Below, piece by piece: positions 1-64,000 of a DNA stretch of 64,000 nt; the stretch's first letter is position 1; the number at the start of each line of letters is the position of its first letter. The stretch covers positions 801 to 64,800 of the forward strand of contig JAFSOZ010000005.1 of the NCBI GenBank assembly GCA_017443175.1, in the 5' to 3' direction. The stretch is from Bacteroidales bacterium (GTDB taxonomy: Bacteria; Bacteroidota; Bacteroidia; Bacteroidales; WCHB1-69). Position numbers and translations under genes: made by a program. The notes below the pieces were generated by a model, which did not search any database, was not told the DNA's origin, and was given only the letters and a program-made list of their open reading frames with translations.

Positions 1-277
1 CGCCCGTTGAAATGGTGGCGACGGCACAGATTGCGTATGCGATGCATCGGGCTTGAATGAGTAGTCGTGGGATGAAAAAGAGATAGTGGCTGTACAATAG
101 CGCGAGAACAATGACTGCGGCCAGTCTTTCCTTGTACGGGATCCAGTGAAGCACAGGGCGCATGCCCGATGTCTTGGGGAAAATGCAGATGAGCAAGCAG
201 CAAAAGAGGATGTGAGGAAGCCAACATCTTCCAAAATGCAGGATTTTATGCCCAAGATAGGCCGCGGTTTTGTCCAT
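1..277 (-). CDS. 5' part (runs off window edge) of membrane protein paralogous to the LytTR regulator at 625-1494
   Basis: Hand translation from ATG 277 is open to the edge: MDKTAAYLGHKILHFGRCWLPHILFCCLLICIFPKTSGMRPVLHWIPYKERLAAVIVLALLYSHYLFFIPRLL...; aligns with HLVFCAIVIAVF..RPV..LYKE..IIVL of the neighbour; TATTTTTG promoter upstream. Confidence 0.75.
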   Translation of the reverse strand, partial: MDKTAAYLGHKILHFGRCWLPHILFCCLLICIFPKTSGMRPVLHWIPYKERLAAVIVLALLYSHYLFFIPRLLIQARCIAYAICAVATISTG

Positions 278-307
278 GTTTTAGCAGTGAAGGGAGTTAT
301 TTCAATG

Positions 308-315
308 CAAAAATA
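308..315 (-). promoter_or_regulatory. Bacteroidetes -7 promoter element (TATTTTTG)
   Basis: Matches TAnnTTTG about 30 nt upstream of ATG 277. Confidence 0.55.
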
Positions 316-381
316 AAAAAATTCAAGAAAAAATCAAGGGAATTTAATATTTCTAATGCTTTACAAGTGGAGCGCGACACC

Positions 382-436
382 TTTACCCTCTTTACCTCCT
401 TCACCCCATGTCCCTCATACACCCCTTTCACCCCAT
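382..436. repeat. 9-bp tandem repeat array (consensus ~TTYACCCCA)
   Basis: tttaccctc/tttacctcc/ttcacccca/tgtccctca/tacacccct/ttcacccca; contains stop codon of wHTH ORF. Confidence 0.85.
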
Positions 437-628
437 TTCCTCTTCCACCGCCTCGTAACCTCCAGTCTTGTTCGCCCCGACGTGCTCGATGAGGCCCTGC
501 TGTTTGAGGCGCGCGATTTGGCGGTATATGGTGTTATGTGTCACATTCATGCGTTTTGAGATGTCCTGTGCCGAGCAGCCAGGGTGTTTGGAGATATAGT
601 GGAATATCCTCTTTTGCTTTCTGCTCAA
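428..628 (-). CDS. Winged helix-turn-helix domain, probably the frameshifted C-terminus of the upstream LytTR protein
   Basis: LSRKQKRIFHYISKHPGCSAQDIS..NVTHNTIYRQIARLKQQGLIEHVGANKTGGY is a typical wHTH; TTG start overlaps upstream stop. Confidence 0.7.
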   Translation of the reverse strand: MSRKQKRIFHYISKHPGCSAQDISKRMNVTHNTIYRQIARLKQQGLIEHVGANKTGGYEAVEEEMG

Positions 629-1494
629 TTGAGCCTCTCTTTGTCAGGGATGACGTCAACGGAAATAGTTCGGTCCACTTCGGGACGGGTGTTTAGATGC
701 AGTTGTATCTGTTTGAAAATATCATCGGCCTCCCTGCGAGGGAAAATGATACGGACAGGTTCTATTTCTCCGTTGTAAACATCCACATGCTGTTCGGAAT
801 AATCCGTGATAGCATCGTACAGGACCAGGCAATTGCGTGAAATCCGAACGGCACAGGTGTCGCCAAGAAGATCATATAAATGCGTAAGCGTGCCGTACCT
901 GTCCACAGATTCCCCGTTTTTGAGATGTATGCGGGTGTAATTAGAACTCTGTTCACAATAGGAGATGTCCGAAACATGGACCAAGTCCGAAAATTCTTCC
1001 GTTTGCGGGACCTCGATTTGGTTGTGCTGTTTGAAGATTTGCCGTTCATTACCCAAGATGATTTTTGCCTGAATCCGGACTATGGCGAGCAAGGAGGCAA
1101 GCAGAGCGAATCCCGCATCCCTGGCCAATACAAAAAAGAAGGAGTTCAGAATATAACGGTTTACCATAGTCTGACCGAATTGCATGGCCAGAATGTTGTG
1201 GATTTGCGGATAGACGAGAAGCATTTCTCCCCCGGCCGCCAGCAAAACGGTCGCGAGCGTGAGCAGGGTAAAGCGGACGGGCCGGTTTATGGGGAGGCAG
1301 AGGGGAGCCCAGAGGAGCAGGATCGTGTAGGTGGCCACGAGGACTATGATGCCGCACAGGTATTCCTTGTACAAGGTCGGGAATGCGACGGGGCGAAGCC
1401 GGCAGAAGTTTCCGAAGACGGCGATGACGATGGCGCAGAACACAAGGTGTGCGGTCAGACGAAGGAGATTCTTTCTTTTTTTCATCATTTTCAT
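625..1494 (-). CDS. Membrane-anchored LytTR-family transcriptional regulator (about 4 N-terminal TM helices, no receiver domain)
   Basis: Hydrophobic N-terminus then LytTR motifs VSDISYCEQSSNYTRIHL and VRISRNCLV; start moved from 1530 because a -7 promoter lies at 1509-1516. Confidence 0.8.
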   Translation of the reverse strand: MKMMKKRKNLLRLTAHLVFCAIVIAVFGNFCRLRPVAFPTLYKEYLCGIIVLVATYTILLLWAPLCLPINRPVRFTLLTLATVLLAAGGEMLLVYPQIHNILAMQFGQTMVNRYILNSFFFVLARDAGFALLASLLAIVRIQAKIILGNERQIFKQHNQIEVPQTEEFSDLVHVSDISYCEQSSNYTRIHLKNGESVDRYGTLTHLYDLLGDTCAVRISRNCLVLYDAITDYSEQHVDVYNGEIEPVRIIFPRREADDIFKQIQLHLNTRPEVDRTISVDVIPDKERLN

Positions 1495-1508
1495 TGCGAA
1501 TAAGGCAG

Positions 1509-1516
1509 CAAAAATA
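1509..1516 (-). promoter_or_regulatory. -7 promoter element for LytTR gene
   Basis: TATTTTTG on minus strand. Confidence 0.55.
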
Positions 1517-1526
1517 GGCGTTTTTG

Positions 1527-1702
1527 CCATTCGTCATGCAGTGAAGCATAAAAATATGACGAATGGTAAGAATGTGTAGGATTCTGGAAATGTATTACGA
1601 ATGTATTTTATTATAGTCCTGTGTTTTACATGTAAAAATGGTATGATTTATTGATACATTTTATACTTGATTTATTGTTGCAGAAATTGACCATTCGTCA
1701 TA
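1527..1702. promoter_or_regulatory. Three copies of CCATTCGTCAT/ATGACGAATGG (1527-1537, 1556-1566 inverted, 1691-1701); candidate operator sites
   Basis: Exact 11-bp matches; 1555-1567 and 1690-1702 form a perfect 13-bp inverted repeat. Confidence 0.6.
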
Positions 1703-1762
1703 ATTTTGGGCTTTTTGGGGCATGATACGGCAACGAGTATGTTTTTTTCAGTATTAGGACAG

Positions 1763-1770
1763 TATTTTTG
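1763..1770 (+). promoter_or_regulatory. -7 promoter element for lipoprotein gene
   Basis: TATTTTTG 18 nt upstream of ATG 1789. Confidence 0.55.
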
Positions 1771-1788
1771 TAACAAAAACACAACAAT

Positions 1789-2298
1789 ATGAAAAGAACA
1801 AGAATGATTATGGTGAAGCACGCCATCTGTATAGTGCTGTCATTGCCTTTGCTTGTGTTGGGATGCCAAAGGCCGGATGAAACGACCCCGAACGAGAAAA
1901 ACAGGTTGATATCCCTGAGTCCAGAAACTAAAACAGGATCAATGTTCTACATGGTCAGTGAGGTTGGTCACGACGGGTCCAAGTGTCCTGGATGTGTATT
2001 TGAAGCAGGTCAGTTGGTACATGTGGATTGCCAAGGTGACGGAAGTCAATGTAATATTACAGCCTCTGTCACCCTTCAGCAGGTGGGCTCGGCCATCACG
2101 GCCACGACCACGGACACGTTCGGGTTGACGAGCCTTGACTTTTTCTACATGCCGGCACGTTCTTTGAGCACGGGCGAGGGTGGGGACAATGCTTACCTCA
2201 ACATCCCGGCGCAGCTGGTTGAGCGCGACACCGCCACCCTTCAGTTCACCTTCACCGGGCTGTTTTACACCGGCAAACCGGCGTACAATAACTTTTAG
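1789..2298 (+). CDS. Hypothetical lipoprotein with HxxxxCxxC and HxxCx6C motifs
   Basis: Lipobox LVLGC; HDGSKCPGC and HVDCQGDGSQC. Confidence 0.75.
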   Translation: MKRTRMIMVKHAICIVLSLPLLVLGCQRPDETTPNEKNRLISLSPETKTGSMFYMVSEVGHDGSKCPGCVFEAGQLVHVDCQGDGSQCNITASVTLQQVGSAITATTTDTFGLTSLDFFYMPARSLSTGEGGDNAYLNIPAQLVERDTATLQFTFTGLFYTGKPAYNNF

Positions 2299-2403
2299 GC
2301 ATTCATTGGTGTTGACCGTTAGCTAATTAAGCCAACACTTGCCCACCAACAGCCTTATGAACAATTTAAAACCTTTTATATTCACAAAAAAACACTTACG
2401 CTT

Positions 2404-3201
2404 ATGAAAAAGAGAATTTTTCTTGCACAAATCCTGATTGTTTGCTGGGTATCCTTGATTGCACAGGACAAACCGACACCATGGTATACTAACGGCAATA
2501 TTTTCCCGGAAAATATTGTTCCCGTTATGGGTTCCATAACCAATAATCCATTTGCATTGATAACAAACAATACGTTGCGAATGTATGTGGACACTAACGG
2601 CAATATTGGCTTTAACACACTTTCTCCCAAGCAGATGCTTCATGTCGTGGATGGCAACATATTATTGTCTCACACATCCCGCGCACAGGGTTCTCTTAAC
2701 GGATCTATACTATTCGGTGCCGAGACCACTCCGACGTGTCCTTATGGGGTCTGGGGTATAGAATACGTGAACAATGAGAACGAAGGATACGGTTTAAATT
2801 TCTGGAAGACATGGAACTGCAGCACGGGTTTCAACCATGCTCTGTTCCTGTCCGACAGCGGCAATGTGGGGATCGGGACAAAAAATCCTCAAGCAAAACT
2901 TTCGGTGAATGGTAATATTTGCGCAAAAGAAATACGGGTTTCCCTTAATGGCACTCCTTGCTGGCCTGATTATGTGTTTGAAGAGGGGTATTCATTAACC
3001 TCCTTACAAGATTTGCAAAAATATATCAAGGAGAACAGACACTTGCCTGATGTTCCTTCGGCTGAGGAAATAAGTGACTCAGGAGTGAATTTGGGTGAAA
3101 TGAACACACTTCTTCTTAAGAAGATTGAAGAGTTAACTCTTTATATCATTAATTTGGAAGAACGTATCTGTATAATGGAGGAACAAGGAGGTTCTCGATG
3201 A
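2404..3201 (+). CDS. Secreted tail-fibre/intramolecular-chaperone-like protein (Bacteroidota GNVGIGT...WPDYVF family)
   Basis: Signal peptide; GNIGFNT and GNVGIGTKNPQAKLSVNG repeats; WPDYVF..HLPDVPSA..LLKKIEELTLY coiled-coil end. Confidence 0.75.
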   Translation: MKKRIFLAQILIVCWVSLIAQDKPTPWYTNGNIFPENIVPVMGSITNNPFALITNNTLRMYVDTNGNIGFNTLSPKQMLHVVDGNILLSHTSRAQGSLNGSILFGAETTPTCPYGVWGIEYVNNENEGYGLNFWKTWNCSTGFNHALFLSDSGNVGIGTKNPQAKLSVNGNICAKEIRVSLNGTPCWPDYVFEEGYSLTSLQDLQKYIKENRHLPDVPSAEEISDSGVNLGEMNTLLLKKIEELTLYIINLEERICIMEEQGGSR

Positions 3202-4667
3202 AGGCAATAGTTCACTTTATTGTTTGTTTTTTTACATTTTGTCAAGTTCTTGCACAGCAAACTCCATTCTGTGGAAGTTGGCAAAAGATATTGATGGTTA
3301 CCGATAATTGGGATTGCAATGACTATGAACACGGATTGTGGACATTAGTGTTTGAAGATAATTTTGATGGTAATACCATAAACACCTCGAATTGGTTCAC
3401 GTGTCCAGATGGCTGGCATAGAGACCATGGCGATGAATTGCAATATTACAAAGATGAAAACATTATATTATCTGATGGTATTTTGCATTTGACCGCAAAG
3501 CATGAGCCGGGGTATGATACTGTATACTACTTTGATTCTTTAGGCATGCATCCGCAAGAAAAGTTTTTTGAATATACATCAGGTTGGATTCAAACCAAAG
3601 CGCAATTCCAACACGGTTTGTTTGAGATAAGATGTAAAATTCCAAGCGGACAAGGTTTTTGGCCAGCATTTTGGTTTTATGGTAATGAAGGTGAAATAGA
3701 TGTTTTTGAATTTAACGGTAGTTATCCAAATAGACCTTATATGACTATTCATAATTGGCTGCAGAACGGAAACCATGAACAATGTTCTACTTCTCAATCA
3801 AGCAACACTAATTTTTCTTCTGATTATCATACGTTCTCTCTGGAATGGGATGAGTTCAAATTGTTATATCGTATAGATGGTAATATTGTCAATGTTTTTT
3901 ATAGGTATCTCAATTCGCTTGGCGTTGGTATGCCCTATTGCGAGTCTTTTCCAACAGGTTTATATCTCAAAAGCCCGTTTCTTCCTCAAAACGCCCAATC
4001 ATTAAGATTGAACTTGGCCATATCCCCGGAAGGGGGAGGTGTTGGAAATGCGCATGCCCCGAATAGTCAGACAGTTTTTCCTTCTTCATTTGATATTGAT
4101 TATGTACGAATATATAAAAAAAACAATCCTAATAGCACTATTCAAATATGCGATTTCCAAAACATTGAACCAAATGTGCTGACAGCTGATACCATAATAT
4201 TTTCCAACGGTTGTGAGACAAATATTACAACAAATAAAGCAGCTATAGCCAAAGCCAACAAGGAGATTATCTTAAAATCCGGATTTCATGCAGAGTCTGG
4301 TTCAACATTCCATGCTTTCATAAGCAATCCAACAAATGCAGCTACAACGCAGACAACGCCAATTTACGATAATAACACAGAGGATTATATGGAACAAAAA
4401 AAATACCTTCAAAAAAAACATAGGGAGCCATCAGTTTTGCTATATCCATCTCCAAATAATGGAAACTTTCAGTTGAATATAGAGGTGTTTGCAGAAGGAG
4501 AAGATGTTGACTTGGAAATAAGAGACATCTATGGAAAAACCATATATTTGCAAAGAATTTCAGGAAGCATTGTTCCCATAAGTGTTGATTGCCCTTCCGG
4601 CCAATATTTTGCGATACTGAAATGCGGAAGAAACACTGTTGTTGAGAAATTTGTTGTAATCAAATAA
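3198..4667 (+). CDS. Glycoside hydrolase family 16 with T9SS C-terminal sorting domain
   Basis: WTLVFEDNFDG, YTSG, WPAFW and catalytic EIDVFE motifs; LYPSPNNG..G.Y..KFVVIK CTD. Confidence 0.9.
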   Translation: MKAIVHFIVCFFTFCQVLAQQTPFCGSWQKILMVTDNWDCNDYEHGLWTLVFEDNFDGNTINTSNWFTCPDGWHRDHGDELQYYKDENIILSDGILHLTAKHEPGYDTVYYFDSLGMHPQEKFFEYTSGWIQTKAQFQHGLFEIRCKIPSGQGFWPAFWFYGNEGEIDVFEFNGSYPNRPYMTIHNWLQNGNHEQCSTSQSSNTNFSSDYHTFSLEWDEFKLLYRIDGNIVNVFYRYLNSLGVGMPYCESFPTGLYLKSPFLPQNAQSLRLNLAISPEGGGVGNAHAPNSQTVFPSSFDIDYVRIYKKNNPNSTIQICDFQNIEPNVLTADTIIFSNGCETNITTNKAAIAKANKEIILKSGFHAESGSTFHAFISNPTNAATTQTTPIYDNNTEDYMEQKKYLQKKHREPSVLLYPSPNNGNFQLNIEVFAEGEDVDLEIRDIYGKTIYLQRISGSIVPISVDCPSGQYFAILKCGRNTVVEKFVVIK

Positions 4668-4677
4668 ATCATTAAAT

Positions 4678-5346
4678 ATGAAACGATATGTTATTGTGAT
4701 GGTATTAGCAGGCATGGTGTTTTCCTGTATGGCGCAGCATGGCAATGACACATCCCGCAGAGTAGTAGTGCGCCCTTTAATTGAAGTTTTTGTTGGATCG
4801 CACGGTACGTTTTTCCCGGACGGTGTCAGCCAGAAAATGCCCTTTTCGGCGGGAGTGCTTGCAGGTGCGTCTTTTCTGGAAAAGAAGGGATTTCTGACAT
4901 TTAATACAGGATTTGTCGTATATAACGCCCATTTCAAGTGGATGGAAGAGAGTTTATTCCGTATCTTGTGTGCGCATCTGCCAGTTCTGATTGGCTATGA
5001 TTATCCTATAGGGGACAAAATGTCTATTGATGCATCGGCCGGTGTTATGTTCACCCGTATTTTGAAATATGCCCGCACCAATCCGATTGAAGAAGATTCA
5101 CAGTGGCCATACCCATACCCGCCAACACATTCGGGTGGTTGGATACACAACATGGATGAATATTGGAGCCAGTGTTGCGCTTTACATTTCCTTTTCACCA
5201 TGGGCTTTAACTATTGGTTCCATCCCAGGTTTGCCATACAGGTGGCCCCTTATTTCAGGTGTTGGATTCCGAGCTGGAATGTTGACTTCAGCGAGTCCAT
5301 TTTCAGCCCCACCTTGGGGTGCAAGGTGGGTGTTCTGTTTAGATAA
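4678..5346 (+). CDS. Outer-membrane beta-barrel protein
   Basis: Signal peptide, alternating beta-strand pattern, HLPVLIGY, C-terminal LGCKVGVLF. Confidence 0.65.
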   Translation: MKRYVIVMVLAGMVFSCMAQHGNDTSRRVVVRPLIEVFVGSHGTFFPDGVSQKMPFSAGVLAGASFLEKKGFLTFNTGFVVYNAHFKWMEESLFRILCAHLPVLIGYDYPIGDKMSIDASAGVMFTRILKYARTNPIEEDSQWPYPYPPTHSGGWIHNMDEYWSQCCALHFLFTMGFNYWFHPRFAIQVAPYFRCWIPSWNVDFSESIFSPTLGCKVGVLFR

Positions 5347-5368
5347 ACGGAATGGATCAGGAGACACC

Positions 5369-5547
5369 ATGCGCGTGGAAATGTCGACATGTTCGGGAGG
5401 ATCGTTCCCGTAGAGACGCAAAATTTTGCGTCTCTACCGTCCCCGACAACCACGGTCACCACCTCCGACATCCCCTCGGGCCTGTACGTTCTGCGCGTCA
5501 CCATGACCGACGGCACCGTGCGAACCACGAAAATCGTAAAACGATGA
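5369..5547 (+). pseudogene. Orphan T9SS C-terminal domain fragment with in-frame REP-like palindrome
   Basis: MRVE [frameshift] VDMFGRIVPVETQNFASLPSPTTTVTTSDIPSGLYVLRVTMTDGTVRTTKIVKR*; no cargo domain upstream. Confidence 0.75.
5410..5437. repeat. REP-like perfect palindrome GTAGAGACGCAAAATTTTGCGTCTCTAC
   Basis: 28-bp perfect palindrome; same arms as 6976-7003. Confidence 0.85.
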
Positions 5548-5560
5548 ACGATTATAGAAG

Positions 5561-5710
5561 GGTCTCCAGTCTTCAGTCTATAGTCTCCAGTCTTCAGTCT
5601 CCAGTCTCCGGTCTTTATTCTAATTCCCAACTCCCAACCCCCAATTCACCCCATGCACCAACTTCACCCCTTTTACCCCATTCACCCCATGTACCTCATG
5701 CCCCCTCATA
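5561..5710. repeat. Composite array: 7-bp AGTCTCC repeats, 7-bp AAYTCCC repeats, then 9-bp TTYACCCCA repeats
   Basis: Seen directly; the nonamer part contains the ubiE stop codon. Confidence 0.85.
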
Positions 5711-6382
5711 CACAGTGGTAATTCCCATTGACAAGCTGCGGTAATGCCCTCCGGAGAACCCGGCTATCCGCAGATGTTCCGCCATCTCTTCGCCCCAGAT
5801 GAAATTCTTGACACTTCGGTTGAGGTAGTCGTAAGCGGTTTTGTCGTGGCTCAGCCATTTGCCAATTTTGGGCAAGATGTGTGAAAAATAGAGGTCGTAA
5901 AACCAAGCGATGATTTTGTTGTTCGGGTAGGAGAATTCCAGAATCATGAGTTGGCCACCGGGTTTGAGCACGCGCCGCATTTCGCGCAGGCCTTGGTCCA
6001 GATCGGAGAAATTACGGACACCGTAAGCGCAGGTCACCGCGTCGAAATGCCCGTCGGGGTAGGGGAGCGCCAGGGCACTGCCCTCTGTAAATTCAATTTG
6101 CCCCTGCATGTTCCGCTTGGCCACTTTTTCAGCCCCGATTTTCATCATCTCCGTTGACAAATCAATGCCTATAACATGTTGCGCTTTCTGCTGCCGGATG
6201 ATTTCTATAGCCAGGTCGGCAGTACCGATGGCTACATCCAGCAATTGTTCGCAAGGGCTCATCCGTTTCACCGCTTTCTTGCGCCATCGTTTGTCGATAT
6301 TGAAAGAAAGAAGATGGTTCAGCTTGTCGTAAGAGCCGGCTATGCGGTTGAAAAGGGAGCCGATGTTGTTTTTTTCGTTCAT
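5696..6382 (-). CDS. ubiE: Demethylmenaquinone methyltransferase UbiE/MenG
   Basis: FNRIAGSYDKLNHLLSF..WR, LDVAIGTAD, GVRNF, RVLKPGG, YLNRSV. Confidence 0.93.
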   Translation of the reverse strand: MNEKNNIGSLFNRIAGSYDKLNHLLSFNIDKRWRKKAVKRMSPCEQLLDVAIGTADLAIEIIRQQKAQHVIGIDLSTEMMKIGAEKVAKRNMQGQIEFTEGSALALPYPDGHFDAVTCAYGVRNFSDLDQGLREMRRVLKPGGQLMILEFSYPNNKIIAWFYDLYFSHILPKIGKWLSHDKTAYDYLNRSVKNFIWGEEMAEHLRIAGFSGGHYRSLSMGITTVYEGA

Positions 6383-6960
6383 TATTTTTTCTTTTCGACT
6401 GAAAAACCGAATTTGCCGAACATTTTGCCCAAATCATAGTAATGTCCATGGGAATAGGTCACGAGGTTGGCACGTTGCAGTTCCAGGGCGTCCGTTTTCC
6501 TGTTGAAAAGTGCCTCTTTGGCGTGCACGGCCACAATTTCAGCGATGAACATGTCGTGTGAGCCCAAAGGGATGATTTCTTTAACTTTGCACTCAATGCT
6601 GACAGGGGCTTCGTCAATCATGGGAGCGTGCACCTGCGTGGCGCGCACGGGCGTGAGGCCGGTTTCGAGGAATTTGTTGTAATCCTTGCCCGATTTAACC
6701 CCGCACCAGTCGGCGATTGGTGCCAACTCGTTGCTGACCAGATTGATGACAAATCCTCCATTCTTTTTGATGATGTCGTAGGAGTGTCGGCTGGGGCGCA
6801 CGGAAATGTAACATAACGGCGGATCGGAGCACAAAGTGCCTGTCCAGGCGATGGTGATGATGTTGTATTCATCCAAGGTATCACCGCAGGAAACCATTAC
6901 TACAGGGGTAGGGTTCAGCATGTTGCCGGCGCGCAAGGGGCGTTTTTTGGTGGTTTTCAT
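6382..6960 (-). CDS. Flavin reductase family protein
   Basis: PTPVVMVSC, NIITIAWTG, SIECKV..LGSHDMFIAEI. Confidence 0.88.
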   Translation of the reverse strand: MKTTKKRPLRAGNMLNPTPVVMVSCGDTLDEYNIITIAWTGTLCSDPPLCYISVRPSRHSYDIIKKNGGFVINLVSNELAPIADWCGVKSGKDYNKFLETGLTPVRATQVHAPMIDEAPVSIECKVKEIIPLGSHDMFIAEIVAVHAKEALFNRKTDALELQRANLVTYSHGHYYDLGKMFGKFGFSVEKKK

Positions 6961-6975
6961 ATTGTTTAAAATCAC

Positions 6976-7003
6976 GTAGAGACGCACAGCCGTGCGTCTC
7001 TAC
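6976..7003. repeat. REP-like palindrome GTAGAGACGCACAGCCGTGCGTCTCTAC
   Basis: 12-bp arms, 4-nt loop, intergenic. Confidence 0.85.
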
Positions 7004-7032
7004 AAATTATAATGATGAAATTGATTCGAAAA

Positions 7033-7878
7033 TTATCTGCCAACAGAAAATGCAGTCTTGTTGGGTATGATGAGCAGCGGCATGGGGCAGGTGCTCAAAA
7101 TCTGGCGCATGTTGCGGGATGCCGTGAAATCGGTTTCCTGCTCTTCACGCATGATGGTGATGAGGTTGGCATCCAGTTCCTTGGCGCTTTTCAGGATCGT
7201 GTCGCACACATCGTTGTTGCTCACATTGTGAGTTTCGACATTGTAACGCACGTTGGCATCGTCGCACATGTCGGCGGCGTGGCGCAGCTGCACATTGACG
7301 ATGTGGCGGCTCTCATTGTTGTTGGGATATACCACGCCGAACAGATAGACCTGTGCAGCAAAATTCTTGGCCAGTTCGATGGAGAGTTTCATCTTCTGCA
7401 GCGTTTCAAAGCTGATGTCGATGGGCACAAAAATCTTGTGCAGGTCACGGTTGATCTGGATGTTTTCACGCATGATCAAAACAGGCACATCAGACTCGTT
7501 GATAAGTCTGAAAGCGTTGTTGCCGATGTAACCCTCTTCAAAGCCGGAGGCGCCGTGCGCACCCATCACGATGATGGAATCGGGCAGGTTTTTGGCAAAG
7601 CGCGTGACCTCAATGTGAACTTTTCCTTCCAATATCACAGTGTTAACCTGGCTTTCAGGAGATTCTTTCTTGCATTGGTCCGCCCATTGTTGCAGTTTGT
7701 TTTGTGAATGGGAGGTGAAATTACCGGATTCATTTTCGTTTTCCACGCTTTTGGCCCCGGGAGTTTTCACCCATACCAGATGCAGGGTGGCATTGGAGCG
7801 GATGGCTAATGCCACAGCATGGCGTGTGGCCGTCATAGCGCTATTGGAAAAGTCGGTACAAACAACAATATTTTTCAT
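7033..7878 (-). CDS. Universal stress protein (tandem USP domains)
   Basis: IVVCTDFS, IVMGAHG..GNNA, second domain IFVPID. Confidence 0.9.
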   Translation of the reverse strand: MKNIVVCTDFSNSAMTATRHAVALAIRSNATLHLVWVKTPGAKSVENENESGNFTSHSQNKLQQWADQCKKESPESQVNTVILEGKVHIEVTRFAKNLPDSIIVMGAHGASGFEEGYIGNNAFRLINESDVPVLIMRENIQINRDLHKIFVPIDISFETLQKMKLSIELAKNFAAQVYLFGVVYPNNNESRHIVNVQLRHAADMCDDANVRYNVETHNVSNNDVCDTILKSAKELDANLITIMREEQETDFTASRNMRQILSTCPMPLLIIPNKTAFSVGR

Positions 7879-7905
7879 AATGTACTAATTTTAAAGTTAA
7901 TAATC

Positions 7906-9384
7906 TTATTTGGATTCCGAAGAATAATTGGGGGCTTCGGAGGTGATGGTGATGTCATGCGGATGGCTTTCGAGCACGCCGGCGTTGGTGATGCGGCAGA
8001 AGCGTGCGTTGTGTAGCTCCTCAATGTTGTGGGCACCGCAATAGCCCATACCGGAGCGCAAACCGCCAGCCATTTGGTAGATGACTTCATAAAGGTCGCC
8101 CTTGTACGGCACACGGCCCACGATGCCTTCCGGCACGAGTTTCTTGGCATCCTCCACATCGCTCTGCATGTAGCGGTCTTTGGATCCTTGCTGCATGGCC
8201 TCCAAGGAGCCCATGCCTCTGTAGGTCTTGAATTTACGTCCGTTGAACAGGATGGTGGTGCCAGGAGATTCCTCCACGCCGGCCAGCAGACCGCCCAACA
8301 TCACGGAACTGCCGCCAGCGGCGAGCGCTTTCACTATGTCGCCGGAGTAGCGGATGCCACCGTCGGCAATCAGAGGGATATTGTAAGATTGGAGGGCTTT
8401 ATAGACGTCATAAACGGCGCTCAGTTGGGGTACGCCCACGCCGGCCACCACGCGGGTGGTGCAGATAGAGCCAGGGCCAATGCCAACTTTCACGGCATCT
8501 GCGCCAGCGTCAGCCAGCATCTTGGCGGCCTCGCCCGTGGCGATGTTGCCCACCACCACGTCCACACCCGGGAAGTGCTGTTTCACGACCTTCAACACGT
8601 TGACCACATTTTGGGAGTGGCCGTGCGCACAGTCCAGCACCAGCGCATCCACGCCGGCTTCCACCAGGGCTTCTGCACGCTCCACGGCGTCGGTGGTGAT
8701 GCCCACGCCCGCGGCCACGCGCAAACGCCCCTGCGCATCCTTGCACGCGTATGGCTTGTCCTTGGCTTTCGTGATGTCTTTATAAGTGATGAGCCCTAAC
8801 AAGGTGCCGTCCTCCGCTACCACCGGCAACTTTTCGATTTTGTACTGTTGTAAGATGTCCGTGGCCTTGTTGAGGTCCGTGTCCCGGGAGGTCGTGATGA
8901 GGTTGTCCTTGGTCATCACCTCCGAAATGGGCTTGTTGAAATTCTTTTCAAAACGCAGGTCGCGGTTGGTGACGATGCCGATGAGACGGTTTTTGTCATC
9001 CACCACCGGGATACCGCCGATCTTGTATTCGGCCATGATGCGCAACGCATCACCCACGGTCTTGTCGGCTGTGATGATCACCGGTGCGTTAATCATGCCG
9101 TTTTCGGCACGCTTCACGGAAGCCACCTGCTTGGCCTGTTCCGCAATGGTCATGTTCTTATGGATGACACCAATGCCGCCTTCACGGGCGATGGAAATGG
9201 CCATCTTGGCTTCCGTCACGGTGTCCATGGCGGCGGACACAAATGGCAAGTTAAGCTGTATGTTGCGTGTGAAGCGGGTCTGCAAACTCACTTCTTTGGG
9301 TAGCACATCGGAATAGGAGGGAATCAAGAGAACGTCGTCAAACGTCAATCCTTCAAGAGCGATTCTATCTGTAATAAAAGACAT
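7906..9384 (-). CDS. guaB: IMP dehydrogenase
   Basis: [12 protein letters not shown] pair, [20 protein letters not shown]. Confidence 0.98.
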
Positions 9385-9409
9385 AAAATTATTGTTTTTT
9401 TATTACGCG

Positions 9410-9460
9410 CAAAAATATAAAAAAAAGAGAAAGAACAAACAGATAAAAGTGTTATTTTTG
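9410..9460. promoter_or_regulatory. Divergent -7 promoter elements for guaB (9410-9417, -) and ridA (9453-9460, +)
   Basis: TATTTTTG on each strand. Confidence 0.6.
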
Positions 9461-9510
9461 CCCATTGCTTCTTAAAAACAACAATTGTTTAATTATCAAA
9501 CTTTTATAAA

Positions 9511-9891
9511 ATGAAAAAAGTAATTCATACAGAGAAGGCTCCGGCCGCCATCGGTCCGTATAGCCAGGCGATTGAGGCCAACGGCATGTTGTTTATTTCC
9601 GGTCAGATACCGGTTGACCCTGCTACTGGCATTGTGCCGGAAGGCATCACAGCTCAAACCGAACAGGTGATGAAGAACATTGCCGCCATTCTGCTGGAGG
9701 CCGGTTATTCTTTCGATGATGTGGTGAAGACCACCTGCCTGTTGAGCGATATAGCCAACTTCGGCGCGATGAACGAGGTCTATGCCCAGTATTTCCTGGT
9801 CAACCCGCCCGCAAGAGCCGCCTTCGCCGTCCGCGACCTGCCCAAAGGCGTGATGGTGGAAATCGAGACTATCGCTGTAAAATCCAAATAA
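9511..9891 (+). CDS. ridA: RidA/YjgF family imine deaminase
   Basis: [24 protein letters not shown]. Confidence 0.95.
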
Positions 9892-9899
9892 TCAAACCG

Positions 9900-10349
9900 C
9901 TATCTGTCCGCGCTGTCCAACAGGATGGTGACCGGCCCGTCGTTGACAAAATCGACTTTCATGTCCGCGCCGAAACGCCCGGTCTCCACGGTCAGCCCGT
10001 AAAGTTCGCGCAGCAGCGTGTTGAAATACGCATACAACGGCTCCGCCACCTCCGGCGGGGCCGCTTTTATGAAGCTCGGACGGTTGCCCTTGTGCGCGTT
10101 TCCGTACAAGGTGAACTGCGAAATGCTCAATATCGCACCCCCCACTTCGGCTAACGAGAGGTTCATTTTGCCCTCCGCATCGTTGAAAATCCGCATGTTG
10201 GCGACCTTCTTCGCCAGATATTCCGCCTCCTGTTTTGTATCACTGTGCGTGATGCCTACCAGCAACAGGAATCCCGTGCCAATCTGCCCGACGGTTTCCC
10301 CGTCAATCCGAACCTCCGCCCGGCTGCAACGTTGTACGATTATTCGCAT
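9900..10349 (-). CDS. dtd: D-aminoacyl-tRNA deacylase
   Basis: MRIIVQR, SQFTL, NDGPVT; -7 promoter at 10371-10378. Confidence 0.96.
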
Positions 10350-10403
10350 ATTCTTTGTTTTTTTAACGTGCAAAAGTACTAAAAATCGTAGAATGTATTA
10401 CAA

Positions 10404-10459
10404 AACTCTCCACCCCAACACTCTTCTCTAAACTCTAAACCCTCCACTCTAAACTCTAA
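10404..10459. repeat. 7-bp tandem repeats (AACTCTA-type) between divergent promoters
   Basis: aactcta aaccctc cactcta aactcta. Confidence 0.7.
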
Positions 10460-10493
10460 TTTTTTGTACCTTTGCGCCCTCAAAATCCATCCA

Positions 10494-12383
10494 ATGAACT
10501 ATCTGGCTGTCAATAATCTTACCAAAGCTGTCGGGGAAAAGCTGCTTTTCCAGGACATTACGTTTGGCTTGGAGAAGGGGCAGAAGAGTGCGCTGATTGC
10601 CCGTAACGGCACGGGCAAGAGCACTTTGCTGAACATTATCGTGGGCCGCGACATGCCAGACTCAGGCGAAGTGGTGGTGCGCAACGACATTGTGGTTTCG
10701 TACCTTCCGCAGATGGATGATTTCAACGAGGAGGACTCTGTGCTGAACGCCCTGTTTGACGAGCAAACACCTGTGGTGAAGGCCATCAAGGAATATGAAA
10801 CTTGTGTTTCGTTGCTGGAGCAAGGCAAAACGGATGAGGTTCCACAGGCCCGTATGGATAACGCTATCCTGGAAATCGACCGGCTCAACGCTTGGGATTA
10901 TGAATCCCGAATCAAGGAGATTTTGTCCAAGTTCGGGATACACGATATCTTTAAGAATGTGAATGAGCTTTCCGGAGGCCAGCGCAAGAAGGCTGCCTTG
11001 GCCAAGACGCTGATTGCCGACACCGACCTGCTGATACTGGACGAGCCCACGAACCATTTGGATGTGGAGATGATCGAGTGGCTCGAGAACTACCTGTCAG
11101 CTGCCAATATCACGCTGCTGATGGTGACGCACGACCGCGCGTTTTTGGACAAGGTTTGCAGCGACATCTTCGAGTTGAGCAACGGCAAACTGTTCCATTA
11201 TCGAGGAAAATACGACTATTTCGTAGAGAAAAAAGCCGAACGGCTGGCCAATGAGGCGGCGGAACATGAGCGGCTGAGGAATCTCTATCGGCGCGAGCTG
11301 GAGTGGGTGCACACCTCTCCGCAGGCGCGAACCACCAAGGCACGCGCCCGCATCAACAATTTCGAGAAATTGCAGGAGCAGATGGACCGCAAGGTAGAGT
11401 CTGCGCCGGAGGCCTTTAAAGTGCAATCGGAAAGAATCGGACACAAGATTTTGGAGATCAGCCATTTGGATTTCGCCTATCCCGATCAAGTGATTATCAA
11501 GGATTTCTCCTATATTTTCAAAAGGGGAGAAAAATGCGGTATTGTGGGCAAGAACGGCACAGGAAAGAGCACGTTTTTGAAGATGATTATGGGCGAAGTA
11601 AAGCCCGACGGCGGCAAAATCACCCCGGGTCTCACCATCCAATTCGGATATTTTTCGCAAAACGGCATGACCTACGCCGGCAACAAGATTGTGTTGGAAT
11701 TAGTGAAAGAGCATGCGGAGGTTATCCGCATGGACAACGGCAACTATATCAGCGCGTCGCAGTTTCTCAACCATTTCGGATTCCCGTTCAGCCAGCAATA
11801 CACCTATTACGACGATTTGAGCGGCGGCGAGAAACGGAAACTCCACCTGCTTATCACGTTGTTAAAAAACCCCAATTTTCTCATTCTGGATGAGCCAACC
11901 AATGACTTTGACATCGACACACTGAACCTGTTGGAAGATTTTCTCACCAATTTCGGCGGTTGCATGATTATCGTGTCGCATGACCGTTGGTTGATGAATA
12001 AGCTTGTGGATCATATTTTCGTGTTTGAAGGCGACGGAAAGATCAAGGATTATTACGGTAATTACACCGAGTACCGGCAAGCCAAAGACAAAGAGCTGAA
12101 AATCCAGAAGCTGGTGGAAAAGGCGAATCGTCCCGTGGAGGAGAAGCCGGTGCGAGAGCAATCTAAAAATAAGTTAACATATAAGGAGAAAAGAGAGTTG
12201 GAATCCTTGGAAGTGGAAATCGAGCAATTGGAGGCGGAGAAAAAGGATATTGAAGAAAAAATGAGTGCGGGAGAAGGCAGTCCTGAGGAATTTGCCGCAT
12301 GGGGAAAGCGTTACGCGGAAATAGGTCCATTATTAGAGGAGAAATCAAACCGCTGGCTGGAATTATCCGAAAAACCAACATAA
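10494..12383 (+). CDS. ABC-F family ATPase (Uup-like)
   Basis: Two ABC domains (GTGKST, LSGG, DEPTN), no TM segments, C-terminal coiled coil; TACCTTTG promoter 10467-10474. Confidence 0.93.
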   Translation: MNYLAVNNLTKAVGEKLLFQDITFGLEKGQKSALIARNGTGKSTLLNIIVGRDMPDSGEVVVRNDIVVSYLPQMDDFNEEDSVLNALFDEQTPVVKAIKEYETCVSLLEQGKTDEVPQARMDNAILEIDRLNAWDYESRIKEILSKFGIHDIFKNVNELSGGQRKKAALAKTLIADTDLLILDEPTNHLDVEMIEWLENYLSAANITLLMVTHDRAFLDKVCSDIFELSNGKLFHYRGKYDYFVEKKAERLANEAAEHERLRNLYRRELEWVHTSPQARTTKARARINNFEKLQEQMDRKVESAPEAFKVQSERIGHKILEISHLDFAYPDQVIIKDFSYIFKRGEKCGIVGKNGTGKSTFLKMIMGEVKPDGGKITPGLTIQFGYFSQNGMTYAGNKIVLELVKEHAEVIRMDNGNYISASQFLNHFGFPFSQQYTYYDDLSGGEKRKLHLLITLLKNPNFLILDEPTNDFDIDTLNLLEDFLTNFGGCMIIVSHDRWLMNKLVDHIFVFEGDGKIKDYYGNYTEYRQAKDKELKIQKLVEKANRPVEEKPVREQSKNKLTYKEKRELESLEVEIEQLEAEKKDIEEKMSAGEGSPEEFAAWGKRYAEIGPLLEEKSNRWLELSEKPT

Positions 12384-12390
12384 TATAATT

Positions 12391-13113
12391 ATGATATTTG
12401 ACCAATATTTTTATCATCCGGACCTGACGCAGAGTGTGGTCACGTTGAGTCGGGAGGAGTCGGAGCATTGTATGCGGGCTTTGCGGCACCGTGCGGGGGA
12501 CCGCGTGTTGCTGACCGATGGCAAGGGTCATGAGGCCACCGCGCTCATTGTTTCCGCTGATCCGAAGGCGTGCATGGTGGAGTTGTCGGAGGTGCGTGAG
12601 GTGCGCGCGGGTTCGTCCCATCGCTTGCACTTGGCCATCGCCCCCACCAAGAACATGGACCGGATGGAGTGGCTGGTGGAGAAATGCGTGGAAATCGGCA
12701 TAGAATCGGTCAGTTTCATTGTGTGCGAACACTCAGAGCGTCCCAAAGTGAATCTTGACCGTTTGCAACGCATCGCCATCTCCGCCCTTAAGCAGTGCCA
12801 GACCACCTGGCTGCCGCCGTTGGAATTGCTGACATTCGGCGAGTTTGTCGATGGGCACCGGCAGATGGTTGCAGACAAGTACATAGCTTGGTGCGATGAT
12901 GACAACACACGTCAGTTTGCGGAAGAGGATTTCCGCCATGAGGACGTTATCCTGCTCATCGGCCCCGAAGGGGATTTCAGCCCTGCCGAGATTGCGTGCG
13001 CCAGGGCAGCTGGATACGTTGAGATTAAGCTTGGGAACCGCCGCCTGCGCACGGAAACAGCCGGTCTCTACGGTTGCCTGACAGTAGCCATCAAGACGGA
13101 AAATCATTATTAA
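12391..13113 (+). CDS. rsmE: 16S rRNA m3U1498 methyltransferase
   Basis: EKCVEIG, IGPEGDF, LGNRRLRTETA. Confidence 0.95.
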   Translation: MIFDQYFYHPDLTQSVVTLSREESEHCMRALRHRAGDRVLLTDGKGHEATALIVSADPKACMVELSEVREVRAGSSHRLHLAIAPTKNMDRMEWLVEKCVEIGIESVSFIVCEHSERPKVNLDRLQRIAISALKQCQTTWLPPLELLTFGEFVDGHRQMVADKYIAWCDDDNTRQFAEEDFRHEDVILLIGPEGDFSPAEIACARAAGYVEIKLGNRRLRTETAGLYGCLTVAIKTENHY

Positions 13114-13229
13114 TTTAAAAAATCATTTGTATTAAAAAAAATATTTGTACTTTTGCCATCTTAAAAGTAGTTGGGTCTTTAAGAATCTTAAAAGTAGAAA
13201 GAAGAAAAAAGTAAAATATTAAAAACTAA

Positions 13230-15527
13230 ATGCTTATGAAAAAATTTATGCTCTTAGTATCATTGTTGGCAGTGATGTCTCTCGGTTTCTCAACGAACGT
13301 TGTACCGGTAGATGACGCTGTCAGAGTGTCCAAGAACTTCCTTTCGGAGCGTATCGGCTCCATGGAGGCTCAGAATTTCTCCATCACGCTTGTAGAGACG
13401 GAATATACTACAGACGGCACTCCTGTTTATTATCGTTTCCAAATTGGCAACAAGGGATTTATCATCATTTCCGCTACAGATCAGGTGGCTCCCGTGTTGG
13501 CTTACTCTTTGGAAAGCAATTTCACAAAAGGTCCTGCAGCCTCTTACCTTTGCAGCAGATACAAATCAGAAATTTCTGAGGTTGTAGCCATGCCTTCTAC
13601 CAAATCAAACAGCGAGTGGGCTTACTATTTGTCCGACAATTTCCAACTTAGACCGTCCAAGGGTGCTCCTTGCGTTGAGCCGTTGGTAACGACCACTTGG
13701 ACCCAGAACCCGTACTACAACGCTGAGTGTCCGTACAATCCGAGAACCAAATATGAAAATGATGACAAAAGAGCTCCCGTGGGCTGTGTGGCATTGACGA
13801 TGGCCAATATCATGTTCTACTACCGTTACCCGTCAAGTGGTTATGGCGGTATGCTGTACATCCCTGTGGAATATGATGACAACACTGGTGATGTTCTTTA
13901 TACTTATCCTCCTCAACAAGCTAATTTTGCACAGGCTTCCTATAACTATGATGCCATTCCTAACAGATTGGAATCCTACAATCACGAATTGGCTCATTTG
14001 CTCTATCATTGCGGTGTTGCTACCAAGATGGGATATGGTCACGATGGTTCCGGTACACAATCAGAATACGCGCTCAACGCATTGCAGTCTAATTTCTACT
14101 ATGCACAAATGGCACAATACCAGAATCTAACCGATGTGGTAACCGATACAACAGCTTCTGCTGCCGCAACAACACTTCCTATATGGGAAGAAAGACTTAT
14201 ATCGGAGTTGGACAACCATCGCCCTGTATTCTACTCCGGTCGTAGTGCTGCTGCCGGCGGTCACGCTTGGATTGTGGATGGCTATACCACCATTAACGAT
14301 GCCCATTATTTCCATGTGAACTGGGGTTGGGCTGGAAGCGATAACGGATTCTATCGTCTTCGCAACATGAACACTTCCGGTTATGGCAACTTCAACTATC
14401 AATTCAAAGAAGCCATGATGCTTCGTTTGTTCCCGAACGACACCAATGCTATTGCCAAACCGACCTCTGGTTCAACAAGAGTCACTGCCGCCCATGGTAC
14501 GATATCCGATGGTGCAGGAAATGTGAAATATGCTCCTAACACCAACCGCAGCTGGGTGCTCGCTTGCCCTGATGCCCGAGTTTATAAATTCCAATTCTCC
14601 AAACTGAAATTGAAAAATGGAGACAAAGTGACGATTTACAACGGTGGCACAACAGCTTCCGGTATCAAACAAGAATACACTGGCGAATATAAGATGGCTG
14701 CTTGTTCCGACTATTCCGCACAAAGCGGAAGCACCGCCGGCGATTTTGTTGGCCAAAACCTGCCGGGATCCATTACGGTTACCTCTGACAGTGTGTTAGT
14801 AGTGTTCACCTCCAACAGCGACGATGAGACCAGCTATGGTTTCGTGTTGGATTATGAAGTGACTACATATTATACTAATACTTGCGCCTTGATTGTTCCG
14901 TTCACGAATGTATATAGCGGTTTCATCACAGATAAGAAGAACAATGAAGAGAGCGATGACAACTACAGGGCTTCTACCGTTTGCCAATACAGATTGAACG
15001 GTCTGAGATTCAACACCGGATATGATGTTGCTTTCCCGAAATTCGATTTGAAAGCTGGTGACTATGTGGAATTCTATGACTTGGACAGCGATTTGCCTGA
15101 GAGCCCTGACGGAAGAGATTTCATCATGCGTTTTGACATGAACAATGTGCCTGCTGGCATAATCACCATCCCTGCTACGGATGTGTTGGTGAGATTCGTC
15201 TCCGACAACTGGAAGCAAGGTACCGGTTTCAAGATGGATTTCTACGGTAGATTAGGTGTGCCTTCTCATACTAATTTTGAGGATGCAACCATTTTCCCGA
15301 ACCCTGCAACTGAAAACCTGTTCGTCAAGTTGACTGCGGATGCACAAGACGTGCTGGCCACGGTGGTGGATTTGACAGGCAAGGTGGTTTACACCGACAA
15401 GTTCAACCATGCTGGTGGCGAGCAACAATACACGCTCCCTGTCAACACGTTGGCCAACGGTATCTACTTCCTGAATTTGCAAGGTAAGGACGGTGGCAAG
15501 GTTACTTACAAGTTCATTGTGAAGTAA
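13230..15527 (+). CDS. C10 (streptopain/SpeB-like) cysteine peptidase with prodomain, two CUB-like domains and T9SS CTD
   Basis: PVGCVA catalytic Cys, GHAWIVDGY, HVNWGW; CUB patterns GTISDG..DKVTIYNG..VVFTSN..GF; IFPNPA..GIYFL..KFIVK. Confidence 0.9.
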   Translation: MLMKKFMLLVSLLAVMSLGFSTNVVPVDDAVRVSKNFLSERIGSMEAQNFSITLVETEYTTDGTPVYYRFQIGNKGFIIISATDQVAPVLAYSLESNFTKGPAASYLCSRYKSEISEVVAMPSTKSNSEWAYYLSDNFQLRPSKGAPCVEPLVTTTWTQNPYYNAECPYNPRTKYENDDKRAPVGCVALTMANIMFYYRYPSSGYGGMLYIPVEYDDNTGDVLYTYPPQQANFAQASYNYDAIPNRLESYNHELAHLLYHCGVATKMGYGHDGSGTQSEYALNALQSNFYYAQMAQYQNLTDVVTDTTASAAATTLPIWEERLISELDNHRPVFYSGRSAAAGGHAWIVDGYTTINDAHYFHVNWGWAGSDNGFYRLRNMNTSGYGNFNYQFKEAMMLRLFPNDTNAIAKPTSGSTRVTAAHGTISDGAGNVKYAPNTNRSWVLACPDARVYKFQFSKLKLKNGDKVTIYNGGTTASGIKQEYTGEYKMAACSDYSAQSGSTAGDFVGQNLPGSITVTSDSVLVVFTSNSDDETSYGFVLDYEVTTYYTNTCALIVPFTNVYSGFITDKKNNEESDDNYRASTVCQYRLNGLRFNTGYDVAFPKFDLKAGDYVEFYDLDSDLPESPDGRDFIMRFDMNNVPAGIITIPATDVLVRFVSDNWKQGTGFKMDFYGRLGVPSHTNFEDATIFPNPATENLFVKLTADAQDVLATVVDLTGKVVYTDKFNHAGGEQQYTLPVNTLANGIYFLNLQGKDGGKVTYKFIVK

Positions 15528-15548
15528 TTCTCGCTACAAACGATCTAT

Positions 15549-15582
15549 AAAAAAGGCAGACTTCAAAGTCTGCCTTTTTTTT
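15549..15582. terminator. Bidirectional intrinsic terminator
   Basis: AAAAAAGGCAGACT-TCAA-AGTCTGCCTTTTTTTT between convergent genes. Confidence 0.9.
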
Positions 15583-15601
15583 GTATAATCAAATTCCGTA
15601 T

Positions 15602-16372
15602 TTAAACGTATTTCTTCTTTACCATATTAACCAAAAAACCTGGCAGCAGGAAACAGCAGAGCAGAAAGAAATAGTTGATGAGTCCGGGAATCTTGCGTTT
15701 TCTGCCGTGAAACATGGCACGAAGGCCGCGGTTGGCAATCTGTCGCGGTTTGAGCATGAGACCGAAGCGACACAGCCATTTGCGCATATTGGGTGACAGA
15801 TTATATAGATCGGTGTCCACCGCGCCAGGGCATACGCAGCAAACGTTTACGCCGTAATGGCTCAGTTCGAAAGCCAGCGCTTTGGAGAATTTCACAAGAA
15901 AGGCTTTTGAACTCTCGTAGGCGACAATGGTGGGAAAACTCATGAACCCGGTGATGGAGCCTGCATTGAGGATGTATCCATGGCCTTTCTCTTTCATTTC
16001 CTTGCCGAACAAAATACACAAGTCGGCAGGCGTGGTGATGTGCAACGATAGCATCTTGTCGGTGAGGGCACAGGGTTTCTCCACCACTGCACCGAAGTAG
16101 AACATGCCGGCGTTGTTCACCAGGACCTCAATATCCATGTCGTGCTCGTGGCAGTAGTCATATAGCCGTTGGCCAGCTCCTGCCTCCGCCAAATCCATCA
16201 TGAGGGTTGAGACGGTGATGTTAGGATATTTTGTCTGCAACTCCGTTTGTGCGTTTGCGTTCAGATCCTCGCGATTGCTGACAATCAGTACGTTATAGTT
16301 TCTTGCAGCCAGTCCTTCCGCGTAAGCATACCCGATGCCTGAACTTCCTCCGGTAACCAAAGCGTATTTCAT
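15602..16372 (-). CDS. SDR family oxidoreductase
   Basis: TGGSSGIG, NNAG, YESSK. Confidence 0.92.
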   Translation of the reverse strand: MKYALVTGGSSGIGYAYAEGLAARNYNVLIVSNREDLNANAQTELQTKYPNITVSTLMMDLAEAGAGQRLYDYCHEHDMDIEVLVNNAGMFYFGAVVEKPCALTDKMLSLHITTPADLCILFGKEMKEKGHGYILNAGSITGFMSFPTIVAYESSKAFLVKFSKALAFELSHYGVNVCCVCPGAVDTDLYNLSPNMRKWLCRFGLMLKPRQIANRGLRAMFHGRKRKIPGLINYFFLLCCFLLPGFLVNMVKKKYV

Positions 16373-16400
16373 AATAATTGAGTGTTAATAATTGAGAATT
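16373..16400. repeat. Short 7-bp periodic repeat between sufS and SDR
   Basis: Minus strand aattctc aattatt aacactc aattatt. Confidence 0.5.
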
Positions 16401-17626
16401 TATTGGAGCATTTGAGTGGCTTTTTGTACAGCCTGCACAAAAAAGTCGATTTCTTCTTTCGTGTTGTACAGGGCGAAGGAGGCCCTGACGGTGCCGGGAA
16501 TATGATAGTGGTCCATGATGGGCTGGGTGCAATGGTGTCCCGTGCGCACCGCCACGCCCTGATGATCCAGCAGCACTCCCATGTCGTAAGGATGGATGTT
16601 GCCTACGAGAAAAGAGATGACCGCGGCTTTGTGCGCCGCCTGCCCGATAATCCGCAAACCATCGATTCTCAACAATTCTTGGGTGCCGTATTGCAACAGC
16701 TCCTGTTCGTAGTCGGCAATGTTTTGGATGCCGGTTTGCTGCATGTATTCGATGGCTTTGCGCAGTCCGATGACATCGCCCACCGCCGGTGTACCTGCCT
16801 CAAACTTGAAGGGCAATTCGTTGTAGGTGGTCTTCTCAAACGTCACGGTGCTGATCATTTCGCCACCGCCCTGATAAGGCTTCATCTCCTTGAGCCAACG
16901 TTCCTTGCCGTACATCACGCCGATGCCCATAGGGGCGTACATTTTGTGTCCGGAGAAACAATAGAAGTCACAATCCAGCGCTTGCACATCCACGGCGCCG
17001 TGAGCCACCGCCTGCGCACCGTCCACCATCACGGGCACATGGTGCGCGTGCGCGATGTCAATGATTTCTTTTATCGGATTGATGGTGCCCAAGCTGTTGG
17101 AGACGTGCGTCACGGCAATGATTCTGGTTCGTGGAGTGATGAGAGCCTCTAACTGGTCAATACAAAGTTCTCCCTTTTCGTCGAAGGGGATCACTTGCAG
17201 CTTTGCGCCACGGTCCTCGCACAGGAACTGCCACGGCACGATGTTGGAATGGTGCTCCATCTCGGAAATGATAATCTCGTCACCTTCCTGGATATAGGTG
17301 CGCCCGAAAGAGGCCGCCACTAAATTGATGGACTCCGTGGCCCCGCGTGTGAAGATGATTTCGTGATCGTGAGCGGCGTGGATGAACTGTTGCACGGCCT
17401 TGCGCGCTATCTCGAACTCCTCCGTGGCCTGCTGGCTCAGCGAGTGCACGCCACGGTGAATGTTGCTGTTGATAGTCCTGTAGTAATCCGATAGTGCATC
17501 AATCACCATCATGGGCTTCTGCGTGGTGGCAGCATTATCAAAATAGATCAACGGCTTGTTATAGACCTGTTGATTCAGTATGGGGAAATCTTCTCTATTC
17601 ATTGTTGTCATTTTGTTCGTTGTCAA
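16400..17626 (-). CDS. sufS: Cysteine desulfurase SufS family
   Basis: YFDNAAT, FSGHK, RTGHHC; true start may be at 17602. Confidence 0.95.
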   Translation of the reverse strand: MTTNKMTTMNREDFPILNQQVYNKPLIYFDNAATTQKPMMVIDALSDYYRTINSNIHRGVHSLSQQATEEFEIARKAVQQFIHAAHDHEIIFTRGATESINLVAASFGRTYIQEGDEIIISEMEHHSNIVPWQFLCEDRGAKLQVIPFDEKGELCIDQLEALITPRTRIIAVTHVSNSLGTINPIKEIIDIAHAHHVPVMVDGAQAVAHGAVDVQALDCDFYCFSGHKMYAPMGIGVMYGKERWLKEMKPYQGGGEMISTVTFEKTTYNELPFKFEAGTPAVGDVIGLRKAIEYMQQTGIQNIADYEQELLQYGTQELLRIDGLRIIGQAAHKAAVISFLVGNIHPYDMGVLLDHQGVAVRTGHHCTQPIMDHYHIPGTVRASFALYNTKEEIDFFVQAVQKATQMLQ

Positions 17627-18110
17627 TCAGACCATTGGTGTCGGCATCCTTGTCCCCTTGCATATACCGCAATTGTGTGGCAAACAAGATGATGATGAGC
17701 ACCGTCATGACCACTGCGGACAGGTTCATGGCCATCTTGCCGCCAATAAGGAAATTCAAAATACAGAATTCAAAAATCTGGGCTATTGTATAGATGTGGA
17801 AACCGAGGGGTTTCAGTTTCCAGATCATGATGAGCGCGCCTGCAAAGGAGGCAATCTCCGCCAAAATCAGCAAAAGGTATTGTTGAGGTGTTACCGACAG
17901 GAAAATTTCGAAAATCTCTCTGTATTCGTCCCCGTTGCGCATGGGCATATTCAGTATGAAATCCATGGATTGTCGTATGAGTCCGGGAAAAAAGGCATAC
18001 AGTGAGAAAGATACCACATTCATGCCGGCGTTAATCATTGTGCAAATGGCCAAAAACCACAACACAAAGGTTCTTTGGGGTTTATTATCCTGATTCTTAA
18101 AAAATTCCAT
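17595..18110 (-). CDS. Hypothetical membrane protein
   Basis: About 4 hydrophobic segments, GFHIYTIAQI; in operon between tilS and sufS. Confidence 0.75.
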   Translation of the reverse strand: MEFFKNQDNKPQRTFVLWFLAICTMINAGMNVVSFSLYAFFPGLIRQSMDFILNMPMRNGDEYREIFEIFLSVTPQQYLLLILAEIASFAGALIMIWKLKPLGFHIYTIAQIFEFCILNFLIGGKMAMNLSAVVMTVLIIILFATQLRYMQGDKDADTNGLIDNEQNDNNE

Positions 18111-19413
18111 TGTATTGAATTTTGAAATAGACTTGGGTTTTAATGGGGTCGATTTTGTAACGTTGGTCGGAGCGGTAGCCGATTATCCAGACGATATTTT
18201 CATCCATCTTGAGCAGTCGTACCTGCTGTTTGGTGAAACGGTCTATCTTGTGGTCAGTAAAGAAATCGCTCACTTTCTGTTTCCCTTTACCGCCGAGCGG
18301 GTAGAAATAATCGCCCGCTTGCCAGGTGTCAATCGTCATGGGAAACATCAGGTCGTTTTCTGCCAGATAGAGTGTGTGATTGTCGCGGTCGAAATCAATC
18401 TTGCCGTTGTTAGTCAGGCGCTCCACGGTAAAATAGTGTTGCAACTCTTCCATGGAACGAATGGTGATGGGCTGAAAACTTTCGTTGTCGTGCGGGCGGA
18501 TGAGGTATTCTCTGCGGTTGACTAACAGTGTATGTGTGGCCGAATGGTATTGTGTGCCGGTTTGAGGGTCGCGAGCGCACAACTCGTTCGCAATGTCAGC
18601 GGGGAAACCGAAGTCGTCCAGAATCTCATACACAATCAAATCCCTGTGCGGATGGCCTTGGAGGTCGTCAATATGGACAATCACGGTTTCATCCCTCTTT
18701 TCCACTATTTTTTCTTTCTCTTTTTCTATGTAATAATTATAGAAGGCGAGTTGTTTCTGAAGGATTTTGCGGTTATGGGAATATGTGTGGATGAGATTGG
18801 GGTTCTGTGTGGCGAGTAGGGGAATGACGGATTTCCTGATTTTGTTCCGTCGGATGGACTCGTCGTCATTGGTACAGTCGATGGCGAAGGCAATGTTGTG
18901 GCTTTGGGCATAGTTGCGGATCTCTTCGGCGGAAAAAACCAGCATTGGGCGGATGATGTTTCCGTTGCGTTCCGGGATGGAGGCCAAACCTTTGATGCCA
19001 GTGCCTCGGCAGAGGTTGAGCAAGGTGGTCTCCAACGCGTCATCGGCTTGGTGTGCGGTGGCTAAGAAGTCGTAGTTGGCCATGATTTCCGCGAACCAGG
19101 CGTAACGCAATTCGCGGGCCACCATTTCCACGGACTTGCCGGAGTCCTTTTGCAACGCCAAAGTGTCGAATTCTTTCACAAAGATTTCGACATCCCAACG
19201 TTTTGCGAGTTCTTGCACCAGTTGCATATCTTGATTGGAGTCCTCTCCGCGCAGGTGGAAGTTGCAGTGCGCCAGGGCGAAGTTCAGTCCGGATTCGCAA
19301 AACAGTTGCGCCATGACACAGGAGTCGGCCCCCCCGCTGACCGCTAACAAGTAGCGATGTCCGTAGGGGTCGCCTACCAAATGGTTCATCTGTTCGAGAA
19401 ACCGCTTTTTCAT
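18097..19413 (-). CDS. tilS: tRNA(Ile)-lysidine synthetase
   Basis: AVSGGADS, ARELRY, TAHQADD, RNKIR. Confidence 0.96.
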   Translation of the reverse strand: MKKRFLEQMNHLVGDPYGHRYLLAVSGGADSCVMAQLFCESGLNFALAHCNFHLRGEDSNQDMQLVQELAKRWDVEIFVKEFDTLALQKDSGKSVEMVARELRYAWFAEIMANYDFLATAHQADDALETTLLNLCRGTGIKGLASIPERNGNIIRPMLVFSAEEIRNYAQSHNIAFAIDCTNDDESIRRNKIRKSVIPLLATQNPNLIHTYSHNRKILQKQLAFYNYYIEKEKEKIVEKRDETVIVHIDDLQGHPHRDLIVYEILDDFGFPADIANELCARDPQTGTQYHSATHTLLVNRREYLIRPHDNESFQPITIRSMEELQHYFTVERLTNNGKIDFDRDNHTLYLAENDLMFPMTIDTWQAGDYFYPLGGKGKQKVSDFFTDHKIDRFTKQQVRLLKMDENIVWIIGYRSDQRYKIDPIKTQVYFKIQYNGIF

Positions 19414-19416
19414 AGG

Positions 19417-20379
19417 CTAAAGGGGCATGTCGGTTGTGGCGATACTGAAATACCTTCGGATGGTCATCTGCATGTATTCATAACTGCCAAAGGGAACGGT
19501 TTTGGGCTCCTCGCCTTTCTTCATCAGCACCATGCCGCATAGCACGTTCCCCACGTACGGGGTTATGTCGGCGGTGACGGAGAAGCTGAAGTCGTAGCTC
19601 TGGATCAGCACCTGGTTGTAGTTTTGGTAAGTTTCTTCATACAGAATGTTGTTCTCTTCGCAGAAGGATTGCAATCGCTCCATGCACTCGTCCCATGCTT
19701 CAGGTTTTTCGTTGCGGTTGTAGAAAAACACCACGGCATTGTAGTTGGGCAGTGTGTCGGTGTTTTCCACCAGTTCAAAGCGTCCCATGTCGTTGATGAT
19801 GAATTCCTCTACCACGTGGTTTTCACGATGATACCTCTCAGGGTTGTCCATCACTTCTTGGCGCGTGGCCTTGCTCACTGAGCGCACCCACTCGTAATTC
19901 TTGTTCACCACAAAAGAACCGTCAGGCATGCGGAGGGTGTTCCACTCTTCCGTTTCGAGCACGTCGTTGGATTCTTTGGCGATATTGATGGCAACGGGCA
20001 TCAGGTCCAGAATGCGCTGGGTTCCGAAGCCGGAAGTGATGACCAGATACAACCATTCCCGTGACTTGGATTGCATCAGCCATAACTCCTTGCCTTCGGG
20101 CAACCGCTCCACGCAACGAATACCCCATTCCTGCGGGAACTCTACTCTGGCTGTGATTTTGTGTCCTTGATAATCATTATGTTTCTCAAGAAAAGACTCC
20201 ATGAAATCCTCAGAGAGGGGATACAATTCCGTGTTGTCAGCAATATCCGCCCGTAACGTGTCGGCAATGATAGAAACAGGGTATTCTATGGTCTCCTCCT
20301 GTGGATCCTGCTGCTTGTGGCGACAGCTGAACAGGATTATGGGACATAAAAGCATGAAAAACAAGCCGATTTTTCTCAT
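19417..20379 (-). CDS. Hypothetical lipoprotein
   Basis: MRKIG..LFSC lipobox; -7 promoter just upstream supports this start. Confidence 0.75.
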   Translation of the reverse strand: MRKIGLFFMLLCPIILFSCRHKQQDPQEETIEYPVSIIADTLRADIADNTELYPLSEDFMESFLEKHNDYQGHKITARVEFPQEWGIRCVERLPEGKELWLMQSKSREWLYLVITSGFGTQRILDLMPVAINIAKESNDVLETEEWNTLRMPDGSFVVNKNYEWVRSVSKATRQEVMDNPERYHRENHVVEEFIINDMGRFELVENTDTLPNYNAVVFFYNRNEKPEAWDECMERLQSFCEENNILYEETYQNYNQVLIQSYDFSFSVTADITPYVGNVLCGMVLMKKGEEPKTVPFGSYEYMQMTIRRYFSIATTDMPL

Positions 20380-20492
20380 ATAGGTCAATGGTTTTTGGGA
20401 TGGCAAAGATACAAAAGAAAAATTATTCTCAACTTTTGTTAAACTTATGGTATAAATCTGGGTCACACACTTCTCTTTAATCACTACCTCTT

Positions 20493-21821
20493 ATGAAACA
20501 AAGGATATTGATAGCGTGTTACTGCCTCTTGGTCTCCTCCTTGTTCGCCCAAAATGATGGCAGTCAGAACGCTACAGGAAAAACGCAATTTTCGTTAGAA
20601 GATTGTATCAATTATGCAGAAGAAAACAATTATTCATTGCAAACCGCTGGGTTGAACGTCACTTCTTCCGAAATCAGTTTGAAACAGGCCAAAGAAAACA
20701 TTGCCCCTACCATTTCCGCTTCCGCTTCACAGGGCTTGGGCACCAACCATTATCAGAAATCGGTGTCCTGGAACGGCAACTATGGCATCAGTGCAGGCAT
20801 GACACTGTTCAATGGACTTAGCAACTACAATTCCATTAAACAGAGCAAATTGCAGGTAGAGCAGTCGAATCTGGAATTGGAGCAGAGTAAAAACAACATT
20901 CGTGTTGGCATTATCCAGGCCTTTTTGAATATCATGATGAATGAGGACTTGTTGGAATATCAGCAGGAAGTCTTGAAAAGCAGCCAGGAGCAGATGGAAC
21001 AAGGTGAGCAACAATTCAAGGTGGGCCAGATTCTGGAGAGCGACTACAAGATGCTGCAAGCGCAATACACTTCCGACCGTTTCAGCATTGAAAACACTAA
21101 AATCAACATCCAGAACAACTACCTCACCCTCAAGAATCTATTAGCGATAGATCCTGCCAGGGAAATCCGCATTGTCCGTCCTGACAGTGCGACGCTGTTC
21201 CGCAGTCTGGAGATTCCGGGATTGCAGGCGATGATGGAAAAATCCATCAACTACCTGCCGGAGCTGAAGATCAGTCAGAACGACGTTACCAATGCGCAGT
21301 ACAATGTGAAGTTGCAAAAAGCCAACTACTATCCGAGTCTTTCGCTCAACGCGGGCATCAGCACGGGTTACAACAGCAGCAATCTGACAAACAACCCGGG
21401 TTGGGGCACGCAGCTTTGGCATGGTTTGGGTGAGAATGTGGGCCTGAATCTCAATATCCCCATCTATCAACGGAGCTCGGTGCGTCGCAACGTGCAGCAG
21501 GCGGAGTTGCGGGTGCAGCAGGCCGAGCTGAGCCAGAAGGAGACAGAGTATCAGGTGGGTCGCGAACTGCAGCAATACTACCTTGATGTGCTTTCTGCGC
21601 AGAATGATTATATGACGGCGGAAGCTAAAAAAGATGCGTACGAGGCCAACTACAACGCCTACAGTTTCAAATTCAAATATGGCGCTGTGACCGCTGTGGA
21701 TCTGATACAGCAACAGACCAATTATCTGAACCAATTGAACAATTACATGCAGGCCAAATACACATTCGTTTTGAAGCGTAAAATTCTGGACGTGATGATG
21801 GGCGAACCGGTGAGGTTGTAA
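20493..21821 (+). CDS. TolC family outer-membrane efflux protein
   Basis: SLEDCINYA, TLFNG, YYPSLSL, LNIPIY. Confidence 0.92.
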   Translation: MKQRILIACYCLLVSSLFAQNDGSQNATGKTQFSLEDCINYAEENNYSLQTAGLNVTSSEISLKQAKENIAPTISASASQGLGTNHYQKSVSWNGNYGISAGMTLFNGLSNYNSIKQSKLQVEQSNLELEQSKNNIRVGIIQAFLNIMMNEDLLEYQQEVLKSSQEQMEQGEQQFKVGQILESDYKMLQAQYTSDRFSIENTKINIQNNYLTLKNLLAIDPAREIRIVRPDSATLFRSLEIPGLQAMMEKSINYLPELKISQNDVTNAQYNVKLQKANYYPSLSLNAGISTGYNSSNLTNNPGWGTQLWHGLGENVGLNLNIPIYQRSSVRRNVQQAELRVQQAELSQKETEYQVGRELQQYYLDVLSAQNDYMTAEAKKDAYEANYNAYSFKFKYGAVTAVDLIQQQTNYLNQLNNYMQAKYTFVLKRKILDVMMGEPVRL

Positions 21822-21897
21822 GGGTGAATGGGGTGCATGAGGTACAAGAGGTGAATGGGGTACATGAGGTGAATGGGGTGAAAATGGGAATAGGAAA
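21822..21897. repeat. 9-bp tandem repeat array (TGGGGTRAA orientation)
   Basis: tggggtgca/tgaggtaca/agaggtgaa/tggggtaca/tgaggtgaa/tggggtgaa directly after tolC stop. Confidence 0.85.
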
Positions 21898-21917
21898 ATG
21901 TTAAATACATAAATAAA

Positions 21918-23156
21918 ATGAAAAAATCAAAAAAAATCTGGTGGATTATAGGTGTTATAGCAGTGGTGATTGTCGCGCTGATTGTGATATTCGCCGTTAA
22001 GAAAGGCAAGCATGCCGAGATGCAGATCAACACGGTGCGGAGCACAATGGACAGTATTGAGGTGACGGTGACCGCCACCGGAGAACTGCAACCTGTCTAT
22101 AAAGTGGATGTGGGTACGCAGGTGTCTGGCATAGTGGAACACATCTACGTGGATTTCAATTCCGTGGTGAAGAAAGGACAACTGTTGGCCGAATTGGACC
22201 GTTCCAATCTCAACGAACAACTGACGCAGGCGCAGACCAGCGTGTCGAATGCCAAGAGCAACCTTACGCTGGCGCAACAGCAATATGATCGAATCAAGGC
22301 GTTGTACGACAACAAGGCTGCCACGCAGGAGTCGTACGAGTCGGCGGTAAACTCGCTGAACTTGGCCAAAAACCAGCTCAAGACGGCACAGTCGGAGTTG
22401 TCGCGAGCGCAGACCAACCTCTCATACGCCACCATTTATTCGCCTATTGACGGCGTGATTATGGACAAGGCTGTGGAGGAGGGCCAAACGGTGGCTTCTT
22501 CGTTCAGCACCCCCACCTTGTTCACCATTGCCAACGACCTGACCCAGATGCAGGTGGAAGCCGCCGTGGATGAAGCTGATATCGGCGAGGTGAAGGCTGG
22601 CCAGCCCGTAACGTTCACTGTGGATGCCTTCCCGGACGATGTCTTCACAGGCACCGTGCGCGAGGTCCGCATCAACCCGACTGTAACCTCCAATGTGGTC
22701 ACTTACACGGTCATCATCAATGCCCCGAATCCTGAAACCAAGCTGTTTCCCGGCATGACCGCCAATGTTACCATCGTCACCAAGAAGGAGAGCGGCATTT
22801 GCATTCCCATGACCGCGCTATATACCTCTGTTGATCCTACTGTGCAGAAACAACTTGAGAAAAAAGGATACACCTTCAAGTCGTTGTATAAGAATCAGGA
22901 AGAACTCGCCCAGGGTTTGAAGGACATTACCAAAAAGAACATTTGGGTGAAGAAAGGTGACAAGACCTACGAGCAAATGAGTGTGACCACGGGTTTGAAC
23001 AACGGCGTGAAAACGTTGATTATGGATGGTTTGCGTGAGGGTGATGAAGTAATCGTGAGCATCAGTGAAGCAATGAACGGAATGCCGACCGACAAAGGTT
23101 CAGAAAACGGTAACAATCCGTTCATGCCAGGACCTCCCCAAAGAAAGAGCAGATAA
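21918..23156 (+). CDS. Efflux periplasmic adaptor (MacA-like)
   Basis: VGTQVSG, SPIDG, GQTVAS, VDEADIG. Confidence 0.93.
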   Translation: MKKSKKIWWIIGVIAVVIVALIVIFAVKKGKHAEMQINTVRSTMDSIEVTVTATGELQPVYKVDVGTQVSGIVEHIYVDFNSVVKKGQLLAELDRSNLNEQLTQAQTSVSNAKSNLTLAQQQYDRIKALYDNKAATQESYESAVNSLNLAKNQLKTAQSELSRAQTNLSYATIYSPIDGVIMDKAVEEGQTVASSFSTPTLFTIANDLTQMQVEAAVDEADIGEVKAGQPVTFTVDAFPDDVFTGTVREVRINPTVTSNVVTYTVIINAPNPETKLFPGMTANVTIVTKKESGICIPMTALYTSVDPTVQKQLEKKGYTFKSLYKNQEELAQGLKDITKKNIWVKKGDKTYEQMSVTTGLNNGVKTLIMDGLREGDEVIVSISEAMNGMPTDKGSENGNNPFMPGPPQRKSR

Positions 23157-23158
23157 TT

Positions 23159-23902
23159 ATGGCCAAAGATATTTTAAAAGTAGAAAAGTTGGAGCGTATT
23201 TTCCGTGTGGGCAGTGAGGATGTGCACGCGTTGCGCGGCATCTCCTTTTCCATCACGGAGGGCGAGTTCGTGAGCATCATGGGCACCAGCGGCTCGGGCA
23301 AATCCACTTTGCTGAACATTCTGGGTTGTCTGGACACGCCAAGTGCCGGCGACTACATCATTGATGGAGTTTCTATCAAGGATTTGAGCAAAAATGAGTT
23401 ATCGACATTGCGCAACCGTAAAATCGGATTTGTGTTCCAGAACTACAATCTGTTGGCGCGCACCACGGCTATTGAGAATGTGGAGTTGCCGTTGTTTTAC
23501 AATAATTCCGTGCCGGCCAAGGAGCGTCGCGAGCGCGCGGAGGCCGCCCTCAAGTTAGTGGGTTTGGAGAACCGCAAGGAGCACATGCCCAACCAGCTCT
23601 CCGGTGGTCAGCAGCAGCGTGTGGCCATCGCCCGCGCGCTGGTCAACGACCCTGTGATTCTGCTGGCCGACGAGGCTACCGGAAATCTGGATACCCGTAC
23701 CTCTTACGAAATCATGAGCCTGTTCCAGGACCTGCACAGCCAGGGCAAGACCATCGCGTTCGTCACGCACGAGCCTGACATCGCGACCTTTACCACCCGC
23801 AAGATCAAGCTGCGCGACGGACAGATTATAGAGGATGCGCCCATTGACACCCAGTCGGCCGCCGAAGCACTGGCTGCCCTTAACCTCCAAAAAGAAGACT
23901 AA
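23159..23902 (+). CDS. ABC transporter ATP-binding protein (MacB-type NBD)
   Basis: GTSGSGKST, LSGGQQQR, ADEATGNLD. Confidence 0.95.
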   Translation: MAKDILKVEKLERIFRVGSEDVHALRGISFSITEGEFVSIMGTSGSGKSTLLNILGCLDTPSAGDYIIDGVSIKDLSKNELSTLRNRKIGFVFQNYNLLARTTAIENVELPLFYNNSVPAKERRERAEAALKLVGLENRKEHMPNQLSGGQQQRVAIARALVNDPVILLADEATGNLDTRTSYEIMSLFQDLHSQGKTIAFVTHEPDIATFTTRKIKLRDGQIIEDAPIDTQSAAEALAALNLQKED

Positions 23903-23905
23903 GCT

Positions 23906-25126
23906 ATGAATATCGGAAATCTCATCAAAATAGCCATCAGCTCGCTGTTCCGCAACAAGATGCGCACCGCCCTCACCATGCTCGGCATTGTGATCGGTAT
24001 CGCTTCCGTCATTGCCATGGTCAGCATTGGTCAGGCCTCCACGCAAAGCGTGCGAGGGGAACTCTCCTCCATGGGCTCCAACATGATCATGATTATGCCC
24101 GCCCGCCAAAACCGTGGTGGCGTGGATATGGGTATGTCTTCTTCCAAAACCCTGGACAATAAAGATTTGGAGGCTTTGACCAAAAACACCCGCTATGTGG
24201 CTGCCGTCTCTCCTGTGGTCAGCAGCAACAAACAGTTGATATATGGAAACAACAACCACAGTTGTTCCATCAATGGAGTTTCTGCCGCCTTTCTTGAGAT
24301 TCGGAAATATGAATTGAAAGAAGGAGTGATGTTCACCGATGAGGATGTGAAACGCTATAATAAGGTCTGTGTCATCGGGCAGACAGTAGTGGACAAGCTC
24401 TTCACCAATGGAGAAAATCCCATCGGCAAGACCATCCGGTTCGGATCTATTCCCATGACGGTCATCGGCGTTTTGGCCGAAAAAGGACAAAGCGGCATGG
24501 GTGACGACCAGGATGACATTGTGTTTGCGCCCTATACTACCATTCAGAAAAGGTTTTTAGGCATTACCTATTTCAACATGATGTATGCCTCCGCCACTTC
24601 GGAAGAGGAATCGGAATTGGCCGCCACCGAAATCACTTACATCTTGCGCAACACGCACGGCATCAAATCTGGAGCCAGCGATGATTTCGACATACGCACG
24701 CAGGAGGAGCTGGTTTCCACCATAAGCTCTATCACAGGCTTAATGACCACTTTACTGGCCGCCATAGCCTCCATCTCTTTGGTGGTGGGTGGTATCGGCA
24801 TCATGAACATCATGTACGTGACCGTCACGGAGCGCACCAAAGAAATCGGTTTGCGCATGGCTATCGGCGCGCACAATCGCGACATCAAGTTGCAGTTTCT
24901 GTGCGAGAGTGTGATTTTGAGCTTGATTGGTGGCGTCATCGGCATCATATTCGGTTTGATTATCTCGTATGTGGCCTCCAAACTGTTGAACATGCCATTC
25001 GTGGTGAGCGAGATGGCCATCGTTGCCTCTTTCTTCGTGTGTGCGCTCACGGGTATCTTCTTCGGCTGGTATCCCGCCAAGAAGGCAGCCAATATGGATC
25101 CGATTTCCGCACTGAGGTACGAATAG
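23906..25126 (+). CDS. MacB-type ABC permease
   Basis: LTMLGIVIG, GGIGIMNIM, ERTKEIG, YPAKKAA. Confidence 0.95.
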   Translation: MNIGNLIKIAISSLFRNKMRTALTMLGIVIGIASVIAMVSIGQASTQSVRGELSSMGSNMIMIMPARQNRGGVDMGMSSSKTLDNKDLEALTKNTRYVAAVSPVVSSNKQLIYGNNNHSCSINGVSAAFLEIRKYELKEGVMFTDEDVKRYNKVCVIGQTVVDKLFTNGENPIGKTIRFGSIPMTVIGVLAEKGQSGMGDDQDDIVFAPYTTIQKRFLGITYFNMMYASATSEEESELAATEITYILRNTHGIKSGASDDFDIRTQEELVSTISSITGLMTTLLAAIASISLVVGGIGIMNIMYVTVTERTKEIGLRMAIGAHNRDIKLQFLCESVILSLIGGVIGIIFGLIISYVASKLLNMPFVVSEMAIVASFFVCALTGIFFGWYPAKKAANMDPISALRYE

Positions 25127-25198
25127 GCACTCTTTGTTTTTCGTTGTCCAAAAGTCGTTGAAAATTCCTATCTTTGCAGCCCATAACTGGTTTTTTCA

Positions 25199-25993
25199 AT
25201 GAAGCAATATCAAGACCTACTTCGCACCATTCTGGAGACAGGAGCCTATAAGTCGGACCGTACTGGCACGGGCACCTACAGCATTTTCGGATATCAGATG
25301 CGCTTTGACTTGTCACAGGGTTTCCCGCTGCTGACGACCAAGAAGTTGCACCTGCGTTCCATCATCTATGAACTGCTTTGGTTCTTGCAAGGAGATACCA
25401 ATATCAAGTATCTGAAAGACCATGGCGTATCTATCTGGGACGAGTGGGCCGATCCGAACGGTGACCTTGGACCTATTTACGGACACCAGTGGCGCTCGTG
25501 GGGCACACCCGATGGAGGCAAGGTAGATCAAATTACGCAATTGATTGAGCAAATCAAGACAAATCCAGACTCGCGCAGACTCATGGTGTGTGCTTGGAAT
25601 GTGGGTGAGATTGACAAGATGGCCCTGCCGCCCTGCCACGTGCTGTTCCAGTTCTATGTGAACAATGGTGAAATTTCGCTTCAGCTCTACCAACGCAGTG
25701 CGGATGTGTTTTTGGGCGTGCCGTTCAACATTGCCTCTTACACTCTCTTGCTGATGATGGTGGCCCAGGTGTGCGGCCTCAAACCCAAAGAGTTTGTACA
25801 CACGTTGGGCGACGCGCACATCTACTCCAACCATGTGGAACAGGCCAAGCTGCAATTGTCGCGTGACCCGCGGCCCCTGCCCACCATGCGCATCAACCCT
25901 GAGGTGAAAGATATCTTCTCTTTCCAGTATGAAGATTTCCAACTGGAGAATTACGACCCGCACCCGCATATCAAAGCCGACGTGGCGGTTTAG
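25199..25993 (+). CDS. thyA: Thymidylate synthase
   Basis: [25 protein letters not shown]; promoter TATCTTTG 25169-25176. Confidence 0.98.
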
Positions 25994-26059
25994 TTTTCTC
26001 CGAACAATAAAAAGAACATTATTCAGTTATCATATCAGTTTTCACAAAACTACAGTATT

Positions 26060-27253
26060 ATGAAATCCATAGACCAATACAATTTCAGCAACCAAAAAGC
26101 ACTCATCCGTGTGGACTATAATGTTCCATTGGATGACAATTTCAATGTAACGGACGCCACCCGTATCATCCGCACAAAAGAGACTGTCGGCAAAATCCTG
26201 AACGATGGTGGTACCGTGATTCTGATGTCGCATCTGGGTCGTCCCAAAGGGGAAGTCAACGACAAATACTCCCTGCGTCACATTGTCAGCAAGGTTTCTG
26301 AAATTTTAGGTCAAGAGGTGGTTTTCGCCGGCGACGTGCTGGATGACAATACTGCTAATGTAATCGCCGGTTTGAAGCCCGGTTCCATTGCCTTGTTGGA
26401 GAATCTGCGTTTCCATGCAGAAGAAGAGAAGGGCGATGTGGAATTCGCTAAATCCATTGCCCGTTTAGGCGATGTTTATGTGAACGATGCCTTCGGTACC
26501 GCGCACCGCGAGCACGCCTCCACGGCCACCATCGCGCAATTCTTCCCTGGAAAAGCTTTTGCCGGTTATCTGCTTTACAACGAAGTGATGAGTCTGGAAA
26601 CCGTGCTGAACGGTGGCGAGAAACCCTTCACGGCCATTATCGGCGGTTCCAAGGTTTCTACCAAAATCAACATCATCACCAACCTGCTGCCCAAGGTTGA
26701 CAACCTCATCGTGGGTGGTGGTCTGAGTTACACGTTCCTAGCCGCCATGGGTTACACCATCGGCAACTCGCTGTTCGAGCCCGACATGCTGCCCGTGGCC
26801 AAGGAGATTCTCGATCAGGTGAAGGCCTCCGGCAAGAACTTCTACTGCCGTTTGGATACCATCTGCGGCGACAAGTTCGGCGATGATGCCAACGTGTTGG
26901 TTACGGAAGATAACAATATCCCCGACAATTGGGAAGGTTTGGACATCGGTCCGAAGACCCAGCGCAGTTTCGCACAGGTCTTGCGTGAATCCAAGACCAT
27001 CCTCTGGAACGGTCCGGTGGGCGTGTTCGAGCTGGAGAAATTCAGCAAGGGCACCAAGGCAGTGGCCGTGAGCGTGGCTGCGGCCACGTTAGCTGGTGCA
27101 TATTCTGTCATTGGTGGAGGAGACTCTATCGCGGCGGTCAACAAATACGACCTCGCCGATTTCGTGTCCTACATCAGCACCGGCGGTGGCGCCATGTTGG
27201 AATACCTCGAAGGCAAGGAATTGCCCGGCGTGAAAGCGTTGAACAGGGAATAG
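26060..27253 (+). CDS. pgk: Phosphoglycerate kinase
   Basis: RVDYNVP, SHLGRP, NDAFGTAHR, ISTGGGA. Confidence 0.98.
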   Translation: MKSIDQYNFSNQKALIRVDYNVPLDDNFNVTDATRIIRTKETVGKILNDGGTVILMSHLGRPKGEVNDKYSLRHIVSKVSEILGQEVVFAGDVLDDNTANVIAGLKPGSIALLENLRFHAEEEKGDVEFAKSIARLGDVYVNDAFGTAHREHASTATIAQFFPGKAFAGYLLYNEVMSLETVLNGGEKPFTAIIGGSKVSTKINIITNLLPKVDNLIVGGGLSYTFLAAMGYTIGNSLFEPDMLPVAKEILDQVKASGKNFYCRLDTICGDKFGDDANVLVTEDNNIPDNWEGLDIGPKTQRSFAQVLRESKTILWNGPVGVFELEKFSKGTKAVAVSVAAATLAGAYSVIGGGDSIAAVNKYDLADFVSYISTGGGAMLEYLEGKELPGVKALNRE

Positions 27254-27361
27254 GGTTCAGGGAACAGGGTACAGTAAGTTTTGTTACCCCATGTACCTCA
27301 TTTACCTCATTTACCCCATGCACCCCATGCACCCCATTCACCCCTTTTACCTCATGCACCT
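27242..27361. repeat. 7-bp (AGGGWWC) array overlapping pgk stop, followed by 9-bp TTYACCYCA array
   Basis: agggaat agggttc agggaac agggtac; tgtacctca tttacctca tttacccca tgcacccca tgcacccca ttcacccct tttacctca. Confidence 0.85.
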
Positions 27362-27394
27362 TTTGTATTAATTTCAAAATTTAAACAATCGCTA

Positions 27395-28489
27395 ATGATC
27401 AATCCCAATTATTATTGCGTCATCATGGCTGGTGGCATTGGTGCCCGTTTCTGGCCGATGAGCAACAGCACAACCCCTAAGCAGTTCATTGACATTCTCG
27501 GTGAGGGGCAGACCTTGATTCAGAAGACGTTTCATCGTTTCACCCAGATTTGCCCGAAAGAAAACATCTATATCGTTACCAGTAAGAATTATAGAGACAT
27601 CACGTTGGAGCAATTGCCGGAGATTTCGGAAAACCAGGTGATTCTGGAACCCTATCGCCGCAATACTGCACCATGCATCGCGTACGCCAACTACAAGATT
27701 AAAAAGCAAAATCCCAATGCGGTAATTGTGGTGGCCCCTTCCGATCATGTGATTCTGAAAGAGGATGTTTTCACACGCGTTATTGAGCAGGGTCTTGATG
27801 CTGTGTCGTCCAACGACTGGTTGCTCACCATCGGCATCCGTCCCTCTTCGCCCAACACCGGCTACGGCTATATCCAATACGACGAAGACAAGAGCTACGA
27901 CAAGAATGCCACCATCTATGCGGTGAAAACCTTTACGGAGAAACCGGAACTTGAGATGGCCAAGAGTTTCCTCGAGAGCGGAGACTTCCTCTGGAATGCC
28001 GGCATTTTCATGTGGTCATTGTCTTCCATCGAAAAAGCTTTCGAGCAATATCTTCCCGAGGTCAACGATCTGTTCAAACAGGGTGAGGATTTGTTCAATA
28101 CGGACAAAGAACAAGAGTTTGTGGACCAGATCTATCAAATCTGCAAGAATATCTCCATTGACTACGGCATTATGGAGAAAGCCAAGAACGTGAAAGTGTA
28201 TGCCGCCGATTTTGGTTGGTCGGACTTGGGTACGTGGGGTTCGCTATACGAGCTTCGCAAGAAAGACCAGAACCGAAACGCCATTACGGGAAATCATGTC
28301 AAAACATACGACACTAACCGTTGTATCATCAATGCACCCAAAAACAAGGTGGTGGTGGTCCAAGGTTTGGAGGACTACATTGTGGTGGACAATGGCGATG
28401 TGCTGCTGATCTGCAAGAAATCGGAAGAGCAGCAGATACGGCAATATGTGGCCAATGTGCAGGTTGATTTCGGTAACAAATACGTATAA
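27395..28489 (+). CDS. manC: Mannose-1-phosphate guanylyltransferase
   Basis: IMAGGIGARFWP, PKQF, FTEKP, WSDLG; upstream ORF extension is translated repeat. Confidence 0.92.
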   Translation: MINPNYYCVIMAGGIGARFWPMSNSTTPKQFIDILGEGQTLIQKTFHRFTQICPKENIYIVTSKNYRDITLEQLPEISENQVILEPYRRNTAPCIAYANYKIKKQNPNAVIVVAPSDHVILKEDVFTRVIEQGLDAVSSNDWLLTIGIRPSSPNTGYGYIQYDEDKSYDKNATIYAVKTFTEKPELEMAKSFLESGDFLWNAGIFMWSLSSIEKAFEQYLPEVNDLFKQGEDLFNTDKEQEFVDQIYQICKNISIDYGIMEKAKNVKVYAADFGWSDLGTWGSLYELRKKDQNRNAITGNHVKTYDTNRCIINAPKNKVVVVQGLEDYIVVDNGDVLLICKKSEEQQIRQYVANVQVDFGNKYV

Positions 28490-28510
28490 ACAGGTTATAG
28501 AATTCATCCT

Positions 28511-30556
28511 ATGAATAAAAAATGGACAATCGGGCTTGTGTTGGCAGGGCTGATTGTCTTTTTTTGTGTAGGCAGTGCCTTGGCGCAAAGCGATACCACT
28601 GAAAAGCCGGCGCACTGGCTGCCGGAGGTGCAGATTGGCGGCTGGTACTCCAAGATTGAGGCCAGTCCCGCCGCCGTGCAGACTCTCACCGTGCATCAGA
28701 TCGAGAATCTGCCGGCGTTGCAGTTGTCGGACGCTTTGAAATACATGTCGGGAGTGGTGGTCAAGGACTACGGGGGCACCGGAGGCATGAAGACGGTTTC
28801 CGTGCGCGGGTTGGGCTCGCAGCACACGGGCGTGGCCTACGACGGCATGGCCCTCACCGACTGTCAGACTGGTCAGATTGACCTGGGCAAGCTAACCTTG
28901 GACAATGTCGGTAGCCTGAACCTCACTACAGGCTTGGATCTGGATATCTTCAAGCCCGCCCGTCTTTTTTCCTATAGCAATTTGTTGAATATTAACACTA
29001 CCAATTTTTTCCCCAACAAGCCGCTGAAAGTAAGGGTAGCGATTACCGCAGGAATGTATGGTCTGATTTCCCCGCAGTTGTTTCTTGAAAATCTGATTAA
29101 AAGCAAGAAGCAAAGCGACCGCTACGTGTTGTGGAATCTGTCGGCCAACTACACCTACTCCAAAGGTGAGTACCCTTATCTGTTGTATTACGGAGGAATT
29201 TCCGACAGCGTTTCGCGCGAGCGGAGACAGAACACGGACCTGTCGGCCATCAACGCGGAGGCGAATGTCAAGGTCAGTTTCAACGCCAACCAGCGGCTGT
29301 TGGTCAAATGGTACTACTATGATTCGGAGCGTGGGCTACCCTCCGCTACGGTGTTCTATAATCTGAAATCTTCGCAACGGCTTTGGAATAGGAATACCTT
29401 TGCACAGACCCAATACTACCACAGTTTCGGCAAAGGATGGCGGTATCAGGTGGGCGGCAAGTTCAACTACGACTACACACATTATTTGGATCCGGAGTAT
29501 TTGAATTTTGAAGGTAAACTGGACAATGAGTACCGTCAGTATGAAGGTTATCTCACGAATGTGCTCTGCTATACGCTGCCGAAAAATACCAAAGACATTG
29601 ACTTTTCCGTATCGGTGGCCAATGATTTGTTCTATAATCAACTAGATGCCAGTACAATGGAATATGTAAGCCCTGCGCGCTTCACTTCCATGACTTCGCT
29701 GTCGGTGCGTAGCGGAAAGAAGATTTTCTCCATCGTGGGCAATCTGTTGTTCACCACGGTCAACAACATGTCGCAGGGCGAGCAGTTGGGCAAGAACTAC
29801 CTGCATCTCTCTCCGGCGGTCAGCGCCTCGGTGCGGCTCAAAGATGCCGTTACCCTCAGGGCGTTCTACAAGAACATTTTCCGGATGCCTACCTTCAATG
29901 ACCTCTATTACCGCGAAGTGGGCAACTTGAACTTGGAACCGGAGAAAACGCACCAATGGAACCTCGGAGCCGTGCTGAATCAACAGCGTCTGGCCGCTGG
30001 CAAAGTTTATCTTTCTGCCTCCTTGGACGGCTATTTCAACATCGTGAAGGATAAAATCGTGGCCTTCCCCTCGCACAATCTCTTTTCCTGGACCATGCTC
30101 AACTACGGCACGGTATGGATTGCCGGCGCAGAGCTGAATGCTAACGTGGAGTATCAGTTTGTGAAGCACTATTACCTGCGTTTCAACGGCAATGGCACCT
30201 ATCAGAAAGCCATCGATCGCACCGACCCGTTAGGAAAAACCTTCAACCACCAGATTCCCTACACGCCCGTATGGTCGGGTTCCACCAGCGTGGGGCTTGA
30301 GACACCATGGTTCACTATAACCTACGCCACGATTCTGTGTGCCAAACGCTATGCATTGGGTGAGAATATTCCCGCCAATGAGGTGCCTGGCTATGTGGAC
30401 CACAGCATCACGATTGGCCACGAGTATCCTGTCAAAAGTACAAAACTTGGCTTCAAGATTGAATTTCTGAACCTCGCCAACAAGAATTATTCGATTATCC
30501 GTAACTATCCCATGCAGGGATTCGGATGCCGAGGGCGTATCAGTTTTGAGTTTTAG
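28511..30556 (+). CDS. TonB-dependent receptor (BtuB-like subfamily)
   Basis: KDYGG.GGMKTVSVRG plug, FRMPTFNDLY, LEPE, C-terminal Phe. Confidence 0.9.
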   Translation: MNKKWTIGLVLAGLIVFFCVGSALAQSDTTEKPAHWLPEVQIGGWYSKIEASPAAVQTLTVHQIENLPALQLSDALKYMSGVVVKDYGGTGGMKTVSVRGLGSQHTGVAYDGMALTDCQTGQIDLGKLTLDNVGSLNLTTGLDLDIFKPARLFSYSNLLNINTTNFFPNKPLKVRVAITAGMYGLISPQLFLENLIKSKKQSDRYVLWNLSANYTYSKGEYPYLLYYGGISDSVSRERRQNTDLSAINAEANVKVSFNANQRLLVKWYYYDSERGLPSATVFYNLKSSQRLWNRNTFAQTQYYHSFGKGWRYQVGGKFNYDYTHYLDPEYLNFEGKLDNEYRQYEGYLTNVLCYTLPKNTKDIDFSVSVANDLFYNQLDASTMEYVSPARFTSMTSLSVRSGKKIFSIVGNLLFTTVNNMSQGEQLGKNYLHLSPAVSASVRLKDAVTLRAFYKNIFRMPTFNDLYYREVGNLNLEPEKTHQWNLGAVLNQQRLAAGKVYLSASLDGYFNIVKDKIVAFPSHNLFSWTMLNYGTVWIAGAELNANVEYQFVKHYYLRFNGNGTYQKAIDRTDPLGKTFNHQIPYTPVWSGSTSVGLETPWFTITYATILCAKRYALGENIPANEVPGYVDHSITIGHEYPVKSTKLGFKIEFLNLANKNYSIIRNYPMQGFGCRGRISFEF

Positions 30557-30614
30557 GGAAAGACAAATCCTATTCCGGAACTTTTGCTATTTTTGCCCTC
30601 CTTTTTAGAAGAAG

Positions 30615-31202
30615 ATGAAAACCTACCTGTTTCTACATCCAGAACAAGTGACATCCCAGCAGTTGGAGTTGGAAATGCTGCCGCAACTGCCTGCTTGGCG
30701 TCGTGAGCAAGCGCTGAAATTCCGTCATCTGATAGGGCAGGTACTGTGCGCCGAAGCCTATCTGCTTTTGAAGGAGGGTCTTCGAAAAGATTTCGGAATA
30801 GCAGATGAGGTTTCATTTGATTATCTTGAACATGGGAAACCGGTACTGAAAGAATACCCGAATATCCATTTCAACCTCAGTCATTGTCTCAAAGGCGTGC
30901 TCTGTGTTATCGATGAGCAAGGGCCGGTTGGTTGCGACATAGAATCCATTGAACGTACAGTCAATGAGCCGTTATTGCAACGTTGCTGCAACGAAGAAGA
31001 AATCCGGCAAATACGAACAGCTCCGGATCCTGATGCGGAGTTTATGAAAATATGGACGGTCAAGGAGGCCGTGCTTAAATATACCGGACAAGGGCTTATC
31101 CAAGACCTTCCCTCTTTGTTGTCGCCCGAAATGATAGCCTCCATCCAATTGCAAACCTGCGAAAAGGATGGGGTGGTTTTCGCCACTTGTCGGGCAAGAT
31201 AG
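30615..31202 (+). CDS. 4'-phosphopantetheinyl transferase (Sfp-type)
   Basis: GKP, FNLSH, VGCDIE, WTVKEAVLK. Confidence 0.92.
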   Translation: MKTYLFLHPEQVTSQQLELEMLPQLPAWRREQALKFRHLIGQVLCAEAYLLLKEGLRKDFGIADEVSFDYLEHGKPVLKEYPNIHFNLSHCLKGVLCVIDEQGPVGCDIESIERTVNEPLLQRCCNEEEIRQIRTAPDPDAEFMKIWTVKEAVLKYTGQGLIQDLPSLLSPEMIASIQLQTCEKDGVVFATCRAR

Positions 31203-31216
31203 AGAAACAGGAGAGC

Positions 31217-32038
31217 CTATGCTTCCATGCTTTCGAGCATATCTACCACATTGTCAAGATAATCCACTTCGGCCTTTTCAATTTCGCCTTTGTCGGCTAA
31301 TTGTGCCAAATTGGAATCGATGGGCATCTGGGCCAGCAGTTTCAGGTTGAACTCTTTGGCCACCTCTTCCGCGTGGCTGGTGCCGAACACGTTGATTTTC
31401 TCGTTGCAATGCGGGCATTTCACGTAGCTGTAGTTCTCCACTAAGCCGAGCACGGGAATGTTCATCATGCCGGCCATGTTCACGGCTTTGCTTACGATGA
31501 GGGAGACCAAGTCTTGCGGGGAGGTTACCATGATAATCCCATCCACGGCCATGCTTTGGAACACCGTGAGAGGCACATCGCCGGTGCCGGGGGGCATGTC
31601 AATCAGCAGGAAGTCGATGTTGTCCCATATCACCTCTGTCCAGAATTGCTTCACCATGCCGGCGATGAGCGGGCCGCGCCAGATGACGGGTGTTTTCTCG
31701 TCATCGGTGAGCAGGTTGGCCGAGATAACGTGGATGCCGGTCTCGGTTTCTGCCGGAATCACACCGTCCTGTGTGCCGCCTACGATAGTGTGGAGGTTGA
31801 ACATCTTGGGGATGGAAGGGCCGGTGATATCGGCATCGAGGATGCCCACGCGATAGCCCTTGCGGTGCAGTTGCACGGCTAACAACGAAGTAACGGAGCT
31901 CTTGCCCACGCCACCTTTTCCGCTCACAATGCCGATGACTTTCTTAATATTGCTTTTGGGATTCGGTTTTTCACGCAAATCTCTCTGTTCACAAGCCGAT
32001 TGACTGCAATGTCCGCAGTCGTGATTACATTCTGCCAT
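31217..32038 (-). CDS. Mrp/NBP35 Fe-S cluster carrier ATPase
   Basis: N-terminal Cys cluster, GKGGVGKS, DMPPGT, CPHC. Confidence 0.93.
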   Translation of the reverse strand: MAECNHDCGHCSQSACEQRDLREKPNPKSNIKKVIGIVSGKGGVGKSSVTSLLAVQLHRKGYRVGILDADITGPSIPKMFNLHTIVGGTQDGVIPAETETGIHVISANLLTDDEKTPVIWRGPLIAGMVKQFWTEVIWDNIDFLLIDMPPGTGDVPLTVFQSMAVDGIIMVTSPQDLVSLIVSKAVNMAGMMNIPVLGLVENYSYVKCPHCNEKINVFGTSHAEEVAKEFNLKLLAQMPIDSNLAQLADKGEIEKAEVDYLDNVVDMLESMEA

Positions 32039-32097
32039 AAAAAGTTGTTGTTTCTCTATGTTTATAATTTTCAAAAGGGCCGCAAAAATACAACATA

Positions 32098-32168
32098 CAA
32101 TTCAAAGTTCAAAGTTTAAAGTTCAAAGTTCAAAAAACTGAACTTTGAATTTTGAATTCTGAATATTG
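32098..32168. repeat. Inverted pair of 7-bp arrays (AAAGTTC)n..(GAACTTT-like)n forming a hairpin
   Basis: ttcaaagttca-aaaaac-tgaactttgaa core with periodic extension. Confidence 0.8.
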
Positions 32169-32170
32169 CA

Positions 32171-33841
32171 TTACTTATTGTGCTTGCCAACAAGCCGATA
32201 GGTCTTCATGCCGCCGATGAGGTTATAGACTTCTTCAAATCCCGATTGCATGAGGATGCGGGCGGCTACATAGCCGCGCAAGCCCACTTCGCAGAACACC
32301 ACTGTCTTCTTGTCGGGTTGGATATCTTCCAGAAATTCGCGAAGTTCATCCACAGGATAATTCTCTGCCCCTTCGATGGTGCCAACTTTGAATTCCTGGA
32401 TCTCGCGCACATCGATGAGGTTGATGTCCTCTTGTTTGTCCAGAATCTCGTCCAGTTCAGCTGCTTGGATAGGATTCATCAGATGGGAGAGGATGTTCTC
32501 GGCCACCATGCCGGCGAACATCACAGGGCTTTTGGCGGAGCCGTAGGGTGGTGCGTAGGCGTGTTCGCTGTTCACCAGGTCGAAAATGGTGCCCTGGTGC
32601 TTGAGGAGCAGCGAGATCACGTCGATCTGTTTATCCACATTCTGCGAGCCCACCGCTTGTGCGCCTAAGATGCGCCCGGATTCAGGGCAGAAGTTGAGCT
32701 TGAGGTGGATGGGTTGGCCGCCTGGGTAGTAGGTGGCGTGCGGTGCGGGGTGCGTGATGACGGTTTGGTATGCGATGCCCGCTTTTTGCAGGGCAGCCTC
32801 CGAGAGGCCGGTGCTGGCCGCTGTCAGCTCAAAGATTTTGGCGATGGCCGTAGCCACGGAGCCCTGATATTGCACAGATTGGGGATAGACCATGTTCATG
32901 GCTGCTGTGCGCGCCTGCAGGTTGGCGGGTCCGGCTAAGAAGTTGCAGTATGGTTTGCCCGTCACGGGATGCGGAAATTCTATGGCGTCGCCCACCGCGA
33001 AGATGCACTCGTCGGAGGTTTGCAGGTACTCGTTTACCCAGATGCCGCCGGCCTCGCCGATTTTGAGACCGCAGGCTTGCGCCAATGCGATGTTGGGGCG
33101 CACGCCGATGCTCAGAATGGCGATGTCACAGGGCAGTTCGGTGTGGTCTTCCAGGACGACCGAAAGCTTTCCGTCTTTTTCCTGGAATGCGCTCAGGCCG
33201 TTTTGCGTGATGACGCGCACACCCTTGTCTTGCAGATGTTGCTGCACAATGGCGGCCATGGGCCAATCCAGCGGTGTGAGCACGTGTGTGGCTTTCTCCA
33301 CCACGGTCACAGCATAGCCGATTTTGCACAGGTTTTCCGCCATCTCCAATCCGATGAATCCGCCGCCGATGATGACAGCTGTGGCGTTGTCGTGCATCTG
33401 GTCGATGGCTTGCATCTTGATGCGGTCGCAGTCGGCTACGTTGCGCAAGGTGAAGATACCAGGCAGATCAATGCCTTGAATGGCGGGTTTGATAGGCTCT
33501 GCACCTGGCGAGAGCAGCAGGATGTCGTAATCCTCTTCATACTCTTTGCCGTTGCGCAGGTTTTTCACGGAAACGGTCTTGCGGTCGCGGTTGATGGCAG
33601 TCACCTCGTTCAGTGTGCGCACGTCAACGTCGTAGCGGTTGCCGAACGAAACCGGGGTTTGCAGGAAGAGTTTTTTCCGGTCCTCAATGGTGTTGCCGAT
33701 GTAATAGGGAAGTCCGCAGTTGGCGTAAGAGATATGTTCGCCTTTCTCAAACAGCACGATTTCAGCGTCTTCGTTTATTCTTTTCAGTCTGGCTGCCGCC
33801 GAAGCGCCTCCGGCTACGCCACCGATAATCACGTATTTCAT
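32171..33841 (-). CDS. CoA-disulfide reductase-like FAD oxidoreductase with C-terminal rhodanese
   Basis: GGVAGG, SYANCGLP, GGGFIG, YAPPY, DVRE..FCEVGLRG. Confidence 0.93.
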   Translation of the reverse strand: MKYVIIGGVAGGASAAARLKRINEDAEIVLFEKGEHISYANCGLPYYIGNTIEDRKKLFLQTPVSFGNRYDVDVRTLNEVTAINRDRKTVSVKNLRNGKEYEEDYDILLLSPGAEPIKPAIQGIDLPGIFTLRNVADCDRIKMQAIDQMHDNATAVIIGGGFIGLEMAENLCKIGYAVTVVEKATHVLTPLDWPMAAIVQQHLQDKGVRVITQNGLSAFQEKDGKLSVVLEDHTELPCDIAILSIGVRPNIALAQACGLKIGEAGGIWVNEYLQTSDECIFAVGDAIEFPHPVTGKPYCNFLAGPANLQARTAAMNMVYPQSVQYQGSVATAIAKIFELTAASTGLSEAALQKAGIAYQTVITHPAPHATYYPGGQPIHLKLNFCPESGRILGAQAVGSQNVDKQIDVISLLLKHQGTIFDLVNSEHAYAPPYGSAKSPVMFAGMVAENILSHLMNPIQAAELDEILDKQEDINLIDVREIQEFKVGTIEGAENYPVDELREFLEDIQPDKKTVVFCEVGLRGYVAARILMQSGFEEVYNLIGGMKTYRLVGKHNK

Positions 33842-33908
33842 AAGCGAGGGTTTTAAAGGTGGGCAAAGATACTGTTTTTTATTATTTTTGTACGCAAAAT
33901 TTGATGTT

Positions 33909-34703
33909 ATGAAAATCAAGGAAATAACGAATTATTTGGAGGAGCGTTTTCCTCTTTGTTTGCAGGAGGATTTTGACAATTGCGGGGTGCAGTGCGGCGA
34001 TGTAGAGCAGGAAATCAGAGGTGCATTGGTCTGTTTTGAGATGTCGGAGAAGGTCATTGACGAGGCTTTGGCCATGGGTGCCAATCTGGTGATTTCGCAC
34101 CATCCACTGATGCTCAAGCGCGGACTTTGCAAGATTGAGCCCACCAACCGCGTGGGCAAGGTGATTTGCAAGGCGTTGCGCCACGACATGGTGCTCTACT
34201 CCATGCACACCAACATCGACAGTGCGGAAGGAGGCGGCAATGATGTCTTCGCCGAGAAGTTGGACTTGCACGATGTGCGCGTGCTGGTGCCTTCGGAGGC
34301 CGACGGCATGGCCGAACGCAATGGATTGGGACGTGTTGGCAAATTGCCTCGGCCGATGTCCATGATGGATTTCCTGCGCTACGTGAAGGAGCAAATGGCC
34401 TTGCAGGTGATCCGCTATCACGGCAATCCGGCAAAAACCATTGAGACCGTGGCGATTTGCGGTGGTGGCGGCGCCTCGTTCATTGAGGATGCATTGCGCG
34501 CCGGAGCAGACGCCTACGTGTCGGGCGACATTAAGTACCACGACTTTTTCAAAGCCGAAAATGAGATGCTCATCGCGGATATCGGGCATTATGAAGGCGA
34601 GTTTTTTATTAAAGAAATAATTTATAAGGCATTAAAAGAAAAATTTACTACCTTTGCCGCCTCAATTTCTAAAATGGACAATTTAGAAGTTTTGTATTTA
34701 TAG
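33909..34703 (+). CDS. Nif3-like dinuclear metal protein
   Basis: EDFDNCG, ISHHP, HTNID, DIGHYE. Confidence 0.93.
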   Translation: MKIKEITNYLEERFPLCLQEDFDNCGVQCGDVEQEIRGALVCFEMSEKVIDEALAMGANLVISHHPLMLKRGLCKIEPTNRVGKVICKALRHDMVLYSMHTNIDSAEGGGNDVFAEKLDLHDVRVLVPSEADGMAERNGLGRVGKLPRPMSMMDFLRYVKEQMALQVIRYHGNPAKTIETVAICGGGGASFIEDALRAGADAYVSGDIKYHDFFKAENEMLIADIGHYEGEFFIKEIIYKALKEKFTTFAASISKMDNLEVLYL

Positions 34704-34732
34704 ATATTTGATAATCAAACAATTAAAATAGT

Positions 34733-35827
34733 ATGGCCACAAAAAAAGCTACAGAAAAAAAAGTTGCTGAACCGGCAGAAGAACCCAAAACCAAGAAAGC
34801 CACGACCAAAAAAGCCGCTGTAAAAGAGGCTCCAGTCCAAGAAGAACCCGTTGCGGAAGAGGCTGCTGAAAAGAAACCCGCCAAGAAAGCCGCTGCCAAG
34901 AAGACTACGGAAAAGGAGAGTGTAAAGAAAGAGCCTGCCAAGAAGTCAACACCCAAAGCGAAAAAAGCGGAAGCTGTAGCTGAAGAGCCTGTTGTGGCTG
35001 CAATGGAAGAGGAAGTCACCGTGGAGAAAAATTCCGACGGTGTGGTGGAAGTGAAGAAACACGAGGATACCACCATCACTTCAGAAGAGATCACCATTGA
35101 GCAAAAGCTGCTCTCTTTATACAATCTCCAGCAAATCTGCACCAAGATTGACGATATCCGCATGATTCGCGGCGAGTTGCCGGAAGAGATTCGCGACAAC
35201 GAGGACGAATGCGAAGGCAAACGCACGCGTATTGCCAAATTCAAAGACGAGATTGAGAACCTCCGTTTGAAAATCTCATCCGAGAACACCAAGAAGGAAG
35301 AGTCCATGGCTGCCATCAAGAAATATGAGGAGCAGCAGAACAACGTACGTAACAACCGCGAGTATGAATCCTTGAGCAAGGAGATTGAATACCAGAAGCT
35401 GGAAATCCAGGTTTCGGAGAAGCACAAAGTGAAATACGAAGCTGAGATTGAAGAGAAAGAGGCGCTTATCGCTGAGACTCAGGAAAAGCTTGGCGAGTTG
35501 GAAGAGGTGTTGAAGCAGAAAAAAGCCGAGTTGGAAGTGATTGTGGCTGACACGGAAAAAGAGGAAGAAGAACTCTTGGCACAGGCTGAGGTTCTGAAAG
35601 CCAAAGTTGACCAGCGCTTGCTCACCGCTTTCGAGAGAATCCGCAAGAACGCCCACAATGGTTTGGCCATCGTGAAGATTGAGCGCGACGCTTGCGGTGG
35701 TTGTTTCAGCAAGATTCCTCCTCAACGCCAGCTGGATATTGCCCTGCACAAAAAGATCATCGTGTGCGAGGCCTGCGGTCGTATCTTCATTGACGACAAG
35801 CTTGTCCACAAACAGGACGAAGCATAG
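34733..35827 (+). CDS. Coiled-coil C4 zinc-ribbon protein (DUF164-type) with Lys/Ala/Glu-rich N-terminal extension
   Basis: RGELP, NNREY, ACGGC..CEACGR; usual neighbour of Nif3; promoter TACCTTTG 34649-34656. Confidence 0.88.
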   Translation: MATKKATEKKVAEPAEEPKTKKATTKKAAVKEAPVQEEPVAEEAAEKKPAKKAAAKKTTEKESVKKEPAKKSTPKAKKAEAVAEEPVVAAMEEEVTVEKNSDGVVEVKKHEDTTITSEEITIEQKLLSLYNLQQICTKIDDIRMIRGELPEEIRDNEDECEGKRTRIAKFKDEIENLRLKISSENTKKEESMAAIKKYEEQQNNVRNNREYESLSKEIEYQKLEIQVSEKHKVKYEAEIEEKEALIAETQEKLGELEEVLKQKKAELEVIVADTEKEEEELLAQAEVLKAKVDQRLLTAFERIRKNAHNGLAIVKIERDACGGCFSKIPPQRQLDIALHKKIIVCEACGRIFIDDKLVHKQDEA

Positions 35828-35856
35828 CAAGATACAGAGAACAGGATACTGTTTAC

Positions 35857-35886
35857 AAAAGAGACGCACAGCCGTGCGTCTCTTTT
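35857..35886. terminator. Terminator hairpin built from the REP-like palindrome
   Basis: AAAAGAGACGCAC-AGCC-GTGCGTCTCTTTT; 24-bp core identical to 6978-7001. Confidence 0.85.
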
Positions 35887-36035
35887 TGGTATATGGAGAG
35901 AGGAAAATCATTGTAGATATACTTGATGTGTCAGGGAAAAGGCAGATCAGGATGCAACAAAAAATGATGTTCGGAAGCCATTTTCTTCCAAAACGGAGTA
36001 TTTATTCATCCCATATCCGTCATTATATGCCCCAT
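35887..36035 (-). pseudogene. 5' relic of membrane LytTR-type regulator
   Basis: ILRFGRKWLPNIIFCCILICLFPDTS vs ILHFGRCWLPHILFCCLLICIFPKTS of gene 1-277 (19/26 identical); broken start, truncated at palindrome. Confidence 0.8.
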
Positions 36036-36136
36036 ATTTCAATTGAAAACGAGTTTTTTCAATGCAAAAATCGAGAAAAAAAATATGAAAAAATCAATTT
36101 TTTTTTCGTGGTTTATTGGTCTGAGAATTAGTGGTT

Positions 36137-36178
36137 TGGGACGAAACTGGGACGAACTTGGGACGAAAGTGGGACGAA
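36137..36178 (+). repeat. Four TGGGACGAA copies at exact 11-bp period
   Basis: Starts at 36137, 36148, 36159, 36170. Confidence 0.9.
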
Positions 36179-36288
36179 GGAGGGGTGAAATTATGTGGGT
36201 CTCGGATGTTTCATGATGATGATGTGTTAAAAACAGGTATTTTAGCAAGCGACAAACCCTTTTTTATTCACATTTTTATACAACATTT

Positions 36289-36376
36289 ATGACAAGGATT
36301 CTTTTCCTTGCACAAGTCCTGATCATGTGCAGAGCATCCTTGCTTGCACAGGACAAATCGCCCCCTGCCCATGGTA
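36289..36376 (+). pseudogene. 5' relic (signal peptide) of tail-fibre-like gene family of 2404-3201
   Basis: FLAQVLIMCRASLLAQDK vs FLAQILIVCWVSLIAQDK (13/18); upstream leaders also similar; similarity ends at CCATGGTA. Confidence 0.8.
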
Positions 36377-36399
36377 AACGCCTGGCGGGGCGTCTCTAC
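36374..36399. repeat. Degenerate REP-like palindrome GTAAACGCC-TGGCGG-GGCGTCTCTAC
   Basis: Intact GCGTCTCTAC arm; supplies the TAG stop of the methyltransferase on the minus strand. Confidence 0.65.
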
Positions 36400-37118
36400 A
36401 ATAAATACGGTTTGGTAACGCCCCGGTATTCCTCCGTATATTCGTTTTGTTCGTTGCGGATGACCAGATGATGTTCTGTGCAAGAGACATCCGCGCGGCT
36501 GTATTCCTGTATCACGCGATGGACCGGTTTCTTGGCGGTGGGTTGGATAAACACCCGTTTGCGGCAGTGCAAAAGACCTTCCGTCAAAGCGTGGAACTGC
36601 GCACCCTCCACGGGTGGCAGAATCAGGGCGAAGCGGCCTCCTTCTTTCAAAAGTTTTAACACACTTTGCAACAACTCCTCGAAGGGGAGCTGGTGGTCAC
36701 GGTGCTTGCTCCGGAGCCTCTTTTCCTGCGCCGGCTTCAAATCATGGCCGTAAAAGGGCGGGTTGGTGACGATGAGGTCAAATTGTACGGGATGGTCGGC
36801 GGCGGCCATGTCCTGCACGCGCCCCTGCACAAAGCGGAACGTATCAGCGGGGAGCAGGGGATAGGCAGCGGCGTTTTGCCGCGCCTCCAAAACCGAAGCT
36901 TCGTCAGGGTCGAGACCATACACCAGCGGTTGGGCTTGCTTGTGCGCCAGCTGCTGGGCCAGGCAAAAGGCTATCACACCGCACCCGCAGCCGATGTCCA
37001 ATACCGATTGCGCATTTTCCACATCGGTGAGTGCTGCCAATAATACCGCATCGGTACCTATCTTCAAGGTACTTTTGTCATGTTGAAGTGAAAATTTCTT
37101 AAAATGAAACGAGGCCAT
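36396..37118 (-). CDS. tRNA1(Val) A37 N6-methyltransferase (TrmN6/YfiC family)
   Basis: FHFKKF, KIGTDAVLL, LDIGCGCG, TNPPF. Confidence 0.9.
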   Translation of the reverse strand: MASFHFKKFSLQHDKSTLKIGTDAVLLAALTDVENAQSVLDIGCGCGVIAFCLAQQLAHKQAQPLVYGLDPDEASVLEARQNAAAYPLLPADTFRFVQGRVQDMAAADHPVQFDLIVTNPPFYGHDLKPAQEKRLRSKHRDHQLPFEELLQSVLKLLKEGGRFALILPPVEGAQFHALTEGLLHCRKRVFIQPTAKKPVHRVIQEYSRADVSCTEHHLVIRNEQNEYTEEYRGVTKPYLL

Positions 37119-38101
37119 TAGCAATAGACTTCCAGAACTTTGGATTTGCGTGCTGGCAACAGCTGCACCTCCTCCATCTCGGCAGGGATGAGCACCACCT
37201 CGCCCGTTTCCAACCGCTCGCGCTCGTCACCGTAGGCCAACAGAATCTGCCCGTCCAGACACATATAGATGACGAAAGAGTCTATCTCCACAAAGGATTT
37301 GTTCAGCGGCTGGTCGAATTCCAGCAGGCTGGTGTTGAAATATTGGGAGCGCACCAAGCGCACCGTCTTGTTGAGTTGCGGCTGGTACTCTACTTTGAAA
37401 TTGTCGGTCTGGTGGTCAAAGTCGATAGCCTCCAGCGCCTCTTGCACGTGCAGCTCGCGGGAGTTGCCCTCGTCATCCAAACGGTTCCAGTCGAATACGC
37501 GGAAGGTGATATCCGATGGTTGCTGGATTTCGGCCAGCAGCACGCCCTTGCCAATAGCGTGCACCGTGCCGGCGGGAATCATGAACGTGTCGCCGGGTTG
37601 CACAGGATAGAACTGCAGCACCTCTTCCACGGTACCGTTGGCGATGGCCTCCTCAAACTGGGCTTTGCTGACAGTCTTGTTGAAGCCCACATAGAGGCCG
37701 CTCCCTGGCTCCGAAGCAATCACGTGCCACATCTCCGTCTTGCCGCTTTGCCCATATTTGCGTTGCGCCAATTCATCGTCAGGATGCACTTGTACGGAGA
37801 GGTTGTCCTGCGCATCGATGAACTTGATCAGCAGCGGGAAGCCCAACCCGTATTTCTCGTAGTTTTTCTCACCCACCAGTTCTGTCATGTAGATTTCCAG
37901 CAGCTCGTTGAGGTTGTTCTCCGCCAAAAAGCCGTTGGTGATCATGGACTCGTCGCCCACGAGCCCCGACACCTCCCAGCTTTCGCCACAGCAGTTGGCG
38001 GGACTGATCTCTTTGTATAACATGGTTTTCAGCCGGGTGCCGCCCCAGATCTTGTCTTTCAAAATGGGCTCGAATTTCAAGGGATATAAAGAAGTCTCCA
38101 T
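37118..38101 (-). CDS. manA: Class I mannose-6-phosphate isomerase
   Basis: IWGG, GESWE, LSVQVHP, GKTEMW, GTVHAI, EIQQ. Confidence 0.93.
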   Translation of the reverse strand: METSLYPLKFEPILKDKIWGGTRLKTMLYKEISPANCCGESWEVSGLVGDESMITNGFLAENNLNELLEIYMTELVGEKNYEKYGLGFPLLIKFIDAQDNLSVQVHPDDELAQRKYGQSGKTEMWHVIASEPGSGLYVGFNKTVSKAQFEEAIANGTVEEVLQFYPVQPGDTFMIPAGTVHAIGKGVLLAEIQQPSDITFRVFDWNRLDDEGNSRELHVQEALEAIDFDHQTDNFKVEYQPQLNKTVRLVRSQYFNTSLLEFDQPLNKSFVEIDSFVIYMCLDGQILLAYGDERERLETGEVVLIPAEMEEVQLLPARKSKVLEVYC

Positions 38102-39066
38102 TATTTGGTCTTGTTTGGATTATAAAAGTTTCGGTTTTTATGCTGATAGTCGGGTCTCACCTTGTCGGGATTGGACCCGCGTACGCTTTTCATGAATAGC
38201 CATTTGCCGTTGTCCTCGATAAAACCCTGGTTCAGGCTGGATTCCGGCACCATGTATGCGGGCACGTTCTGCACTTTCTCTTCCATCGGGATTAATTCGT
38301 CGAAGATGATCATCGGGCTGTTCACGTTGCGGTATTCCGGCTCGCGGGTCTTGGGGTTCAACTTGCCGGTGCTCACGGCGTACTGCTGGTGCTCGTAGTT
38401 GAGGTGCAGTACGGCGTTTTTGGAGTACTCGAAAATCACGCGGCTCACCCGTTCGGGGAAGTTTTTGAAGATGCGCGCTCCGAACACAGGCACGGTCTCT
38501 TTGTTGAAATGCAGCACCTCTATGATCTTCTGGTTGGTGAAGATGTTGTTGCCGTTCCAGCCCAACAGCGTGTAGTAGGTAAAATCCTTGGTTCTGAGGG
38601 GTATGATGGTGTAATACACTGCCCCGTACCAGCGGTTGTGGTTACCGATGACGGTTTTGGGGTAGTCGAGCGTGCTCCGTTTGTCGTACAAGGGAAACAG
38701 CACGTATTTTTTTCTACCTTCATTATACACTTGGATAAATCCGAAATTCTCAACGGAATAGTCTTTTTTCACCACATACCAGGTGAAAATCTTGAAGTTG
38801 TTATCAGGTGAGACCAGAACGGAAAAGTTTTTGACGGAATCCCAAGTGAATTTAAAGGAATTGGGCATTTGCAGAACCTCTTCCAGCAGGGTCATGAAAT
38901 CCTCGTTCAAAGCCAGACGGGTGGTTTCGTCCGGCTCGTCCATCACTTGGTTGCGTAGTTGGATGAGGGAATCCTCCCATATACGGAACCCCATGCTTTT
39001 GTCTTTCTGACCATAGCCAGAAAGACAAATCAGGATGAGGGTTATATAACAGAGGATTCTTTTCAT
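38101..39066 (-). CDS. Secreted hypothetical protein
   Basis: Signal peptide, 321-aa ORF coupled to manA; WYGAVYY, YTLLGW, IIFDEL. Confidence 0.75.
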   Translation of the reverse strand: MKRILCYITLILICLSGYGQKDKSMGFRIWEDSLIQLRNQVMDEPDETTRLALNEDFMTLLEEVLQMPNSFKFTWDSVKNFSVLVSPDNNFKIFTWYVVKKDYSVENFGFIQVYNEGRKKYVLFPLYDKRSTLDYPKTVIGNHNRWYGAVYYTIIPLRTKDFTYYTLLGWNGNNIFTNQKIIEVLHFNKETVPVFGARIFKNFPERVSRVIFEYSKNAVLHLNYEHQQYAVSTGKLNPKTREPEYRNVNSPMIIFDELIPMEEKVQNVPAYMVPESSLNQGFIEDNGKWLFMKSVRGSNPDKVRPDYQHKNRNFYNPNKTK

Positions 39067-39194
39067 AAAAGGAGGGCAAAAATAGTATTTTTATCAACAA
39101 AAGAGTATTTTTTAGTTTTTGAATAACGCGGAATTGCCGATTTTGTTTTTGATATTTTTGCGAAATGAATTTTATGTACAAAAATCAGCAAGTT

Positions 39195-39743
39195 ATGAAA
39201 AAGATCAGTTCAATTATTCTACTTATAGGGCTTATTTGGTGCGCCAACGCACAAGCCCCCTATCGCCACAGCATTGGTGCGACATTGGGCAACATGAACG
39301 CTGTTTCCTACAAAACATTCTTCACTGACAATATCGCGTTCAGTGTGGATGCCGGTTTCAAATGGACGTTGACATCGGCTACCTATCATGAGAAACAAAC
39401 CGGGTTTGTTTGGCATGGTACCACGACCCCGATGACCATTGAGGTGAATCCTAATGTGATGTATGAAGGCTCCACCAATGTGAACGGTTTGCATTGGTTG
39501 GCAGGTGCCGGACTCAGTGCCGGATATGCATGGTCGACTTACCATGATACCTGGGGCACTTATAAAACATACTATGGCAAACTCGGTGTGAATGCCATTG
39601 GTGGTGTGGAGTACAGATTCAGATTCCCGCTCACACTGCAAGCAGACTTCAGACCTGGTTTCGGTTTGCTTTTCAACAACCATTACAATGTAACCTATTT
39701 CGATTGGGGTCTGTTTGTCGGTGCACGCTACATCATCCAGTAG
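39195..39743 (+). CDS. Small outer-membrane beta-barrel protein
   Basis: Signal peptide, GGVEYRF..TLQADFRPG, terminal GARY. Confidence 0.75.
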   Translation: MKKISSIILLIGLIWCANAQAPYRHSIGATLGNMNAVSYKTFFTDNIAFSVDAGFKWTLTSATYHEKQTGFVWHGTTTPMTIEVNPNVMYEGSTNVNGLHWLAGAGLSAGYAWSTYHDTWGTYKTYYGKLGVNAIGGVEYRFRFPLTLQADFRPGFGLLFNNHYNVTYFDWGLFVGARYIIQ

Positions 39744-39766
39744 CGTTTTTATAGACGATTTTTTTC

Positions 39767-39809
39767 TGGCGCAAGGATAGCGGATTGATTTTTTGCTATC
39801 TTTGCGCCA
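39767..39809. promoter_or_regulatory. 15-bp inverted repeat whose right arm contains the -7 promoter of the next gene
   Basis: TGGCGCAAGGATAGC..GCTATCTTTGCGCCA (14/15). Confidence 0.65.
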
Positions 39810-39833
39810 TTATTAATTCAAAAAAACAATATT

Positions 39834-40208
39834 ATGAAAAAACTCTTCACAATCATGAGCGTTGTCGTGGTCGCTCTGTTGCTGGTTTCCTGCGGTTCTT
39901 CCAGCCCGAAGGATGTAACCAACAGCTATTATAAAGCTCTCCAAAAGGGAGATTATGAAAAAGCGTTAAGCTATACAACCGCGGTGGACGACAAAGATGA
40001 GATTCAGAAGGAAATCAAGAAAATGGAAGGTCTGGATGTTAAAATCCCTGAATATGAAATCGTTTCCGAAGAGATTTCCGATGACGGCCAGACGGCTGTG
40101 GTGGAAGTGAAATATAAATTCACTTCCTCGTTCAATTCCGAACCTGAAGAATCCACCAACAAGGTGAAATTGATCAAACAGGATGGAAAATGGAAAATTA
40201 AAGGCTGA
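39834..40208 (+). CDS. DUF4878-like lipoprotein
   Basis: LVSC lipobox, SPKDV..GDYEKA, GQTAVVEV, DGKWKI. Confidence 0.8.
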   Translation: MKKLFTIMSVVVVALLLVSCGSSSPKDVTNSYYKALQKGDYEKALSYTTAVDDKDEIQKEIKKMEGLDVKIPEYEIVSEEISDDGQTAVVEVKYKFTSSFNSEPEESTNKVKLIKQDGKWKIKG

Positions 40209-40851
40209 TTTTTTCCAGCTTTTCCAAAAAGGTAGAGGCAGGAGGGTTCTTGTTTCTACCTTTTTCATTTGTACCTTATGCATGCTGGTTGGTTGCCGGC
40301 ACGCGCCCGATTACACGTTGTTTGAGGTACCCGACACGCTGGCACTGCGCACGGGCGACATTGTTTTCCGCACGGGAGAGAGTCTGGAAAGCAAGACGGT
40401 CACCTCTATGGATACGGCCAGCTGTTATTCCCATGTGGGCATGGTGATCTGGCACAACAACCAATGGTGTGTGCTGCACGCCGTGCCCAACGAGCGTGCA
40501 ACAAAAAAGGAGAAGGATAGCGTCAAAATAGAACCCGTTGGCGTGTTTTTCCGCTCCGACCGTGCGTTGGAGGGTTGCGTATGCCGGATGCCACTTGCGC
40601 CGGAGGATACCCTGGAACTGCTCTCCACGGCCGAAAACCTCTATCGTCGCCATCCGCTTTTCGACAGAGCCTTTGACGACAAGGACTCCACCACTTTCTA
40701 TTGTTCCGAACTCGTCTGGTACCTCTATCGGCAAAGCCTGGGTGTGGATCTCACGCAGGGCCGCCGCCACAACCTGCCCCTCTTCCCGCCGCTCATCTTC
40801 TGCTCCGACATCAAAGCTTATCCGGAATTACGGGAGATTTACAAATTCTGA
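40183..40851 (+). CDS. YiiX/YebB-like permuted NlpC/P60 papain-like hydrolase (lipoprotein)
   Basis: GDIVFR, YSHVG, FYCSELV; start uncertain. Confidence 0.85.
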   Translation: MENGKLKADFFQLFQKGRGRRVLVSTFFICTLCMLVGCRHAPDYTLFEVPDTLALRTGDIVFRTGESLESKTVTSMDTASCYSHVGMVIWHNNQWCVLHAVPNERATKKEKDSVKIEPVGVFFRSDRALEGCVCRMPLAPEDTLELLSTAENLYRRHPLFDRAFDDKDSTTFYCSELVWYLYRQSLGVDLTQGRRHNLPLFPPLIFCSDIKAYPELREIYKF

Positions 40852-40876
40852 ATATCATCAAGAAGTTAATAAACAA

Positions 40877-40943
40877 ATTCTCCCGTCTCCCGTCTCCCGT
40901 CTCCGGATTTAATTTTCAATTCCTCATTCCCAATTCCCAATTC
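40877..40943. repeat. 7-bp arrays (TCTCCCG)n and (AATTCCC-like)n upstream of alaS promoter
   Basis: tctcccg x3 tctccgg; aattttc aattcct cattccc aattccc. Confidence 0.8.
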
Positions 40944-40979
40944 TTTTGTACCTTTGCGCCCTCAAAAAACAATCATTAT

Positions 40980-43586
40980 ATGACTTCAAACGAAATTCGT
41001 GCCGCTTTTTTAAAATTCTTTGAATCCAAAGGACATCATATCGTGCCGTCTGCCCCGATGGTGATTAAAAACGATCCTACGCTCATGTTCACCAACGCGG
41101 GCATGAACCAGTTCAAGGACATCTTTTTAGGCAACAATCCCGCTGAATTTCCGCGTGTGGCCGACTCGCAGAAGTGCCTGCGCGTGTCGGGTAAGCACAA
41201 CGACCTAGAAGAGGTGGGCCGCGATACGTATCACCACACCATGTTCGAGATGCTCGGCAACTGGTCGTTCGGCGACTATTTCAAGAAAGAGGCCATCGCA
41301 TACGCGTGGGAGTTTCTTACAGAAGTCATGAAACTGGACAAAAACCGCCTCTATGCCACGGTTTTCCAAGGCGATGAGAAGGACGGTACCGATTTCGACC
41401 AGGAGGCTTACGATTTCTGGAAAGCCTATCTGCCCGAAGACCGCATTCTGAAAGGCAACAAGAAAGACAATTTCTGGGAGATGGGCGAAACCGGTCCCTG
41501 CGGTCCCTGCTCCGAAATCCACATAGACCTTCGCGATGATGCCGACCGCGCTCAAGTGCCCGGCCGTGATCTCGTAAACAAAGACAATCCCTTAGTAATC
41601 GAGATCTGGAACCTCGTGTTCATGCAGTACAACCGCATTGCTTCCGGTGAGCTCAAGCTGCTGGCCAACAAGCATGTGGATACCGGCATGGGTTTCGAGC
41701 GTCTGTGCATGGCTGTGCAGAACAAGAAATCCAACTACGATACGGATGTCTTCCAGCCCATCATCCAAAAGATAGCCCAGAATGCTCACGTGCAATATGG
41801 TGAGAAGAACGAGACCGACATCGCGTTGCGCGTGGTGGCCGACCACTTGCGCGCCATCTCCTTCGCCATTGCCGACGGCCAGCTGCCATCCAACACGGGC
41901 GCGGGCTACGTCATCCGCCGCATCCTGCGCCGCGCCATCCGCTACGGTTTCACCTTCCTCAATTTCAAGGAACCCTTCATGCATACGTTAGTGGCTGACC
42001 TCGTGGCCCAGATGGGACACCAGTTCCCGGAATTGCCAAAGCAGCAGACGCTCATCGAGCGCATCATTTTGGAGGAGGAGCAATCTTTCCTCAAGACACT
42101 GGCCAAAGGTATCGCCCGCTTTGACGAATATGTGGCCAAAAACGCTGGCAACAGCGTGGTGGACGGTGATTTTGCCTTCGAACTTTTCGATACCTACGGC
42201 TTCCCGATAGATTTGACCCAACTATTGGCATCCGAGAAGAGCCTCACCGTGGACATGGAGGGATTCCATCAGGGCTTGCAGCAGCAAAAGGAGCGTTCGC
42301 GCGCTGCCGCTGCGGTAGCCACCGATGATTGGGTGGAGCTTGTCCATCAGGAAACCCCCACGCAATTTGTGGGCTATCACGAGACGGAATGCGCTTGTAA
42401 GATTGTGAAATACAGGAAGGTCACTGCTAAAAACAAGACCTTCTATCAGATTGTGTTGGACACCACCCCGTTTTATGCCGAGTCGGGCGGACAGGTGGGA
42501 GACACCGGTGTGTTGGAGAGCGTCAACGAGAAAATTGCCATTTACAACACCACCAAGGAGAACAACCTGACCATTCATCATGCTGCCACGATTCCAGAAA
42601 ATCCCAAAGCTGAGTTCACGGCTAAGATTGACACGGGCAAGCGCCAGATGACGGCCAACAACCACTCGGCCACGCACTTGTTAGACCACGCGTTGCGCGC
42701 TGTGCTTGGCACGCACGTGGAGCAGAAGGGCTCCATGGTGGCCTCCGACCGCTTGCGTTTCGACTTCTCGCACTTTGCCAAGATGACGGATGAGGAAATC
42801 ATCAAGACGGAAAAGATGGTGAATGACATGATCCGCCAGAACCTTCCGTTGCAGGAGTTTGTGGATATGCCCATTGAGGAGGCTCGTGAAAAGGGTGCCA
42901 TTGCTTTGTTCGGCGAGAAGTACGGCAATCTGGTGCGCGTCATCCAGTTCGGCGATGCCATAGAGCTTTGCGGCGGCACACACACCTCCGCCACAGGCAA
43001 CATCGGTCTGTTCAAGATAGTGTCCGAAGGGGCTGTGGCTGCCGGCGTGCGACGTATTGAGGCTGTCACAGGAACCGCCGCCGAGGAGTTGGTGTATGGC
43101 CAGCAGGATCTGATCAAGAAGATAAAAGAATTGTTAGGTTCCAACAACATGGAACAGGCCATTCAGAAACTGAATGACGACAATGCGGCTTATCGCAAGA
43201 AAATAGAGGAATTTGAAAAGCAGCAGGTGGTGAACTTCTGCAAGGAGGTGGAACAAAAAGCCCAGGAAATCAACGGAGTGCAGGTCATCTCACAGATCAC
43301 GGAATACAGTCCGGACATTTTGCGCAACGCTGCGTTCCAATTGCGCAACGCCACCAACCGCATTGTGGTGTTGGCCAGCGTGTTCGATAATAAACCCAAC
43401 TTGGTAGTGGCTGTTTCCGATGACCTTTTAGGACGTTTTGAAGCGCCGAAGATTGTGCGCGCGGTGGGCAAACTCATCCAAGGTGGCGGTGGCGGACAAC
43501 CTTCGCTCTCCACTGCTGGAGGCAAGAACCCCGCCGGACTTCCCGATGCGGTGGCCGAAATCTTCAACTTGATTTCTGCCAACTGA
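40980..43586 (+). CDS. alaS: Alanine--tRNA ligase
   Basis: FTNAGMNQFK, HHTMFEMLGN, DTGMGFER, ELCGGTH; promoter 40949-40956. Confidence 0.98.
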   Translation: MTSNEIRAAFLKFFESKGHHIVPSAPMVIKNDPTLMFTNAGMNQFKDIFLGNNPAEFPRVADSQKCLRVSGKHNDLEEVGRDTYHHTMFEMLGNWSFGDYFKKEAIAYAWEFLTEVMKLDKNRLYATVFQGDEKDGTDFDQEAYDFWKAYLPEDRILKGNKKDNFWEMGETGPCGPCSEIHIDLRDDADRAQVPGRDLVNKDNPLVIEIWNLVFMQYNRIASGELKLLANKHVDTGMGFERLCMAVQNKKSNYDTDVFQPIIQKIAQNAHVQYGEKNETDIALRVVADHLRAISFAIADGQLPSNTGAGYVIRRILRRAIRYGFTFLNFKEPFMHTLVADLVAQMGHQFPELPKQQTLIERIILEEEQSFLKTLAKGIARFDEYVAKNAGNSVVDGDFAFELFDTYGFPIDLTQLLASEKSLTVDMEGFHQGLQQQKERSRAAAAVATDDWVELVHQETPTQFVGYHETECACKIVKYRKVTAKNKTFYQIVLDTTPFYAESGGQVGDTGVLESVNEKIAIYNTTKENNLTIHHAATIPENPKAEFTAKIDTGKRQMTANNHSATHLLDHALRAVLGTHVEQKGSMVASDRLRFDFSHFAKMTDEEIIKTEKMVNDMIRQNLPLQEFVDMPIEEAREKGAIALFGEKYGNLVRVIQFGDAIELCGGTHTSATGNIGLFKIVSEGAVAAGVRRIEAVTGTAAEELVYGQQDLIKKIKELLGSNNMEQAIQKLNDDNAAYRKKIEEFEKQQVVNFCKEVEQKAQEINGVQVISQITEYSPDILRNAAFQLRNATNRIVVLASVFDNKPNLVVAVSDDLLGRFEAPKIVRAVGKLIQGGGGGQPSLSTAGGKNPAGLPDAVAEIFNLISAN

Positions 43587-43599
43587 TCACAACTTCCAT

Positions 43600-44154
43600 C
43601 TAAAACGAATCAAGATCCAACTCCTTTAAAAGAGCCTTTGTGCGATCTGTGACAATCGGAGAGAGTAGAAACTGGATTACTTCTCCTGTTTCATTTTTCA
43701 TGTAATTATAATGGACGATGTTGTTCAGGGCATAACGTGCATACAATTTTTCGTTCACATCCTCCTTGAATTGATAATGTTGAATGCCCTTTTGGATGAT
43801 TTTTTCCAAAGTGGTAACAAAAGGAGAATCCTCTGCGGTAAAAAGGTTGTTATCTACCAGATATTGGTAGTAATAACGTTCGTTGGACCGCACATACTGC
43901 AGTTCATATCCGTATTGAATAAGTTCCTCCACTGCATGATTGCACAAGGCTATTTTCTCTTGAAACCGGCATTGAAATGTTTCATACCAGAATTCGATAG
44001 CCATCTTCATCGCATTGTCTTTGCTTTTATAACGATTGAAAAAGGTTTTGCGGCTGATATTCAGCGCTTCCACTATTTCATCCGTGGAGCAATCGAAACC
44101 ATGTAGGAGATAAAAGTTAAATAAATCTTCAATTTTTTTTGCGGGAATAGGCAT
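43600..44154 (-). CDS. TetR/AcrR family regulator
   Basis: GFDCSTDEIVEALNISRKTFFNRYKSK HTH. Confidence 0.75.
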   Translation of the reverse strand: MPIPAKKIEDLFNFYLLHGFDCSTDEIVEALNISRKTFFNRYKSKDNAMKMAIEFWYETFQCRFQEKIALCNHAVEELIQYGYELQYVRSNERYYYQYLVDNNLFTAEDSPFVTTLEKIIQKGIQHYQFKEDVNEKLYARYALNNIVHYNYMKNETGEVIQFLLSPIVTDRTKALLKELDLDSF

Positions 44155-44165
44155 CTGGAAAATAT

Positions 44166-45098
44166 TTATTCAGAGAGAAAATCTTTGATTTTTTTATCGT
44201 CCAACCCTCTAATGTCAACAGACTCCACAGGCTTGCCATCTTTAACCAATACGTATGTGGGGAATACGCCATCCACCATATTGATGGCCTCTACCGGGGA
44301 TATGATAGCATAGCGGAAATGCGTGGCGCCGGTCTCTTCTTTGAAATGTTGGATGGATTTTTCCGAACCCCAGATGAAGAAAACCACTTTGTTGGTATCC
44401 AATTGATTGTTTTCCACTATTGTATTCAGCTTTTTGCTGCCGAGCTTGCAGTACTTGCAGCCAGCTAAAAGATACCCGAACACATAATTGCCTTCATTGA
44501 TGTTCAGCGACTGTGCAGTGGAATCCTGCATGAATTGCTCAAACCGTTTTTCATCCAGCACGTTGTTGGATTTCTTAAACAAATTGTAAGCAGCATCAGT
44601 AGGAAACAGGATGAAAGGTATTCCGATGGCGAGTATCGTGCAAACGATGCCTACAGCTGTTTTACCTTTGAACCGATAATCTTCTTCTTTGCGAACAAAC
44701 AGCAACAAAACAATGGTTGCAAGGTTCTTGAGGATAGAATAGGCGGGGTTCAGTTCCACGATATCGCCCATGCAATGGCAGTTGGCATCGTGGCGGAACA
44801 GGGCCACATAGACCAAAAACAGCGTAAAACCGACCATCATCAGCATGGTGAGCCACCAGGCCTGTTTGTATAGGATTTTGGCAATGAGCAGGGAGCCCAG
44901 CAGCATTTCGCCGGCAATCACCAATCGGGCAATGATGCCGCACAGATTGAAGCTGAACAGGTTGAAGCTGTAAATGTAAATCTCGAAACTGTCCAGAGAT
45001 AACAGTTTCAATATCGCCGTAGTGATGAAAAACGCTCCGATGAGGATTCGGATGATGAATTTCACGATAATGGCGGCGGAAAAACGGTGTTCTTTCAT
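44166..45098 (-). CDS. DoxX/MauE-like membrane protein with C-terminal thioredoxin-like CxxC domain
   Basis: TM helices, NCHCMGD, CKYC, FPT. Confidence 0.75.
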   Translation of the reverse strand: MKEHRFSAAIIVKFIIRILIGAFFITTAILKLLSLDSFEIYIYSFNLFSFNLCGIIARLVIAGEMLLGSLLIAKILYKQAWWLTMLMMVGFTLFLVYVALFRHDANCHCMGDIVELNPAYSILKNLATIVLLLFVRKEEDYRFKGKTAVGIVCTILAIGIPFILFPTDAAYNLFKKSNNVLDEKRFEQFMQDSTAQSLNINEGNYVFGYLLAGCKYCKLGSKKLNTIVENNQLDTNKVVFFIWGSEKSIQHFKEETGATHFRYAIISPVEAINMVDGVFPTYVLVKDGKPVESVDIRGLDDKKIKDFLSE

Positions 45099-45142
45099 TT
45101 TTTTACAACAGGTTTGAAAAACAGGGTGCAATAATACACAAT

Positions 45143-46876
45143 TTATGCGTTCATGCAGATGCCTTTCGGGATGGCGGCGATGAGTTTCTTCGTGTACTCC
45201 GTTTGCGGGTGGTCGCAGATGGCATCCGCATCGCCCAGCTCCACGATGGCCCCGTTCTGCATCACCGCGATGCGGTCCGACATGAAACGTACCACCGACA
45301 GGTCGTGGGAAATGAAGATGTAGGTGAAATGATACTCTTGCTTCAGTTCGTTGAGCAGGTTGAGGACTTGTGCCTGTACGGACACATCGAGAGCCGACAC
45401 CGATTCATCACAGATGATGAACTTGGGGTTCACCGCCAGGGCGCGTGCGATGGAGATGCGCTGGCGCTGGCCGCCGGAGAACTCGTGCGGATAGCGGTAG
45501 AAGTGTGTTTCGTTGAGGCTCACGCGTTCCAACAGTGCCAAGGCTTTCCGCTTGCGTTCGCTGTCGTTGCGCCCGATGCCGTGTACGCGCATAGGCTCCA
45601 TCAGGGCGTCGCCGATGGTGAGCCGCTGGTTCAGGGACGAGTAGGGGTCCTGCAAGATGATTTGCAGATCCTTGCGCATCTCCCGCATGGCTCGGGTGGA
45701 AAGGCTGGTCAGGTCCGTGCCCCGATAGAATATCTGGCCGGAGGAGGGCTCGATGAGCCGTATCATGCTGCGCCCCAAGGTGGTCTTGCCGCAACCCGAC
45801 TCGCCCACTAAGCCTAAAGTTTCGCCCTCATAAACCTCCAGATTGATGTCGCGCAGGGCGTGGAGATACTGCTGTTTCTCAAAGAGTTTGCGCTTGCGGA
45901 GCGGATATAGCTTGTTCAGGTTCCGGATGGCGATGAGCGGTTCTCCGGCGTACAGTTGCTGATGGAAGGCGGCGCGCTCCTCCGGCGCAATCGACAGTGC
46001 CTCCACGTCCGTGTGCACGCCCCGCTCATGGTCGCGCATGAAGTCGTCCACGGTGGGCAGCTTGCGCAGGCGCACGGTCATGGAGGGCCGGCACGCCAGC
46101 AAGCCTTGGGTATAAGGATGTTGCGGTTTCAGAAAGATGTCGCGGATGCTGCCGTGCTCCACTACCTGGCCTTTGTACAGCACCAGCACCTTGTCGGCGA
46201 TTTCGGCCACCACGCCCAGGTCGTGTGTGATGAATAGCACGCTCATGCCATGTTTCTGTTGCAGTTTTCTGATCAGCTCCAGAATTCCCTTCTGCACGGT
46301 CACGTCCAGCGCGGTGGTGGGCTCGTCGGCAATCAGCAGGTCGGGCTGGCAGCTCATGGCCATGGCAATCATCACGCGCTGCTTCTGCCCACCCGACAAC
46401 TCGTGCGGATAGGAGTTGAAAATCTGCTCGGGTCGCGGTAACATCACCTCCTTGAACAGCTCTATTACATGCTGCTTGGCCTCCTCTTTGGTTTGCTTCT
46501 TGTGCAGCAGTATCTGTTCCGTGATCTGCTCCCCGCACTTGATAACGGGATTCAGGGAGGTCATCGGCTCCTGGAAAATCATGGCGATACGGTTGCCGCG
46601 CAGGTGCTGCATGGTTGTCTCCGGGCAAGTGAGCAGGTTGACAGGGTGATCATCCTCTGTAAATCGGATTTCGCCTTGCGGGTATCGTGCGATTCGCTCA
46701 TTCAGCAATCGCATCACCGATAAAGCCGTCACCGACTTGCCGGAGCCCGATTCGCCCACAATGCCCAGGGTCTCTCCTTTGCCAAGACTGAAACTCACCT
46801 GATGCAGAATGTGTTTCCATTTTCCATCCTGCTTGAGGTCCAAAGACAAATCCGAAATCTCCAGAAGAGTATTCAT
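45143..46876 (-). CDS. Peptide/nickel-type ABC transporter, fused dual ATPase
   Basis: GESGSGKS and [26 protein letters not shown]. Confidence 0.93.
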
Positions 46877-46900
46877 CAGACCGCAAAGCTAATCTCTAAA

Positions 46901-48949
46901 CTATTTCACCGTACTTCCCTCTTTCACGGGCTTTTGCGGCTGCATGAGGCTGAGGCTGCCGTCGGCGTTTTCGGCCATGAGCACCATGCCGTGCGAATCC
47001 ACGCCCTTGATGTTCTTCGGGGCGAGATTGATGAGCATCAGCACCTGCTTGCCGATGAGATCCTGCGGCTCGTAGAACTCGGCAATGCCGGACACGATCT
47101 CGCGCACGTCCACGCCAGTGTTTACCTTCAGCTTCAGGAGTTTCTTGGTCTTGGCCACTTTTTCAGCTTCCAAGACAGTAACTACGCGCAAGTCCATTTT
47201 CTGGAAATCGTCGAAAGAGACATCCTCTTTGGCGGGGGTGGCTTCGGCGGTGGCTATCTCGTTGGCTTTTTTTGTGTCTTCCAATTTCTGCACCTGACGG
47301 GCGATGGTCTCATCGTCAATCTTCTCGAACAGGTATTCGGCGGGGTTGAGCTGGCTGCCGGCGGGCAGCAGGTCGGCACGACCGCCATCCTGCCAATTCT
47401 TGTTGTCAATATTCAGAATATGCTGCAGTTTCTTGGCGGTGAAGGGCAGGAATGGCTCGCACAACACGGAGAGAGACGCGCAGATTTGCAGGGAGAGATG
47501 CAGAATCGTCTTCACAGCCTCCGGATCTTCTTTCTGTTTCTTCCACGGCTCGGTGTCGGTGAGATACTTGTTGCCGATGCGGGCCAGGTTCATGAACTCT
47601 TGCAAGGCCTCGCGGAAGCGATAGTGCTCGATAGATTCGCCGATAATCTTTGGAAATTCGGCCATTTTGGCCACAATCTCTTTCTCGTAGTCGGAATATT
47701 CGCCGTGCTCAGGCACGATACCGCCGTAGTATTTGTGCGTCAGCACCACAGTGCGGTTCACGAAATTGCCGAAAATGGCCAGTAGCTCGTTGTTGTTGCG
47801 TGCCTGAAAATCGGCCCAAGTGAAATCGGCATCCTTGGTTTCTGGCGCGATGGCGGTCAAGGTGTAGCGCAGCACATCCTGCTTGCCGGGGAAATCCTCC
47901 ACATATTCGTGTGCCCATACGGCCCAGTTGCGGGAGGTGGAAATCTTGTCGCCCTCGAGGTTCAGGAACTCGTTGGCGGGCACGTTGTCGGGCAGGATAT
48001 AGGAGCCGTCGGCTTTCAACATGCAGGGGAAGATAATGCAATGGAACACGATATTGTCCTTGCCGATGAAGTGCACCAGTTTGGAATCCTCGTTCTTCCA
48101 CCATTTCTCCCACTCTGTGTTGTGAGCGGCGGCCCACTCCTTGGTGGCGGAGATGTAGCCGATGGGTGCGTCGAACCAGACGTAGAGCACTTTGCCGTCG
48201 GCATCAGCCAACGGAACCTTCACGCCCCAGTTGAGGTCGCGGGTGACGGCGCGGGGTTGCAGACCCTGGTCAATCCACGACTTGCACTGGCCATAGACGG
48301 TGGGACGCCAGTCGTCCTTGTGCCCTTTCAGAATCCACTCGCGCAGCCACGGATCGTACTGGTCCAGCGGCAGGTACCAATGTTTGGTCTCCTTGAGCAC
48401 GGGGGTGTTGCCGCTGAGCGCCGAGCGGGGGTTGATGAGGTCGGTGGCGTTAAGCGACGTGCCACACACTTCGCACTGGTCGCCGTAGGCGTGCTCGTTC
48501 TTGCAGTGCGGGCACGTGCCGGTGATGTAGCGGTCGGCGAGAAACTGTTTGGCCTCCTCATCGTAATACTGCATGGAGGTCTTCTCAATGAGCTTGCCCT
48601 CGTCGTATAATTTTTTGAAATAGGCCGCAGCAGTCTCGTGGTGCGTGGGATTGGAGGTACGCGAATAGATGTCGAACGAGATGCCGAGGTCTTCGAAAGA
48701 TTTCTTGATGATGTTATGATAGCGGTCCACGATGTCCTGCGGGGTCACGCCTTCCTTGCGGGCCTTGATGGTGATGGGCACGCCGTGCTCATCGGAGCCT
48801 CCGATGAAGAGCACCTCCTTGCCGTTGTTGCGCAGGTAGCGCGCGTAGATGTCGGCAGGAATGTAAACGCCGGCAAGGTGGCCGATATGGACCGGTCCGT
48901 TGGCGTAAGGAAGAGCAGAAGTGATCGTGTAACGGGCTATGTTTTTCAT
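46901..48949 (-). CDS. metG: Methionine--tRNA ligase
   Basis: PYANG, HIGH, KISTS, C-terminal tRNA-binding domain. Confidence 0.98.
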
Positions 48950-49120
48950 ACTTCAATGTTTTATATCGAACAATGGTTAGATTTGAGGTGCAAAAATAGC
49001 AAAAATAATCGAAGGTCTGAATGGAAACGGTCAGAATCGAAAATCCTCTGGCAAAAGCCTAAAAAAGTGTATTTTTGCCGCTGGAAATACCAGACATTCT
49101 TCAGCAAATTATCACATACG

Positions 49121-49900
49121 ATGCGATACTTTCTCCATTTGGCATACAACGGCGCTTCTTATTTCGGTTGGCAGGTCCAACCCGACCATCCGTCGGTGCA
49201 GGAGACTTTGGAGAAATGTCTCTCCCTTCTGCTGCATCAGAAGCGGATTCCCATCACAGGTTGCGGACGCACCGATACGGGTGTGCACGCGTCCTGCTAC
49301 TACGCCCACTTTGATGTCGATCAGCACTATGACAGGAAGGCCTGCGAGCGAATCAAGGACCAACTCAACAATTTTCTGCCCAAGGACATTGTCATATACC
49401 GTTTGTTTGCGGTGAAGGAGACGGCCCACGCCCGCTTTGATGCCGAAAGCCGCACCTATCAATACTTTATATCTACGGTGAAAAATCCGTTCACCTATTC
49501 GCAACGCCTGTTTTTCCATCGTCAGCTGGATGTGGATTTGATGAATCAGGCAGCGGAGTTATTGAAAAAAAACGAGGACTTTACCAGTTTTTCCAAAGTG
49601 CATACCCAAGTGAATAATTTTATCTGCCATGTGTCCGAGGCTTTTTGGGAGAAAAAGGGAGATGATTTGGTGTTTACAATAACGGCCAACCGCTTTTTGC
49701 GCAACATGGTGCGGGCTATCGTGGGCACTCTGCTGGAAGTAGGGTTGGGAAGAATGTCTTTACAGGATTTCCAAAAGGTTTTGGATCGGAAAGACCGGTG
49801 CGAGGCCGGCACTTCTGTTCCAGCCCACGCACTATTTTTGACAGATGTTCGTTATAACGAACGCGAAATTTTAGAAAATGATGATGAAATTGAAAAATAA
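49121..49900 (+). CDS. truA: tRNA pseudouridine(38-40) synthase
   Basis: GWQVQ, GRTDTGVHA, FLRNMVR. Confidence 0.96.
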   Translation: MRYFLHLAYNGASYFGWQVQPDHPSVQETLEKCLSLLLHQKRIPITGCGRTDTGVHASCYYAHFDVDQHYDRKACERIKDQLNNFLPKDIVIYRLFAVKETAHARFDAESRTYQYFISTVKNPFTYSQRLFFHRQLDVDLMNQAAELLKKNEDFTSFSKVHTQVNNFICHVSEAFWEKKGDDLVFTITANRFLRNMVRAIVGTLLEVGLGRMSLQDFQKVLDRKDRCEAGTSVPAHALFLTDVRYNEREILENDDEIEK

Positions 49901-51335
49901 CTGGATACTCACACTTTTAATCATTCCTCTTCTGGTGGGTGCGCTGACGTTCAGCGGATGCCACCGGGGGCAATATGACGAGAGTGTGAAATTGGTGTTT
50001 TCTACCGATACTCTGATGTTCGATACGCTTTTCACCACCGTATCCTCCATCACCCGCAGTTTCACGGTCTATAATCCCAGTCCGGATCCTGTCAAATTGG
50101 ATGTGTATCTGGCTGGCGGCGACCAGTCCTATTACAGCATCAATGTGGACGGTGTGGCGGGCAAGGAGTTCCACGATGTGGAGATTCCTGCCAAGGACAG
50201 TATTTTCGTGTTCGTCAAGGTCACTATCAACCCTACTAATCAGAATAATCCTTATTTGGTCACCGATTCGGTGCTGTTTTACAACACACAACGCAAACAG
50301 TCGGTGCAGCTGGTAGCCTTCGGGCAGGATGCTCACTTCATTGTGCCCGACCATTTAGGCTCCGCCATGTCTTACAATATCGTGGCGCATGAGCATGAAG
50401 ATGTGCACTGGACCAACGACAAGCCTTGGGTGATTTACGGTTGGGCAGTGGTTGACTCTTTGGGCAAGCTCACCATTGACCCGGGTACGAAAGTCTATAT
50501 TCACCATGGCGGCGGAATCTGGGTATATCGCTATGGCAACATCCACGTGAATGGCACGTATGATGATCCTGTGCTGTTTGCCGGCGACCGCCGCGAGTCG
50601 TTCTATGCCACCGACTATGAGCAATGGAACCGGATTCTCATCAATGAAGGTACGCATGACAACATCATCAACAATGCCATTATCACCAATTCGGCCACGG
50701 GCGTGGAGGTGTCGTCGCTTATGGAATATCTGGGCAACAAGACAATTATCAACAACACGGTCATCCAAAACAACAAATACTACGGTTTGGTGGCGCAGGG
50801 TGCCGATGTGGAACTGAACAACTGCCAGATCAGCAACACCGGCAGCTATAGCGTTATACTGCAGGCAGGCGATTTCACACTGAACCACGTGACCATCGCC
50901 GACTATTTCTCCCAGTCGGCGCGCAAGGAACCGGCATTGGCCGTCAGCAATTACTATGACAAAAACGATACCCGTTATTTGGGCAACACCAATTTGGTGT
51001 GCAACAACTCTATTATCTATGGTAATCTTGCAGAAGATGAATTTGTTGCGGCAGCGTACGAAGGCGTGGATTTAAATTACCAGTTTAACCATTGCTTGAT
51101 TAAGAAAGAGACTTTGGATAATCACTTCACGAATTGCATCCATCTGAAAGACCCGGAGTTTGTGGCCAATTACAGTCAGAACTATAACCTGAAGGAGACT
51201 TCGCCGGCCATTGATGCGGGAATGACGGGTTTGGGCATTTCGACGGATATCTTGGGGCGCCTGCGCAACGGCAATCCTGATATCGGAGCATACGAGTATT
51301 ATCCTGCTGCTGAGGAGAAAAGGATGCGCCGGTAG
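49878..51335 (+). CDS. Lipoprotein with Ig-like and right-handed beta-helix domains
   Basis: FSGC lipobox, FSTDTLMFDT, Asn-rich repeats, SPAIDAG..DIGAYE. Confidence 0.8.
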   Translation: MMMKLKNNWILTLLIIPLLVGALTFSGCHRGQYDESVKLVFSTDTLMFDTLFTTVSSITRSFTVYNPSPDPVKLDVYLAGGDQSYYSINVDGVAGKEFHDVEIPAKDSIFVFVKVTINPTNQNNPYLVTDSVLFYNTQRKQSVQLVAFGQDAHFIVPDHLGSAMSYNIVAHEHEDVHWTNDKPWVIYGWAVVDSLGKLTIDPGTKVYIHHGGGIWVYRYGNIHVNGTYDDPVLFAGDRRESFYATDYEQWNRILINEGTHDNIINNAIITNSATGVEVSSLMEYLGNKTIINNTVIQNNKYYGLVAQGADVELNNCQISNTGSYSVILQAGDFTLNHVTIADYFSQSARKEPALAVSNYYDKNDTRYLGNTNLVCNNSIIYGNLAEDEFVAAAYEGVDLNYQFNHCLIKKETLDNHFTNCIHLKDPEFVANYSQNYNLKETSPAIDAGMTGLGISTDILGRLRNGNPDIGAYEYYPAAEEKRMRR

Positions 51336-51337
51336 TT

Positions 51338-51895
51338 TCAGAATCCTAACAGAATTTTCACACCAAGGGCGACAAGCACGAGTCCGCCGATGATTTCGGC
51401 AATGTTGGCCTTGACCAGCTTATGCAGATGCCGGGTCAAGTAATAGCCTATGAGCGAGACGATGAAGGAAACGATGCCGATGAGGAAGAGGGCCAATCCT
51501 ATGCGCACGTCTTGCATCATGGAAAAACCAAAACCTACGGCTAATGCGTCAATGCTGGTGGCAACGGAAAGCAACAATACCGTGCCGATGCGGGTCATGT
51601 CGATTTTGGAATCATCATCATTGTTGCGGATTCCCTCTATAATCATCTTGCCGCCGATGAAAGCCAAGATGCCGAAGGCTATCCAGTTGGTGAAACGGCT
51701 CAGATAGCCGACCACAATCTCGCCGCCCAACCAACCCAAGAGGGGCATGAGGGCTTGGAAGAATCCGAAACTGAAGGCAAACGCCAGAATATTCTTTGTC
51801 TTCAGATTAGGTTGCAATGCTCCGGCAGAGCAACTTACGGCAAAGCAATCCATGGCTAAACTCAACGCTAATAGGAAAAGAGAGAAAAACCCCAT
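51338..51895 (-). CDS. mntP: Manganese efflux pump MntP family
   Basis: LAMDCFAVS, FQALMP, ATSIDALAVG. Confidence 0.92.
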   Translation of the reverse strand: MGFFSLFLLALSLAMDCFAVSCSAGALQPNLKTKNILAFAFSFGFFQALMPLLGWLGGEIVVGYLSRFTNWIAFGILAFIGGKMIIEGIRNNDDDSKIDMTRIGTVLLLSVATSIDALAVGFGFSMMQDVRIGLALFLIGIVSFIVSLIGYYLTRHLHKLVKANIAEIIGGLVLVALGVKILLGF

Positions 51896-51982
51896 GTTTA
51901 TTATTTTTTTGAGGCGGCAAAAATAACAAAATCAATGGTTTTTTAATAAAATAAAACCACTTGTTATGCGTTTCATAGTGTT

Positions 51983-52708
51983 ATGTATTTGGTAATAGAT
52001 ATTGGAAACACAGCGCAAAAGCTGGCCGTCTATGACGAGGCGGGCCGGCAGGTTGCACTTGTCCGGCAGCCTGAGTTGGATGTTTGCACATTAGAGGATA
52101 TCTTCGGACAGTATAATCTTCGGGCAGCCTTGTTGTCCTCCGTGGGGAAAGTGAATCCTGACGTGGTGGCTTGGTTGGAGCGGAATACCCGGTTGGTGAA
52201 TTTCTCCCCCGCGCTGCGCCTGCCCATCCGGCTGAACTACGACACCGTCGGCACGTTGGGCACCGACAGGGTTGCCGGTGCTGTCGGCGCAAATGCGCTC
52301 TTCCCCGCCTGCCCCGCCCTGGCAATCCAGGCAGGCACGTGCCTCGTGACTGACTTTGTGGACGAGCAGGGCACCTATCAGGGCGGCTCGATTGCCCCGG
52401 GCTTGTGCATGCGCTTCCAGGCACTGCACGACCATACGGCGCACCTGCCCCTGCTGGATCCTCAACATCCGGATTCCTACACGGGGAAATCTACCCAGGA
52501 ATCCATCCTGTCGGGCGTGATTTATGGTATGGCTTGCGAAATTGACGGCATTATTGGCCATTATCAAGCCCTTTATCCAAACATTCACATTATTTTAACG
52601 GGCGGGGATGCTGACTTTCTGAAAGATTACATAAAAAATCGTATATTTGCCGCCCCTAATTTGGTTTTAGAGGGATTGTATAAAATTCTAAAGTGTAATG
52701 TCGAATAG
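51983..52708 (+). CDS. coaX: Type III pantothenate kinase
   Basis: IDIGNT, LGTDR, GGSIAPG, TGGD. Confidence 0.94.
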   Translation: MYLVIDIGNTAQKLAVYDEAGRQVALVRQPELDVCTLEDIFGQYNLRAALLSSVGKVNPDVVAWLERNTRLVNFSPALRLPIRLNYDTVGTLGTDRVAGAVGANALFPACPALAIQAGTCLVTDFVDEQGTYQGGSIAPGLCMRFQALHDHTAHLPLLDPQHPDSYTGKSTQESILSGVIYGMACEIDGIIGHYQALYPNIHIILTGGDADFLKDYIKNRIFAAPNLVLEGLYKILKCNVE

Positions 52709-53978
52709 GAATCTCAACAGGATTGTCTTTTTATGGGTGATTATCCTGGGAACGTTCGGTTCTCAGGCCCAGAATGAGATTAGCAACCCATACTCTGCAT
52801 TCGGCATTGGCATAGTCAACAAGTACTCAAATGGCATTTTGGACGGAATGGGCAGCACCTCTTACGCCATACAGAATCCTTATTACATTAATTTCCGAAA
52901 CCCAGCTTCCTATGCGGCTTTTGACTCTTTGTCGTTCGTGGCGGATGCTGCGGCTTCGATTTATGTATCTACACTCGCTTCCGGAGATATGGTGCAGAAA
53001 AACTCTTACGCCCGCCCAGGATATATCACTATCGGGCTTCCGGTTACCCGCCATTGGCGTACCAGCGTAGGGGTTGTCCCCTATAGTTCAGTGGGATATG
53101 ACGTTGAAAACACAGGAACCTTCGAGAATGTGGGAGATGTCTCGTATGCTTATTCTGCCAAAGGAGGCCTCAACCAGCTGTATTGGGGCAACGCTTTTAA
53201 AATCTGCAAAGGCTTGTCCATCGGCTTGAACGCTTCCTACATGTTCGGCACAGTGTACTACGTCCGAAACACATCTTTCGACGGTTCCAACTTCTATAAT
53301 TCCTACATCAACGCTTCCTATCATCTGGATGGCATCCATCTTACTGGCGGTTTGCAGTACATGTTCAATGTCAAGGAAAACCACAAGATAGGATTGGGCG
53401 TGGTGTATGGCAATACCGCTTACATTTGGGCGAAGGAGAAGTTGCTGATTAGCTATTATCAAGGCACATACAGTCTTGTAACTACTTACGACACCGTATA
53501 TTACAACGACAATACGCGCGGTAATCTCTACATCCCGCAATCTGTGGGTGGTGGTGTGAGCTACACGTTTAAGGACAAGTTTACAGTGGCTGCCGATGTC
53601 ACTTGGAACAACTGGGCCAAATACAAGTCATTCGGGCAGAGCGATTCCTTGCAGAATGCCATCACGGCTTCCGTCGGAGCCCAGTTTATCCCCGACCCGA
53701 CATCCAACAAGTTTGTGAAGAGAATGAACTTCCGTGTGGGTGCCCGCTATTCCACCGGGGATTTGTTGCTGCACTCTAAACCTATCGACGAATTCGGGGT
53801 CTCTTTGGGCATTGGCATTCCACTGAGTTCTTTCAATACACACTCCTCTATCAATGTAGTCTTTGAATACGGAAAATTAGGGACGATTCTTAACAATCTT
53901 GTCAGACAAAACTATTTCAGATTCACCATTAACTTCACCTTGCAGGAGAAATGGTATCAACGAATGAAACTTGAATAA
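52698..53978 (+). CDS. Outer-membrane protein (OmpP1/FadL-like)
   Basis: PYSAFGIG, NPASY, beta-strands, EKWY end; typical coaX-OMP-TPR-lptC order. Confidence 0.75.
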   Translation: MSNRNLNRIVFLWVIILGTFGSQAQNEISNPYSAFGIGIVNKYSNGILDGMGSTSYAIQNPYYINFRNPASYAAFDSLSFVADAAASIYVSTLASGDMVQKNSYARPGYITIGLPVTRHWRTSVGVVPYSSVGYDVENTGTFENVGDVSYAYSAKGGLNQLYWGNAFKICKGLSIGLNASYMFGTVYYVRNTSFDGSNFYNSYINASYHLDGIHLTGGLQYMFNVKENHKIGLGVVYGNTAYIWAKEKLLISYYQGTYSLVTTYDTVYYNDNTRGNLYIPQSVGGGVSYTFKDKFTVAADVTWNNWAKYKSFGQSDSLQNAITASVGAQFIPDPTSNKFVKRMNFRVGARYSTGDLLLHSKPIDEFGVSLGIGIPLSSFNTHSSINVVFEYGKLGTILNNLVRQNYFRFTINFTLQEKWYQRMKLE

Positions 53979-54014
53979 AAATAAGATAATTAACTCTTTA
54001 AAACAATAAAGGAA

Positions 54015-55484
54015 ATGAAAAAGTTATTCATCGCAACACTTTTACTGTTATCTGGTTCCTTCCTTTTTGCCCAGAACAGCAACTGTCCGTTCAAATACGG
54101 CGCAACCGAAGAAGACTCTCTGAAAAGCTTGGAGCAAATCACCAATTTCAACATGTTTTACAAAAGCAAGAACTATGTCGATGCATACGAAGCATGGCGT
54201 TATCTTGTGGCCAACAGCCCCTGCTGCTGGGACGGCATCTACACCAATGCCCAAAACCTGTTCGGTGCCTTGATCAAAGCTGAAAAAGATTCTTTGAGAA
54301 GAGAACACCTGATTGATACTCTCATCTATTCGTATGAGGTCCGCAATCTCTATTTTCCTGAGAAGTTCAGCAAGGGTTATTGCTTGGGTTTCAAAGCGTA
54401 TAACACTATGCAGTATCGTGTGAAATCCATGGACTTTGATCAGATCAAGGAACTGGAAAATTTGTTCATCCAATCTGTTGAATTAGAGAAAGAGAAAACA
54501 CAACCTGCTATTTGGGATAAGTATTTCCAACTCTCTGAAGGTATTACCAAGGCCAGCAAGGACACCAGCGTCGTGATTGAGGCCTACGGTCGTGCCACCG
54601 ACTATCTGGATATCTCCATCAACAACTCCCAGGTTCAATATGAAAAACAAGTGGCTGTGATGGACAGCTTGTATGAAGTGTACAAGCAAGGCACGATTGA
54701 CACCAACTATTTCGTTGAGCTTTGCAAAAAACCCGCCGCGGATACTGCCCGTCAGATGAAGTTGATTGTCAACTACCGTAAAACTCTCGCCAAAATTGAA
54801 AAAGCTGTGGCTCCGTACGCATCTTGCGAAGTGTTGGAAGAACTCTATTCCGAGAAGTTGGCCAACAACAAGGAGGATTTGTCCGCTATCAACAAGATGG
54901 TCATGACTATGGCAAAGGGCGGCTGTGTCAAAAGTCCTATTTTCAAAGACGCTTTGGAAATCCTGCATAAAGCCAACCCGAACCGTAACTCCGCATACTG
55001 GATGGGTAACCTCTCTTTGAATAGCTTTGGTTCCACAAAGGACAATGCAGAAATTGATCGCGCTATCAACTACTTCAACGAAGCTGTTACCTTGAGTGAA
55101 ACCAACGAGCAGAAAGCCGATGCCAATTTCATGTTGGCCAACGCTTACTACATCAAAGGTTCATACTCTGAGGCTCGTTCTGCCGCTTACGCTGCCCTGA
55201 AATTCCAGCCGAACATGGGTAAAGCTTATATCCTGATTGGCGACCTCTATGCCAACTCTGTGGGCAGATGCTCTGGTGATGACATTCCATTGGCATGTGC
55301 CTGGGCTGCCGCCGACAAATATGCAAAAGCTGTTGCAGTGGATCCGAACTGCAAGGAAAATGCAGACAAACAACGCGCCAAACTCAGATTCCCCTCCAAA
55401 GAGGATCTGTTCAAACGCGGTTTGAGCTCCGGCTCTACCTACCATGTGGGCTGCTGGATTCAGGAAAACACTACAGTAAGATAA
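54015..55484 (+). CDS. Secreted TPR-repeat protein
   Basis: Signal peptide, TPR-like helices, GKAYILIGDLYA, WIQENT. Confidence 0.8.
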   Translation: MKKLFIATLLLLSGSFLFAQNSNCPFKYGATEEDSLKSLEQITNFNMFYKSKNYVDAYEAWRYLVANSPCCWDGIYTNAQNLFGALIKAEKDSLRREHLIDTLIYSYEVRNLYFPEKFSKGYCLGFKAYNTMQYRVKSMDFDQIKELENLFIQSVELEKEKTQPAIWDKYFQLSEGITKASKDTSVVIEAYGRATDYLDISINNSQVQYEKQVAVMDSLYEVYKQGTIDTNYFVELCKKPAADTARQMKLIVNYRKTLAKIEKAVAPYASCEVLEELYSEKLANNKEDLSAINKMVMTMAKGGCVKSPIFKDALEILHKANPNRNSAYWMGNLSLNSFGSTKDNAEIDRAINYFNEAVTLSETNEQKADANFMLANAYYIKGSYSEARSAAYAALKFQPNMGKAYILIGDLYANSVGRCSGDDIPLACAWAAADKYAKAVAVDPNCKENADKQRAKLRFPSKEDLFKRGLSSGSTYHVGCWIQENTTVR

Positions 55485-55499
55485 AATCCATCATCTTAC

Positions 55500-56063
55500 A
55501 TGTCTGTTACCAAGACATATATCGCAAAAAACATCATAATGGCCTTGTGCCTTATGATGTTTTTTGTTTCCTGTCATAAAAAAGACAAAGAGACGGGATT
55601 GTTGGAGTACAAGGGAAAATATCCTGACGAGTACGCGGAAAACATCCAACTTGTCGTTAGCGATTCCGGTGTGGTCAGTTTTATCGTCAAAGCGCCTATA
55701 TTCAACACCTATCGCACAGACTCCCTATACACAGATTACCCGGAAGGCATCACCGCCATATCCTATAACGAATACGGCCAGAAACAAGCTATGCTTACCG
55801 CCGACTATGCCTGCAATGTCAACAATACCAAGTACAGGGCATCCAAGAACGTGGTGATTATTGATCTCATCAAGCGGGATACGTTGGAGACGGAAGAGAT
55901 TATCTGGGACCAGCGCCGTAAAACCATCTATTCCAATGTGCTGGTCAAGCAGAAGAAGGCGGATGGCTCAGTCAATTATGGAGATGGTTTTGAGGCGGAC
56001 GAGCGATTCACCCGATATACCATCATCCATCCGCACGGGGAGATGGCAGGATTGGATTTCTAA
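55500..56063 (+). CDS. lptC: LPS export protein LptC
   Basis: SDSG, YPEG, DTLETEEIIWD, GFEAD. Confidence 0.8.
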   Translation: MSVTKTYIAKNIIMALCLMMFFVSCHKKDKETGLLEYKGKYPDEYAENIQLVVSDSGVVSFIVKAPIFNTYRTDSLYTDYPEGITAISYNEYGQKQAMLTADYACNVNNTKYRASKNVVIIDLIKRDTLETEEIIWDQRRKTIYSNVLVKQKKADGSVNYGDGFEADERFTRYTIIHPHGEMAGLDF

Positions 56064-56659
56064 CAGAAATATTTTACTTCACCTGTTTTTTTCAGGGCTG
56101 TTACGATGCGTTCTGCCTCGCGCCGGCGCACAGAGAAGCGTATCGTACAGTTCAGGTCGCTCTGTTGGCTGATGATGGTGACGAAGGGGTCTTTCATCAG
56201 CTGCATCACATTGTTCATTTGCAGATACTCGAAGGTTACCTCGTAGGTTTCGTCAATGGTCTTTTCGATGATGTTGGCGGCATCCAAGGCTTCCTTGGCG
56301 GCTATTTTGTATGCGTTTTGCAATCCGCTGACCCCTAATTTGATACCTCCGAAATAGCGAACCACAATGACCAATGTGTTGGTGAGGTCTTTGGACATCA
56401 GTTGCCCGTGGATAGGGCGGCCTGCCGTGCCCGAAGGTTCGCCATTGTCGTTCATCCGGTATGCGTCTTTGTTGGGACCCAGAATGTAGGCATAGCAATG
56501 ATGGCGGGCATCGTTGTGCTTCTTCTGGATTTCGGTCAGCCGTTCTTTCACCTGCGCTTCCGTCTGCACAGGGAAGGCGTACGCCAGAAACTTGCTGCGT
56601 TTTTCGCTGTAACTGCCTGTGGCGGGTGCGGAGATTGTTTTATAGGTGTCTTCGAACAT
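56060..56659 (-). CDS. YigZ/IMPACT family protein
   Basis: EKRSKF, HHCYAY, DNGEPSGTAG, VRYFGGIKLG. Confidence 0.93.
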   Translation of the reverse strand: MFEDTYKTISAPATGSYSEKRSKFLAYAFPVQTEAQVKERLTEIQKKHNDARHHCYAYILGPNKDAYRMNDNGEPSGTAGRPIHGQLMSKDLTNTLVIVVRYFGGIKLGVSGLQNAYKIAAKEALDAANIIEKTIDETYEVTFEYLQMNNVMQLMKDPFVTIISQQSDLNCTIRFSVRRREAERIVTALKKTGEVKYFC

Positions 56660-57608
56660 AGAGGATATGATTGTCGTCAATGTGTTGTACTTGCTCCGGT
56701 GCGCAGGGTAGTGCGGGGGCTGGCGTGCCCTTGTCCCAACGCTGTGCCCCGACCAGTATGCGCGCCTCGTCCCACAACCCGGCGGTGATGAACTTGTCCA
56801 AAGTTTTCCGTCCGCCTTCCACAATCACCGATTGGATGCGCTGCTCGTGGAGCGTGTGCATGGCGGCGGATAAGTCGGTGGGCAACGGGTTGTAATATGT
56901 CTCATCGAGTTGGCTGTGTTCGCGGCATATCACATACCGTTTTGGACTTTTGCCCGGATAGAGTCTGTTGGTGAGTTGCGGCTTGTCGTTTATCATGGTA
57001 TTATAACCCACCAATATGGCGTCTTCTTCGCTTCTCCATTTGTGAACGATAACTTTAAGAGACGGGTTGGTGATCCAATAATCATGCGTGTCGGATGGGT
57101 TGGATCGGTCTATGTCCATGAATCCGTCGGCGGTCTGTGCCCATTTGAGAATGATATAGGGTCGTTGGTGTTGGTGGTAGGTGAAAAAGCGGCGGTTCAA
57201 CTCCCGGCATTCGGATTCACACACGTGCTGTATTACTTCAATGCCAGCCTCTTGCAACATACGAATCCCGTTGCCGTTCACTTTGTCGTGCGGGTCGGAG
57301 ATGCCGACAACCACTTTCGGGACACCGTAGCGGATGATGGCCTCGGCGCAGGGCGGTGTCTTGCCATAGTGAGAACAAGGCTCCAGCGAGACATACAGCG
57401 TGGATTCCTTCAATAAGGATTTGTCCTCTACAGAGTTGAACGCATTGACCTCCGCATGCGGCTGGCCGTATTGGTGGTGATAGCCTTCCCCGATAATCTG
57501 CCCATTATGCACAATCACCGCACCCACCATGGGGTTGGGCTGCACTTTGCCTAATCCCAAGCTTGCCAGTTGCAGGCACCGGCGCATGTACATCTCATCG
57601 TGGGTCAT
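56640..57608 (-). CDS. ribD: Riboflavin biosynthesis deaminase/reductase
   Basis: NPMVG, HAEV, LEPCSH..PPC, VEGG. Confidence 0.96.
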   Translation of the reverse strand: MTHDEMYMRRCLQLASLGLGKVQPNPMVGAVIVHNGQIIGEGYHHQYGQPHAEVNAFNSVEDKSLLKESTLYVSLEPCSHYGKTPPCAEAIIRYGVPKVVVGISDPHDKVNGNGIRMLQEAGIEVIQHVCESECRELNRRFFTYHQHQRPYIILKWAQTADGFMDIDRSNPSDTHDYWITNPSLKVIVHKWRSEEDAILVGYNTMINDKPQLTNRLYPGKSPKRYVICREHSQLDETYYNPLPTDLSAAMHTLHEQRIQSVIVEGGRKTLDKFITAGLWDEARILVGAQRWDKGTPAPALPCAPEQVQHIDDNHILYVRRHL

Positions 57609-57614
57609 ACGAGA

Positions 57615-58697
57615 CTATTGGTTTTTCAAAAAATAGGACAGAGGTTGATTGGCACGATCGAAGTGGAAGTACTGGCATTGCAAAAGGTTCTCTGTTTTGC
57701 CATTCAGGATGCCATAGAAATTATCCCGATTGTACGGTAAGTCATCCTCATGCGTACCACCTTCCAGAATATCATCCAGATACAGGGCATCGGGATCCAA
57801 TTTCCGGTACATGTCCAAACGCGTCTCCTCACCGTTTACGTCCACTAAAGTGATGGTTTTGAACTTGTTGAACTGTAAAATGGAGTCTTTCTTGGCTTCA
57901 TCCATGTTGGTGATGAAAAGCTCGTAGTTCAGGTTCCGGAACACGGACAGCATATCCAAAAGTCTGACTGTGTCGTAATGGAGAATGGGTTGATGCTGGC
58001 CATCAAACAGGTTGAAGAAGCGTGCGCCCGATTTTTCCACGATAAAGGATTCTTCTGGATGATCAAAATCCTGCACTTTCAGGGTTTTGATGCGGGTGAT
58101 TTTGGTGCTGAAGAGGTCGCAGTTGTACCAGTCAACGGGCTTAAAGGAGTAATACGGAGTGAGAAAACCTCTGAAGCCGGGGATATAAACGATGCAAGGC
58201 TCGTCGTAGCCTTCTAAAATGGCAAAATTGGCCAGATTGTCCATGGTTGCGGGGCCCATGTAGTAGGTTTTCACTCTTCGTTCCTTTTCAAAAAACTTGA
58301 TGCCGAACAGGGTGAACTTCGGTGCCTTTTGGTAAATTTCCACTTTGATGGCGTTCACGGACATCATTTTGTTGATGTTGGACTGGGCGGTTTTGGCCAC
58401 GGTTTGTTGCAGCGTCACATTTCGCATGACGCTCAGAAGGTCGTTGATTTTGTACGTTTGGGCCAAGATAGAGTCCTCCACGTACCAGGCACCGTCGCGG
58501 CGGTTGAGCAGGACATGTTCGCCGTTCATGTCGGCGATGAATATCTTGGTCACCGTTGAGGTGTCTTTGACGGCAAAGACGTCGGATTTGGGAATGCTGT
58601 TGCCAGTGTGTAACACGCCGGTCTTGAACAGGATGATAATCAGACATGCCAGCAATAGCAGTCCGGATAAAAGGATATAAATGCGTTTCTTATTCAT
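57615..58697 (-). CDS. DUF4340-like membrane-anchored protein
   Basis: N-terminal TM, FAVKDT..KIFIAD, IPGFRGFL. Confidence 0.65.
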   Translation of the reverse strand: MNKKRIYILLSGLLLLACLIIILFKTGVLHTGNSIPKSDVFAVKDTSTVTKIFIADMNGEHVLLNRRDGAWYVEDSILAQTYKINDLLSVMRNVTLQQTVAKTAQSNINKMMSVNAIKVEIYQKAPKFTLFGIKFFEKERRVKTYYMGPATMDNLANFAILEGYDEPCIVYIPGFRGFLTPYYSFKPVDWYNCDLFSTKITRIKTLKVQDFDHPEESFIVEKSGARFFNLFDGQHQPILHYDTVRLLDMLSVFRNLNYELFITNMDEAKKDSILQFNKFKTITLVDVNGEETRLDMYRKLDPDALYLDDILEGGTHEDDLPYNRDNFYGILNGKTENLLQCQYFHFDRANQPLSYFLKNQ

Positions 58698-58748
58698 CTC
58701 GTAAATTTTAAGGGTTGCAAAAATACGAAAAAAAGAGCATACGCTATT

Positions 58749-59630
58749 TTAGAATCTGGGATGGAATTGTGCTATGTTGCTGCGGATGTAATCTTGGTCA
58801 AGATGCGTGTAAATCTCAGTAGTGGTGATACTTTCATGGCCTAACATTTGTTGTACGGCGCGAAGGTCGGCGCCGCCCTCCACCAAGTGTGTGGCGAAAG
58901 AGTGTCTAAAAGTGTGCGGACTGATAGATTTTTGGATGCCAGCTTCGGCGGCCCATTTTTTCACTAGCATAAACACCATTTCGCGGCTCAGATGACGGCC
59001 TCGTCGGTTCAGGAAAAGGTAGTCCTCCTCCCCTTTTTTCACTTTCACCTTCTTGCGGGAGCCTTCCACATACAGCGTGATCATTTTGCGGGCCATGCTG
59101 CCGATGGGCACGTACCGCTCTTTGCTGCCCTTGCCTAACACTTTGATGAAGCCTTCGTCGAAAAAGAGGTGGGAGAGTTTCAGGGACACGGCCTCGCTCA
59201 CGCGCAGGCCGCAGCCGTACATCACCTCCACGAGGGCGCGGTTGCGATGTCCTTCGGGCGTGCTGAGGTCAATGACAGCGATGATGGCCTCAATCTCGGG
59301 CACCGACAGCACATCGGGAAGATGCATGCCTATCTTCGGTGCGTTCAACAGGGCGGTGGGGTCGTCCTGTAGGGTGCCATCGTAAACCAGAAACCGGTAA
59401 AAAGCCTTGATGCCGGACACGATACGCGCCTGCGAACGTGTGGCAATACCCTTTTCAACCAAACTGCGCAGAAATTGTTGGATATCTTCCAGTTTGGCGG
59501 TTTCCAATGCCTTATGCTCCAAAAAATCCTCCAAAAGCGTCACATCGTGCAGGTAAGCCTCCACCGTCTTGGAAGAGAGGCTCTTCTCAAGCAGAAGATA
59601 TTGTTTGAATTGGGCGATGAGGGGAGACAT
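58749..59630 (-). CDS. xerD: Site-specific tyrosine recombinase XerD
   Basis: GLRVSE, GKGSKER, SPHTFRHSFATH, LGH, TEIYTH. Confidence 0.9.
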   Translation of the reverse strand: MSPLIAQFKQYLLLEKSLSSKTVEAYLHDVTLLEDFLEHKALETAKLEDIQQFLRSLVEKGIATRSQARIVSGIKAFYRFLVYDGTLQDDPTALLNAPKIGMHLPDVLSVPEIEAIIAVIDLSTPEGHRNRALVEVMYGCGLRVSEAVSLKLSHLFFDEGFIKVLGKGSKERYVPIGSMARKMITLYVEGSRKKVKVKKGEEDYLFLNRRGRHLSREMVFMLVKKWAAEAGIQKSISPHTFRHSFATHLVEGGADLRAVQQMLGHESITTTEIYTHLDQDYIRSNIAQFHPRF

Positions 59631-59741
59631 GAAAGGGGTACAAGGGGTAAATGGGGTGAAAGGGGTAAATTGGGTAAATTGGGTAAATGGGGTGAAAGGG
59701 GTATTTAAATTCTCTACTCTCTCAACTCTAAACTCTAAACT
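59631..59741. repeat. 9-bp array (WGGGGTRAA) followed by 7-bp AACTCTM array
   Basis: aggggtaca aggggtaaa tggggtgaa aggggtaaa ttgggtaaa ttgggtaaa tggggtgaa; abuts xerD ATG. Confidence 0.85.
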
Positions 59742-59744
59742 GTT

Positions 59745-60995
59745 TCAGCGTATATCTTTTTCAATTTCAACCCGCAGCATGTTCAGGGCGGCGCGGGCGG
59801 CGCGTTCGATGATCTGTTTGCGGCCGGTGCGGCTGCCGAAATGGAACTCGCGGGTGGTGAGGCGCACGGGAGTGGCTACGGCAATCCAGACAGTGCCCAC
59901 GGGTTTCTCTTTGGTGCCGCCGTCAGGGCCGGCGATGCCCGAAGTGGCAATGGTGTAGTCCACATCAAAGAGCCCCATGGCGTTGAGGGCCATGTCGCTG
60001 ACCACTTGTTCGCTCACGGCGCCGCGGCGTTTGAGGTTGTCCTCTCGTACGTTCAGCAAGTCGCGCTTGATGTCGTTACTGTAGGACACGAGTGAGCCTT
60101 GGAAGTAGCGTGAGCTTCCGGGCACCGAAGTGATGAGGTGCGCGACGTACCCTCCGGTGCAACTCTCGGCTGTGGCCAAGGTCTTGCCGGATTTGGTCAG
60201 CAATCGGCCTACGACTTCTTCAATTTCAATATCCTCATCGGTAAAGGCGTACTCGGCGGTGAGTCGCTTGAGCGTGCTGAAATGTTCGTCCAGCATAGTT
60301 TGCAATGCGGGTGCGTTGTCTCCGCGTGCGGTGAGGCGCAGGCGGATGATGCCCGGCTTGGGCAGGTAGGCGAGCTTCAGCTCCGAAGGCAATTGTTGCT
60401 CGTAGTTTTCCAGCAGGTCGGAGAGCCCGCTCTCGGAGATGTTGGTACACTGTAGCACGCGATGCAGGATGGCGTGCTGGTCTCTTTTGTGTGCTTGCAG
60501 GCGCGGCATGACCTCGTCTCTGATCAGCTTTTCCATCTCGAAGGGCACGCCGGGCAGCGCGATGAGCACCTTGCCGTCCTGTTCTATCCAAAGTCCGGGG
60601 GCCGTGCCTAACGGGTTGGAGAGCACCGTGCAGCCTTGCGGTACCAAGGCCTGTTGGCGGTTGGTCTCTGTCAAAGCCATGCCTCGGGAGGCGAAGATTT
60701 CGGTGACATGTTGCAACGTGGGCTCGTCCATGACCAGCTCGCGCTGGAAAATGTCGGAAATAATCTTCTTGGTGATATCGTCCCTGGTGGGACCAAGTCC
60801 GCCGGTTATGATGACCACATCCGTTTTGGCGAGTGCTGAGGTAACGGTTTCCCGGATGTTTTGGCCATCGTCCCCGATGGTGATGACATCTGTAAGTTCA
60901 AATCCTGCGGCAGCCACTTGCTGTCCGATGAATGCAGCGTTGGTATTGATGACTTGCCCGATGAGCAGTTCGTCTCCTATGTTAATCAGTATCAT
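59745..60995 (-). CDS. cinA: CinA/PncC competence-damage protein (NMN deamidase)
   Basis: IGDELLIG, TGGLGPT, GTAPG, AESCTGG, SGIAGPDGG. Confidence 0.95.
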   Translation of the reverse strand: MILINIGDELLIGQVINTNAAFIGQQVAAAGFELTDVITIGDDGQNIRETVTSALAKTDVVIITGGLGPTRDDITKKIISDIFQRELVMDEPTLQHVTEIFASRGMALTETNRQQALVPQGCTVLSNPLGTAPGLWIEQDGKVLIALPGVPFEMEKLIRDEVMPRLQAHKRDQHAILHRVLQCTNISESGLSDLLENYEQQLPSELKLAYLPKPGIIRLRLTARGDNAPALQTMLDEHFSTLKRLTAEYAFTDEDIEIEEVVGRLLTKSGKTLATAESCTGGYVAHLITSVPGSSRYFQGSLVSYSNDIKRDLLNVREDNLKRRGAVSEQVVSDMALNAMGLFDVDYTIATSGIAGPDGGTKEKPVGTVWIAVATPVRLTTREFHFGSRTGRKQIIERAARAALNMLRVEIEKDIR

Positions 60996-61740
60996 TTTGT
61001 GGGTTCCTTTCCATTTCCATCAAATCCATCGTTTCCAGCCTGTATTGCATATTCTGGACGTATGGGTTTTCAGGATATGTTTTTTTCAAGTTATGGGTGA
61101 TTTGGCGTAATAGTTCCTTGTCTTCTTGTTTGTTGAAAAAATGTCTGCGGTTGTAACTTTGGAAGAAGGCCACGAAGGAGGCCATCTTGTTGGGGTGTTG
61201 CCGGATGAATTGTTTCAGATATTGTTTGTGGTGATTTACCAATTGGAGATATTGTTGTTCGACGGCTTCTCTCAGGGAGTCGTTGTAAATGTCATTGCTG
61301 TAGAGATGATAGAGGGAATCGGCAGGTTGAATGAAGGAGTGCAATGCACTGTCGAGTTGGCCCATGAGCACGGCCTCCTCGCCGCCCGAAACGCGATAGT
61401 TCTCAATGAGGTTTTCCGCATTGGCGTGGATAAGGATGTGGTCGCCGCCTTTGGCCATGGTGGTGAGGGTGTTGAAAGAGGAGAGGCTGATTTGGTACAT
61501 CATGGGGGAAGCGGCGCGCTCGCGGGCATTTTTGTCGTTGGCTTTCAGTTCAAAGCGAAAGTGTCCGTTTTTCATCCTCATGGAGTCCAGCGGTTCCAGT
61601 CCTTCGTTGGTGATCAGGGCCAGCGTGATTTTGTCGTTGGATGCACCGGCGATGTCCCCCTCAATCACGATGAGTGATTTTTTATGTTGGCAGGAGAGGA
61701 GCAGGCAGAAGGGCAGGAGAATGAAAAGGATTTTTTTCAT
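60982..61740 (-). CDS. DUF4369-like lipoprotein
   Basis: LLSC lipobox, IEGDI, NGHFRF, FIRQHPN. Confidence 0.7.
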   Translation of the reverse strand: MKKILFILLPFCLLLSCQHKKSLIVIEGDIAGASNDKITLALITNEGLEPLDSMRMKNGHFRFELKANDKNARERAASPMMYQISLSSFNTLTTMAKGGDHILIHANAENLIENYRVSGGEEAVLMGQLDSALHSFIQPADSLYHLYSNDIYNDSLREAVEQQYLQLVNHHKQYLKQFIRQHPNKMASFVAFFQSYNRRHFFNKQEDKELLRQITHNLKKTYPENPYVQNMQYRLETMDLMEMERNPQNDTD

Positions 61741-61743
61741 GAT

Positions 61744-61908
61744 TTAGCGACTATGGTAGGTGAGCAGTGAATCGGAAGGCGCTGGGGTGATGGGGTATTC
61801 GCAGCCGCAGTTTCTGTCCTTGCGGTGGGGTCTTGCCCCGATAATCTTCCGGGAGCAGGAGGAGCACAGCAGGAGCAGCGCGGCGAAAATCCAAAAATAT
61901 TTTTTCAT
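61744..61908 (-). CDS. Small 54-aa putative lipoprotein
   Basis: MKKYFWIFAALLLLCSSC..; -7 promoter at 61928-61935; ends 3 nt before next gene. Confidence 0.7.
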   Translation of the reverse strand: MKKYFWIFAALLLLCSSCSRKIIGARPHRKDRNCGCEYPITPAPSDSLLTYHSR

Positions 61909-62001
61909 TGTTAATGATTTTGGACGGCAAAAGTACAAAAAAAGATGAACGAAAGGACGCGCCGCGGCAGATCCGTTTTCTCCGAAATCCACGCAACCGT
62001 C

Positions 62002-62019
62002 TTAACAACAGGTTGTTAA
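62002..62019. promoter_or_regulatory. Palindrome TTAACAAC-AG-GTTGTTAA, candidate operator
   Basis: Perfect 8-bp arms between divergent promoters. Confidence 0.4.
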
Positions 62020-62123
62020 ATTGACACTTTCGATTTTTGTATATTGTTGTCTTTCTGGCCGATAAAAATTTTCGGATTAGCATTGCCAGAACGGAACAAC
62101 GTGTTACCTTTGCTCCATCGCAT

Positions 62124-62148
62124 GGCGGCTTCGACAAGCTCAGCCGCC
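62124..62148 (+). other. GC hairpin in rpn leader (GGCGGCT-TCGACAAGCTC-AGCCGCC)
   Basis: 7-bp stem between promoter TACCTTTG (62105-62112) and ATG. Confidence 0.55.
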
Positions 62149-62182
62149 CGTTAACTATAAAAACAAAACAAATTTTATTATT

Positions 62183-63106
62183 ATGAAAACAAACAATGTG
62201 TTTATCAATCCGTTGACCGATTTCGGTTTCAAGAAAGTGTTTTGCACTACAGAACGTGGTTCCAGACGTTTGACCTCCTTTCTGCGGGCGTTTCTGCCCG
62301 ACATCATGCGTGATGTAGTCAGCATCACGTTCCGTTCGACAGAGATTCTCGGCGAGAGGGAGGCGGAGAAGAAGGTCGTCTTCGACATCTACTGCGTGAC
62401 CGACACCGGCAGGCACATCATCATCGAGATGCAACGGGCCGAGCAGTCGTTCTTCTCCAACAGAATCCTCACTTACAGCAGCCGCGTGTTGAGCAGTGAG
62501 GCCATGCGGGGCGACATGGAATACAATATCCCGACCGTAATCTCTTTCAACATACTGGATTACGACTCCAATGAGTTCAGCCGCTATGAGGATGCCTTCC
62601 ATATAGTGAAGCTGAAAGATGAGAAAAATGCGGTTTATTCAGAGAAGACCGTCTTCTGTTTTCTGGAATTGACTAAATTTGCAGCGCAGAACATCGGACA
62701 GCTGAAGGATGTTGTCTTCAAAGACGAGGGAATGAAATGGGCGTTCATTTTGAAGAACATGCACAAGATGGGGGAGCAGGATTTGTCAGAAGAGGATGAG
62801 ATGATCCAACAGTTGTTCGAGGACTGCCGGATTTCAAAACTCACAACTATGGAAAAGAAAGCATACAGGAAGAGCATATTGGATTACGCGGACGTGCGTG
62901 ATGCCATGAATGTAGCCCAAAAGAGGGGCGAAGAACGGGGATATGAGCAAGGGATAGAACAAGGAATACAACAAGGTAAAGAGGAAGCACTCTTCCAAAC
63001 GGCGCGAAACTTCTTGGATTTGGGTATTTCTCTCGCCGATGTGGCCAAGGCCACAGGCCTGAGCGAGGAGGAAATACTTGCGTACGTAAGTAATGCTGGT
63101 GATTAG
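62183..63106 (+). CDS. Rpn family PD-(D/E)XK nuclease / putative transposase
   Basis: NPLTDFGFKKVF, FDIYC, IIEMQ, EQGIEQG repeats, C-terminal VAKATGLSEEEI HTH. Confidence 0.92.
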   Translation: MKTNNVFINPLTDFGFKKVFCTTERGSRRLTSFLRAFLPDIMRDVVSITFRSTEILGEREAEKKVVFDIYCVTDTGRHIIIEMQRAEQSFFSNRILTYSSRVLSSEAMRGDMEYNIPTVISFNILDYDSNEFSRYEDAFHIVKLKDEKNAVYSEKTVFCFLELTKFAAQNIGQLKDVVFKDEGMKWAFILKNMHKMGEQDLSEEDEMIQQLFEDCRISKLTTMEKKAYRKSILDYADVRDAMNVAQKRGEERGYEQGIEQGIQQGKEEALFQTARNFLDLGISLADVAKATGLSEEEILAYVSNAGD

Positions 63107-63109
63107 CTG

Positions 63110-63161
63110 TTGGTCCTTGGTCGTTGGTTTTTGGGTGTTGGTCTTCAGTCTCCGGTTTTCA
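63110..63161. repeat. 7-bp tandem repeats after rpn stop
   Basis: tggtcct tggtcgt tggtttt tgggtgt tggtctt cagtctc cggtttt. Confidence 0.75.
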
Positions 63162-63203
63162 GTAAAGGGACATCGAATCAGTAAATAATAATACATAATT
63201 AAC

Positions 63204-64000
63204 ATGCTTTTCCAAAGCGGCCAGTTGTTTTTCTGCATCCTGTTGTTCATCACGGTTTTCGTGGTGTGCAAGTGGGTGTTCCGGAAGAGCTGGCTGAACA
63301 ATGTGGTTCTTCTTTTGGGCAATGCGTTGGTGCTGACCAACATCGTGCGCCTGCAGTCGGTGCTCATTCTGCTGATCGTGGCCACGGTGTGCTACGGGGC
63401 GGGCGTGCTCCTGCAACGAAAGAAATGGCGCTGGCTGCTGGCCCTCACCCTCGTGCTGCTGGTCGCCCTCTTTGCCATCCGCTCGTATCCGCTCGTGTGG
63501 AAGTGGTTTGGCGAGTTCTGGACCACCAACATGAAGAAACCGTTTTTCTCCGTGGAAAAACTCGGTCTCTCCTATATCCTCTTCCGCCTCATCCATTGGT
63601 TGGTGGAGTGCCGCCGGGGAACGTTGCGTACCCGTAATTTCCTCTCCTACATCAACTATCTGTTCTTTTTCCCCACCTTCATGGCTGGGCCCATCGATAC
63701 GCTCAACAACTTCCACTATTGGATGAACACCACCCACGTGCGCTTCAACGCGCGGATGCTGCTCGCCGGCGTGGGCCGCATCTTCCTGGGTGCCGTGAAA
63801 GCCCTGCTTGTGGTGCCGCTGATGCTGCCGTACGCCACTGACTACCAGACATTCCTTTCTAACATGGGGCCTTGGGGCGCGGTGATTTGCGCCGCCCTGC
63901 TGTATTCCCTGTACATCTACATCGACTTTTCCGGCTACTGCGATATGGCCATCGGCATGGCCTACATGATGGGCATCCGCACGCCCGAGAACTTCAACAA
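63204..64000 (+). CDS. MBOAT family O-acyltransferase (AlgI/DltB-like), partial
   Basis: Hand translation MLFQSG.., LGLSYILFRLIH, FFPTFMAGPI, IYIDFSGYCDMAIG, PENFN; open to window end. Confidence 0.92.
   Translation, partial: MLFQSGQLFFCILLFITVFVVCKWVFRKSWLNNVVLLLGNALVLTNIVRLQSVLILLIVATVCYGAGVLLQRKKWRWLLALTLVLLVALFAIRSYPLVWKWFGEFWTTNMKKPFFSVEKLGLSYILFRLIHWLVECRRGTLRTRNFLSYINYLFFFPTFMAGPIDTLNNFHYWMNTTHVRFNARMLLAGVGRIFLGAVKALLVVPLMLPYATDYQTFLSNMGPWGAVICAALLYSLYIYIDFSGYCDMAIGMAYMMGIRTPENFN

Follow-up and report, generated by a model that had tools for sequence, protein, structure and literature searches.

Roughly 0.5 kb of DNA separates two housekeeping genes, coding for a zinc-ribbon (Zn-ribbon) protein and a methyltransferase, in the stretch of 64,000 nucleotides analyzed here (the window, to which all plain coordinates refer). 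The window is part of a 1.37-Mb Bacteroidales MAG (G000) with a completeness of 59%. The spacer, hereafter called the relic, carries the 5′ ends of two divergent genes, regA′ and tf′, and is bracketed by palindromes. Its features, together with those of the intact genes used as references, are as follows.

34733..35827, plus strand: left neighbour, gene for a C4-type Zn-ribbon protein (Pfam PF02591, E = 1.2e-10); last gene of block A
35857..35886, no strand: left palindrome AAAAGAGACGCACAGCCGTGCGTCTCTTTTT, a stem of the GAGACGC family with the look of a two-way intrinsic terminator
35887..35924, minus strand: decayed stretch from the hairpin to the clear regA′ homology, collinear with the relic of the nearest species (G047)
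35925..36035, minus strand: regA′ fragment with the first ~37 codons of a paralog of the LytTR membrane regulator, truncated and carrying a +1 frameshift
36036..36136, minus strand: 5′ leader and promoter region of regA′, common to the region upstream of regA and both G047 loci
36137..36180, plus strand: four tandem 11-bp repeats TGGGACGAANN, read from the sequence
36225..36288, plus strand: conserved block GGTATTTTAGCAAGCGACAAACCCTTTTTTATTCACA with the promoter and leader of the gene on this strand, near-invariant in two relics and the functional G047:C18 locus
36289..36376, plus strand: tf′ fragment, ATG and signal-peptide region of a 'tail-fibre-like' paralog, cut at CCATGGTA
36374..36399, minus strand: right palindrome remnant GTAGAGACGCCCCGCCAGGCGTTTAC, a weak hairpin whose relic-side arm is 2 bases short
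36396..37124, minus strand: right neighbour, TrmN-like class I SAM methyltransferase gene (NCBIfam NF047853, 153.9 bits, below the cut-off of 350; several Pfam methyltransferase domains); first gene of block B
2..340, minus strand: 5′ end and promoter of intact regA, the reference for regA′; the gene leaves the window and is complete in contig C4 at 283-1077
2368..3201, plus strand: intact 'tail-fibre-like' gene (265 aa) and its leader, the reference for tf′; the name is that of the earlier note only, and profile searches (Pfam, NCBIfam) matched no family

Two truncated gene ends and the region between them

A blastn search with window 35800-36450 as the query and the entire 1,368,884-base G000 assembly as the target matched 35925-36097 to 168-337, i.e. 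the 5′ end and upstream region of regA (71.7% over 180 columns, E = 1.95e-14), and 36254-36360 to 2368-2475, i.e. the upstream region and 5′ end of the gene at 2404 (75% over 108, E = 8.3e-13). The homologous copy on the plus strand as a whole spans 36254-36376. These matches bear out the description in the earlier note, according to which the relic consists of a divergent regulatory region and the 5′ ends of two genes only. The translations confirm that ILRFGRKWLPNIIFCCILICLFPDTS has 19 of 26 residues in common with regA, and FLAQVLIMCRASLLAQDK 13 of 18 with the gene at 2404, and the upstream motif ttcaatgcaaaaat .. aaaaatcaa that regA′ was said to share with regA is present in the alignment. 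The full-length paralog, regA, encodes a 265-aa protein with a LytTR domain (PF04397, E = 8e-8). The link from contig C5 to C4, where regA is complete, is an 88-bp end overlap only, which C11 shares.

The regA′ frame is shifted by +1 between the ATG and the conserved part, and everything past about codon 37-50 is lost. The frame of tf′ is broken by a 5-base insertion before CCATGG, with a loss after about codon 29. Displaying similarity to intact genes, truncation and a broken frame, regA′ and tf′ are both pseudogene fragments. The regA′ DNA is also 78% identical to a full-length regA locus at G047:C18. The missing 3′ parts of the two genes were not found in the 59% complete G000, and a tblastn search of this genome with six island proteins returned only more distant paralogs, on contigs C3 and C7. 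We lean towards the view that the stretch was once a complete locus in which the gene of a LytTR membrane regulator (regA′, minus strand) and a signal-peptide gene (tf′, plus strand) flanked a common regulatory region.

When 55 genomes of the genus were searched at the DNA level, two, G000 and G047, contained the relic, each as a single copy, and a 20-mer scan of metagenome contigs returned one same-species contig and two unrelated chance matches. The G047 relic (G047:C10:102061-102481) is 77% identical over window 35941-36365, which is close to the identity of fourfold-degenerate sites between the two genomes (70%; six orthologous gene pairs, 1039 sites).

An assembly chimera, which the earlier note had named as a possible refutation, was rejected: Logan contigs from three further studies span both junctions, as does a 92.6-kb metagenome contig that is 99.4% identical over 35700-36600. 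The Logan contigs cover 35400-36900 with 9 differences (X6 record 16), 35693-36822 with 3 (X5 record 12) and 35761-36900 with 5 (X9 record 30). The structure of the relic is thus real in several independent samples. Seven of the 9 differences of X6 record 16 fall inside the ~510-bp relic, i.e. they are denser there than in the flanking genes. Separately, two runs contain loose ends of contigs that belong to other organisms; they suggest that a relative carries a similar hairpin downstream of the Zn-ribbon gene and is devoid of the relic.

The four 11-bp repeats are a candidate operator of the LytTR regulator. The G047 relic and the functional regA-lipoprotein locus at G047:C18 both match the first ~26 bases of this element exactly, and the AAACC-TTTT-TATTCACA portion of the plus-strand promoter block is also found upstream of the gene at 2404. 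The stretches ~36120-36160 and 36225-36273 are almost 100% identical in the two relics and the functional G047:C18 locus, whereas the remainder of the relic is ~65-75% identical and neutral sites ~70%. Such a pattern could indicate an orphan regulatory module, in which selection has retained the operator-like repeats and the promoter block, e.g. as a LytTR decoy or as an antisense source directed into the convergent neighbours. Contigs of an RNA library cover 35400-36028, 36068-36366 and 36375-36770, which would fit such a role but carries little weight owing to possible DNA carry-over; the ends of these contigs are no evidence of transcript ends.

We nevertheless consider a selected module very unlikely. 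The −7 box of the Bacteroidetes-type regA′ promoter (GATTTTTG at ~36064-36071) is off the consensus, which we take to be TAnnTTTG, in both relics; G056, which with G047 makes up the two closest species, is entirely without the relic; the within-species differences in X6 record 16 are concentrated in the relic; and the likeness of the two blocks could also be due to gene conversion by functional paralogs. The altered −7 box speaks equally against the shuffling of promoter modules that the earlier note envisaged, as do the targets of the relic promoters, both of which, in this genome, point towards convergent housekeeping genes, into their 3′ ends, and have no gene under their control. A scan for sigma-70-type promoters was set aside because it is ill-suited to Bacteroidetes promoters.

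The palindrome family at the ends of the relic

As had been proposed, the palindromes on either side of the relic belong to a family headed by GTAG. In the 1.37-Mb MAG the 10-mer GTAGAGACGC occurs 32 times at 21 sites (~2.6 occurrences expected), and each of the 21 sites begins a perfect or degenerate palindrome, so that the family has the copy number of a REP. Beyond ~35-45 bp, the flanks of its members are unrelated, the exception being one 171-bp pair that represents a T9SS domain. Hairpins with an AGAGACG-like arm lie, in 21 of 31 cases, no more than 33 nt past the stop codon of an ORF of at least 120 aa, and the family shares with GTAG REPs an extragenic position 3′ of ORFs. The tag itself is not unpaired, as in canonical copies GTAG pairs with CTAC at the opposite end. 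The palindrome GTAGAGACGCA-N6-TGCGTCTCTAC is found as an exact match in at least 125 genome stretches from many phyla (~0.03 expected by chance), with identical central hexamers recurring among the matches listed, and this recurrence points to recognition by a conserved protein.

The left palindrome has a G+C-rich stem flanked by A5 and T5 runs, lies 33 nt past the Zn-ribbon stop codon and folds with −20.4 kcal/mol (z −5.9) on one strand and −20.5 kcal/mol (z −6.5) on the other. By its sequence, it looks like a two-way intrinsic terminator, which a simple terminator scan omitted because the T run was counted into the stem. It is without any GTAG (AAAAGAGACGC). The G047 relic starts with the same stem, and a 22-base identical copy is present at 6979-7000; of the four family copies in the window, this one is at no breakpoint. 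Other hairpins made of an A run, a stem and a T run occupy the same place after the Zn-ribbon gene in 11 of 15 loci of relatives, as judged by eye.

The right palindrome can be assigned to the family by its start, GTAGAGACGC. With a folding energy of −9.9 kcal/mol (z −0.9) that was equalled by 36 of 200 shuffled sequences, it is a decayed copy. Its GTAG provides the TAG stop codon of the methyltransferase gene. A REP at this stop codon was found in 2 of the 30 loci examined; it is present in G064 and absent from G047 and G056.

The earlier note had both gene fragments end at these palindromes. This holds for tf′, where the common CCATGGTA leads directly into the palindrome arm, and for regA′ it holds in part. 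Clear regA homology ends at 35925, 39 bp before the hairpin, and it is a weak, ungapped, in-register similarity of 35887-35924 to regA codons 38-50 that reaches the hairpin. At its beginning, this decayed stretch reads TTTGGTATATGG, similar to the first bases of the G-rich decamer arrays found after such hairpins at other sites. The G047 relic is without 25 bases of the stretch and is collinear up to and through the left hairpin.

The mechanism put forward in the earlier note was REP-directed capture, in which a RAYT/HUH tyrosine transposase would act on the GTAG palindromes and capture or move the REP-bounded promoter cassette. The exact recurrence of the palindrome in many phyla with its repeated central hexamers, the presence of two single-copy Y1 transposase genes in G000, and the different places that the relic and its left REP occupy in two species all agree with such an activity. 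However, a GAGACGC-type palindrome on both sides was found at none of 11 Y1 loci (2 in G000 and 9 in four close relatives, examined with 1.5 kb on either side), and at two of these loci one related hairpin is located ~700 bp off, on one side. Instead, the Y1 genes sit in arrays of other, mostly local repeats, which in G000 are hairpin-bearing. The NCBIfam profiles classify the G000 proteins as IS200/IS605 TnpA (65 and 56 bits, cut-off 55), and the RAYT score of one of them is 21.7 bits (cut-off 80). Furthermore, the relic has the attributes neither of a two-REP unit nor of a multi-site mobile unit: it is single in each of the two genomes that have it, the G047 copy possesses the left REP only, the right REP of G000 is degenerate, and the site in G056 is a REP without the unit. 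As G000 is 59% complete, a cognate gene may be missing from the assembly. All the same, we regard capture by such an enzyme as extremely improbable.

Synteny breakpoints and the proposed joints

Block A (MenG..NIF3..Zn-ribbon; window 5768-35844, ~30 kb) is collinear with G047:C10:102646-135774 and G056:C55, and block B (window 36397 to at least 60000) with G047:C18:267485-243235 and G056:C14:5523-29196. The two blocks are not adjacent in either G047 or G056, and the relic is located exactly at their joint in G000. Breakpoint mapping against these two species covered 60 kb of the window, and the block comparison supports the identification of both relic ends as synteny breakpoints. Other breaks in the window, a 1.7-kb inversion (32156-33872) and indels near 25992 and 45141, are without such a palindrome.

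At the left joint, homology to the region downstream of the G047 and G056 Zn-ribbon genes stops at the hairpin; AGAG..CTCTTTTTGGT is common to the G000 hairpin and those of G047 and G056, and the inner stem is different. At the right joint, block B homology stops at the stop codon, which in G047 and G056 is a TAA with a different hairpin. Each end of the relic abuts the 3′-end hairpin of the neighbouring housekeeping gene.

Orthologous Zn-ribbon/methyltransferase junctions, which the earlier note had hoped to compare, were not found in the relatives, as none of their 15 Zn-ribbon loci has the neighbours seen in G000. Among 11 relatives, the conserved NIF3/Zn-ribbon pair is followed by at least six different genes, none of the 4 methyltransferase loci with gene content examined is followed by a Zn-ribbon gene, and no relic-like sequence is present past the methyltransferase stop codon in 29 loci of other genomes. 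The methyltransferase junction does vary among species by hairpin-bounded pieces: G047 has a 1.35-kb T9SS gene flanked on both sides by a 38-bp hairpin module, of which G056 has a single copy, and G064 has the REP described above.

The G047 relic, which has the same hairpin and the same regA truncation, is found at the opposite end of block A, flanked by the dipeptidase and MenG genes. Its tf′ copy, with ACG replacing ATG, is ~95 bp longer and reaches the MenG stop codon. The scar, together with this hairpin and its position at the regA′ truncation point, predates the split of G000 and G047 and goes back to their common ancestor. In G056, the order is dipeptidase, array-REP-array, then MenG, the REP being identical to that of G047 at 21 of 22 positions, and the relic is absent. 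On contig C13 of G000, the dipeptidase gene is separated from the genes found past the Zn-ribbon gene in G047 and differs from them in orientation.

On balance, we take the ~0.5-kb stretch to be what decay has left of a regulator gene and the gene divergent from it, situated at a hairpin-adjacent joint of two conserved blocks. We are moderately confident that it is an old pseudogene scar, the ends of which coincide with 3′-end hairpins that served as, or mark, rearrangement or deletion joints. These joints would have been formed by short-homology recombination or by hairpin-stimulated deletion at dispersed palindromes. On the left, the exchange may have taken place between the REP preceding the relic, which follows the dipeptidase gene in G047 and G056, and the terminator hairpin of the Zn-ribbon gene, in the form of a tandem duplication or an excised circle, either of which would account for the presence of the relic at one end of the 30-kb block in G000 and at the other end in G047. 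The right joint may have come from a deletion or exchange with its endpoint 5-6 bases into the outer arm of the REP overlapping the methyltransferase stop codon. Neither joint would require a transposase. The case for hairpin joints comprises one joint (two ends) and one neighbouring cassette, and the lack of a hybrid signature in the left hairpin is a counterpoint to it.

The same scar could also result from passive co-location, with inert hairpins and random endpoints that survive only outside housekeeping genes and their terminators. Because the hairpins are mostly found right after stop codons (the 21 of 31 given above), gene-sparing rearrangements tend to end beside one, and co-location alone shows no mechanism. 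The left hairpin is, moreover, at the place of the relatives' terminator hairpins, the other breaks in the window are without such a palindrome, and a single joint was examined. However, the right endpoint is inside the REP arm itself, within a few bases, and the left context switch is inside the hairpin or the common CTCTTTTTGGT, not elsewhere in the spacer. In addition, the neighbouring T9SS cassette is bracketed by the duplicated hairpin module, and the REP has stayed with the relic in two species whose upstream genes differ. Passive co-location is consequently possible, though doubtful in our view.

In its broadest form, the hairpin-joint reading would make the perfect palindrome GTAGAGACGCA-N6-TGCGTCTCTAC and the 3′ hairpins portable recombination joints of these rumen Bacteroidales. 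An exchange would have excised or duplicated the 30-kb block with the relic to give the permuted order, the same process would swap the cassettes at the methyltransferase junction, and the relic repeats and promoter block would be conserved via surviving LytTR regulators. We consider this extension unlikely.

The stretch is an ordinary genome-rearrangement scar and represents no new mode of promoter movement. The finding mainly documents an old pseudogene scar and removes the reading of transposase-driven promoter-module shuffling, and the relic remains useful as a marker when rearrangements in this species group are reconstructed. If the hairpins truly are joints, they would help explain the poorly kept gene order in the genus and would show how secreted-protein cassettes come and go beside housekeeping genes.

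Relation to known repeats, regulators and pseudogene remnants

GTAG-tagged REPs are short dispersed palindromes, headed by GTAG, that mostly lie right after ORFs, where GTAG may give a TAG stop codon, and some copies are in frame within genes (Di Nocera, De Gregorio and Rocco 2013, PMC3733652). In this survey, GTAG repeats are reported for Proteobacteria, Cyanobacteria, Chloroflexi and the PVC group, CGTC repeats only are given for Bacteroidetes, and the tag of the described GTAG families is unpaired (PMC3733652). The G000 family is likewise headed by GTAG, positioned mostly 3′ of ORFs, able to supply a TAG stop codon and, in some copies, in frame with a gene. Unlike the tags in those descriptions, however, its GTAG pairs with CTAC, which makes the whole 28-mer a perfect palindrome, and a REPtron with this palindrome was not found among the 11 Y1 loci. 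REPtrons are RAYT genes flanked by their own REPs, and the Y1 genes of G000 are also located inside hairpin-bearing repeat arrays. Their repeats, though, are other sequences, the GAGACGC family is not adjacent, and the proteins are TnpA by NCBIfam.

Enterobacterial REPs are said, in work of Shyamala, Schneider and Ames from 1990, to be join-points of chromosomal duplications and rearrangements. They, too, are short dispersed palindromes at gene 3′ ends and sites of unequal exchange, and a similar tandem duplication would yield a Zn-ribbon/hairpin/relic joint and a permuted gene order. By comparison, the event at the G000 locus is deduced from three species, it would have had no more than 22-28 bp of homology to use, and the two partner sites carry non-identical hairpins in the relatives examined.

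LytTR-domain regulators of the AgrA and AlgR class recognize direct repeats located in front of the operons to which they belong. The same domain is found in RegA and its paralogs, and the intergenic region has four phased 11-bp direct repeats, to which binding is putative; regA-type proteins differ from this class in having a membrane N-terminal part and no receiver domain.

With ordinary pseudogene remnants at breakpoints, the relic shares truncated and frameshifted 5′ ends, near-neutral divergence and the lack of a 3′ copy in the assembly. It departs from them in retaining a whole divergent regulatory region, two blocks of which are conserved far above the neutral level.

A dead gene pair at the joint

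The 568 bases that separate the stop codons of a zinc-ribbon gene and a convergent methyltransferase gene hold a genuine and old pseudogene scar, sited at a rearrangement joint that hairpins bound on both sides. The scar (the relic) is bracketed by two members of a GAGACGC-type, GTAG-headed palindrome family (REPs).

34733-35827, plus strand: C4-type zinc-ribbon gene
35857-35886: left palindrome, reading AAAAGAGACGCACAGCCGTGCGTCTCTTTTT
36374-36399: right palindrome, its minus strand reading GTAGAGACGCCCCGCCAGGCGTTTAC
36396-37124, minus strand: TrmN-like methyltransferase gene, convergent to the zinc-ribbon gene

A blastn search with window 35800-36450 against the whole assembly of the source genome (G000) returned two significant internal matches. 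The first, 35925-36097, aligns with window 168-337 (71.7% over 180 columns, E 2e-14), which comprises the 5′ end and upstream region of regA, the intact gene for a 265-aa membrane protein with a LytTR domain. The second, 36254-36360, aligns with window 2368-2475 (75% over 108 columns, E 8e-13); this target covers the leader and signal peptide of tf, a 265-aa gene at 2404 to which no Pfam or NCBIfam family was matched. The earlier note's observation of this relic is confirmed: translation of the fragments regA' (minus strand) and tf' (plus strand) gives the same residue counts, 19/26 and 13/18, and the alignment contains the upstream motif that regA' and regA have in common.

Both fragments are dead. 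The ATG of regA' lies at 36035 on the minus strand, where an extra base before the conserved ILRFGRKWLP brings about a stop after nine codons; the conserved frame is left without any start. In tf', five extra bases ahead of CCATGG throw the fragment out of frame with both the intact gene and the sister copy in a relative, G047. The 3′ parts of regA' and tf' were not found elsewhere in the assembled genome (14 contigs, 1.37 Mb, rated 59% complete) by tblastn with six island proteins.

An assembly chimera, named in the earlier note as a possible source of the joint, is ruled out. Both junctions are spanned by independently assembled contigs of three other studies, which show 3 to 9 differences each (metagenome runs X6, 35400-36900; X5, 35693-36822; X9, 35761-36900), and a 92.6-kb metagenome contig has the same neighbours and 99.4% identity across 35700-36600. 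The runs holding the stretch are gut metagenomes, bovine and sheep among them. Variation within the species is denser in the relic than in the genes on either side: of the differences in X6 record 16, 7/9 fall in the relic. Elsewhere in the assembly, the last 88 bases of contigs C5 and C11 equal the first 88 (the start of a repeated gene) of C4, the contig whose bases 801-64800 make up the window, and the 3′ ends of C3 and C4 share an identical 141 bases.

Synteny and the origin of the joint

Synteny mapping of 60 kb of the window against two relatives in the same genus, G047 and G056, resulted in three pieces.

1-5700: island, no collinear counterpart in G047 or G056
5768-35844: block A, MenG to the zinc-ribbon gene, equivalent to G047:C10:102646-135774 and G056:C55
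36397 to at least 60000: block B, equivalent to G047:C18:267485-243235 and G056:C14:5523-29196

The relic exactly fills the gap between blocks A and B, which in the relatives lie on separate contigs with other neighbours. Block A is collinear except for a 1.7-kb segment, 32156-33872, inverted in G000 relative to both relatives; the left edge of the inversion bears a simple-repeat inverted repeat (aaagttcaaag.. / ..ctttgaatttt) and no GAGACGC palindrome. Other loci of the island type, with an HTH gene, a LytTR membrane regulator and a lipoprotein, are found at G000 C3:6000-8300 and C7:92000-93100, and in the C3 locus a GTAGAGACGC hairpin followed by TTTTTTTGGTACATGAGG adjoins the HTH gene.

On the left, homology to the relatives stops at the hairpin. 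Other A-run/stem/T-run hairpins occupy this place in relatives; the hairpins of G000, G047 and G056 have AGAG..CTCTTTTTGGT in common and differ in the inner stem. The zinc-ribbon gene is followed by a T9SS gene in G047 and by the HTH gene of an island-like locus in G056. On the right, homology stops at the methyltransferase stop codon, after which the relatives carry orthologues of the 3′ end of G000 contig C5, preceded in G047 by a T9SS gene. A REP at this stop codon is present in G064 (L018, TTGTAGAGACACAATATTGCATCTCTAC..) and G000 and absent from G047 and G056 (L016 and L017, TTGTAACCACC...), though by methyltransferase amino acid identity to the closest genomes (G047 91%, G056 88%, G064 83%, G041 70%) G000 is nearer to G047 and G056 than to G064.

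Among 54 other genomes of the genus, only G047 contains DNA like the relic, in two places.

G047:C18:240172-240506: functional locus, full-length regA (266 aa, LytTR) divergent from a lipoprotein gene
G047:C10:102061-102481: another relic, 77% identity over window 35941-36365

Identity between the functional locus and the G000 relic is 78%, over the regA 5′ end and all of the intergenic sequence. The second relic opens, as in G000, with a GAGACGC hairpin and TTTGGT-TATGG. Its regA' is cut short in the same way, though in G047 it stays in frame and reads on into the hairpin. The spacer and the start of the plus-strand gene are also the same, except that the start codon is ACG and the fragment extends for ~95 bp more. 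The site of this second relic, with a dipeptidase gene on one side and MenG on the other, is the end of block A opposite to the one where the scar sits in G000. At this site G056 has an array-REP-array without a relic, its REP 21/22 identical to that of G047; in G000 another gene directly follows the dipeptidase gene (contig C13). In six orthologous gene pairs, G000 and G047 agree at 70% of 1039 fourfold-degenerate sites; the 77% identity of the relics therefore fits descent under little constraint from one scar in their common ancestor. This implies that the cut in regA' at the hairpin is an old event, common to G000 and G047, and that the scar's location is new in this species.

We infer two steps for the joint. 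On the left, an exchange between two direct-order hairpins, one the REP that precedes the relic and the other the terminator that follows the zinc-ribbon gene, would have moved the hairpin and relic to the opposite end of block A, either as a tandem duplication later trimmed or as an excised circle re-inserted. On the right, a separate deletion or exchange would have stopped 5-6 bases into the arm of the REP that overlaps the methyltransferase stop codon; on the relic side this REP has GTAAACGCC as its arm, not GTAGAGACGCC, and the GTA at the joint could derive from the methyltransferase gene's own CCATGGTA. The flanks of the dipeptidase and zinc-ribbon sites have been separated by further rearrangements. 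Loose contig ends from other organisms hint at a relative that has a similar hairpin behind the zinc-ribbon gene and lacks the relic. At the methyltransferase junction of G047, a 1.35-kb T9SS cassette lies between two direct copies of a 38-bp module, CCACC-ATTCCGCCGC-N3-GCGGCGGAAT-CCCCAACGTT, which contains the hairpin ATTCCGCCGC-N3-GCGGCGGAAT (L045 1460-2900); G056 has one module and no cassette (L046 5380-5550), and G000 has four copies after other genes.

The REP-bounded trimming proposed in the earlier note is plausible but unproven. A point against a special mechanism is passive co-location: these hairpins normally directly follow stop codons, so breaks that spare genes land beside them anyway. 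Two of the four family copies in the window lie at the relic, one (5412-5435) in a T9SS-domain pseudogene near the island edge and one (6979-7000) at no breakpoint, and the other breaks in the mapped window have no such palindrome.

The regulatory region

The regulatory region is modular. Four phased tandem 11-bp repeats TGGGACGAANN at 36137-36180, spaced by one helical turn, form a candidate operator of LytTR regulators and are kept in both G047 loci. Together with the leader GGTATTTTAGCAAGCGACAAACCC-TTTT-ATTCACA, they lie upstream of the G047:C18 lipoprotein gene and, in both relics, of the start of tf'. The two blocks have hardly changed across the three loci while the rest has drifted, which could reflect residual function or gene conversion. 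The shuffling of promoter modules suggested earlier is unsupported: in G000 the relic promoters drive no gene and run towards the 3′ ends of the convergent neighbours, and the −7 box of the regA' promoter deviates in both relics from TAnnTTTG, the consensus used for comparison.

Many intergenic spacers are filled by arrays of degenerate 9-10-bp units (ATGGGGTGAA / ATGGGGTACA or complement), as at window 367-440, 5620-5695, 21814-21885, 27284-27361 and 59630-59705. In relatives they occur at block edges: in G056 behind the zinc-ribbon gene and around the REP of the dipeptidase site, and in G041 behind the methyltransferase.

The palindrome family and Y1 transposases

The left palindrome starts 33 nt after the zinc-ribbon stop and has, whichever strand is folded, an energy of −20.4 kcal/mol (z −5.9); the right one, whose TAG is the methyltransferase stop codon, is weak as a hairpin (z −0.9). 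In the G000 assembly the 10-mer GTAGAGACGC occurs 32 times at 21 sites (~2.6 expected), every one the start of a palindrome, perfect or degenerate, with the structure GTAGAGACGCA-N6-TGCGTCTCTAC. Most hairpins with an AGAGACG-like arm (21/31) follow the stop of an ORF of 120 aa or longer by no more than 33 nt; a few sit in frame inside T9SS C-terminal domains. In such sorting domains the same 28-bp palindrome is read as VETQNFASL or VETHGRASL (window 5346-5547, palindrome 5412-5435; G000 C7:6896-6919; L045 ~1640-1670). The window copy is a frameshifted, 5′-truncated domain fragment that has 171 bp at 86.5% in common with the intact C7 gene.

The exact palindrome is by no means confined to this lineage. 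With one genome scanned per species, exact GTAGAGACGCA-N6-TGCGTCTCTAC occurs in at least 125 genome stretches (L076-L200) from many phyla, with Bacteroidota, Ignavibacteria, Chloroflexota, Planctomycetota, Acidobacteriota, Spirochaetes, Proteobacteria, candidate phyla and others among the matches listed. In these listed matches the centre is palindromic in 91/128 copies, and central hexamers recur (CGGCCG in 24/128, AAATTT in 20/128, ATGCAT in 16/128). So wide a spread suggests some conserved protein partner, which nothing here links to the relic.

REP-directed capture by a RAYT, the other route put forward in the earlier note, is unsupported. The search for a RAYT did find two Y1 (PF01797) genes in G000, of 153 and 173 aa, single-copy and IS200-like (C11:118700-120200 and C14:93000-94500; L013, L014), but their products score as IS200/IS605 TnpA (NCBIfam, 65 and 56 bits, cut-off 55), and against the RAYT model one of them reaches 21.7 bits (cut-off 80). 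The GAGACGC palindrome flanks the Y1 gene at none of 11 loci (two in G000, nine in four relatives); at two of the 11, a single related hairpin lies ~700 bp to one side.

Each G000 Y1 gene lies between arrays of ~120-140-bp repeat units with their own hairpins, mostly confined to these two loci. This layout is like that of REPtrons, but the repeats are other sequences than the GAGACGC palindrome. GTAG REPs are known to supply TAG stops, to follow ORFs and sometimes to sit inside genes (PMC3733652), and that survey names no GTAG repeats in Bacteroidetes. The palindromes described here share with those GTAG REPs the placement after ORFs and the supply of TAG stop codons.
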